Counted from the first letter of the stretch, positions 1-64,000 are shown. The stretch: DNA of 64,000 bases from Bugula neritina (GCA_964035545.1 OZ037772.1:9417150-9481149), one strand, 5' to 3'. A program made the numbers and translations. Notes: generated by a model not told the origin, from the sequence alone.

Positions 1-2707
1 TCAAGAGAGAAGCTGCTTGTTTCGAAACTGCTAATTTATAAACTCAAAGATTAGTTAGTGTTGTAGTTAATATATTATGGTGACTTAAATTGTAAAATTT
101 AGGGGGAAATGCTGCTTATTAGAATTTTTTTGCCGAGTAGTTTAGAATTAATATATAACTTACGTGTGAAACATAAAGCATGGGGTTTACTGATTGCAGG
201 TTCATCAAGTACTACTTCACTCAGTTCCTCTGTAACTCCTTTCCTCTGTTTCACTTTCTCAGTCACATGAGTATTTTGAATCAAATGATTCAATTTCACT
301 TGCACCTTCTGCAACTCATTTCTCTTTAACATCAGGTTGTTGTAACAAGCTTCCACCTCATTGGTCACTTTTTTCCTGTGACCTATGACCTTTTCCATGA
401 GTTCTTGACTTGTTTCCTTAATTTTCTTTACCTGTTTTACACAAAAGAATGAAATTAAATTAGCAAATTTTTAAGTTCAGTAATAAATTGATAATATGTA
501 AACAAACAAATTTTAGGTGAAAACTTTTTAATATATTTTTATATGTTTCATAACTATGCAGTGTAGAACTTTCCAAAGAATATTCACTAGCATTCTGAAA
601 TTGAACAAACATATAGAAATTGAGTCTGTAAATTAGGATGCAAATCATAATACATTAAGAATTGCCAGCAGTTGTTGAAAATGAAATATTTAAATGCATG
701 TTACAAATCTGGTTTACTACATAAAATCTTACAACTTAAATCTAAGAATTAACCATAAAATTTAAGTTGGTACGGAATAGTTTTAAACTCACTCCTTCTT
801 TGCGCAACTTTCGGATCTGCTTCACAAGTTTTCCACATGTCTGTTCCTGATCATCCAGTTCTCTCCAAATATTCTTGTCCAGATCATATACTTTGTTTAT
901 CTTTTCTGTTGTAGTCTGAAGTTGAGTCTGTAGATATGTATTTATCTCTTCTCTTAAGGAAGAAAGAGACTTGAAGTTGTGTTGGTTGTCATCTACATGG
1001 AACATTAAAATGGTGTTTAAACTTTGTAGCAGGTTCAATACAGTCTATGTTTAGAGTAAAAAAATTAAATGCTGTGTAAACCTCTTTGCTCAATATTTTT
1101 TTCAATTTTACATAACCTAAGCACAGTAGAATTTGTTTTAAATTGAGGTGTACTATTAATAGGTATTATTATATATGTGCATGAGGGAGCAGCCGAAGTC
1201 TAAGGGTAAGAGCATTTGCTTTGTGAACACGAAGTCATGGGTTTGAGCCCCACAAAGGCCATTGGTGATGTTAGGAAGAGCATTCAGTCATAATTGATCT
1301 TGTGCTTTTTCTTACTAAGTTCTTAGCCAGATTTAATAAAAACCTCTTTCATCAAGGGTTTCTCACAGGAATAGCGACTATAAACTTGGTTGAGTTTCTT
1401 TTTGTATTATATATGTGCATGGCTATTCTCTTATGACAATATTTATCTATGATAATCTGAAGGGTAACATTAATTACTCATACCTGTACAGTCTGTGCCA
1501 TAAACATCACATTCAACACATATCAATCTGTCACATTTCTTACAAGCTTTGATTAGGAGCTCTCCATGCTGTTCACACACTGGTTTAATATAAATATCTG
1601 GTGATTGCTTGTACACTTCAATGTCTATTTCCATATGTGATTCTTTGTAGAGAGCTGTGTGAAGCTGACAAAAATATATTAAACAGTTGTATTTGTGTAT
1701 ATTGGCTAGAAAATTCAATGCAACAAAATTTGGTAAAAAGGTGATTGATTTAAAAAAGTTGACTGATGGCGTGTAAAAAAATCAAATACTGGGGGAGTTA
1801 CTTTTTATATTTTATATATCAATTGAATAAACAGTTTATTATAATTGACTGGTGCTTGGTTGTACACCTCAATGTCTATTTTGTTATGAAATTCTCTGTA
1901 GAGAATTCTATATAATATAATGAACAACTGCTATATGCTCTTGGCAAGGATGAATAGTTCATTTACGTTTAACTCTTCATAAGGGTGTATATGCGAATAT
2001 ATGATGGCTATAGCCATCATAAATTTGCATCAACACTATACATGCAAACCATGCAGTGACATACAAAGATTTGCCCTCCATTATATTTAAGAATTATTAC
2101 CTTTTGATGGTCAGTACAGAATTTTTCTCCACATGTAATACAAAAGCAAATGGCTATTTGACCTTGACATCCATAAGCTGTACAATACAAAGTATCCAGG
2201 TCAGACTTGCCATCTTCTGTTTCAACTTTTTGTAGTTCTTCAAAGTTTAGAGTTTCATGTAATCCTCTGTATAATAAACTGTATTGTGATAAACCTTAAA
2301 TAACCTTGAATATCCTTAGATAGAAATATTAGTTTAAGCACTTTCAAAGATGGGTAAAAAAATTTTTTGGCTTTGCATAACTTTGTAAAACCTACTCAGA
2401 AAAAACTATAAAAAAATTAAACTTTTCAACTGCTGGCTGATAAAAGATTGTTTGCAATAAAGATACCCAATGGTAGCTAACCAAGTGTTGTAGGTTTGAA
2501 AAAACCTTCAACCATACGTGAATCTATTTTTCTAATAACTCACCCACAGGTAGGGCAGGTCACAGAGCCATGTTGGTTGTAGTATCCTTCAATACAATTC
2601 AAACAGAATACATGCTGACAAGGCAGCTCTCTTGGATCTATCATAGACTCTATTCTGGATGCACAGAAACCACATTCATATTCTGGGGGTAAGTGTTGGG
2701 CAGCCAT
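1..2707 (-). CDS. TRIM/RBCC-family E3 ubiquitin ligase (RING + B-box1 + B-box2 + coiled coil), spliced, continues beyond the left edge
   Basis: Phase-consistent GT-AG exons. 2707-2544: MAAQHLPPEYECGFC...LPCQHVFCLNC...TCPTC (C3HC4 RING). 2266-2101: ...CTAYGCQGQIAICFCITCGEKFCTDHQK (B-box1). 1664-1484: ...VCEQHGELLIKACKKCDRLICVEC (B-box2). 992-793 and 431-164: coiled-coil-like. Next exon starts at 27. Confidence 0.9.
1184..1404 (+). mobile_element. tRNA-derived SINE, family 1, in a TRIM intron, with 17-bp target-site duplication
   Basis: Degenerate tRNA-like head with A/B-box-like motifs. TATTATATATGTGCATG is duplicated at 1167-1183 and 1405-1421. Homologous copies at ~22445 and ~52082. Confidence 0.85.
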
Positions 2708-3639
2708 ATTGGTCAGAATATGATGACGTCAAAGCCTAAAAAATAATTCCAATTATTATATTTGTAACAATATCCCATAGCAAGAAATCATTTTGTCTGG
2801 GCTGAAAATTAAATAACCAGCACTTTTTTTCAATTAAAGTTCATTATTATTATATTGAAATATAACAGAGGTTTTACAGTCTTGTTCAAACCATATAGAA
2901 AACTATGTCAATGAGCAAATAGGATTTTTCTGTATCATTTTATATTATGTTTTATATTGTCCTAATTTGTAGAAATGGCCGTAAACATGTCATGAAACAC
3001 CTAAGCGCTCTATAACAAAGGCATAATAAATCTTATAGGCTGTGTAGTATTTATGTTATATAATGCACGGACTGCAACAAATTAGATAGATTTCTTGTGT
3101 GCAACTACAATAAAAGCACCTAGTACTATCCTGTAAAATGATTATTCTCTGCAATGCACTGATATGTACAACTTCTGGCAGTCAATAACTAGTGATAGTA
3201 AATCTGTGCCAAATACAAGTAGGTAGTTGAACAGATTCATTTGGTATAAAATTTATTACAACATGTAATAGAAACATATTGTGACCGCTAGCTGGCAATG
3301 AACGAATAGTAAAAGTGTAATCATTGTTTAGTTCTTAGACCGAGAGAAGAAACCTCCAATCTATTAGTTAAACACAATTATGTTATAACTAAACAAAGCT
3401 GGTGAAATGTATACAACAGTGATATATTGAACTCATTACCACTACTAGTAGATACCGATCACAATTTCAAACAAAATAAAAATACATATTCATAAATTTC
3501 ATAGAAGGTTCACTTCACAGCTATGTAAATAAAATGTGCTACAACAAATAATTAATTATACAATACAATGCAGTGCCTATAATATAGTAGTGCCAAACTG
3601 AATAGTTTATATATCCTTTAAGACTGAATAAGTAACTCA

Positions 3640-4200
3640 CTAGTAATACTACTAGTACTAGTATTACTACTACCAACACTACTGCTATTACTGCTGCTGC
3701 TACAACTACTACTGCTACTACTATACTAGGCCTACCACTACTATACTGCTATTACTTCTGGTAGTACTGCTACTACTGCTATAATGCCAGCACTACCACT
3801 AGTACTACCACTGCTAATAGTACTACTACTACTGCTACTACTACTACTAGCTGACAATATCAATATGAATATTAATATCAGTATCATATGCTTACAAAAC
3901 AAATATTACCAGTAGTTTAAGTATAAGTAACACTGCATTACTATTAGTATTACTATTACTATTGCTGAGTATTAGCAGCACTATTGCTATTAGTATTACT
4001 ATTAGTATTACTATTAGTATTAGATTTAGTATTACTATTAATATTAGTATTAGAAATACTGTACACAAGTGATGTACTACTACTAGTAGTAGTACTACGC
4101 TGAGCCTAATATACTAATAGTAATGCTTATACTTAAGTTATATTATATTTATTATTTATATAATATTATTATCATTATGATTATTATTATTAATACTAAT
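3640..4200. repeat. Degenerate (ACT/TAC/ATT)n low-complexity tract
   Basis: Runs of ctacta/tattag triplets; a smaller similar tract lies at ~4880-4945. Confidence 0.8.
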
Positions 4201-5529
4201 AGTAATTCTAATAGCAAACTCGCACATTTTGCATTATCATTATGATTAATGTATCAGTTGATATTAACTAACAACAGACACAAACTATATACTATACCAG
4301 GAAACCAATATTCAACAATATAGTGTAGTTCAACTACTCACCGGTTAAATTGATAATTGATGATAACTGACAAGCAGTATGAGTATGACTACCCGTGAAA
4401 TTGAATTCAATAACTCAGCTGTTGGTCAGTTCGATCTCTTCACGAGTATCAAAGCAAATGCAAATTGAAATACACTACTCGGCACTACAGCCTTGGTTCC
4501 TAATTGTTAGTAGTTTTCTATGTGAATTTACACTGATGTGAAGCTTTCAATGCAGCTATTGATTTAAGGCTAGAAAGGGGAAGTCCCTAGTTATTGCGAT
4601 ACGGAGAACCACTTGAAAGAGGTAGTACTAAATGTTTAGCTCAGTATAAACAGGGGAAGTCCCTAACTTATCACATGATCAACCCCAGGGTTCAGCAGTA
4701 GCTATAGGCCTATTATTAATATATAGTAATAAGCGTATGTAATTTGTTGATGATAGGCATCACTATAGTGAAGTATTTCAGTGAAAAGACATTAATCTCG
4801 CCATGACAAGCTCACTTACTAGTTATATCATTGCCTGAAAACAATCATGATGATAGTAACACTATTGAACTTTGACTGCTAACTTCTGATATTACTGCTG
4901 CTGCTGTTGCTGCTACTACTACTAGTAGTAAAGCTACTATTACTGTATACGGAGATGATATACTATATAAAGTATATAATTGTACTGAGCTGGTATATAG
5001 GCTACTGTAAGTAGATGATATACTGTATAACATAATAACGTGACATGCTGCATATAACAAGCTCATTTGTTTTATTTATTTCATAAAGTCAAGACAATAT
5101 TTGTTATGATAACTCAACACCAAACTGAATAATACAACAATTTACTGCATTGAGCTGTTTCAATTAATTAAACTAATATAAAGCAAAGCAAAGTATTAAC
5201 ATATTATCATGATTTTTAGTTTGTGAGCAAAATGTTAAAAATAAGAAACTATTTGCTTGAACATTTCCTTTGAATTTTTAAAACAATAATATTTTAATAC
5301 AAAATATGATGATGAAACAATACAAAGTACACGCATACTTGAGAGTGCTGGCATTTTATAGCTAAAGGAATGATCTAGAAAGACCAGACAAGTTTAGCTT
5401 TTGGCAAAATAAAAGCGATTTATGATAAAACATCTCTTTTTATTCATTTGGAGGACAACTTTGTTTACAACTCTATGCCTAGAAAATGTGATTCTCTTCA
5501 AAAAAATCAGCAGCAATAATTTTGAAAAA

Positions 5530-5615
5530 TAATTGCTTCAACTGGGATTCTAACCACAGACCTCTGACTTGCAAGCAGGCGCACTAACCAATTACGCTTT
5601 ACCACGTAGGCTGCT
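5530..5615 (-). mobile_element. tRNA-Ala(TGC)-derived SINE-like repeat, family 2
   Basis: Reverse complement reads ...aattggttagtgcgcctgcTTGCAAgtcagaggtctgtggttagaatcccag...gcaatt. Related copies at ~27487, ~50394 and ~51250. Confidence 0.65.
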
Positions 5616-8149
5616 GCATGGGTTAACTCAACACTACAATTTTCTGCTTGTTTCATCAATTAGAAAGCAGTTTCCTGGTAAGTTTTTTTTAAATTGAAAG
5701 CTTCAATTTTAAATTAAAACAAAATTGTACTTTTTATTCTTTGTGCGGTTAATGTTTTGCTCAATTTATACAAATGTAGGTATTATATATTCATATCAAT
5801 TTAATTTGCAAGATAAATAGGTTTAAATTTATAACTTTATGCTTGCATCTATAAAACTATGTAACGTTACTTATTTTTAATAATCTATATTTCACTTCTG
5901 TTATTTGGGCAGCTATATTGCATATATAATTTACTATAATATTTAAACTATTGTTGAAATAACATTCATTGTTTAATTATCTATAACTATATATAGTTGA
6001 TTACTAATGCAATAATTCACAGGCAGTAGAAAGCTCTGATTGGTTAACTTGCTTTTCCCACATGCAGCCTTAGCACTTCAATTTGTTACTATTCTAATGC
6101 TATCACCTACTCAAGGGCAACTAGTTAAGTTTACTGTTATAATATTGAACCTTGGGCTAAGAATTTTGAATTTGAAATTTTACTTTGCGTTAAACACGCT
6201 GTTTTGCACAACGTGACCATCCATTACTTCTGCTTATTTATGAAATCATCTCAACTTTATGACAATGCTGCTGTGGTTTTGAATAAACTTGTAATACATA
6301 CAATATAATGTATTAAAGACTAACTCAACAAGTAGCAACAGGTTTGTAAATGTATAATAACTTTCATTTTCACTATTTCTATTCACGTCTATAGAAATTT
6401 CAATGTTTTAACCTCTTTTTATTTTAGCAAACACACTGAATTTGATTTTTTTGACCAGTAAAATTGATGACTTTACTAAATTTTAAAGTAATGAAATGTT
6501 AAGAGTTATATTTAGCAAATTATTATTTAGCATTTGACATCGAAATTAAAATAATGCATATACTCATATGCTGAATCTACAACCTACTATAATGCAATGT
6601 TGATGTGAGAGTCCTTCTTTTTATCTTCATGTGGGTTTGGGGTTTGGGGTTTGGGGTCACCGTTTTGATATAATATTTATAATTATACTATTTGTTCTCT
6701 GTAGCTCAATATGTTGGAATATAAAAAATAACCGCATTTAAAATCAAACACTTTGTAGTAATTGGTATATGGAATAGTTGACTATACCAAAGTAACCGTA
6801 ACTTAGTTATTCTATTATCACAGATAGTCGAATTTCTCGTGGGAATCAACATTGACTACAGCTTCATGGCAAGCAGAGCATATAGTTGTCATGTGAGCAG
6901 TATTTGTACCTCAACCTGCACCTGATATTTAGACCACACAATATGGACAAAATTGAATCCATCTGTAACAGTATTACCAAAGCTTTCCACAAACAACTTC
7001 ATAAATATTTTGAGGTAAGGCTGTCAGAAAAATTAACACTTGGCAGCAATAGTAGCAAAATAAAAACCAGATCACAACAGTGATTAAATGTGATTTATAG
7101 TAAGAAAAACTATTTATATTTTGAGTTAAAATTTTAAAAACATTTGATCCAATGTCGAAAAACTTTATCAAAACTTTTTTTCATGATTAAGAAATTTAAT
7201 AATTCTGATTTTTATGCATCTTTCATTTTATTGTCTAGGGTTTATTACAAATTGTAAAGATAATATTATGCCTATTGTTTTACTACAGTTCCCATGGCAA
7301 CATATTTGTTTACAAAGTTTTTTTGACCTTGACCTTTTAGGTGAGAGAGTCAAAGTCAACAGAATTCACCTGCCACACCTCTAACAGGAACTTCAGCTAA
7401 ACTAATGAAGTCAGACAACTCTAACTGCTCATTCTCTCAACAAGGTTACCACAATATTATTATGTTATATTATAATTATATATTATATTATGATATATTA
7501 TTATACAACACTTCTAATCTTATGATCACACTTATATCTTTGTGATGTACTTGTTTTACTAATTAATATTTCATATTTGCAAATGTGAAATTTTCTAGTG
7601 AAAAGTGGTTTTCCCTGAAATGCTAGATAAATAGGGTTTGCTGAAGTGAATGTCACAAAAATAATGAAAAACGCAGTTGCTCATGGCACGACTTCTTCCC
7701 CCCCCCCTCAGTTGTTATTCTAGCATTTTTAAATTGATAAAACAAATGCACAAAATTATTTATAGAGTTTTTTCAATTTCAATATGAGAGACTAAAACTT
7801 ACGGAACTTTAAAAGCTAAGATTCTGAGTTTTCAGATAAAACTTGTCTCTATAGCACATTTTTTCCTTATTTTTAGAATTTTCTTCTCTCCTTTTTTTAA
7901 TGAATTTGTGAATTTAATCTTAATTGCTTAAATGTGCTAATTTGCATGCGACTGTAAACAAAACAGGTATTGAAGCATGGTTTACAAAATTGCAATTCTG
8001 GCAAAACTAAAATGTCTGCAGAGAGTCGGCGTCTTAACCAATTTTCGCCTAAATTATCATTTTCTATCACGCCCAGACATTTATACAATACTAAACAACC
8101 AATTAATGTAAGCATATTGATTACATAACATCAGCTTATCTTGTGATGA

Positions 8150-11100
8150 TACCTCCTCATCGGATAATGGGGAGCCTCCATAGACGTCCTCGAACCTGTC
8201 AAGCGGGTTACCAGTCTCAGAGGCTACAAAATACATAAACTTGGTATTTTATAAACAAATTGTTATTGCAGAAAACGTGCCATCAGTTCCATAAACCTAT
8301 CCAGCTCTATGGGTGGTCCAAAACAACGAGCTGTAACAGAAATGATAACAATATATTGTTTTATGTATATTAGGTTCTATTTGCATGTTTCTACCACTTA
8401 TGTCAGCTTCAATCGCCTCACATATACCTCTGCAATCTCCTCTTCGCCAACTGGGAGCGTCACAGCTAGATATAGCCCGTTTTAGGGTAGAAAATTTAGC
8501 TCTATACTATATGCTACAATAATCAAGATTTTAAAGATAATTTATATATAAGCAAAAGCTGATAGAACATGTAACAATTAAACCAAGATCTTGCCAAGAT
8601 GTTATAAATGCATGGGATACTTTCTAAATGCCAGTTCATGTAGGTCATTTAACTTAAAAAATGCATGTTTATAGTGAAATAGCATTTTAGGCTAAAATGT
8701 TATTTCTACCAAATAGCACAACATACAAACAACCTTCTATCATTTACATAAAAAAACAACCTACCAAATATGAATTTTTTCTCTGCCGTCTCGTTATAGA
8801 GAGATTAGACGAAGGTTACCATCTCATCCAGCCCACCCGGTTCTGCTTGGTCTCCAATTAACATACTTTTATGTCACCAAACTTTAAAAAAATTTTTCTC
8901 TCGACAAATGAAAAAAAAAGTAGCTACAACTTGACACCAGAAAAGAAGGAAAACTTTAATGTTTGTATGTAATTCAAGGAAACTATAAGAAAACAGCTCA
9001 GATGTTAGATTATAACAACACTTTTTCTGCAAATTATATAAAATTATTGCAGGCAGATTGTGTAAGTTCCATTCAATTGAAGCTACTAACATAATTGCTA
9101 TAACACATTGCAGATGCAAATGAATTCAATATATACAAGTCGTTTCCTAGTTAAGAGCTACTCACCAATTACCGCTTATAATGCTGTTGTCGTGGGAGCA
9201 GCTTGTTGTGTGACTCTTAGTGTGGCTTCAGGTGTTGCAGGTATTGTTGGTTCCTGGGTGGCCGATGGAACAGTTTTTGAGGTGACCTTTTTCAGTGTCT
9301 CTAGGCGTGGTAGAGAATGTTGCTCCTTGGGTGGCTAATTAAGCAGTTTGTGGAGTGAGAGGTTGAGCTGCTTCTGCCATGGTCGGCTGCACCGCCTGTG
9401 GAGTTGGTGCCGTTGAGGCCCGGCACACCTTACTCACACACCCATCCCCATGAGGACACTTGATCTCCCAAATAGTCGAGGCTGCAAATAAATTTGACCA
9501 GTGTTTTTTAAGCAAATTAAATAATATCCATCATGGTTTACTTTGCCAAAATGCATTGATAAGTTTCCTTCCAAACCAAAACTTCATGAGATGCAAGTTA
9601 ATTCTACGGAGCAGCTTGTGGAGTGACCGGCTGAGCCGCTTTTCTCGCGTCCGGTCGTGCCACCTGTGGAGCTGGTGTCGTTGAGGTGCTGCACACCTTA
9701 CTCACACAGCCATCTCCATGAGGGCACTTGATCCAGTCTACAGATTAGCGTTATAGATTAACATTATCTTAATGACGTCAGATTTTTGAGTTAAAATTTT
9801 TCAAAATTAAACTATTGCTTATTGACCGTTGGTGAAATGCAAGAGGTAACAGAGAGTGTTGGTGTTTGGCTGGCCTGTAGAGCCACTGGTAGAGTCAAAG
9901 GTTGAGCCACCTCTGGCATGGCCGGTTCTTTGGTCTGAGAAGCGGGTGCTGTCAAGGCCCGGCACACCTTACTCCCACAGCCATCTGTATGAGGGCACTG
10001 GATCTTCCATATGACAGTTGCAACTAAATTTGACCAAAGCTGTGAACCAATGTCTACTAGAACAACATAAAACAGTATAGAAATATTTAACTTCAAAGTA
10101 AAAAAATTGTTGAAGAGATCATTCATACTTTTAGTCTAGCTGTACTTTCTGGCAATTAACAAGTTAGCAAACTTAGATAAGATGAGAACCCTAAACCATA
10201 TACTATGACCTTTATCCTATTGTATATTATAGCTTTTACAATATTTACTAGTATTGTTATTACTAAAGTTTCAAACTATTTTCCTGTTTATGATTGAAAT
10301 TCTAGTGTAGCTCTATATTATTTTTCTTCCATAAAACAAAAATATGAGCCCAAAAACTATAGTTTAGGATTTCAACTACATTTAAACTCACAAGATATAT
10401 GTAAAGTTCTAATTATCATTCTGACAGGGTTAAAAAGTAAAATGCAAGACATTTTATAAATTTACCAAGTTTTTCGCAGTTTTTAGTTTTCTTAGCGGTT
10501 GTAGTCTCGGTATTTCCCATATTACCTATTATAATTTAAATGCAGCGTTTAGTGTTAGTGAGAGTATTCAGTAGCGATGCCGTGACAAACGATAGTGTCA
10601 TCACACTACTGTTTCGTTGAACATTTGAACTTTAGTGTAACTCAAAATATGAAACTAAAACTTGGGATGACCGGTTGTGTCACATCTGCCATGGCCGGCT
10701 GCACCGTCAGTAGAGCTGGTGCTGCTAAGGCCCTGCACACCTTACTTATGCAACCATCCCCATAAGGGCACTTAACCGGCTCTATAAATTAGCGTTATAG
10801 ATTAACATTCTATTAAAATAACATCAGATTTTTGAGTTATAATTTAGTACCATTTCAAAATTAAACTTTTAAGTATTTTAAAAGTAGTTTTTATGCAAGG
10901 CATGGTTGAAGGCTTTGATTCTTAAAACAAAGAGCCTAATAAAGCTTTTTGAATTTAGTTTGGTTTTTATTGAGCTGTTGAACTTCTTGCCAACACAGTT
11001 TGCGGCAACATAGGGGGAAATTCACTGAGCTGTATAAAAATTATGCTGCCTTTAGAAGTTCTGCATGATGCATGTGGTGTTGCTGTTTTTCTAATGCTGT

Positions 11101-13610
11101 CTAAAGGGTGCTGTGCCAAATTAGTCATTACAGTTGCGGTGGAAACACTATATGAAAAATATAACATAATTTTTTAAAGTCCCAAATGTTTTGAAAATAT
11201 TTTTTTTCTTTTTAATGAACAGACACTTGGCTATTCAAAGATGACTACATATGAATAGTTTGCCATGTTTATTAAACAAAAAAAGAAAAGCTTGCAATAA
11301 AAGTGACTGCTTTTTAACAGCAGAAAATAGAGTACAGGCTTTTTGTAAACAGTATCCCACATGGGCACTGATTCTTTAGACATTTGCTGACAATATTATC
11401 TCTCCCCTCAGTTATAGTTAGTTGTGCAAAAACTTTGTTGTAGACCATTCTCCTTGCTTCTCATCTCAAAACAACAAATATATTACTTTGCATAAAAATT
11501 TTAATTATTAATAAAATTCACATACTTGTCTTATATAAGCACCTCTTAAATAGTGCATATATAGCCTACTAAAGCACGTACTCCAATTGCATTGGCTGCT
11601 CTGATTATCAACAACTGGACATTTATATGTAGCTCTCTAGAATATGCCTAAACTAGCGTTGCTTCTGCAGGAATTTTAGAACTTAGACATTTTTACTGCT
11701 GCTTACAAAAAAGTTCTATTATCACAACATTATAGTAATGAGGTGCTACAAATATTTTTATATATATTGTGTGCCCATGGAAAATAGGCGCATCTTTTTT
11801 TGCTGCTCGGCAAATACGAGTAATTATAAAAACCAAAAATTACTCCTAATTGCCAGCACAAATTATATAATATAATTATACTGATTATCTAACATAAACC
11901 AACCTGGTGCATGTTTTTCCTCATCTGATGAGGAACTCAGATCCATAAAATCCATGAACTTGTCCAGCTCTGTCTGGGGCTCACAAAGACGCGCTGTAAT
12001 TAAAAAAATATATTATTATTTTATGTGTAATAAGCATCACTTGCATGTTTGTAACACTTGCATAAGCCTCAATCCGCTCGCAGACTTCAGTTACCTCCTC
12101 TTCACTGACTGGGAGCAACAGAGCTATAATATATAATATCTATTTTAGTTTAAAACAATAGACTTTATATGCACTAATAATTTTGGTTGTGAATAGAACT
12201 TATGTGTGTAAAATCTGAAACTACAGTCCAAAGCACTCACCAGATGCAACCGTGGGGTCTGGCACAATCAACCCGTTGCCACCAGAAACCTCCACCCTGA
12301 AAACGCGATAGAGAGCCGAGGTACAACTGGGCTCAAGAGTCACCGTGAATGGATACTAAAATTGACAGAAAGTCTTCTTTGAGCACAAGGTAAATTTGTA
12401 TGCAAGAACCTACATTTATAAAGGCCAAGCTCATGCATATTAACTCATTATTAGTTTTAAATAATGTGACAATAAGTTGATCTACTCTGTTAAATAGAAA
12501 AAAACCCGGGCTATGAAAGTTGATATATGTTATTCACAGACTACATTACTTGAGTATCTGTAACACTTACAAAAGCCTCAATCTGCTCGCAGACTTCAGC
12601 CACCTCCTCTTCACCGACTAGGAGCAACAGAGCTAAATATAATATAAAATCAGTTTGAGATTAAAACAATAGATTTTATATGCACTGATCATTATAGTTG
12701 AGAACAGAATTAATGTGTGTAAAAGCTGAAGCCACAATCCAAAGTCTTTATTTTCAAGTCCATATTTACTTCAATTTCTAAAAAATTTGCACAAGTAACT
12801 TTATAGATAAGTTCCTTCAAAGCACTCACCAGATACAACCGTGGTGTCCGGCACAATCAACCCATTGCCACCAGAAACCTCCACCCTGAAAACCCGATAG
12901 AAAGCTGAGGCGCAACTGGGCTCAAGAGTCACACTGGATGGATACTAAAATTAGCAAGAAGTCTTCTTTGAGCACAAACAAAACACATTTGTATGCAAGA
13001 ACTTATTTACAGAGGTCAATTCATGCGAATTAACTCTTTAATAGTTTTAAATAATGTGACGGGAAATTGACACTGTCTGTTTAAATAGAACAATAAGTTG
13101 GAATAAGAAAGTTGATATACATTATTCACAGACACTTACGAAAGCCTCAATCTGCTCGCAGACCTCAGCTACCTCCTCTTCACCGACTAGGAGCAACAGA
13201 GCTAAATATAATATAAAATCAGTTTTAGGATAGTAAATAGCTGCTCCACTGTGGTTCAACAATATAAGCAAAAATTAATAGAGTGTGACTTACAAAGTTA
13301 GACTAGCATGTGCTGTGGCCTGTACGCTGCTGTTAAAGGAAGGCCAGGAAGGCCCACCTTGCTGCGACAGCCATTTTCATGCAGGTATTTGATATCCCAG
13401 ATGGAGGCTGCAAAGAAATATTTACTAGAGTTTTGCAATCAAAATAAAATTTTGATCCTGAGGTTTTCTGTCGAATTTGTGCTGTAGTTTCCAGTGTGGC
13501 CGGTTTTGCCGTCTGTGGAGCGGGTGGTGGTGCCGTTAAGTTGTGGCAAAGCTTGCTGCGGCAGCCATCCCCATGCAGGTATTTGATATCTTAAATGGAG
13601 CCAAGATCTT
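8150..13610 (-). pseudogene. Multiply duplicated, partly decayed exon cassettes of an unknown gene
   Basis: Four cassette types, several with AG/GT ends. A (LLxVGEEEVAEVCEQIEA) at ~13140, ~12570, ~12062, ~8400. B (YPxxVTLEPSCxSAxYRVFRVEVSGGNGLIVPD) at 12830-12944 and 12241-12355. C (ELDxFM) at ~11905 and ~8280. D (IKCPHGDGCxSKVCRA) at ~13550, ~13350, ~10730, ~9960, ~9690, ~9420. Several copies have stops, frameshifts or lost donors. Confidence 0.6.
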
Positions 13611-15310
13611 ATATGTAAAATTCTAATCATTATACTGGTATGGTTAAAAAAGTAGAATACAGGACGTTTTTATAATTATTCAGCTTCCGGAAGCTTTTAG
13701 CATTTTTAGCTGTTGTGTTTTGGGTATTACCCGTACATTGGTTTGGGTATTCCCATTTCGTTAATTATAGTTCCAGTACAGTGTACAGTTTAAGTGAGAG
13801 CATATTTGCGAATCTATGCATCAACACTCAATTTTTAATTATAATACTGGTATGGTTAATGAAGTAGAATGCAAGAATATTTTATAATTACCAAGTTTTC
13901 CACAGCTCTTAGATTTTGATTAGTTTGGTTATTTCCCATGTTTTTAAATTTTACAGTTCAAAGACAGTAATGTACTGTGTATAGGTAAAAGAATTATTCA
14001 GTGACAGTGTATTTGTGAAGCTACTCTTCAACTAATAGTAGGGTCAACTGATTGTTATGGTTTCACAGTGTTTGCTTGCAAAACTTCAGCATAGCTAAAA
14101 TTATTTATTCCATTGTACTATACACTTGGGAACGTAACTCCTTATTTTAAATCACATTATTTTTAATTTCCTCACAAGCCTTTTACTAAGAATTTTCAAT
14201 GTAAAGCTTTTAATTGGAATATAGCTTTTTCTATACATGAAAATAACTGAAACTTGCAATATTTGATAGCTACTTCCACTGCTAAGTTAATTCTTTCACA
14301 AAACAAAAATAGGAAATTAAAAGCTGGTTTAGGATTTCAACTACATTTAAACTCACAAGATATATCTAAAGTTTGACCTATCATACTGGTATGGTTAAAC
14401 AACTAGAATGCAGGACATTGTTATAATTACCAAGTTTTTCACAGCTTGTGGAGGTTTTTGTTGTTTGTTTATTGCCCATTTTCTTAAATATAATTACCAA
14501 GTTTTCTGCAGCTTTTAGATTTTAATGTCGAGATTTGCGTATTGCCCATGTTTTCAATGTTTTTAAAACAGTGCAGCCTATGAAAGATTATCTAATAGTA
14601 TCAATGAGTATTATGGCTTTAATGTTTTTGCTTCGGTTATGTTTTTGCCAATGTTTAAAAATGGCCTGATAGTTTTGTTTAATAGATGTCGGGCTCTCTC
14701 CAGCAAAATAATAACCCTTCCAGTTGAGATTAATTTTACAGAAAGACTACATCAATATTGATGAAAGTTAGCCTTTGCATAAAAAAAGCAAAACTAATTC
14801 ACCCCACATTATAACTTTTTCCCCTAACAAAGACTACATATAAAAACTCGATTTGAAAATTCACCAGTACTTTCTTCAGGGGCTTGAAGATAAATCACCC
14901 CTGTTTCTCTGCAGTTACTGCTCAGTCCATGAGGCTATAATTTTGTTTAAATTTGATTAGAAAACGAATGCAACATTCAGTTTAAATTTGTTTTTTTCTT
15001 AAGCATGTTTTTTTAATCGTTGTGTTGTGCATGTCTGCAAGAATCTATTTAGTTTTGCTTTACATAAAAAGTGAAAAGCTGCAAAATTAACATACCTCTG
15101 TATAATAGCACCATACACTGTTACTGGCACCTTTTATACGGCACATAGGTAGATGCAGAACATCCGACAGTTTACTTTGAGTGACCGCAAAAATTCTGAT
15201 TGCTAGTCGTCCAGGATTTGGTAAGGCTGTTTGAGAAACTGATTTTTGAGAAGCAAGAAGAGATGTGAGTTGTCCTATCTGAGAGTAGCTGCTTGTAGAG
15301 GCACTAGTTG

Positions 15311-15376
15311 TTACTGGCACCTTTTATAGATAACATAAGCTGTTAACGCTGCCACCACAGCGCTGCCTATGTTGCC
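15311..15376 (-). CDS. Duplicate terminal exon with a shortened hydrophobic segment (GNIGSAVVAALTAYVIYKRCQ*)
   Basis: Same acceptor context and stop as 16418-16504 but with a 21-nt in-frame deletion. Confidence 0.4.
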   Translation of the reverse strand, partial: GNIGSAVVAALTAYVIYKRCQ

Positions 15377-16417
15377 CTACAACAGATAGCAATCAGCATC
15401 AATAGAATATATTACATAATACGACTTTGCTCTACTTAAGAAGCTTCCAGATAAATCTAAAAATTGGGAAAAAAATGGTCAAATTTATTAGGAGCATGGT
15501 TTCGTGTTAAACTAGAGTAACTTGATAATAAAAAAAACCTTAAAGATTTTAGAACTACATCTACATCATCTATCATTAGAACTATATTGAGGCTGTGCGT
15601 AATACAGACATGCAGTAGAGAATGAGTTCTGGCTTTGTAGAAAAACCAACCATTCTCACATCAATGTTGTTAATCTGGAGACTGTATTAAAGAGAATTAG
15701 CCAGGTCATTGGGTGGAGCTTCATGTTTGTCACACCGTCTGTTGACTCACTCAGAGTCGTGATCTGGGTAGGTAGTATACCATCAACATGCGTGGTGGTG
15801 TCAAGAAAAAGAGTAGTGAGGAGATGCTGGTAAACTGCCAGTCGAGTGTAAACTGTGACACTATATCTGAGTTTGAATCGCCAAAAACAAAGCTGACTGT
15901 GTGACCAGAGAGAGACAAAAACTACTGATGTGGATGTAACCGTATCACAGGCTAGACACTAATTGTAGAGATGCCTTTTGAGTTGTTGAGCTTTTCCGAA
16001 TGAGCGATCATGTAAATCTACAATAAGTCAAAAAAAAATTTTACTGCACATGTATATCACACAAACAGAGCATAGCATTTTATAGAACATGATGGCAGAC
16101 GATTCGTAGAAGTCTCAGCTTTACATATTATGTACGTTCACATTGCTAGCATAGGAGTGATAGCAATGATAAATGAAAATGCTTTTTGTCTCATTTACCC
16201 TGTTGATTTTAAAAAACATCTTTGTTGCCTGTTGACCATCATAAATTTGACATCAATTTATTTTGAGCACATGCAACTTAAACTTGTTTTTTTTCAACCA
16301 TTTGCATGTTCTCACTACTCAATTTGTTGTGGCTGCAAGAATATATTTATAATCTTTGCTTTACATAAAAGTAAAAGCCTGCAAATTACCTTACCTCTGT
16401 CATAGCACCATATGGTG

Positions 16418-16916
16418 TTACTGGCACCTTTTATACAGCGCATAGGCTGTCAACACAACCACACCCACCACAGTCGCTGCCACCACAGCGCTGCCTATGT
16501 TGCTCTACAACAAATAGCAATCAGCATCAATAGAATATGTTACATTATACAACTTTGCTTTTCTTAAAAATCTTTGAGAAAACTACAGATTAAGAAAAGA
16601 AAGTAGTTTAATTTAGTGGAAGCATGGTTTTGTATTAGACTAGAGTTCTAATGAAAAAGCCTTTAGGATTTTAAAACTGCAGTTCTAATAAAAAGGCCTT
16701 TAAGATTTTAAGACTGCAGTCTTACATTGTGCTGCTCTGACTGCTGTTGCTGCTCTTCACCTGCTGCTTCTCGAGCCAAGACATGGGACGCCGAATCAGG
16801 CTGTGAGACGCTTCCTCCACCAAGTAGTGGCTCTTCTGGAAGCACCGAGAGAGCTGCCTCACCCCGGCCCACTTTGTCAGACGCAGCAACTTCACTCAGA
16901 TCTCCACTATCCTCAG
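16418..16916 (-). CDS. 3' exons of an unknown putative tail-anchored membrane protein
   Basis: Exon 16916-16726 (acidic/disordered, ends phase 0 at gtaag) joins exon 16504-16418, SNIGSAVVAATVVGVVVLTAYALYKRCQ*: a ~19-aa hydrophobic run followed by KR and a stop. Possible upstream exon at 17287-17189. No start codon found. Confidence 0.5.
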
Positions 16917-19262
16917 CTATAAAAAATTGCACATAATTTATGTTAGTTTTTATAACATTCTGTTAACTTCTATAAGTTCTCATTTTATAAATTTGCAGCT
17001 GTCCAACTTCTACACAGTTTAAATAAAAGTTTATTTCCCTGTTGTATAGATTTTATTGCTTGATATGAATAATTCATAAACATAATTTGAAGCAACTAAT
17101 CTTTTATCAAACAAATGAGTGTCTTGCGTCGTTCTAACTTTTTTGATACAATATTTTCAACGCAAACTATGAAGGATATGATATTCACCTTGCTCAGGGG
17201 CTTGTAGCGCCCTCGCCCCTAGCTCCCAACGACTGCAAGAAAGCGCGAGATGCTGCTTGCGTAGAGCCCTTTTGCCTACGCTGTCGTCTAAATTTGTAAA
17301 ACATAATAAGTGGTTCTGTAGAACTCTGTTCAATAAATAATATAGGATAAATACAAGTTTTTTTAAATTTAATTCTTTATATTGCTATGCCTGATATAAT
17401 ACCTAAGTTAACTGCAAGCAAAGTTTTACTGGTTATATGAACCATGTTCATCATATACTCTCCAATTACCTTAATTGAGAATTGTTAGTTGTTTTGAAAG
17501 TGTTTTTTTATTTTAAAGAAAATAAAAAATAATATTTTTTCAGGTAAAAAATCTAAAATTTCACTTTTTAAACCCCCATTGCCTGTTTAATATAATGAAA
17601 AAAATAATTTTATTTCTTTTAGTTTGTTGGTTAGCTTAAACTTTTTATATATCAATTGCTAATAAAAAGAAGCAATTTTAAAAATAACTTACAATATTTT
17701 GCATAATATAAAAAAAATTGTATCATAAAATACTATCTAACACATGGTCGTGTAAAAACAACAACTGTTAGGGGTAGGTCAAATTTTTACCCCCTTTTTG
17801 TGACATTCACTTCTTCAGCCCCTAATATTTACCTTTAGCAAACAAATTATATTACTTCGGCATGAATTAAAAAAATTAAATAGTCATTAATTATATCAAA
17901 TTATAGCTTTTGTTCATGTTTGTTCACAAAAATATGTAAATTTTCTCATTTATTTATTTATTCATTACCAATGCATTATTTCTACAAACTACTTCTGTTA
18001 CTTGTTAGTCCATCACCATATCTGTTTGAATCATTTAAACATAATAGACTATTTTGCTATTTGTGAAGTTATAGTATTTTTTGATTTAAATAAATTATAA
18101 AAATAAAAATATAAACATATTATGATTTTTTGTTGATTATATTTAGATTATTTAAACAGCAGTTTTAAGATATTTAAAACAGTAAAATTGCACATGTAAT
18201 ATTCAATATGCTGAGCTTGACTATTATGTAATGTAGAAAAGCTATCAGCACATAAACATAATATCTTTGAATGCATATGCTATATAAAGGTGACCAACTG
18301 TTATATTTAGAAAATAATTATCATGTTTATATGACAAAAACAGAGATCGACTGCCTAAAGGGTTTGCAAACTGCAAACGGAAAAGTTTTAGAGTATAATG
18401 TGAGTGTTTATATATGTTTGTTTTCATTATATGAAATCAATCAAATTTTTCAAAATATTATATTTATAGAACCTTATTAGGTAGTTTCCTACTGAAGCAG
18501 GATAACATAATGATAAAAGTGTGCTCAATTTTTTATTTTAATTAAACTAAATTAAATTGAAATTCAATTACCAACAGTAATAATTCAGTCTGCATAAATT
18601 TCTGTGAGGGTGTGAGATAAACCGTTCCATTAGACATATCACATGGAAAGTGGCTATAGAAACAAGTGAGCATTTAGCTAGTTTATTTTACTGGCGTTAC
18701 AGAGATCCAGCATTGGTTGAGTTGTGAAAATGATAACTAAATATAATGTAGAATACTTTGTACGTTTTTTCTGCCTTTGTAATTAAATTCTGGCGAGTGC
18801 AACTTTATTCATACTGCAACTATAAAACTAATATTTAGCAATAAGTACTTGTCTTCTGACAGCTTTGCCGGCTCAAAGTTAAAAGATTCTTTGAGAAATT
18901 TAGATTGGAGAAAATCAAATAAATTTTTGTGTGTATATATAAGCATAACTATAGGCATTATTAATTTATTTACATAGAACTGAAGAATTTTAAAAGGCAG
19001 GAATTTAATCTAAAAACACAAATAAAGCATGCATGGTTAAAATGTTGAAAAAACAGTTACTTTTCTACTAAGAACATGTAGCAAATATTTTCATATAGAC
19101 CATAAGCATTTAAAATGACTTCAAAATAAAAAGTACCACAATTATGATCTAACTTTCTATTTACTGTATATGCAACAAGAGATATACAAGCAGATTCTGA
19201 AATAACTTGATTTATGTGGTACCTATAATATGTTATTATTCTTCAGTATCACAGTAGTGCCT

Positions 19263-21715
19263 TTAGTGAGGTTTATTACTTGTGTGTCCTCTCTTAAGAT
19301 GGTTAGCAAAATATTTCTTCTTTGTTGTTCTGTAGTCACATGTATTGCAAACATGTACATTTTCATCAGAGTGAGTTGCTATATGTCCTTCCATAAAGCC
19401 TCCGTTTGGTGTCTCATATCTACACAGAGGACATTTCCATTTTCCTGTTCTATTGTCTGTAGGCCCAAAATAAAAGAGTAAATTGCTTATATAACAGTTG
19501 CAACATCATATCACATTGTTTAAGAACTGCTTATAGTAAATTATATTTAATACACACACACACCCACACGCACACGCACGCGCACGCGTACACACACACG
19601 CGCACACATTCATGGACAAGCAAGAACACTGTAAAAACACCCAACACTAAAAAATAGTAGGGTCTATCATCGGAAATAGTGTTGTAACTACAAAATTACT
19701 TATACTCATTATTAATTTTATATAACTTTTATCACAACTAAATCTAGTCAGTCAACAATAAATTAGCAACTAACCAATAGTTGGGGTCAATGCAGAGACA
19801 TTGCTGGCTCTAGCCAGCGAGAATGATGGAACGGAAAAAATCTCATCTGTCTGTTGATTGGATGTTGGATTTTGCTGAATAGAAGATGGAGTCTGTGAAT
19901 GAGTTGGTTGCGTGAAGAGTCTAGGTAAAATAGAATGACTCTGATTTACTGCAGAAATATCTTCACTGCTATAGAACAGAAAACTATCTGTTTGTCTGTC
20001 TGTCTGAAAGTTTGGTAGACAAATATTTTGGTCATAAGTTGGTAGATTAAATGTCTGTAGACTTGGAGTTGGTTGTACGAAAAGTTTAGGCAAAGTAGAG
20101 TGGCTCTGAAGAACTGCAGAAGTATATTTACTCTCAGAAAACTGGACATTCTCTGCTTCTGCATTTGCCTGTAAATTTGGCAGTAAGATGTTTACGTCTT
20201 GAGTTGGTAAACTGTTTGTCAGTAAACTTGGTAAATTATAGTTTTGGTCTATGCTTGATAGATTTGATTGAGATGGTACCATGAAAATCTCGTATAAATC
20301 AAAGTCGCTTAAATTTACTAAAACAACATTGTTTCTCTCAGCATCTTGAAGGTTTTGATTTAAAGTGTCTGTCTGCAAGTTTAATGTTTCCGTATTTGGG
20401 CTAAAGACTGGCACAGTCTCAAGTGTTTGCTCTACAAAGGTGTCAGACAAAGTGAGATCACCTCCTTGTGCTGCAGGATTGCTACCAATGTCCTCACATT
20501 GAATATCTTCAGTTGTCGCACTGGTTTCTGGATCTGATGACTGAAGATTCCTTTCCCAAGTTGATGAATGAAACTCAGGTAAAGTAAATTGACTCTCATA
20601 CACCACTGCAGCACTTTCTCTATCAAGAACATGTATATCTTCTACTTCTTTGCTAAATGGTTCAGATGACTGGATTTCTTGGTAACCAGATGGCAGCTGG
20701 AAAGTGTTCTGTGTTATCACCATGTCTGCTGGAGAATCTGTTCTTTCTGGACTGTTTAAATATTGCTCTTTTAAAACTCTCACAGCTTCTGCAGTTTCTA
20801 CAAAAGAAATAAACATCCCTTTGCAACTGATACTTTTTTATAGAATGTGCATGCAGTTTTTGCACTTGTCACAAAGTTTTTAACAAACATTTCAATTTTA
20901 ATTTGTTTCTATCAATACAGATTTCAGCAACATATTATACACTGTCTTTTTATTGTCTGAAAAAATAATATTTAGTACTCTTAAACTTGCTCAAACCTTA
21001 AGTTGACATATAAATTTAGAAACATTTGAAACTTTACTTAGCAACTTTGCTACATATTAAAAAGGTAATACACTCAACAAAATTTTTTAACCCATCAAGT
21101 GTCCTAAACTACAAAGTGAACGGATAAAGGTGCACACAGATATAAGCAGTATTGATATTTTGGTAACAAATGGTCGACTGAACTACCCTAGGGAGCGTAT
21201 AAGACAACTCTGACCAGCACTGGCTAGGTTTGGGGGTGGTGGAGTGCCCTCCAATGTCAAATGTTCTTTTTTGTCCACTAAACACATTTCCCTCTAGCAA
21301 TTATACACCAGTGCATATTAATTTATTTCAAATTACTAACCAGCATCAGCTGTCACACTTTTTGAGCTGGTGTTCAGGTAAACATTTCCTTGATCTTCAT
21401 TAGAATCATGTAATGCCTGCCATAAATCTTCTATATCTAAAATGTAGATTTTGTAACTTTTAAAAACATTTTTAGCTTCTCTTATCAAAAAGTGCAGATT
21501 GTCCTGCAGATAAAATGAACTACATAAACTAATCAACTCAAATTTCTAAAGCTGGTAAATATTATGAAAAAAACAATTTATTTCCTATGCAATATAGACA
21601 TGTGCCATACTTGATCTGCATTTCAACCTTTAATACAGTAAAATATATGCACCAAATAGATTTAGGAATTTACTGAAATACATTCTCTATACGTACTTGA
21701 CATATCATCTGCCAT
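19263..21715 (-). CDS. ZF array unit 1: disordered S/T/Q-rich protein with two C2H2 fingers
   Basis: MADDMS micro-exon 21715-21697; exon ~21437-21341; large exon ~20797-19774; finger exon DNRTGKWKCPLCRYETPNGGFMEGHIATH...CNTCDYRTTKKKYFANHLKRGH...KPH*. Phase-1 introns. Confidence 0.85.
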
Positions 21716-22444
21716 CTTAAGTAAAACTCAACACTAAAAGTAAAGTGAAACTGTATAGACTTGCTGTAACACAATTTTATATGCACACACATGGGACTAG
21801 ATAAGATTAGGTAGCTTTTTCTTCAACTTCCTAAGTTACAGTATTTTGAAAAACACTGCACTTCTTTCAAAAAGCAAAAAAGCTTTGCTGTAAAAACCTT
21901 TGCATAGCCCGCTATTTTCATATTATTTTATTTCATTATACGTGTGTTAATCAAGGGGTTTTTATAACTATATACCTAAAGCTTTCATATTAAATTCTAG
22001 TAGATTCAATTAAAGATAATTTGTTTAATTGCATGCCAAATACATAAACTTTCAATTTATTCACTTGAATTCCTAATAAGATATAAGCTGGCAAATTTAT
22101 AAATTACATTTATGTTCCATCTTGATTTCTTATGCAGAAATTTTTTCTAAAACTAATGTAAGAAAAAAAAATTTTGACAGAAAGATAATTAGCACCCAAA
22201 AATCAAATAGTGTGCTCATCATGTGAATTCTTACATCAATAAGTATGAGGTATATGATAGTTTGTAAATCCATGAAAAGATTGAGCAAATTCTATGTCAT
22301 TCAAAACTTGACTGACTGCAATTTGCATTCGTTCAGCTGGCAGAGTAAAGTGACTTTGGTTTATGGCAAAAATATTCTGCTTGTATACAATTTAAAGGTT
22401 TTTGGTTTCAGTATTTGTTAGCTGACTCATTGATTGATTGGATT

Positions 22445-22660
22445 AGGGAGCAGCCGTGGTCCAAGGGTTAAATCGCTTGCTTTGTGAACACAAAGTCATG
22501 AGTTCGAACTTTGACAAAGGTTGTTGGTGATGTTAGGAAAAGCATCCATAATTGTTCCTGTGCCTCATCTGAACAAGTTCCTAGCCTGTTCTAACAAAAA
22601 CCCTTTCTATTAAGGGTTTCTCACAGGTATAGCAATTATAAACTTGCATGAGTTTTTTGT
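22445..22660 (+). mobile_element. tRNA-derived SINE, family 1
   Basis: Colinear with 1184-1404; B-box-like GAGTTCGAAC. Confidence 0.8.
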
Positions 22661-23184
22661 TTATTGATTGACTGCCATGGATTGGTTACAGGATTGTAAG
22701 TGTTGATTCAGTTACTGTGTCATTGGATATAATCTCTAGATGGCTAATTTATTCACAATTTATCTTATGTAGAAGTAAAATATTAATTTTTAAATGTCTT
22801 TAACCAGACAAGAAAATTTTCCCATCAGTGAGTTTTACATTGATAGGGGAAAAAAGTCTAAGCGAGTATTTGACCCATTTATTATAATTGGTTATATTTA
22901 ACTAAAACATATGAAACTGTAGAAATTTATTTAAAATTGGAAGTAAAAACATTCATTCTTTAAAAAAATTTATCACAGTTAAAATTGCCCGTTTGTGATG
23001 AGCTTGAGTGAATGTTTTTCTATAGACTACAAACTTTTAAAATTACCTCAAAATCAAAATTATTAGCTGCGCATTCAACTAGCTGATGCATTTCAATATG
23101 CCTACTCAGATCAGACTGACATAAACACGCAGCATGCAGTAGTCATGGAATAAATTTATTTTGATTTTGTGCACAAAATCAAAA

Positions 23185-24634
23185 TTAATCTATGCCATGA
23201 ATTCTTTGAGCATGTCTAGTAAAACGCTTTCTTGTTTCTGCTCTGTAGTCACATATATTGCAAACATAAATAGTTTTATAGGAGTGAGTTGCTATATGAT
23301 CATTCATGGTTTGTTTCTGATTTATCTCATAACTACAATGAGGGCATTTCCACTTCTCGGTTCTCAAATCTGTAAGCCCAAAGCAAGAGAGATACTGGCA
23401 GTATAGTTTATATATAGAGTGCAAAAGCAGAATTTATTGTTTCAAAGCTGTTTATATTAATTTACATTCACACACATGCACAGACACTCAGACACAAAGT
23501 GAGAGAGCCAGAGAGGCAGAGAGAGAAAGAGGGAAAAAAGAAAGAGAGAGAAACACACTCTTGAATAGACAAACATGCACAGAGTTTAAACACTCAAAAC
23601 TATTGAAAAATTAAGATGTGTAACTATGGAAAATGCTTTACAAGCACAAAATTGGTTATACTAATAGCAAATTGTATCCTACATTGAATGCAACCTATGT
23701 AGTCAAGTAAGAAATAATTGATAATTACTTACAATAATCTAGAGAAGAGTCAGCGTCAATAATAACTTCAGACCTTGAGGTTGATGGAGTGGAGTGAATC
23801 TCATCTATCTGTTGATTGGATGTTAGATTTTGCTGAGTACAAGATGGAGTCTGTGAATAAGTTATTGGTGTAAAAAGTCTAGACGAAGTAGAGTGGCTTT
23901 GATTCACTGCAGAAGTATTTTCACTGTCAAAAAGCTGAACACTTTCTGCTTTTGTGTTTTGTTGTATATTAGATGAATGAACATTTTGGTTATAAGTTGG
24001 TAAGTTGTATGTCTGTAGATATGGTAGGGGATAGCTTTGGTCTATAACTGATGAATTCAATTCATATGGTGGAAATTGAAAGTTCTCATTCAACTCTTGT
24101 GTTTGTGGATTTAGTGGCTGCTCATTTTGGCCACATACTAGTGAGGTTCCAAAGATTTGATTGACAGAGGGTTCAGTCAATCGGCCTCCATGTACCGCAC
24201 AATTGCTAATGATGTCAACACGTTGCATATCTTGATTTCTTGTACTGGTCTGTTGATCTGAGGACAAAATACTCTGTTCATAAATTCGAGAATGAAACTC
24301 GGGTGAAGTGAAGCGCTGGAATTGAGACACAGTGGCATCAATTTCTTCGCCAAGAGATTGATATCTCTCTCTTGCACATCCTTCATTTAAAATGCCTACA
24401 GTAACGTGTAAGAACACTTTTTGGCTCTTTTTTAAAATATAAAATCTACTGGCAATTATACCTCTACATTATAAGTTAAAAAATGTAATCAATTCAATTA
24501 GCGAAACAGGGGGAAAAATAACCTTTACTACTTTATAGCACCAGAACTAAAAATTGGTAAAATATGCATCACATTATTCTAAGAATTTAGTAGAAGAAAG
24601 TCACTCTATACTTACTTGACATTCTATCTGCCAT
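23185..24634 (-). CDS. ZF array unit 2 (two C2H2 fingers)
   Basis: MADRMS micro-exon; a single fused middle exon ~24395-23732; finger exon WKCPHCSYEINQKQTMNDHIATH...CNICDYRAETRKRFTRHAQRIH. Confidence 0.85.
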
Positions 24635-25475
24635 CTCAAGTACAACTCAACACTAAAAGTACAATGTAACTAAAAAGAAATGCTGTAACACAGCGTTGTC
24701 TGCACTTTGAAAACAATATTGTAAATTGTAATTATATTTTCATGTAAATATTTTACCATCTAGTGAAAATCTGCCAAACAAAGAGAAGCTATTGTAAAAG
24801 CCAGCTTTTATCAAACCATTTCATTCATACACATGCTAAAGCTTTTGTGATGTTTGTAAGTATTGGGCTGGTTCACATTGCTAGAGCTTCAAAACACCAG
24901 TGTAGTTGTGAAAATGATAACTGAAAATAACATTCCATCCATTTTGTTCTTTTTGATGCCTTTTTATGTATACAGAAGAAGTTTTAAAAATTGTATATTA
25001 TCCTAAAACGATTATTGCATTAATAATATATGTCCCCTGACAACTTAGACAACTCCAAAATACAAGCTTCTTTAGGTAATGGGAGCTGAAGATAATCTAA
25101 TAGATAAGTATTGTGTTGACTATGAGCAATCTTTGATGTGTTTAAACATGTTTTCTATAATTAATGTTTTGAAGAAACAAAAGGTTATAGTAGCTATAAG
25201 AATACACTTATAAAATGGAATGCAAAATACAAGTTAAAAACAGTTGATATCACTTTTCTACTATAATGAACATGCAGTGATTGTTTTTTATAGACCAGAA
25301 ACAATCAAAATGGCTTCAAAATAATAAAATCTTACAACACTAAATTCACATGTATAGTCTAATATGATGGCTTGAAATTTAGAAAAGTTACATTTTCTTC
25401 TTTCACTGATGAGCTTTAAGATGTTTCTTTACATGGTATACTTCTGTGAATATTATATTTACCACAGTGGTTACA

Positions 25476-27804
25476 TTAGTTAGGTTGATTTCCACCATGA
25501 CAGTTCATAGTATGTCTTGTCAGGCACCATCCTCTATTTGTTCTGTAGTCACATTTATCACAAACATGGATTTTTCTAGAAGAGTGAGACTTTATATGAC
25601 GATCCATGTAACTTATCTGCCTTACTTCATTGTTACAGTGAGGGCACTTCCATTTCTTATTTGTACTGTCTTCAAAATCAAAATCAGAAAAAGGCTTGCG
25701 GTAATTTATATAGAAGTTGCGAAATTTGCTAAGTTGTTCTATATAGACACATATGAAAAGCTAAAATTGCACAAGCACACACAAAGAAGTAGAATATGCA
25801 CCAAGGAAAACTTTTGAAGTGTAATTTGCCTTTTGATCTAAATAGTTGTTTTTAATTATTATAATAATTATATATATATATGCATTTTTATTGGCACTCT
25901 ACGGTCAGTGCGTATAGGAAGTTGATAACTTACTCTTACTCAAAGTTGAAGCTAAAGCAGAGAAATCAATTGGTAGACGCTGTGAAGTTGATGGAGTGGA
26001 GTGAATCTCATCTGTTTGTTGATTGGATGTTAGATTTTGCTGAGTATAAGATGAAGCCTGTGAATGAGTTACAGGTGTAGAAAATCTAGACAGAGTAGAG
26101 TGTATTTTGAGATTTGCTGTAGCATTATATTCACGGCCATAATATTGAACCTGCTCTGCTTTTGTGTCTTCCTGTAAACTTGGAATTGGGACATTTTGGT
26201 TTTGAGTTGATAAATATCCTGTCTGTAGGTTCGGTAAAGAACATTTGTGGTCTACGATTGGCAAATGCAATTCAGATGGTACCATAAAAATCTCAGGTAA
26301 GTTAGAGTCACTAGAGTTTACTAAAATAGGATTAATTTCCTTAGCAACTTGAAAATTTTTATTTAATGTGTCTGTCTGTAAATTCAATGTTTGATTGTTT
26401 GGGCTAGACACAGGTGCAGTCTCAAGTGTTTGCTCAACTGAAGTTTCAGGTAGCATAAAATTGCCTTCCTGTAGTGCACAACTGCTGATATTGTCAGTTC
26501 TTGTGCTGATCTGTAGATTTAATGACTGAATATTTTGTTCATAAACTGGTGAATGAAACTCGGGTGAAGTGAATTGACTCTCATACACCACAGCAGCACT
26601 TTCTCTATCACGAACATGTATATCTTCTACTTCTGTGCTTAAGGGTTCAGATGACTGAATTTCCTGGTAACCAGGTGGCAGCTGGAAAGTGTTCTGAGAC
26701 ATTAACATGTTTGTTAGAGAATGTGTTCTTTCTGGACTGTTTAAATATTGCTCTTTTGGAACTCTTACTGCTTCTGCAGTCTCTACAAACAAAATAAAGA
26801 CGCCTTCACAAATTATATATTTTGATACAACTCGGTTCAATTTTTGCAATTATAGTACCAAAGTTTCAACTTTACTTTATATCATCAATACAGATGAAAA
26901 CAACATATATGTGGTCTCTTCCGAGTCTCAAATCATTTATTTAAAAGCTCTAAACTTTTAAATTCTAGCATTTATAAACTGTCATGCAAACCTCAAACAA
27001 TGCAAAGCTTTATTCTCAGTGAGAATACAAATTATGAATTTTTAAATTTTGTTTTGAATTATTTAGCAAGCTGATAAATTCAATAAAATCTACCAACAAT
27101 CAGCTGTTCATTTTCAAAGATAAATATTTCAAACTATATTTACTATTCCTTATTGTTTTCATTACAAAGCTTAGATACATCTGGGCCTACTCTTTTAATG
27201 ACCTTTAAGTTATAGTAAAATAAAATAAAACTACACCATGCCAGAATGCAGAAAAAATTCTCTATATAATAATATAGTATTCTAATGTATATAGTTGTCC
27301 ATATAAGTCTATTCAGCACTACTAATTACCAGCATCACTCATTCTACTTCCTGGGTCGGTGCTCAGTTCGATGTTTCTGAGATCTTCATTCGAATGATAT
27401 TTCTTTCTTGGCCAATCTTCATCTGAAATGTAAATTATAGTGTTCAGGGATATTTTTTGGTTTTCTTTATCAAAAATTATGAAAAAAATTGCCCCCAATC
27501 AAAATCAAACCCGAAGCCTCTGGCTTGCAAGCAAGTGTGCTAACAATTGCACCACCGGGACCACTGGGTAAACTTATCACTACAAATTATTAGCTATAGT
27601 GACTTAATTAATAGAACTGAACTAATAATGGTTCCAATTTCCAAGACCTGTTAAATGTTATCACATAAAATAACTTTTGTCATTGTGCACCATGAAAGCT
27701 GAAGTCAAACATTTCCTACAGCAAAATTGTATTTGTTACAAATTACTATAATAAGAATTTACTAAGACAGAGTCACTCTACTTACTTGACTTTTTATCTG
27801 CCAT
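25476..27804 (-). CDS. ZF array unit 3 (two C2H2 fingers)
   Basis: MADKKS micro-exon; exon ~27422-27330; large exon ~26782-25935; finger exon WKCPHCNNEVRQISYMDRHIKSH...CDKCDYRTNRGWCLTRHTMNCH...QPN*. Confidence 0.85.
27487..27570 (-). mobile_element. tRNA-Ala-derived SINE-like repeat, family 2 (intronic)
   Basis: Similar to 5530-5615 (cctctggcttgcaagca...ctaacaattgc). Confidence 0.6.
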
Positions 27805-28886
27805 ATCAAGTACAACTCAGCATAAAAAATTAGAGTGGAACTGCTAAGACTTGTGGTAAAGCAATTTTATCTGCACTTTGAATAAAATGTTGTTAGGTAT
27901 AGCTTCTCTTTTGTTTTTTATATATTTTTTTAGTAAATATCTGTCAAACAAAAGACTATTGTTATTAAAGCATTATATAGCCAGCTTTTATCCAACCATT
28001 TCATTTATACATATATTATGTGCTCTAAAACTATAAAAGTGGTTTTAATCAAATTGTAAAAGCTTTCATAATAATAATATACTAAAATCAAAATATGAGT
28101 TTACTATTTTTATGTCTTCTGTGCAAAGAAAGTATGAGAGTTTATCATACTTACAACAATCCTTTATAAAAAAAATATCCATGCATATAAAATAGAGTTA
28201 AGTTGCATCTTAGTATTGCTTACAATAGTTCTTAAAGAAAAAATTGAGTAGAAAACCCCATTACCTATATATATGTTGTCCTCTCATGCAGAATCATGGT
28301 GTCTCTTAAACTAGTATCAAAAGGCAAAGTAGATAGAGAACAATTGCTTTCCACTCACAAGTCAGCTGTGGTGCTCATCAATTTTGTAAATCAATATTAA
28401 TAAACATGAAAAGAGATTACTATGCAAATCCATCATACACTTATTAATAGATCTGAAAAAAATACGTTATTGCAAAGTTGACAAACTGCATTTGTTCAGG
28501 CAGAGAAGGATGTCTCTGATTTACCGTAGAAGTATTCTGTCTGTAAACAAATTGAATGTCTCCAGTTTCACTGTTTGTTAGCTGATATCTTAATTTTGAC
28601 AGGACTGGCTATAATAGATGGTAAGTGTTGATTCAGCGGCGTCTTTGGAAGCTATCTTTTAAAAATACTCCCTAGATTTGCTAATTTGTCCACAACTTGT
28701 GCATGATAGTAATATGGTTGATTTGTTGATTCAGCTGCATTATTAGAGCTTCTGTTTTGAACATTATACTCTATAGATTTGTTAATGTGTTTGAAAGTTC
28801 TTGTATGAAAGTTAACAATTTGCTAAATTCCTTTAACTTTGTAAAAGAATTTTTTTTATCAGAATTTCTCCCATGCATTGTGACTA

Positions 28887-28890
<4 letters not shown>

Positions 28891-28972
<82 letters not shown>
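28891..28972. repeat. (TA)n microsatellite
   Basis: Perfect TA run abutting the Penelope-like element. Further runs at ~31115-31253 and ~31521-31660. Confidence 0.95.
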
Positions 28973-28978
<6 letters not shown>

Positions 28979-29010
28979 GAAATAAAATGAGATTTGATTA
29001 ATATAATGGC

Positions 29011-29063
29011 ATTTATTACTAGTAGTTTCGTACACAAGAACGATGTGCACTCGTCAGATAAAT
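29011..29063 (-). ncRNA. Minimal hammerhead ribozyme in the PLE 3' repeat
   Basis: ATTTAT-CTGACGA-GTGCACA(tcgttct)TGTGTAC-GAAAC-tacta-GTA^-ATAAAT. Stem I is 6 bp, stem II is 7 bp, both core boxes are present, and a short palindrome (TACTAGTA) replaces a full stem III. Confidence 0.85.
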
Positions 29064-29170
29064 TAGCCACTATGATTGCTTACAACTATAAATAATGTAA
29101 TATGTAAATATACACAGAATAAAGCTAGAAGATCAAAAAATAACAAAGAGGTAGCATTGGAATTACTTGG

Positions 29171-30740
29171 CTATGTTATAGCATTCTTGAGTAGAAATTT
29201 ACTACTATGTCTGCATATGGATAAAAAGTCATAGCGCTTATTGAGGGAAGACAACTGTGGCTTATAAAGAATGAAAAATTTTTCCCATGAGCATAGCTGA
29301 CAGTTTTTAGTGTTGTTGTTGTATGGTTGAGCTTTTCTGAGAATTTTCCAGGATATGGTAAAATCCAGACCTTTGTCTTTTAAGGTCCAGATGTGTTTGC
29401 TCAACTCAGTTTGCAAGCGCTTGGTTGGGTGTCTGAAAGAAGCAAAGTGGTTGTAGTATCTTGCCTTGAATGCAGTGGAGGAAATTCCTACATATGTTTC
29501 GGCAGTATCTTTTGATGGGACGGATACTTTGGCCTGGTACACAATGTTTGGGATGGTGCATTCTCCTGGGAGCGGGCATGTCTTTACATTTCTACAGTTA
29601 CAGCCTGCCTGTGATATAGGGGTGGTGTTGCATTTAGTAACACTTTTGTTGTGAGCAGTGATGGTCTGCTCCAAATTTGGGCAGCAACTGTAGCTGAGTT
29701 TGAGTGTGTTTTTATTAAATATTTTGTGCAGTGGGTGTTTGGTGTTGAATATATCTTTTATCAGCTTGAGGTATATGAAGCCGATTTTCGTCTTTACATT
29801 GCGGCTATAAGGTGGATTGTACCAGATGACTTGTCTTTGTCTGATGGGTTTGATGCTTGTATTGGTGTTGTCAGTATAGTCTTTGTATTTGAGTTGGTAG
29901 TCATATCCGCTTTTAGCCAAAGCATCTTGATATTGTGGGATGGCATTGTTGAAGATAGTTTCATTGGTAGATATGTCACAAAGTCTGCGGTTTATAGATT
30001 CTAGTATATTTTTCAGGATGCTAGGAGGATGGTTAGAGTCTTTGTGTACATACAGAGGGATGTTGTTGGGCTTGGAGTATGGTGTATGATGTTTCTTGAC
30101 CAGATCTAGGGTGACATCTAAATAGTCAGTTGTCTTAATATTAACATCTATGGTGATCTTTAGACCGTGTGACTGGAATAATATGCAAAGATCTTTTTTC
30201 AGTCTTTCAGCTAGTTGTGGTTTAAGATCTGTTACACCTAGCCCATCGTCACGATATAGTCCAATGTTAGCTTTGAACTTTTTTGAGATTGTACTTAATA
30301 AAAATAATCCTACTAATTCACATGTTTCAGCACCATCATGTGAGCCCATAGTGACGTCAAACAAATTATCTGATTGTCTTTTACCCCAAAATGAGTTGTC
30401 ATGCACCAATATGGATTTTTTTGTGTGCAATATGATATTCCGTTCGTGGTTGCTGACTGTGGTATGCAAGTTGGCAAAGTCGAGAGCATCTGATAGTAGC
30501 TTTGGTGATATAGATGGATAAACTTCCACAATATCGAACACGATAAAAGAGTGCTTGTTTGTGGTGGTCAAATTGTCAAACCAATGTAAAACTGCAGATG
30601 TGCTTTTCCACTGATTTAGGCCAAGTTTGCTGTTTATCGATGTATTAATTCTGTCAAGTAGTTGTTTACTCACCCTACCTATCTCTGGTTTGGTGGGGTT
30701 AATAAGGCGGCAGGTGGGGTTAGTTATGTAGTTAGCCTTA
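29171..30740 (-). CDS. Penelope-like reverse transcriptase + GIY-YIG endonuclease (N-terminally truncated)
   Basis: The open frame extends upstream of the listed ORF to the inversion junction (KANYITNPTCRLINPTKPEIGR). RT motifs FDIVEVYPSI, MGSHDGAE, YRDDG. Cys linker CNC..CPLPGEC. Endonuclease IVYQA...TYVG...ARYYNH. Confidence 0.92.
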
Positions 30741-30959
30741 AAAATTTTTCATTCTTTATAAGCCACAGTTGTCTTCCCTCAATAAGCGCTATGACTTTTT
30801 ATCCATATGCAGACATAGTAGTAAATTTCTACTCAAGAATGCTGTAACATAGCCAAGTAATTCCAATGCTACCTCTTTGTTATTTTTTGATCTTCTAGCT
30901 TTATTCTGTGTATATTTAAATATTACATTATTTATAGTTGTAAGCAATCATAGTGGCTA

Positions 30960-31012
30960 ATTTATCTGACGAGTGCACATCGTTCTTGTGTACGAAACTA
31001 CTGGTAATAAAT
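30960..31012 (+). ncRNA. Minimal hammerhead ribozyme, inverted copy
   Basis: Same fold as 29011-29063; one substitution (TACTGGTA) breaks the palindrome. Confidence 0.8.
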
Positions 31013-31111
31013 GCCATTATATTAATCAAATCTCATTTTATTTCTTTTAATGTTTATGCTCTAGATTTATTTCTATAGAGCACTCTAGTAACGTTTTATA
31101 AACACTCATTT

Positions 31112-31626
<515 letters not shown>

Positions 31627-32303
31627 ATATAATATAATATAATATATTATATATATATTATTAGACTATAGTTTGCTTTATTTGCATTTCAGATATACCT
31701 AACACCAGTGAATCTGTGAAAATAAAAAAAGCAGAACATGTCATGTAGTTATGGCTTTTGTAGTAGGATAAACTGTTTTATTAATGTTTCAACTTCCAAA
31801 AGACATATAATCTCTAAAACTAATATTGTATGACAAATAATTTGCTAGTGACAACTTAGACGGCTTAAAAACACAAGATCTTTCAACATTTACAGACTAG
31901 AAAAGTCCAACAGTTAAGACTGTTTATAAACATATGACTATGTGCAATATTCTACGTATAAGCTATAAAACATGTTTTCAACCCTTACTTTATACTTTTG
32001 GAGAAATAAAACACTAATAATTGTAATAGTTTACTTGTGAAATTATAATAAAAACATCTTTGATGTAGAAAAACTAAAAACAGTAAAAGACATTGTTCTT
32101 GTATGAACATAAAGCAACTGTTTTTCTGTAAACCAAAAATATTTAAACTAGTTTTAAAATAAAAATTATGGCAAGAATTTAAAACTATAAAACAAGATAT
32201 GCATGACTATATTCTGAATGACAGCTTAAAACTTACTAAGTTCATTTGCTTCTCCTTTTACTGATGGAATTGAAGATTATAATTCTTTACCACGGTAATG
32301 AAA

Positions 32304-34446
32304 TCAATTATAAGGTTCATTTAATCCAGAATGATATCTCCGAACGTGAGTAACCATTTTATCTCTCTGAGCTGATCTGTAGTCACATGTGTCGCAAATA
32401 TGTACATTCTCAAAGGAATGAGATTCTATATGACGATCCATGTAATCACTTCGGGCTACCTCATATCTACAGTGAGGGCATTTCCATTTCCCGGTTACAG
32501 GGTCTTCAAATTCAAAGCAAGAATAGAAAATGCAGTAATTTATATAGAAGTTGCAAAAGTTGCTACATTGTTGCAATGTTGTTTATGCATGAGAAGTTAT
32601 GTTCACCTAATATGCAAACAAAAATCAAAGGATAACCTTTTGAGTATTTAAGTTGCCTTTTGATCCTATAGTATAATTATTATTAATATTATATATCGAT
32701 GCTCAGTTACAATCTATGGTCAATATATAATAAGTTGATAACTTACTCTTATTTATAGTTGAAGGTAAAGCAGAGACATTGGTTGGTGGTCGCTGTAAAG
32801 TTGATGAGGTGGAGAGAATCTTATCTGTCTGTTGGTTGAATGGTAAGTTCTGAGGAATTTGTGAATGAATTGGCTGTGTGAAGAGTCCAGACAGATTAGA
32901 GTGGCTCTGATTTACTGCAGAGGTATATTGACTCCCATAATACTGGGAATTATGTGCTTGTCTGTCTGTCTGAAAGTTTGGTGGATGAGCATTCTGGGTA
33001 TAAGTTGGTAGATTGAATATCTGTTGATTTGGTGTAAGATAGCTCTGGTTAATGTTTAGTAAATTAGATTGAAATGGTACCATAAATATATCAGGTACAA
33101 ACAAATGAGTAAAGTTTCTTGAAGAAGCATTGCCCCTTACAACAGATTGAAGGTTTTCATACGATGAAAGTGTCTGTTGATCAAATGCTTGATTATTCTG
33201 GCTAAAGTTGGGTGAACTTCTAAAAGTCTGTTCAACAGAGGTTGCAGACGGCGTAGTAACATGGCTTCTACGTCTTGGAGAGTTGCCAACAAGTTGCATA
33301 TTTCTGCCTCTTCTGCTCCTTTGTGAAATTTGTGACTGAATATGTTCTTCATAGGTCGGTAAGTGTGAACCAGGTAAAGGAAAATAATATTCAGACCATG
33401 TAGTAGTATTGTCTCTATCAGAACCTTGAATATTTACTCTTTCTGTGTTTCTTGGTTGAGATGCTGAGTACATCTCCCGGTAACCAGATGCCATCGACAG
33501 AATTAATGGTTGATCGGTCCCTCCTAGACCCTCTCCGTTCTGTTCTATATTTAGCAATAATTCAGTATCTCCTGTAAAGTAAATAAACCTGTCCTCAAAA
33601 TTTATAACTTTTCTCATAATACAACTTGCTTAATATTTACACAATCATCACAAAAATTGCTTCAAATTCACTTTAGTATTGCCAATACAAAGGCAAACAG
33701 CATAATGTAGCTTTCTCATTTTATTGGTAGTTGAAATTGGGTGAATTGCAATTTTTTAACTTTTTTCAAGCTTGAGAAGGTGTTGTTATAAAACACTCTC
33801 TGTATGTTAAGCTGAAGTTAAAATTCAAAATCATTTTTTGAATTTGATTTAGAAATATTTGAAAAGCTGATATGCATGCATTCACCAAACTGACTAACCA
33901 ATCCACTTTCTACTCTGCAGAGATAATTCATTTAAACTGAGCTGCAATTAGGATTTATTTTCATTACAATTGGTTACAATAAAAGTTATTCATAAGCTGT
34001 ACTCAAGTAGCATTGGTGTAGATTAGGTAAAACTCTCCCAAAGCAAACTGCTGAAAAGATCCTGTAAGATTGAGTATTGAAGCAAAAAGATGTAGACGCA
34101 AATGACAGTTTATTTAAAAGTACTAACCCGCATCACTCATAAGACTTGCTAGATCAGCATTCTGTTCAGAATCTCCGAGTTCATCATTAGAATCCTGCTC
34201 TTGTCTTATGCATCCTTCATCTGAAAATATAACTATGATGTCTTAGAATACAGTGTAGATTGTTAGAAATTAACTAATTAACTCAAATTTCAAACTCTAG
34301 TAAACTTTATGATCGACATAATCAACTTTCACCAATGTGCCATAGAAGGGCAGAAGTTCAACACTTACTATTACATTACCACAGTATTTCAAAATAATAT
34401 TATTAATAAAATACAGTCTCTACTTACTTGACATACCATCTGCCAT
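32304..34446 (-). CDS. ZF array unit 4 (two C2H2 fingers; PLILS variant motif)
   Basis: MADGMS micro-exon; exon ~34220-34129; large exon ~33571-32745; finger exon WKCPHCRYEVARSDYMDRHIESH...CDTCDYRSAQRDKMVTHVRRYH. Confidence 0.85.
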
Positions 34447-35989
34447 CTTAAGTACAACTCAACGCTAAAAGTAAAGTAAAACTGCAAAAACTCGCTGCAA
34501 CACAATTTTATCTGCACTTTGAATACAATATTGTAGACTATCCGTAGCCCCTTTATATATAGTTTAAGATATAACTAATATATCTGTCAAACAAAGAAAG
34601 CTATTGCAGAAGCATTATATAGCTAGCTTTCATTAAACCATTTTACTCATACATACATGTGCTATGAAACTGGCAGTTTTTCATCTCAATTGTTAAAGCT
34701 TTTGTGATACTTTACTAAAATCAAATGATAGTGTGTGTTATCCTCTCATGCATATGCTATGAAACTATAAGAAGTGTTTTAATTATCTTATCAAAAGTTT
34801 CATAACATTAAACTTAAATAAAATTATCAGTTTATTACTTTGCAAAGACCGTGAAATTTTATCTTATTTATAGAACAAGTCTCTATAAAAAATAATCCTG
34901 CCTATTAAATTAAGTTCAGGCTCAGCTTAGTGTTGTTTACAATAATTCCCAAAGTCAAATTGAGTAGAAACCTCTCATCCAGAAAATAGATCTAATTTAC
35001 ATTTTCTGTTCTTGAAAACTTTACAATCGGTATTTTCTCCAGGCAGAGAATAACGTCTCTGTTTTAAATGCAGAAATATTCTGTCTGTAGACAAATTGAA
35101 GGTTTTTAGTTTCAGTGTTTTTTTAGTAGATTTGTTGATTCAGCTGTGTTACTGGAACTTCTGCTCTGAACATTATACTCTATAGATTTGTTGATTATTG
35201 TGACAGTCCATGATGTATGAAAGTTAACTATTTGCTAAATTATTTTAACATGGTAAAGGAAATTTTCCATCAGGGGTTCTCACATACAGTGTGACTATGA
35301 TTATACTCAAGTGAGCATTAGACTAGTTTGTTTCATTTGCATGTCAGATTCCATCAGTGCATTTGTGAAAATTAAAAAAACAGAACATGCCATTTAGTTA
35401 TTGTTTTTGTACGAGTAGTAGGATAAATTGTTTTATTAATATTGCAACTTCAAAAAAGCATAGAATCTCTAAAATTAATATTGTATGATAGATAATTTGC
35501 TAATGACAACTATTAGATGGCCTAAAAACACAAACTTCTTCAACATGTACAGGCTAGAAAACATCCAACAGTTGGGAATGTTTATAAAAATGAATGTGAC
35601 TGTAAGCAATAGTTTACATGCGTTAGATCTTTTTTTTCTAACATCACTTTATTTTTGAAAAAATAATAAAATTATTTACTGCAAAAATTTACTTCTAAAA
35701 TGGAAATAAAAAAACGCCTGATTTAGAAAGGCTGAAAACATTTGAAGTCAAATTTCATTTATGAACATGGTACAGCTGTTTTTCTAGAGACCAGAAACAT
35801 GTGAACTATCTTCAGAATAAAAATTATGGCAAAAATGTAAACTATAACACAAGATATGGACAATTAATTTCTGGTATATGATAACCTAATTAGATTTACT
35901 AAGTTCAGTTGCTTTTTATTTTACTGATGCATTTGAGAATGATTATTCAGATGGTAGTTATGTGAATGTTTCTTTCCACATTAATGACA

Positions 35990-38900
35990 TTAGGAAGGTT
36001 TATTTCCAGCATCATGAGTTTTCATATGTCTCTTAAAGCTCTGATTGCTTTGGGTTCTGTAGTCACACACGCTGCAAACATGTACATTTTCTTGATCGTG
36101 AGTTTCTATATGGCAAACTATGTTCTTATCGATAACTGTCTTAAATCTACAGTAGGGGCATTCATATTTGTCGATTCCAGTATCTTTAAAATAAAAACAA
36201 GAATATTATTTGCAATAATTAAATTACATTACGTTCTTGTAAAGCAGTTTATGAGAAGTTATATTTACATATGTGTACACGAAAAGAAACAGATTGGATC
36301 AGGAAAAGCTCATCCAGTTAAATTTGACTTTTACTCTATATATAATTTAAATTAAGTAATAATAGAGTAAAATAAAATACTAAATAAATATTAGGATAGC
36401 TATTATAGGTATCCTAATATTTAATACTATTATATTTATGTGTAATTACAATATAATTATGATAAGTAGATAATAAGTTGATAACTTACTATAATAAGTT
36501 GAAGGTAAAGCAGAGACATCGGATGGTAGATGCTGTGAGGTTGATGGAGTAGAGTGAGTCTCATTGGTCTGTTGATTGAATGGTGAGTTTTGTAGAATCT
36601 GTGAATGAATTGGCTGTGTGAAGAGTTCAGGCAGATTAGAGTGGCTCTGATTTACTGCAGATGTAGATTGACTCCCATAATACAGGAAATTTTGTGCTTG
36701 TCTATCTGTCTGAAAGTTTGGTGGATGAGCATTCTGGGTATAAGTTGGTAGATTGAATGTCTGTAGACTTTGAAAGTAATAGTTCTGGAGCATGTTCAGT
36801 AAATTCAATTGAAATGGTACCATAAATATATCAGGTGAAAACAAATGAGTCAAGTTTCTTGAAGAAGCATTGTCCCTTACAACAGATTGAAGGTTTTCAT
36901 TTGATGAAAGTGTCTGTTGATCTAATACTTGATTAATCTGGCTAAAGTTGGGTGAACTTCTAACATCCTGTTCCACAGAGGTTGCAGAAGGCGTAGTAAA
37001 TTGGCTTCTATGTCTTGGAGAGTTGCCAACAAGTTGCATATTTCCGGCTCTTCTGCTCGTTTGTGGAGTTCGTGACTGAATATGTTCCTCATAGGTCGGT
37101 AAGTGTGAACCATGTAAGAGAAAATGATATTCAGACCATGTAGAAGTATTTTCTCTATCAGAACCTTGCATATTTACTCTTTCTGTGTTTCTCGGTTGAG
37201 ATGACGAAGAAATCTCCTGGGAACCAGATGGTAGCTGGGATCTGTTTGTTGCTATTGACAGATCTAAAGGAAGTTCAGTGTTTTCTACACTCTCCACATT
37301 TTTTCGTCCTGGATTTAGCGCTATAATGTCTTTACTTTCTAAAAAGAAGAGAACAAAAAATGTCGTTCAAGCTTATAAATATACAAACATCAAAACATTT
37401 GTCCCAATCTTCAAATATTAAGATTTTTGCAGACGTCAAAAGATGGTGTGGAAAACCCAGCTCTTCTAATTTTTAGGTTAAAGGTCAAATTCAAGACGTT
37501 TTTGACTTTCCTTGAACTATTTGAAAATCTAAGACATTCCCAAAAAAACTTACTTATAACCCGTCAACAGTCTACTTTGTAAAGATCATTAACTTAAATC
37601 TCTGCACCAATAGTTTACTTTTATTATAAATTTTAGAAAAAAGTACTTTACAAGCTGTACTCAAGTAGTAATAAAATGTGGTAATAAAAGTTTAGTGCTT
37701 TCTACATTCTTCTCATTCTGTTGTTCTATATATAATTACCATCACTATGAGAACCTTGGATGTTTACTCTTTCTGTGTGCTTTGGTTTAGATGCTGAGGA
37801 CATCTCCTGGTAACAGGATGCTATTGATAGATCTAATGGTTGTTTGGCAATTTCTAGATTATCTCTGTTTTCTAGTTGTGGATTCAGTACTTCTGCTGCA
37901 AACGTTTCTATAAAAACCATAAACGCTTCTTTAAGTTTTAAAATTGCTTTACTAAAATGCGTATGCACTGTTAGTATTATTACCATCAATATCAGAACCT
38001 TGGATGTTTACTCTTTCTGTGTTTCTTGGTTGAGATGCTGAGTACATCTCCCGGTAACCAGATGCCATCGATAGATCTAATGGTTGATCGGTCCCTACTA
38101 TAAAGCTCTCCTCATTCTGTTCTATATTTAGCAATGGTTCAGTGTTTCCTGTAAAGTAAATAAATCTGTCCTTGAAACTTATAGTACTACTCACATAAGA
38201 TTTTCACAATCATCACAAAAATTGCTTCAACTTCACTGTGGTGTTGCCAATACAGGAGCAAACAGCATAATGCAGCTTTCTCAGTTTATAGGTAGTTAAA
38301 ATTATATGTATTGCAATTTTCTAACTTTGTTCAAGCATGTAAAGGTGTTGTTATAAAACTAGCTGTATTTTAAGCTGAAGTTAAAATTCAATATCATTTG
38401 GAATTTGATTTGGAAATATTTGAAAAGCTGATATACATGCATTCACTAAACTGACTAACCAATCCACTTTCTACTCTGCAGAGATTATTAAGTTAAACTG
38501 AGCCGCAATTAGAATTTATTTTCATTCCAAGGTTTTAATAAAAGTTATTCATAAACTTTACTCAAGTTACATTCATGTAGATTGGGTAAAATTCTCCCAA
38601 AGCAAACTGCTGAAAAGATCCTGTAAGAATGAGTGTTCAAGCAAAAAACTGTAGATGCAAATGACAGTGTATTTAAAGTACTAACCGGCATCACTTCCAA
38701 GACTTGCTGAATCAGCATTCCGTTCAGAATCGCTGAGTTCATCATTAGAATCCTGCTCTTGCCTTATGCATCCTTCATCTGAAAATATAACTCTGATGTC
38801 TTAGAATACAGTGTAGATTGTTAGAAATAAACTAATTAACTCAAATTACAAATTCTAGTAAAATTTATGACATAATCAACTTTCACCAATGTGCCATAGA

Positions 38901-38994
38901 AAGGCAGAAGTTCAACACTTACTATTATATTATCACACTGTTTTAAGATATTCATAAAATTCAGTCTCTACTTACTTGACATATCATCTGCCAT
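35990..38994 (-). CDS. ZF array unit 5 (three PLDLS motifs, two C2H2 fingers)
   Basis: MADDMS micro-exon; exons ~38778-38686, ~38148-37984, ~37907-37740, ~37338-36489; finger exon YECPYCRFKTVIDKNIVCHIETH...CSVCDYRTQSNQSFKRHMKTH...KPS*. Confidence 0.87.
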
Positions 38995-40527
38995 TTTAAG
39001 TACAACTCAACACTAAAAGTAAAGTAAAACTTCAAAGACTTGCTGTAACACAATTTTATTTGCACTTTGAATACAATATTGTAGATTCTCCTTAGCCCTT
39101 TATATATAGTTCAGGATATAACTAATATCTGTCAAATGAAGAAAGCTATTGTAGAAGCATTATATAGCTAGCTTTCATTAAATCATTTTACTTGTACATG
39201 TGCTATGAAACTGGCAGTTTTTTCACCTCAATTGTTAAAGCTTTTGTGATACTTAACTAAAGTCAAATGATAGTGTGTGTTATCTTCTCATGCATATATG
39301 CTATGAAACTATGAGAAGTGATTTAATTAACTTATCAAATTTTTCATAACATTAAACTTAAATCAAATTATCAGTTTATTACTTTGCAAAGATCGTGAAA
39401 ATTTATCTTATTTAGAACAAGTCTCTATAAAAAATGATCCTGCCTATTAAATTAGGTTAAGTCTCATCTTGGTGTTGTTTACAGTAATTATTCCCAAAGA
39501 CAAGTTGAGTAGAAAACTCTCATCCAGAAAATAGAATTAATTTACATTTTCTGTTCTTGAAAACTTTACAATCTGTATTTTCTCCAGGCAGAGAATAATC
39601 TCTCTGTTTCAAATGCAGAAATATTCTGTCTGTAGACAAATTGAAGGTTTTTAGTTTCAGTGTTTTTTAGCTAATTTGTTGATTCAGCTGTGTTACTGGA
39701 ACTTCTGCTCTGAACATTATACTCTATAGTTTTGTTGATTTTTTTGACAGTCTATGTGTGAAAGTTAACTATTTGCTAAATTATTTTAACTTGGTAAAGG
39801 AAATTTTCCATCAGGGGTTCTCACATGCATTGTGAATATGATTATACTCAAGTGAGCATTAGACTAGTTTGTTTCATTTGCATGTCAGATACCTATCAGT
39901 GCATCTGTGATAATAAAAAAACAGAATATGCCATTTAGTTATTGTTTTTGTATGAGTAGTAGGATAAATTGTTTTATTAATATTGCAAGTTCTTCAAAAA
40001 AGCATAGATTCTCTAGAATTAATATTGTATGATGGATAATTTGCTAATGACAACTATTAGACGGCCTAAAAACACAAACTTCTTCAACATTTAGAGACTA
40101 GAAAACATCAAACAGTTAAGAATGTTTATAAAAATGAATGTGACTGTAAGCAATAGTTTACGTTAGATCTTTTTTTTCTAACATCACTTTATTTTTGAAA
40201 AAATAATAAAATTATTAACTGCAAAAATTTACTTCTAAAATGGAAATAAAAATGCCTGATTTAGAAAGGCTGAAAACATTTGAAGTCGCATTTCATTTAT
40301 GAACATGGTACAGCTGTTTTTCTAGAGACCAGAAACATGTGAACTATCTTCAGAATAAAAATTATGGCAAGAATGTAAACTATAAAACAAGATATGGACA
40401 ATTAATTTCTGGTATATGATAACCTAATTAGATTTATTAAGTTCAGCTGCTTTTTATTTTACTGATGCATTTGAGAATGATTATTCAGATGGTAGTTATG
40501 TGAATGTTTCTTTCCACATTAATGACA

Positions 40528-43500
40528 TTAGGAAGGTTTATTTCCAGCATCATGAGTTTTCATATGTCTCTTAAAGCTACGATTGCTTTGGGTTCTGTAG
40601 TCACACACGCTGCAAACATGTACATTTTCTTGATCGTGAGTTTCTATATGGCAAACTATGTTCTTATCGATAACTGTCTTAAATCTACAGTAGGGGCATT
40701 CGTATTTGTCGATTCCAGTATCTTTAAAATAAAAACAAGAATATTATTTGCAATAAGTTACATTACGTTCTTGTAAAGCAGTTTATGAGAAGTTATATTT
40801 ACATATGTGTACACGAAAAGAAACAGATTGGATCAGGAAAAGCTCATCCAGTTAAATTTGACTTTTACTCTATATATAATTTAAATTAAGTAATAATAGA
40901 GTAAAATAAAATACTAAATAAATATTAAGATAGCTATTATAGGTATCCTAATATTTAATACTATTATATTTATGTGTAATTACAATATAATTATGATAAG
41001 TAGATAATAAGTTGATAACTTACTATAATAAGTTGAAGGTAAAGTAGAGACATCGGATGGTAGATGCTGTGAGGTTGATGGAGTAGAGTGAGTCTCATTG
41101 GTCTGTTGATTGAATGGTGAGTTTTGTAGAATCTGTGGATGAATTGGCTGTGTGAAGAGTTCGGGCAGATTAGAGTGGCTCTGATTTACTGCAGATGTAG
41201 ATTGACTTCCATAATACAGGAAATTATGTGCTTGTCTGTCTGTCTGAAAGTTTGGTAGATGAGCATTATGGGTATAAGTTGGTAGATTGAGTGTCTGTTG
41301 ACTTTGAAAGGAATAGTTCTGGAGCATGTTTAGTAAATTCAATTGAAATGGTACCATAAATATATCAGGTGAAAACAAATGAGTAAAGTTTCTTGAAGAA
41401 GCATTGTCCCTTATAGCAGATTGAAGGTTTTCATTTGATGAAAGTGTCTGTTGATCTAATACTTGATTAATCTGGCTCAAGTTGGGTGAACCTCTAACAC
41501 TCTGTTCTACAGAGGCTGCAGAGGACGTAGTAAAATGGCTTCTATGTCTTGGAGAGTTGCCAACAAGTTGCATATTTCCGGCTCTTTGTGACTCATTGTG
41601 TTCTTCATATGTTGGTAAGTGGGAACCATGTAAGAGAAAATAATATTCAGACCATGTAGTGGTATTGTCTCTATGAGAGCCTTGAATATTTACTCTTTCT
41701 GTGTTTCTTGGTTGAGATGCTGATGACGAAGGATAAATCTCCTGGGAACCAGATGGTCGCTGGGATCTGTTTGTTGTTGTTGACAGATCTAAAGGAAGTT
41801 CGGTGTTTTCTACACTCTCCTCATTCTGTTGTTCCTGATTATGTACTATAATGTCTTCATTCTCTAACAAAAAAACAAAAAATGTCGTTCAAGCTTATAG
41901 ATATACCAACACCAAAATATTAGTCTTAATCTTCAAATATTGAGAGTTTTGCAGGCGTCAAATGATGGTGTGCAAAATCCAGCTCTTCAAATTAGGTTAA
42001 AGTTCAAATTTAGAATATTTTGGACTTTTCCCGAACTGTTTGAAAAACTAAGATATTCCCCAAAAAGGTTCTAACCAGCAGACAGTCTACTTTGTACAGA
42101 TCATTATCTTGAACCTCTGCACCAATAGTTTACTTTTATTATAAATTTTAGAAAAAAGTACTTTACAAGCTGTACTCAAGTAGTATTAAAATGTGGTAAT
42201 GAAAGTTTGGTGCTTTCTACACTCTTCTCATTCTGTTGTTCTATACACTTGGTACTACTGCTGCAGTTTCAATAAAAGGCATAAATATTGCTTTAAATTT
42301 TATAATTGCTATTTTATAATTTGTATGCACTGTTATTTAGTATTATTACCATCACTATCAGAACCTTGAGTGTTTACTCTTTCTGTGTGTTTTGGTTTAG
42401 AGTACATCTCCTGATAACCAGATGCCATCGACAGATCTAATGGTTGTTCGGCATTTTCTAGATCCTCCTTGTTTTGTTGTTGTGGATTCAGTACTACTGC
42501 TGCAGTTTCTATAAAAATTATAGACGTTTCTTTAAATTTTAAAATTGCTATACTAAAATGTGTATGCACTGTTAGTATTATTACCATCACAATCAGAACC
42601 TTGGATGTTTACTCTTTCTGTGTTTCTTGGTTGAGATGCTGAGTACATCTCCCGGTAACCAGATGTCATCGACAGATCTAATGGTTGATCGGTCTCTACT
42701 ATAAAGCTCTCCTCATTCTGTTCTATATTTAGCCATGGTTCAGTGTTTCCTGTAAAGTAAATAAATCTGTCCTTGAAACTTATAATACTACTCCCATAAT
42801 ATTTTCACAATCATCACAAAAATTGCTTCAACTTCACTGTGGTGTTGCCAATACAGGAGCAAACAGCATAATGCAGCTTTCTCAGTTTATAGGTAGTTAA
42901 AATTAAATGTATTGCAATTTTTTACTTTCGTTCAGGCATGAAAAGGTGTTGTTATAAAACACTCTCTGTATTTTAAGCTGAAGTTAAAATTCAATATCAT
43001 TTGGAATTTGATTTGGAAATATTTGAAAAGCCGATATACATGCATTCACTAAACTGACTAACCAATCCACTTTCTACTCGGCAAAAATAATTAATTTAAA
43101 CTGAGCCGCAATTTTTTCATTACAAGGTTACAATAAAAATTATTCAGAAACTGTACTCAAGTTGCATTCATTTAGAATGGGTGAGACTTTCCCAAAGCAA
43201 ACTGTTGAAAAGATCCTGTAAGATTGAGCATTGAAGCAAAAAGATGTAGATGCAAATGACAGTGTATTTAAAAGTACTAACCCGCATCACTTCTAAGACT
43301 TGCTATATCAGCAGTCTGTTCAGAGTCTCTGAGTTCATCATTAGAATCCTGCTCTTGTCTTATGCATCCTTCATCTGAAAATATAACTATGATGTCTTAG
43401 AATACAGTGTAGATTGTTGGAAATAAACTAATGAACTCAAATTACAAACTCTAGTAAACTTTATGACATAAGCAGCCTTCACCAATGTGCCATACAAGGG

Positions 43501-43590
43501 CAGAAGTTCAACACTTACTACTACATTATCACACTGTTTTAAAGTATTAATAAAATTCAGTCTCTACTTACTTGACATATCATCTGCCAT
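40528..43590 (-). CDS. ZF array unit 6 (three PLDLS motifs, two C2H2 fingers)
   Basis: Same exon plan as unit 5. PLDLS at 42670-42684, 42429-42443 and 41781-41795. Finger exon differs from unit 5 by a single amino acid. Confidence 0.87.
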
Positions 43591-45132
43591 CTTAAGTACA
43601 ACTCAACACTAAAAGTAAAGTAAAACTGCAAAGACTTGCTGTAACACAATTTTATCTGCACTTTGAATACAATATTGTAGATTCTCCTTAGCCCTTTATA
43701 TATAGTTTAAGATATAACTAATATCTGTCAAACAAAGAAAGCTATTGCAGAAGCACTATATAGCTAGCTTTCATTAAACCATTTACTCATACATACATGT
43801 GCTATGAAACTGGCAGTTTTTCATCTCAATTGTTAAAGCTTTTGTGATACTTTACTAAAATCAAATGATAGCGTGTGTTATCCTCTCATGCATATGCTAT
43901 GAAACTATAAGAAGTGTTTTAATTATCTTATCAAAAGTTTCATAACATTAAACTTAAATAAAATTATCAGTTTATTACTTTGCAAAGACCGTGAAATTTT
44001 ATCTTATTTATAGAACAAGTCTCTATAAAAAATAATCCTGCCTATTAAATTAAGTTCAGGCTCAGCTTAGTGTTGTTTACAATAATTCCCAAAGTCAAAT
44101 TGAGTAGAAACCTCTCATCCAGAAAATAGATCTAATTTACATTTTCTGTTCTTGAAAACTTTACAATCGGTATTTTCTCCAGGCAGAGAATAACGTCTCT
44201 GTTTCAAATGCAGAAATATTCTGTCTGTAGACAAATTGAAGGTTTTTAGTTTCAGTGTTTTTTAGCTAATTTGTTGATTCAGCTGTGTTACTGGAACTTC
44301 TGCTCTGAACATTATACTCTATAGTTTTGTTGATTTTTCTGACAGTCCATGTGTGAAAGTTAACTATTTGCTAAATTATTTTAACATGGTAAAGGAAATT
44401 TTCCATCAGGGATTCTCACATGCACCGTGACTATGATTATACTCAAGTGAGCATTAGACTAGTTTGTTTCATTTGGATTTTAGATACTGACCATCAGTGC
44501 ATCTGTGAAAATAAAAAAAAACAGAACAAGCCATTTAGTTACTGTTTTTGTACGAGTAGTAGGATAAATTGATTTATTATTGTTGCAACTTCAAAAAGCA
44601 TATAATCTCTAAAACTATTAGTGTATGATGGATAATTTGCTAATGACAACTCGGACTGTCTAAAAACACAAACTTCTTCAAAATTTACCGACTAGAAAAA
44701 ATCCAACAGTTGTGGATGTCTGAAAACATGATATGACTATAAGCAATAGTTTACATGCATGCATTGAAATTGTTTTCTATCATTACTTCAAATTTCTAAA
44801 AAGAAATGATAAAACACATTAACTGCTTAGGAATTAAATTATAAAACGGCAGTAAAAATGTTTGATTTAGAAAGGCCAAAACATTTGAAGTCAAATTTCA
44901 TTTATGAGCATTGTACAACTGTTTTTCAAGAGGCCAGAAACATGTGAACTAGCTTTAGAATAAAAATTATGGCAAGAATGTAAACTATAAAACAAAATAT
45001 GCACAATTAATTTCTGGTATACGACAACTTGATTAAATTTACTAAGTACAGTTGCTTTTCATTTAACTGATGCATTTAAAAATGATTATTCAGATGGTAC
45101 TTATGTGAATATTTCTCTCCACATTATTGACA

Positions 45133-47976
45133 TTAGGAAGGTTTATTTCCAGTATCATGAGTTTTCATATGTCTCTCAAAGTGATTTTTGTTCTTTGTTC
45201 TGTAGTCACACACGCTGCAAACATATACATTTGTTTTGTCGTGAGTTTCTATATGGCAAACTATGTTCCTATCGGTACCTGTCTTGAATCTACAGTAGGG
45301 GCATTCGTATTTCCCAGTTTCAGGACCTTCAAAATAAAAACAAGAATATTATTTACAATAAGTTATATTATGTTCTTGTAAAACTGTTTATGAGAAGTTA
45401 TATATTCACATATGTACACAAAAAGAAACATATTGGATCTGGAAAAAGCTCTTTGAGCTCAATTTACTCTTATTATAGATATTATTCAAATTGAATAATA
45501 ATTAAATTAAATTAAATATTAAGACATCTATAATTATCCTAATATTTAATTATACTATTATATGTATGTGTAGTTACAATATAATTATGATAATTAAGTA
45601 CATAATAAGAATTGATAACTTACTATAATAAGTTAAAGCTAAAGCAGATACATCGGATGGTTGACGCTGTGAAGTTGATGGAGTGGAGTGAATCTCATCT
45701 GTCTGTTGATTGAATGGTAAGTTCTGAGAAATTTGTGAATGAATTGGCTGTGTGAAAAGTTCAGGAAGATTAGAGTGGCTCTGGTTTACTGCAGAGGTAG
45801 ATTGACTCCCATAATACTGGAAATTTTGTGCTTGTCTGTCTGTCTGAAAGTTTGGTGGATGAGCATTCTGGGTATAAGTTGGTAGAGTGGATGTCTGTTG
45901 ACTTTGAAAGGAATAGTTCTGGAGCATGTTCAGTAAATTCAATTGAAATGGTACCATAAATATATCAGGTGAAAACAAATGAGTCAAGTTTCTTGAAAAA
46001 GCATTGTCCCTTACAACAGATTGAAGGTTTTCATTTGATGAAAGTGTCTGTTGATCTAATACTTGATTAATCTGGCTAAAGTTGGGTGAACTTCTAACAT
46101 CCTGTTCAACAGAGGCTGCAGAAGGCGTAGTAAATTGGCTTCTATGTCTTGGAGAATTGCCAACAAGTTGCATATTTCCGGCTCTTCTGCTCGTTTGTGG
46201 AGTTTGTAACTCAATATGTTCCTCATAGGTTGGTAAGTGTGAACCATGTAAGAGAAAATAATATTCAGACCATGTAGTAGTATTGTTTCTATCAGAACCT
46301 TGCATATTTACTCTTTCTGTGTTTCTCGGTTGAGATGACGAAGAAATCTCCTGGGAACCAGATGGTAGCTGGGATCTGTTTGTTGCTATTGACAGATCTA
46401 AAGGAAGTTCAGTGTTTTCTACACTCTCCACATTTTTTCGTCCTGGATTTAGCGCTATAATGTCTTTACTTTCTAAAAAGAAGAGAACAAAAAATGTCGT
46501 TCAAGCTTATAAATATACAAACATCAAACCATTTGTCCCAATCTTCAAATATTAAGAGTTTTGCAGACGTCAAAAGATGGTGTGGAAAACCCAGCTCTTC
46601 AAATTTTTAGGTTAAAGTGAAAATTCAAGATGTTTTTGACTTTCCTTGAACTATTTGAAAATCTAAGACATTCCTAAAAAAACTTACTGACCCGTCAACA
46701 GTCTACTTATTTGTAAAGATCATTAACTTAATTAAACCTCTGCACCTATAGTTTACTTTTATTATAAATTTTAAAAAAAAGTACTTTACAAGCTGTACTC
46801 AAGTAGTATTAAAATGTGGTAATGAAAGTTTCGTGCTTCCTACACTCTTCTCATTCTGTTTTTCTATATACTTGGTATTACTTCTGCAGTTTCAATAAAA
46901 GGCGTAAATATTGCTTTGAATTTTATAATTGCTATCCTATAATTTTTATGAACTGTTAGTATTATTACCATCACTATCAGAACCTTGGATGTTTACTCTT
47001 TCTGTGTTTCTTGGTTGAGAAGCTGAGTACATCTCCTGGTAACCAGATGCCATCGACAGATCTAATGGTTGATCGGTTCCTCCTATAAAGCTCTCCTCGT
47101 TCTGTTTTATATTTAGCAATGATTCAGTGTTTCCTGTAAAGTAAATAAATATGTTCTTAAAACTTATTATACTACTTGCATAATATTTTCACAATCATCA
47201 CAAAACTTGCTTCAACTTCACTTTGGTATTACCCATACAGAGGCAAACAGCATAATATGTAGCTTTCTCAGTTTATTGGTAGTTGAAATTGGGTGGATTG
47301 CAATTTTTTAACTTTGTTCAAGCATGAAAAGGTGTTGTTATAAAACACTCTCTGTATGTTAAGCTGAAGTTAAAATTCAAAATTATTTGGAACTTGATTT
47401 AGAAATATTTGAAAAGCTAATATACATGCATTCAACAAACTGACTAACCAATCCACTTTCTACTCTGCAGAGATAATTCATTTAAACTGAGGCGCAATTT
47501 TTTCATTACAAGGTTACAATAAAAATTATTCAGAAACTGTACTCAAGTTGCATTCATGTAGATTGGGTAAAATTCTCCCAAAGCAAACTGCTGAAAAAAT
47601 CCTGTAAGATTGAGTATTAAAGCAAAAAAATGTAGATGCAAATGACAGTGTATTTAAAAGTACTGACCCTCATCACTCATAAGACTTGCTAGATCAGCAT
47701 TCTGTTCAGAATCTCTGAGTTCATCATTAGAATCCTGCTCTTGTCTTATGCATCCTTCATCTGAAAATATAACTCTGATGTCTTAGAATACAGTGTAGGT
47801 TGTTAGAAATAAACTAATGAACTCAAATTACAAACTCTAGTAAACTTTATGACATAAGCAGCCTTCACCAATGTGCCATACAAGGGCAGAAGTTCAACAC
47901 TTACTACTACATTATCACACTGTTTTAAAGTATTAATAAAATACAGTCTCTACTTACTTGACATATCATCTGCCAT
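45133..47976 (-). CDS. ZF array unit 7 (two PLDLS motifs, two C2H2 fingers)
   Basis: PLDLS at 47054-47068 and 46390-46404; finger exon YECPYCRFKTGTDRNIVCHIETH...CSVCDYRTKNKNHFERHMKTH...KPS*. Confidence 0.87.
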
Positions 47977-48968
47977 TTCAAGTACAACTCAACACTAAAA
48001 GTATAACAAAACTGCTAAGACTTTTGTAAAATAATTTAATCATTACTTTGATTACAATATTGTAGATTCTCCGTAGCCCTTTATATATATTTTAGGATAT
48101 AACTAATATCTGTTAAACAAAGAAAGCTATTGCAGAAGCATTATATAGCCAGCTTTTATTACACCATTTTAGATATATACGTACTAAGCTAAAAGTTTAT
48201 TATGTCAGCTGTTGAAGCTTTTATATTATACTAAAATCAAGTAATAGTATGCCCTATCCTCTTATGCATATAGCCTACTTTGTTTAAAAATGAAAGCACA
48301 TCAAGCAGTTTATTTTCACTCACAAGTCAGAAGTGGTCCTTTATGTAACTAACATCAATAAGTGTGACAATATTTGCAAATCATGATGCAATCCTTCAAA
48401 ATATTTTGTTGTAAGTTATTGAAACTGCAAAAACTTCTTCTGAAAAAAAACTGCATATTTAGTTTTAAAAAATTGAGGCTGCGTTATTTGATGACCTTAT
48501 TTAGTATTGGCTGATCAAAGATGTTTTACTTCTTTTCTGTACCATAGTTACTTAATGGTTTTTAAATTAATTCCGAAATCTTAAAGCTTTTATACTACAA
48601 AACTACCACTATAGAAAATAAGTGCTTTAAAAAATGGATATAAAAATAAGTAATGACAGTGAACTGATTTATTTAGATGAGTCCGTGAATACTATTAAAG
48701 CACCAATACCTTAAAAGTATAAAACTTATCAACTAAAAACCGAAGTCTAATTTGTTTAGGTATGCTTAATAAAAGATATTAATATAAATCTGCATGGATT
48801 AAAAACAATATAATTTATATAATTTAAATTCTTGTACAGGTGAATGTTTTTTAGGTAAAAAAAGTAATACTGTAATTAGGGAAGTATGTTTAAACTGTTT
48901 AAATTCAAAGAGCTATTCATATTTAGAATTTAGAATTCTTTAAATAAAAGATCTTTGTGTAAAACAAT

Positions 48969-50812
48969 TTAAGGCTTTCTAACTTTCCGTGATTTAATGC
49001 TCCATTGATGCATCTTGTAATGCATGTTCAAAGTGTTCTTATTTACATATTCTCTACCACAGTGGATGCATTTGTAAATCTTTATTCCTTCGTGACTTTC
49101 CCTGAAATGACTGTAAAGACTGGACCTTTCTTGTACTCTGTAGTCGCATAAATGACAAACATGTACATTTATCAATGAATGAGTTGCTGTATGAGAGTTG
49201 ATATGGCTTTCATCTGATGACTCATATCTACACTGCGGGCATCTCCATGTCCTAGTTGTGTGATCTGTAAAAATGAAATACATGGAAACAAACTATAATC
49301 AAGAAGAGAAGGGCAAGAAAATTGTTACTCAATTTATATATGTATTATACATTGATTGCATACTATGCATGATATTTTATTTTGAGTGTATGCATGTTTG
49401 TGTGTATATTTTGTCATCTATGATATTAGGAAATTACTCTACCATAACTTGGAGTAGAAGACAAATCAATGGTGGCTCCAGACAGCGAAGTTGATGGAGT
49501 GGAGTGAATCTCATCTGTCTGTTGATTGGATGTTAGGTTTCGTGGAGTAGAAGATGGAATCTGTAAACGAGTTGGTTGTTTGAAGATTTTAGGCAGAGTA
49601 GAGTGATTCTGATTTACTGTAGAGGTACTCTGTCTATAGACATCCTGGATGGTTTCAGTTCCTCTGTCTGTTTCTTGACTTGTTGCTTGAGTGGAATGAC
49701 TACCAGATGCTAACTGTTGATCTAGCTGTGCTGTTGTAAGCACTGTGTTATAAATTTCCTCTTTAAGATATTTTTCCTCACCTATAGTTTTTTCTAATGA
49801 AAAACATCTAATTTTAAATATTATCATTAAGTGGTGACAATACAATTATATGCACTGAATTATCCCAACTGCATACTAAAAAATTACTGAAACCCTGCAC
49901 CTTAACAAACAGGCTAAAACAGTTTTTCACATATATCTTTCCCAATGTCACCCAGTTGCTGCAATGGCTGTTTCAACTAGATGTTAAATTTTGAAAATTT
50001 CCTTTGATTTCTGTTTTAAAAGCTTTTTTAAAACATTGTTTATCATTAGAAAATTACTAAAAAGTTAACTATAGCTAATGGGTGTTAAAATCGTATCGAA
50101 AAATCATGTATATCACTCTAAACCATAAAACAGTGCTCAAGCAAGATAATATCAGTTAATTCAAGTTCACCAAAAAAGTGCAAACCTGTGTCAGTTGTCA
50201 CTTTGCCTGAGTCTTTATCTGAATCACCGTTCCTGAGATCTTGTGTGAAATCCTCAACTTCTTGCCGGGCTCTTCCTTCATCTGAAAAGTAGAAATTGAC
50301 ATCTCTAAAAGTGCTGTTTACTCTGTACAACAAAAGTTGAAAGTTATAATGAGAATTAATTGTGAAGTAATGCAAATATATTTAAAGAAAACCTTTGCCC
50401 CTCCATTGGGATTCTAACTCAAGACATGCAACTTGCAAACAGGCTATGGCACAACAAGGGTTGTGTACTTAATGAACTTTATAACAATACAAAAGCTTTT
50501 ATTTCAGATAAAAGTTGGCAATTGAGTTTTGTCACTAAAACTTTTAACGTCAATTTTTTTTATAAATTTCCTTTGTTTTAAAGTGGGTTTTTATAATACA
50601 AAGTTTTATGAAAATTGTTTTTACAAATAAAATGCCTGTAGCATTAAAATAGTTTCATAAAGATAAATCAAGTTTACATAAAATACATTACTGATACGCC
50701 AACCACCAGAAGTAACTTTATTTATGGTTATGTTTTAGATAATTTATCACATTATATTCTAAGAATTTACTAGAATACAGCCACTCTACTTACTTGACAT
50801 TCCATCTGCCAT
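48969..50812 (-). CDS. ZF array unit 8 (three intact C2H2 fingers, short linker region)
   Basis: MADGMS micro-exon; exons ~50281-50186 and ~49794-49442; finger exon ~49265-48969 with an intact third finger YKCIHCGREYVNKNTLNMHYKMH. Confidence 0.85.
50394..50460 (-). mobile_element. Degenerate tRNA-Ala-derived SINE-like repeat, family 2
   Basis: ttgcccctccattgggattctaact...acttgcaaacagg matches the 5530 copy. Confidence 0.5.
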
Positions 50813-51249
50813 CTCAAGTATAACTCAACACTAAAAGTAAAAGGAAACTGCAAGACAAGCTGTAACACAGCTTTGTCTGCATTTTGAATATAACAAGATG
50901 GTAGATTATCATTTAATATGTAATAAGTAGTGGCAAAAAAGCAGCACAAAAGCTATTTTAAACACATTTCATAAAGCCACCTTTTATCAAACCAATTTAT
51001 TCATATGCTTGTGCTGGACTAGAAGTTAGTTTTCATTTATGGCTACAAATCTTATATTTTACTAAAATCAAGTGTTGATTTTAGTGTTTTGTATATTCTA
51101 TGCAAGAGGTGTGAAATTCTAATTGGTTTGCAGCAAATATCAATAAAAACTCTTCATAACTTTATAACAGACATGCTAGCCTTTTATGCAGAAACTGTGC
51201 TTCTAAAAATAGTATTAGATAATGAAACTGTTGTTTGGAATCTCAAAGC

Positions 51250-51328
51250 CCCTGTAGCATAATTGCTTATCTAGCCCTGCTTGCAAGCCGGAGGTCTGTG
51301 GTTTGAATTTCAGTGGGGGGAGCAATTA
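51250..51328 (+). mobile_element. tRNA-Ala-derived SINE-like repeat, family 2
   Basis: tgtagcataattgctta...ctgcTTGCAAgccggaggtctgtggtttgaatttcag...gcaatt. Absent from the paralogous spacers at ~58735 and ~61610. Confidence 0.65.
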
Positions 51329-52081
51329 TTTTATGGAAACTATAACAACCAGTTGCTTAACAATTACAGATATGACTTAGATGTTCACTGCATGACCTGA
51401 AATAATTAAAAAAAGCAATTTATACAGAAATTCAAAGAATAATTAGAATTGTTAGAGATATCGACACTTTTTATAATTTTATTTGCCTAGGAGTATATTT
51501 AAACTTCAGTACAAACTAAAAATCTTGGATTATTTAATATACATGTTTTCGGCATGAAAGCTTTGAGCATAAGCAAAGAGATTGTTGGCTAAAGACAGTG
51601 AAGATGAGGAAATGGAGTGAATGTCATCTACCTGCCGACTGGCTGTTAGATTCTGTTGAATGTGTGAATGAATTGGTTGTGTGGAGAGTTCAGATGAAGT
51701 GGAATGACTCTGGAGGAATGTCTGTTAAAGCTAACTTAAAGATTATCAGTTCTTCAGTTTGAAAGTTGATCTGTTGATTGACTGGATCGGCTACCAGATG
51801 GTAAGTGTTGATCTAGCTGTGTTATTTTGGAAGCTTTGTTCTAGAGCTTCACTCTTGATTTGCTGGCATTTTTTCACAATTCATCCATGGAGGTATAATA
51901 TCTGTTCAATAGTTATGGCCTTGTAAAAAGCACCTTTCTAACAGGTGCTATCACGTGGTTGGTGGCTAGACCCAAGGGATTATTACTTAGGCGAGTTTAT
52001 AGTCACCTTCAAGGTGTTCTTACAAAAACCGCTGATGGAAAAATTGTTTTGTGAAATCGGCTTAAGGATTTTTTCAGATGT

Positions 52082-52192
52082 GGCACAGGAGCAATTATGA
52101 CTGGATGCTCTTCCTAACATCACCAATAGCCTTTGTCTGAGCTCAAACCTATGACCTCCGTGTTCGCTCTAACCCCTAGACTGAGGCTGCCC
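52082..52192 (-). mobile_element. tRNA-derived SINE, family 1, partial
   Basis: Reverse complement of the ggtgatgttaggaagagcatccagtcataattg core shared with the 1184 copy. Confidence 0.75.
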
Positions 52193-52867
52193 ATGCATTC
52201 GGGTATTGAACAGGTTTATTCTAATAATGTTTCAGAAACTTACCATGAGTGTTTGTGAGAATAATAACAAATATGTAATACTTGGATATAATGATTTCTC
52301 ATTTATTGACATTGTATTTAACTAGTATTGCAACTTCAGAAGAGCATGTATTTGCATATAACTTGTACTGAATGATAGTTTGTTGTTTCCTGACAATCTA
52401 CACTGTTTAATAACACAAGACTCTTTAAAAATTGCAAACTAAATAAATCTAAAAAAAAAGTGTCCATAATTAGAAGACTATAAACTATCTTTGAGATTTT
52501 AAAACATTTTTTCTATTATAACTTTATTTTCAAAAAAACTAAAGGCTGTAAGAATTCAAAAATTAAAAAATATCCATGCTTACTTTTTAAAAGCTAAAGG
52601 CAGTTCAAGACACTTTTTTAACATGAATATGTAGCTAATGTTAATCTATAAACCAGCAAAATTTATTCTGAGTTTAAAAAAAATATTAGCCCATGAAGGT
52701 ATATAATCTCATGTTGATTCTATGCAACTATAGAAATGTACAAGTATGACATTTTCAATTACTCAAGGTATGTATGACAAGCTGGAATTGACCGAGTTCA
52801 TTTGTTTCTTTTGACGAGTTTAAGATGCTTGCTCAGATATAAAAGATTCCTCACTACAGTAGATACA

Positions 52868-58258
<5,391 letters not shown>

Positions 58259-59623
58259 CTTAAGTACAACTAGACACTAAAAGTAAAATGTAACTGTATA
58301 GTCTTCCTGTAACAAGGTTTTACCTGCACTTTCCATCTATTCCATATAAGGTTGTGAACTCTATTTTCTTTTTTATATACTATTTCAAGATGTGGTGAAT
58401 AATTCCCAGAAGGCAAGAAAGCTATTGTAAAAGCCCTCCATCTAGCCAGCTTTTATCAAACCAATTTATTCATACATGTGCTAAACTAGAAGTGATTTTT
58501 AATTGAATAGCAAAAAATATCATCATATTTTACTAAAATCGGGTGACGCTCTTAGTGTTCAGTATATTATATATGCACAGAATTTGAGATTTTAATTTCT
58601 TTACATGTAATTCTCAATAAAAAAACTCTTCACAATTTTAAAACAGACATGTTAGCCTTTATGCAGAAACTTTGCTTCTAAAAATAGTATTTTATAGATA
58701 ATGAAACTGTTGTTTGGAATTCCGAAGCCCCTGTAGCCTATTGAACTAAACAAATTGGAACACATTAAAGGTTTTCTGAATGGCAAATATAACATGTTCA
58801 GAGTATAAGCAGAGATATTGCTGGCTGCAGACAGTGAATATGATGAAATGGAGTGAATCTCATTTCTCTGTTGATTGGATACTGGATGTTGTTGACTAGC
58901 AAACAAAACGAGTTGGTTATGTGAAGAGTATAGGCAGAGTAGAGTGTTTATATTTACACAATTGATGCATGACAGTAAAATATTTTTAATGGTTAATAAA
59001 AAGCAATTTTATATCAGGGGTTCTCAGATGGATAGTGGCTATAGGCCAAAGTGAGTATTGGACTATATTTATTCCAATCATGTTACAGAGACTTACCATG
59101 AGTGTGTGATATTGAGAACAATAACTAAACGTATATATTGATACAGTTTTTTCTTATTTATTAATGTTGCATTAGAATAAAAAGTTTTTACTAGTATTGC
59201 AACTTAAAAAAAGCTTGGACGTTCTTATTTAACTTGTATTAAATGATTATTTGTTATTTCATGACAATTTAAACTGTTTAAAAACACAAGAGTCCTTAAA
59301 AATTTCACACTAAAGAGAAAAGATTTTCAGTAATCACCAGACTATGAACTTTATATTGGACATGCTAAAACATCATTTTCAAACAACTAAAAGCGTTAGG
59401 AACTTATAAAATAAAAGTAAAAACATGAATAAAAATTATAAGCGCAACACCACTGTAGAATGTTGTGTCAAGTCTATGCAACCTGAAATGTACAACTACA
59501 ACATTTTTAATTACTCAATGTATGTATATATGACTAGCGGAGATTAACTGAGTTCATTTGCTTCTTCTGACAAGATTTAAGATGCTTGTTCAGATATAAA
59601 TATTTCTCACTACAGTAGTTACA

Positions 59624-61131
59624 TTAGTAAGGTTTATATCTAATGTTACAAATTTTAGTATGGGTATTATAATGGGTCTTATTTAGTGTTCTGTAGTCAC
59701 ATATGCGGCAGACATGTACATTTTCATAAGAGTGAGTAACCATGTGTGTCTTGAGGAATTTTACAATTGGTGTCTCGAATCTACACTGAGGGCATTTAAA
59801 TTTGAAGGTTGTACGATCTGTAAACACATAATAATAAAAAAATTGAAACAGTTGATGTAGAAATTGCAAAATCATAATTCATTGTTTGAAAGCTGCTTAA
59901 AATAATTTGAATTTGCCCACCCACCTACCTATCCCACCCCCACACACACACACACAAAGATATGCACGCAGATCCACACTTTTGCTTCACCAACCATACA
60001 CAAAATACAAACACTCAAACTGATGCTATAGATATGATGAATCAGAGAGAAGTCTTTGTAAGTACAAAAATTATAGGCTTTAATAATCAGCATACTATTT
60101 TAACTGTAATTTTTTAGTCAAGAACAAATTATTAACTGACCATAATATTGAGTAAAACCAGTGTATCTGATGACTTCAGACCCTGAAGATGATGGAGTAG
60201 AATGAGTCGCAACTGCTTGTCCATTAGAAGTTTGATCCTGCCTAGTAGAAGATGAGGTCATCGAATGAGTCAGTTCTGTAGAAAATCCAGGCTTAGTATA
60301 AGAGTGGCTTTGATTTACTGTAGAAGTAGTTTTAATGTCAGAAAACTGGATATTTTCTGCCTCTGTGTTTTCTTGTATATTTCCTAAATAGATATCTTGG
60401 CCATGACTTAGTAAATTGTCTGTCTGCATATGTGGTAAGGAATGACTTTCATCTATCAATGGCAAATTTGATTGATATGATGGAAATTGAAAGTTTTCAT
60501 TCAACTCGCACGTTTGTGGATTTAGTGGCTGCTCATTTTGGTCAGATACTGGCGATGCTCTGAGAACTTCCTTTAAAGAAGTTTCAGTCAATTTGTCTCC
60601 ATGTGTTGCTGAACCGCTAGCAATTTCAGAACGTTGCATACCTCGAGTTCTTGCGCTGGTCTGTGAATCTGATGACTGCATATTCTGTTCATAGTTTGGT
60701 GAATGTAATTCGGGTGAAATAAAACAACTCTGTTCAGACACTTCGGCATCAATGTCTTCATCAAGAATATCATCTATGCCCTCTAGTTCTGTACTTGTTG
60801 GATGAATTGTTGCCTGGGATTCTTCAAAATCATATGGTAGATGCAGAGTATCTGGTGCCATTGATGTATCTGTTGGGAGTTGTGTGCTTTCTGCACTCTC
60901 TTCGTATTCCTCCTCTAGAGTTAGCACTGGTTCTACAGGTTTTAAAAAAACATCTAATGTGTCTCCAACTCATAACTTAGTAATTGCTGCAAGAAAATCA
61001 ACTTTTACCATTGTACAGTGTACACCATTAGAACTAAACTGTATCGCTTACTACGGCAAAATATGTACCACTTTGTTATAAGAATTTACTAGAATACAAT
61101 CACTCTACTTACTTGGCATATCATCTGCCAT
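59624..61131 (-). CDS. ZF array unit 10 (C2H2 + C2HC fingers)
   Basis: MADDMP micro-exon; large exon ~60932-60141; finger exon FKCPQCRFETPIVKFLKTHMVTH...CRICDYRTLNKTHYNTHTKIC...KPY*. Confidence 0.85.
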
Positions 61132-62462
61132 CTCAAGTACAACTCAACACTAAAAGTAAAACGTAACTGTATAGTCTTGCTGTAACAAGGTTTTGCCTGC
61201 ACTTTCCATCTATTCCATATAAGCTTGTAGACTATTTTTTGTCTTTTATATACTATTTCAAGATGTGGTGAATAATTCCCAGAGGGCAACAAAGCTATCG
61301 TAAAAGCCCTCTATCTAGCCAGCTTTTATCAAATCAATTTATTTATACATGTACTAAATTAAAAGTGATTTTTTATTGAATAGCAAAAAATATCATCATA
61401 TTTTACTAAAATTGGGTGACACTCTTAGTGTTTAGTATATCATATTTGCACGAAGTTTGAGATTCTAATTTGTTTACAGCAATTCTCAATAAAAAAACTC
61501 TTCACAACTTTAAAACAGACATGTTAGCTTTTAATGCAGAAACTGTGCTTTTAAAAATAGTATTTATAGATAATGAAATCACATGTGGTTTGGAATCCGA
61601 GGCCCTTGTAGCCTATTAAACTAAACAAATTGGAACACATTAAACCTTTTCTGGATGGATGACAAATATAACATGTTTAGAATATAAGCAGAGATATTGC
61701 TGGCTGCAGACAGTGAAGATGATGAAATGGAGTTATGTGAATAGTCTAGGCAGTTTATAGTGACTCTGATGTACTCTAAAGTGGCTTATATATACTTTAT
61801 TTACACAATTCATATTTATGGGAGTAAAATATTTCTAATGGTTATTATAGCCCTGTAAAAAGCACCTGTAAACCAATTGTTCTCACATGGATGCTGACTA
61901 AACTCAAGGGAGTATTAGACGTGATTATCCTAGTAATGTTTTAGAGACTTACCATAAATGTGTTCTGAGAATAATTACTGAACATACATTTTGATACTGT
62001 GATTTTTAATTATTGACATTGTAGTAAGAAAAAATTTCAAATTATACTGTAACTTGTTAAAAGCAAGTATTTGCATTTAACTTGTATAATACACTGAATG
62101 ATCATTTATTGCTTCCTGGCAAATTAGACTGTTTAAAAACAAAAAATTCCTTAAAATATGCAGACTAAGAAAATGAGAAAGAGAAAATGTCAATAATCAC
62201 TTTGAACTCTCTAATAAAACATTATTTTCAAAATACAAGACGCTGTAGGAATTTTTGAAATAAAAACCCAAATATAAGTTGTAAGTTTAACACCACTGTA
62301 GAATTTTGTGTTGATTTTATGCAACTAGAAATGCACAACTACAACATTTTCAATTACTCAAGGTATGTATGACTAGCGGAGATTAACTGAGTTCAGTTGC
62401 TTCTTCTAACAGAATTTAAGATGCTTGTTCAAATATAAATATTCCTCACTACAGTAGGTACA

Positions 62463-62871
62463 TTAGTAAGGTTTATATCTAGCGTTACAACTTTTAGTGT
62501 GGGTATCATAATCGCACTTCTTTTTTGTTCTGTAGTCACATATGCGGCAGACATGTACATTTTCACAAGAGTGAGTAGCTATGTGTGTCTTGATGAAACG
62601 TTTATTTGGTGTTTCAAATCTACACTGAAGGCATCTAAATTTGTAGGTTGTATCATCTGTAAACACGAAATAAAAAGAAAATTAAAACAGTTGATCTAGA
62701 AATTGCAAAATTATAATTCAGTGTAAGCTGTTTATGATAATTTAAATTTACCCACCCACCCACTCACCCACCCACCCACTCACCCACTCACCCACCCACC
62801 CACCCACTCACCCACCCACTCACCCACCCACCCACCCACTCACCCACTCACCCACCCACCCACTCACCCAA

Positions 62872-62902
<31 letters not shown>

Positions 62903-63940
62903 CACACAAAGATATGCACGCAGATCTACACTTTTGCTTCACCAAACACACACAAAGCACAAACATTCAAACTTATGCTGAAGATATGGTGAATCGGGGA
63001 AGATTTTTGTAAGTAGAAAAGTTGGTTATAATAATTATGCTACTTCAATTGTAATTTATTAGTTAAGAATAAATTGATGACTTACCATTAACTATAGTAA
63101 AAGCAGAAGAATTGATGGCTTCAGACCCTGAAGATGATGAAGTAGAACAAGTGGCATCTGCTTGTTCATTAGATGTTTGATCCTGCCTAGTAGAAGATGA
63201 GGTCTGTGAATAAGTCGGTTCTGTAAAATATCCAGGCATAGTAGAGTGGCTCTGGTTTACTACAGAGGTATATTGACTCTCATAATACTGGAAATTATGT
63301 GCTTGTCTGTCTGTCTGAAAGTTTGGTGGATGAGCATTATGGGTATAGGTTGGTAGAGTGGATGTCTGTAGTCTTTGAAAGTAATAGTTCTGGTGCATGT
63401 TCAGTAAATTCAATTGAAATGGTACCATAAATATATCAGGTGAAAACAAATTACTAAAGTTTCTTGAAGAAGCATTGTCCCTTACAACAGATTGAAGGTT
63501 TTCATTTGATGAAAGTGTCTGTTGATCTAATACTTGATTAATCTGGCTAAAGTTGGGTGAACTTCTAACATTCTGTTCCACAGAGGCTGCAGAAGGAGTA
63601 ACATGGCTTCTATGTCTTGGAGAATTGCCAACAAGTTGCATATTTCCGGCTCTTCTGCTCGTTTGTGAAATTTGTGACTGAATATGTTCTTCATAGGTTG
63701 GTAAGTGTGAACCATGTAAGAGACAATAATATTCAGACCATGTAGTAGTATTGTCTCTATCAGAACCTTGAATATTTACTCTTTCTGTGTTTCTCGGTTG
63801 AGATGACGAAGAAATCTCCTGGGAACCAGATGGTAGCTGGGATCTGTTTGTTGCTATTGACAGATCTAAAGGAAGTTCAGTGTTTTCTACATTCTCCACA
63901 TTTTCTTGTCTTGGATTTAGCGCTATAATGTCTTTATTTT
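62463..63940 (-). CDS. ZF array unit 11 (5' end outside the window; PLDLS; C2H2 + C2HC fingers)
   Basis: Large exon ~63940-63086 with PLDLS at 63858-63872; finger exon FRCLQCRFETPNKRFIKTHIATH...CRICDYRTKKKCDYDTHTKSC...KPY*. Confidence 0.83.
62750..62907. repeat. (CCCA/CTCA)n + (CA)n microsatellite
   Basis: Direct reading; last intron of unit 11. Confidence 0.9.
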
Positions 63941-64000
63941 CTAAAAAAAAGAGAACAAAAAATGTTGTTCAAGCTTATAGATATACCAACACCAAAACAT

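Follow-up and report, generated by a model that had tools for sequence, protein, structure and literature searches.

The window, a stretch of 64,000 nucleotides considered at its full length, contains 12 terminal exons on the minus strand, each encoding one pair of C2H2 zinc fingers and all lying within 45 kb. Units 1 to 4 have their finger exons at 19263–19456 (finger-2 helix string TKKKYFAN), 23185–23369 (ETRKRFTR), 25476–25669 (NRGWCLTR) and 32304–32503 (AQRDKMVT). The terminal exon of unit 5 (35990–36183) encodes two C2H2 fingers followed by a TAA stop, with the helices of fingers 1 and 2 (positions -1 to +6) at 36113–36133 and 36029–36049, respectively; that of unit 6 (40528–40721) encodes the same two fingers, and that of unit 7 (45133–45326) the helices GTDRNIVC and KNKNHFER. 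Unit 8 (48969–49264, QERSSLYS) possesses an extra third finger. Further along lie the exons for RRKWDYER (52868–53061), where CGYR replaces CDYR and the last zinc ligand is a cysteine, for KTKHSYED (53543–53931), where the open reading frame runs on beyond the fingers into a stretch similar to the long exon, for LNKTHYNT (59624–59817), an ortholog of B. neritina L002:8769–8957 (97% bootstrap), and for KKKCDYDT (62463–62656). The 12 helix strings given in a first-pass annotation of this DNA are all present on the minus strand as listed, except that the order of the units at 52892 and 53759 was swapped. Two fingers per gene are the rule, with one three-finger unit and one possible four-finger read-through, and long finger arrays are absent from the 12 window units. 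Ten of these are preceded by a start-exon repeat, and tandem arrays of finger exons are likewise present in B. neritina.

Gene models were derived for units 5, 6 and 7, all on the minus strand. Unit 5 begins with a 19-nt exon 1 (ATG at 38994, MADDMS) and an acidic exon 2 (38686–38778), continues with two small exons of symmetric 1-1 phase (exon 3, 37984–38148, and exon 4, 37740–37907) that carry one PLDLS motif each, and then with a long, Q/S-rich exon 5 (36490–37338) with another PLDLS at 37256–37270. In unit 6, exons 1–5 are located at 43572–43590, 43282–43374, 42585–42749, 42350–42508 and 41024–41863, and in unit 7, which is devoid of the second small PLDLS exon, exons 1–4 occupy 47958–47976, 47668–47760, 46969–47133 and 45624–46472. 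The introns of all three units are GT-AG and phase 1, and, including the finger exon, the predicted open reading frames are intact, with 495, 489 and 439 amino acids for units 5, 6 and 7. Because a conserved ATG exon of its own and a full-length reading frame are present in each unit, the units are predicted, on the basis of sequence, to be independent genes. A locus of the lola or mod(mdg4) type, in which alternative 3′ exons encode the fingers, is considered unlikely on the same grounds. Exons 2–5 matched no Pfam family and hence no folded N-terminal effector (KRAB, FiNZ, ZAD, SCAN, BTB). The long exon evolves rapidly (pairwise ω 0.4–0.9), and a word-based search among 5.8 billion protein clusters retrieved only proteins and contigs of the bryozoan Bugula neritina as relatives, placing the window in a relative of this species, while the matches of an exhaustive profile search were swamped by poly-ZNF proteins. 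Public B. neritina gene models of the family appear to lack the finger exon.

PLDLS motifs number three in unit 5, three in unit 6, two in unit 7 and one in the last unit. In unit 4 the sequence is PLILS instead, and units 1 and 3 and the two units upstream of the finger exons at 59624 and 62463 show degenerate forms (e.g., PTDMS and PADMV), so that among the units read the intact motif is limited to units 5–7 and the last unit. These four thus carry a PxDLS motif within a disordered region, as do repressors that recruit CtBP, and the PLDLS-type motifs of the unit 5–7 type probably recruit the CtBP corepressor. Zinc finger repressors with PxDLS include ZEB, ZNF217, ZNF366 and others, some of them with multiple motifs (PMC2749851, PMC1693901). 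Common to these proteins and the bugulid family is the location of PLDLS in disordered regions adjoining C2H2 fingers; the former are, however, conserved and single-copy, whereas the latter forms a tandem array with fast-evolving fingers, variable motif number and putative CtBP binding.

Both C-terminal fingers are classical C2H2 fingers and belong to the CTCF/REST-like CxxCxY type. Each of the 24 fingers that make up the 12 window pairs, and every B. neritina copy, keeps the ligand spacing C-x2-C-x12-H-x3-4-H/C, with Cys as the last ligand of some second fingers. Pfam zf-H2C2_5 matches unit 5 with 41.9 bits against a cutoff of 27, and units 1 and 12 fall just under it (26.6 and 24.2). CTCF fingers are the closest solved sequence relatives (E = 3e-11), and in fold the pair is most similar to tandem C2H2 fingers bound to DNA, albeit with weak E-values of about 3e-3; by sequence or fold, the matches include the DNA-bound fingers of CTCF, BCL11A, Zif268 and ZFAT. 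AlphaFold predicts the beta-beta-alpha fold twice (mean pLDDT 78; strands 6–7/14–15 and 34–35/42–43, helices 18–29 and 46–58). Finger 2 was numbered by setting its first zinc-binding His to +7, and the helix register is sound, since the predicted helices begin exactly at the two +1 positions, residues 18 and 46. Across 22 copies, the scaffold residues C, C, H, H, Tyr41 and Arg42 are invariant, Asp40 is retained in 21 of 22, and zinc ligands and open frame are kept in every copy. A canonical TGEKP linker was not found: at seven residues the linker is of canonical length, but it reads xxENVHV, without G or P, its N, V and V being at least 90% conserved. The pair may well bind DNA, as its sequence relatives do, and because of the non-TGEKP linker and the presence of only two fingers, binding in a sequence-specific manner is not assured.

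The first-pass annotation had based its proposal of diversifying selection in part on units 5, 6 and 7. As it stated, the fingers of units 5 and 6 differ at exactly three of 189 nt (35993–36181 versus 40531–40719): one change is silent (TAT/TAC at 36164/40702, the TAC codon of unit 6 being 40700–40702), and the other two convert CAG (36041–36043) in unit 5 into CGT (40579–40581) in unit 6, i.e., Q into R at position +2 of finger 2. Likewise, unit 7 shows VIDKN to GTDRN and QSNQSFK to KNKNHFE, alongside further changes in the lead (TGID to PETG), the linker (QE to KT and H to Y) and the tail, amounting to 27 nt and 18 amino acids in total. As evidence for selection, however, these differences are insufficient. 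The divergence of units 5 and 6 is 1.5% for the fingers, against 0.7% for the last intron and 2.4% for the 3′ flank, and because 1.5% is flank-level divergence, the comparison is statistically empty on its own. Unit 7 is the ortholog of B. neritina L001:10070–10258 (94% bootstrap) with a nearly identical finger-2 helix; its helices are common to both and are therefore old rather than recently changed. The units are, moreover, mosaics: 5 and 6 are 98–99% identical in the 3′ module and 82–95% upstream, and for 5 and 7 the reverse applies. The only public run containing this DNA is a short-read assembly, whose contig over the unit-5 finger exon has about 2–2.6 times the depth of neighboring pieces, suggesting that units 5 and 6 are collapsed in it; the unit-6 finger exon is not covered, and the CGT state is therefore without independent confirmation.

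The evidence for selection instead comes from the family as a whole. Positions -1, +2, +3 and +6 of a zinc finger helix contact bases, and the change is indeed concentrated in the recognition helices, with the CDYR scaffold almost invariant: column entropy in the 12 window copies averages 2.48 bits in the helices, against 1.33 for the remaining non-scaffold positions and 0.40 for the scaffold (Mann–Whitney p = 7e-5). Our main set comprised ten copies of the unit 5–7 subfamily (subfamily A), three from the window and seven from B. neritina, which is not saturated, as pairwise dS ranges from 0.05 to 0.43. In this alignment of only 63 codons, the eight canonical contact codons (-1, +2, +3 and +6 of both fingers) were compared with the other 55. 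The M0 fit reproduced lnL, ω and kappa of iqtree2. For the contact codons, ω was 2.9 (GY) or 3.4 (MG), with likelihood-ratio statistics against ω = 1 of 14.3 and 18.8, so that neutrality can be rejected with p values of 1e-4 to 1e-5. Other non-scaffold codons gave 0.7–0.85, and scaffold codons, at 0.05, are under strong purifying selection. The expectation in the first-pass annotation of a helix dN/dS above 1 and above that of the linker is thereby borne out for the contact positions, which exceed both the linker and the other non-scaffold codons (2.9–3.4 versus 0.74–0.84 for non-scaffold codons outside the contacts). Site models agree: M2a was preferred over M1a (p = 0.003), M8 over M7, the comparison suggested earlier (p = 0.0035), and M8 over M8a (p = 0.0004). 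Eight sites have a posterior above 0.5, five of them canonical contacts; high-ω sites outside the canonical contacts include codons 4 (lead), 14 (beta-strand) and 34 (linker). The signal in subfamily A peaks in finger 1 (+2, +3, -1) and not in finger 2. Only 0.03% of 20,000 random sets of eight codons reached the observed ω, and none of 1000 neutral simulations with branch lengths from the other 55 codons attained the observed statistic. Contact ω was 4.6 for the 12 window copies and 3.7 for all 22, on deep trees with long branches. Internal and terminal branches did not differ.

We consider it probable that recurrent positive selection retargets the DNA preference of bugulid-specific, tandemly arranged two-finger genes. 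In this explanation, the region belongs to a tandem array whose members are separate genes, rather than alternative exons, and are confined to bugulid bryozoans, each with a short acidic N-terminus, a long disordered Q/S-rich region and the C-terminal C2H2 pair, and in the unit 5–7 type also with one to three PLDLS-type motifs. The genes would increase in number through tandem duplication and swap modules via gene conversion or unequal crossing-over. At their contact positions, amino-acid replacements accumulate at roughly three times the pace of synonymous or intron change, most likely driven by selection for altered DNA-sequence preference. The diversifying selection proposed in the first-pass annotation is supported, whereas DNA binding, CtBP-mediated repression, the retargeting and an arms race as its driver are inferred.

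An alternative explanation would be that constraint is only relaxed: the helix surface would vary freely, no faster than neutral, and no adaptive retargeting would be involved. All non-scaffold codons are already fast (ω 0.7–1.0 across sets), as is the long exon, and the weakest tests are compatible with it: for nine independent sister pairs, contact pN/pS is 1.26 and not significantly above 1 (Fisher p = 0.12), although with a clear excess over the other codons (odds ratio 2.4, p = 3e-5), and the most conservative model, which allows the contact codons a separate synonymous rate, yields only p = 0.010 for ten copies and p = 0.013 with ω 1.9 for 22. Relaxation is nevertheless unlikely in our opinion, given that ω = 1 is rejected by likelihood-ratio tests, permutation and simulation and that all 22 copies retain frame and zinc ligands. 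In addition, contact-codon dN between units 5 and 7 is 0.46, about three times the divergence of the last intron (13.6%) and the 3′ flank (13.1%) of the same pair.

Selection could also diversify the choice of a partner other than DNA, if the pair were a protein–protein or RNA-binding module comparable to the C-terminal dimerization fingers of Ikaros and Hunchback. Such a role is favored by the small number of fingers, just two, and their place at the very C-terminus, by the conserved but non-canonical linker and by the high-ω codons 4, 14 and 34 outside the canonical contacts; the top matches by sequence and fold are, however, DNA-bound, most of the top sites are canonical contacts, and the DNA-contact set, chosen a priori, is extreme among random codon sets, which makes this alternative quite improbable. 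Site-model tests can be inflated by recombination. The mosaic structure of the units, the adjacent double change CAG/CGT, the roughly twofold short-read depth at the unit-5 finger exon and the long branches in the 12- and 22-copy trees all raise the question of whether gene conversion, multi-nucleotide mutation, saturation or misassembly of near-identical tandem copies has produced the signal artificially. Yet a multi-nucleotide-mutation model barely shifts ω (3.2, p = 4e-5), the synonymous-rate multiplier of the contact codons is 1.07 in the ten-copy set and thus does not point to an import of diverged tracts, ω stays above 1 when the two finger halves are given separate trees (4.8 and 2.2), the subfamily is unsaturated, and seven of its ten sequences stem from other, independent assemblies. 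An artefact is, accordingly, very hard to credit.

Positive selection at contact residues is a hallmark of genome-defense ZNF families, for which most of the documented cases are from vertebrates, fish and insects. Insect ZAD-ZNF genes are reportedly lineage-specific, clustered and fast-evolving, some of them under positive selection, which is said not to act mainly at contact residues; they differ from the bugulid genes by a ZAD dimerization domain and more fingers. In KRAB ZNF genes of tetrapods, positive selection is focused on -1, +2, +3 and +6 (reviewed in PMC4592553). Their clusters share with the bugulid array tandem, lineage-specific C2H2 genes, the combination of fingers with a repressor-recruiting part (putative in our case) and birth-and-death turnover, but they encode long finger arrays, whereas the bugulid proteins have two fingers and, in place of KRAB or another folded effector, a putative short PLDLS effector; a link of the bugulid family to transposable elements would be hypothetical. 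It is conceivable, though rather doubtful, that the latter is the bugulid counterpart of KRAB-ZFPs, i.e., an expanding array of minimal CtBP-hooking two-finger repressors. A lasting conflict with selfish DNA such as transposable elements or satellites would then drive the contact residues, and motif number and finger modules would be reshuffled by exon duplication and gene conversion. For FiNZ genes of cyprinid fish and other metazoan ZNF expansions, M2a-type positive selection is enriched at base-contacting residues, and in many animals no other finger positions vary as much as these (Wells et al. 2023, PMC10547256); the text of that paper contains neither Bryozoa, Bugula nor CtBP. FiNZ genes combine a dedicated N-terminal domain with many fingers, unlike the bugulid two-finger genes, and their targeting of transposable elements is backed by predicted binding sites, while any targets of the bugulid family would be hypothetical. 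The pattern of selection is the same in both, and we class the bugulid array as a new, lineage-specific family of a known phenomenon, that of fast-evolving ZNF families. If the explanation holds for a lophophorate, this evolutionary regime needs neither a dedicated domain nor long finger arrays, and the array would be a very small, tractable system in which, for example, Q/R at position +2 of units 5 and 6 could serve as a single-change case of altered specificity.

The window is AT-rich (~32% GC), and a six-frame scan located 12 C2H2 finger pairs, which span 19.2-62.7 kb and are without exception encoded by the minus strand; each pair is contained in a short terminal exon that closes with a stop codon. 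The helix strings listed for these units in the first-pass annotation proved accurate apart from one slip, the order of the units at 52892 and 53759. Read on the minus strand, unit 5 is a predicted six-exon gene, with a first exon of 19 nt that has its own ATG and encodes MADDMS, an acidic second exon, symmetric phase 1 exons 3 and 4 that carry one PLDLS motif each, a Q/S-rich fifth exon of 849 nt with a third PLDLS, and the finger exon as exon 6. All predicted splice sites are canonical, all introns are in phase 1, and the open reading frames of units 5, 6 and 7 are intact (495, 489 and 439 aa, respectively); the second small exon is absent from unit 7. With a separate ATG exon and a complete ORF in every unit, and with ten copies of the start-exon repeat across the window, the units are, on the evidence of the sequence, tandem genes rather than one gene with alternative 3' ends. 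A lola-like arrangement, in which the finger exons would be alternative 3' exons, was rejected on account of these ATG exons and complete ORFs. No RNA runs containing window sequence were found, the sole DNA run being a short-read assembly, and poly(A) signals 3' of the stop codons were set aside as evidence since they are too frequent in DNA of 32% GC.

In unit 8 (48969-49264), a third, more canonical C2H2 finger lies behind the usual pair (CIHCGREYVNKNTLNMHYKMH). The second finger of one subfamily terminates in H-x3-C instead of H-x3-H (52892-52954, 59648-59710, 62487-62549 and the B. neritina locus L002), and this C2HC variant is kept in both species compared. The ORF of the pair at 53759-53908 (exon 53543-53931) has no stop behind the fingers and continues into sequence resembling the tail of a long exon; finger exon 52868-53061 sits 870 bp downstream of this pair, and a four-finger fusion product from the two exons is possible. 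Long arrays that resemble microsatellites, with a spacing of 8-12 nt (repeat families D1 and D2), recur between units (28804-29053, 31028-31307, 53086-53437 and 62696-62963).

The idea that amino acid change is concentrated in the recognition helices had arisen from a comparison of units 5, 6 and 7 and of the finger-2 strings across the array. Units 5 and 6 indeed differ at exactly 3 nt in their finger exons (35993-36181 and 40531-40719), one of them the silent exchange TAT/TAC, and the CAG/CGT codon (36041-36043 and 40579-40581) corresponds to position +2 of finger 2 when the first zinc-binding histidine is counted as +7. This register of helix numbering holds, as the helices in an AlphaFold model (22 copies) start at residues 18 and 46, i.e., at the +1 positions. 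From ~36700 down to 35650, a tract that runs from the final part of the long exon through the last intron and the finger exon into the 3' flank, identity between units 5 and 6 is 98-99%, while over the remaining, upstream part of the long exon unit 5 is 97% identical to unit 7 and 91% identical to unit 6. Over 35650-37670, units 5-7 are thus recombinant mosaics, which indicates gene conversion or unequal crossing-over among them with a breakpoint near 36700. Within the young unit 5/6 tract, divergence is 1.5% in the finger exon, 0.7% in the intron and 2.4% in the flank, so that the three changes match the neutral expectation; a single replacement in a contact codon is no evidence on its own. 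For units 5 and 7, the reported helix differences are present, and lead, linker and tail differ as well. Nor is unit 7 a recently changed copy of unit 5, since its finger exon clusters (94% bootstrap) with B. neritina L001:10070-10258, whose helix 1 contains GTD and whose helix 2 reads KNKSHFER. In the last unit (63165-63935, 62463-62656), fingers of the unit-10/11 type are joined to a long exon resembling that of unit 5 (82% protein identity, PLDLS present), which makes this unit a module-swap chimera. In the only public run containing this DNA, one short-read contig at 35849-36714 shows a depth ~2-2.6x that of neighboring single-copy pieces and carries the CAG codon of unit 5 together with the state of unit 6 at 36164. 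This pattern suggests a collapse of units 5 and 6 in the short-read data or the presence of an allelic variant. The short-read assembly leaves the finger exon of unit 6 uncovered.

Selection was tested on a larger set. Finger exons were gathered from B. neritina loci, and the units 5-7 subfamily yielded ten distinct gap-free copies of 63 codons (three from the window, seven from B. neritina), with pairwise dS values of 0.05-0.43, so this set is not saturated. Our own codon-likelihood program agreed with iqtree2 under M0 (lnL -825.2 versus -825.4, omega 0.836, kappa 2.94). Codon classes were fixed a priori, the contacts being positions -1, +2, +3 and +6 of both fingers (8 codons), which are the base-reading positions of canonical C2H2-DNA complexes. 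For these contact codons omega was 2.9 or 3.4 with the GY and MG variants of the codon model, compared with 0.74-0.84 at other non-scaffold codons and 0.05 at scaffold codons, and omega=1 was rejected for the contacts (LRT 14.3 or 18.8). The excess over 1 anticipated for helix sites in the first-pass annotation is thus borne out at the contacts, and its proposed comparison of M8 with M7, run in our program on the ten copies, gave p=0.0035. Likewise, M8 was preferred over M8a (p=0.0004) and M2a over M1a (LRT 11.4, p=0.003; 17% of sites at omega 3.6), and equality of a wider helix set (-2 to +6, without +4) with the other non-scaffold codons was rejected (p=2e-5). Sites with an M8 posterior >0.8 were -1, +2 and +3 of finger 1, +2 of finger 2, codon 4 in the lead and codon 34 in the linker; at an M2a posterior >0.5, canonical contacts account for 5/8 sites (hypergeometric p=4e-4).

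The contact-codon signal persisted with an alternative topology from a nucleotide tree (omega 3.2), when the model permitted double-nucleotide changes (omega 3.2, p=4e-5) and when the finger halves were placed on separate trees (omega 4.8 and 2.2). Only 0.03% of 20,000 random 8-codon sets of non-scaffold codons reached the contact-codon omega, and none of 1000 neutral simulations, with branch lengths taken from the other 55 codons only, reached the statistic. The 12 window copies originally suggested for the test gave a contact omega of 4.6 and all 22 copies gave 3.7, values that carry less weight because the branches are long. As an independent yardstick, the contact-codon dN of 0.46 between units 5 and 7 can be set against divergences of 13.6% in the last intron and 13.1% in the 3' flank. 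Pseudogenization as the source of the high omega was excluded, as none of the 22 finger exons is disrupted and the scaffold codons have an omega of 0.05. Weaker results were obtained when the contact codons were given their own synonymous rate, where support fell to p=0.010 (omega 3.2) for ten copies and to p=0.013 (omega 1.9) for 22 copies. In Nei-Gojobori counts over nine independent sister pairs, contact pN/pS was 1.26 and not significantly greater than 1; the contact excess over other codons was clear (odds ratio 2.4, p=3e-5). Long-exon omega was 0.4-0.9, the protein is fast-evolving over its whole length, and the selection data comprise 63 codons from recombining copies.

Since the zinc scaffold is strongly conserved in 22/22 copies, the fingers are functional, and their base-reading positions evolve faster than neutral. 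The best-supported mechanism is recurrent selection for altered DNA preference in a gene family that enlarges by tandem duplication and whose copies exchange modules by gene conversion. Contact-residue change looks ongoing and not restricted to a post-duplication burst, because putative orthologs of the two species differ at 3-4/8 contact residues and omega is equal on terminal branches (branch-class models, 3.2 on internal versus 3.5 on terminal branches, no difference). The term 'arms race' would be an analogy for this selection, for which transposable elements and satellites, among others, are candidate drivers. In B. neritina L008:1385-2164, an in-frame stop lies within the long exon; this copy, which was excluded for that reason, is probably a pseudogene, and its stop fits birth-and-death turnover.

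Apart from Bugula neritina proteins and contigs derived from Bugula (60-71% identity), no relatives of the unit-5 long exon were found, which places the window in a bryozoan related to B. neritina. A word search with a B. neritina protein as query found no spliced, transcript-derived full-length relatives. An exhaustive profile search with the 22-copy finger alignment returned 55,538 matches headed by giant poly-ZNF proteins and, being dominated by these, gives no information on family range. The fingers exceed the threshold for Pfam zf-H2C2_5, and there were no Pfam matches outside them. Among solved structures, CTCF fingers are closest to them (E=3e-11), and Foldseek matched the finger model to DNA-bound C2H2 tandems, with weak E-values for this very small domain. 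The linker between the fingers has canonical length and reads xxENVHV instead of TGEKP. EB796_015311, a public gene model of B. neritina (387 aa, without Pfam domain), ends ahead of the finger exon, and at B. neritina locus L001 the gene model covers 3445-6081 and the finger exon lies ~270 nt downstream (6350-6538). As publicly annotated, the family seems to lack its finger domain.

CtBP is classically bound through the motif PLDLS (PMC2749851). Intact copies of the motif occur in units 5, 6, 7 and the last unit; PLILS is present in unit 4, the remaining units that were read have degenerate versions, and other subfamilies have PADMV, LTNML, PTDMS or PTDTS where PLDLS would lie (20070-20813, 25944-26789, 57282-58070 and 60184-60945). 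The putative CtBP motif is not family-wide, and CtBP-dependent repression may be exerted by part of the family.

Selection of the M2a type together with hypervariable contact residues has been published for KRAB-ZFPs, FiNZ and other expanded metazoan ZNF families (PMC10547256; PMC4592553); Bryozoa and CtBP were not found in the text of the metazoan ZNF survey (PMC10547256). The family described here resembles these families in its contact-residue pattern and differs from them in that it belongs to a bryozoan lineage, has no folded effector domain, contains two fingers only and joins them by a non-canonical linker.
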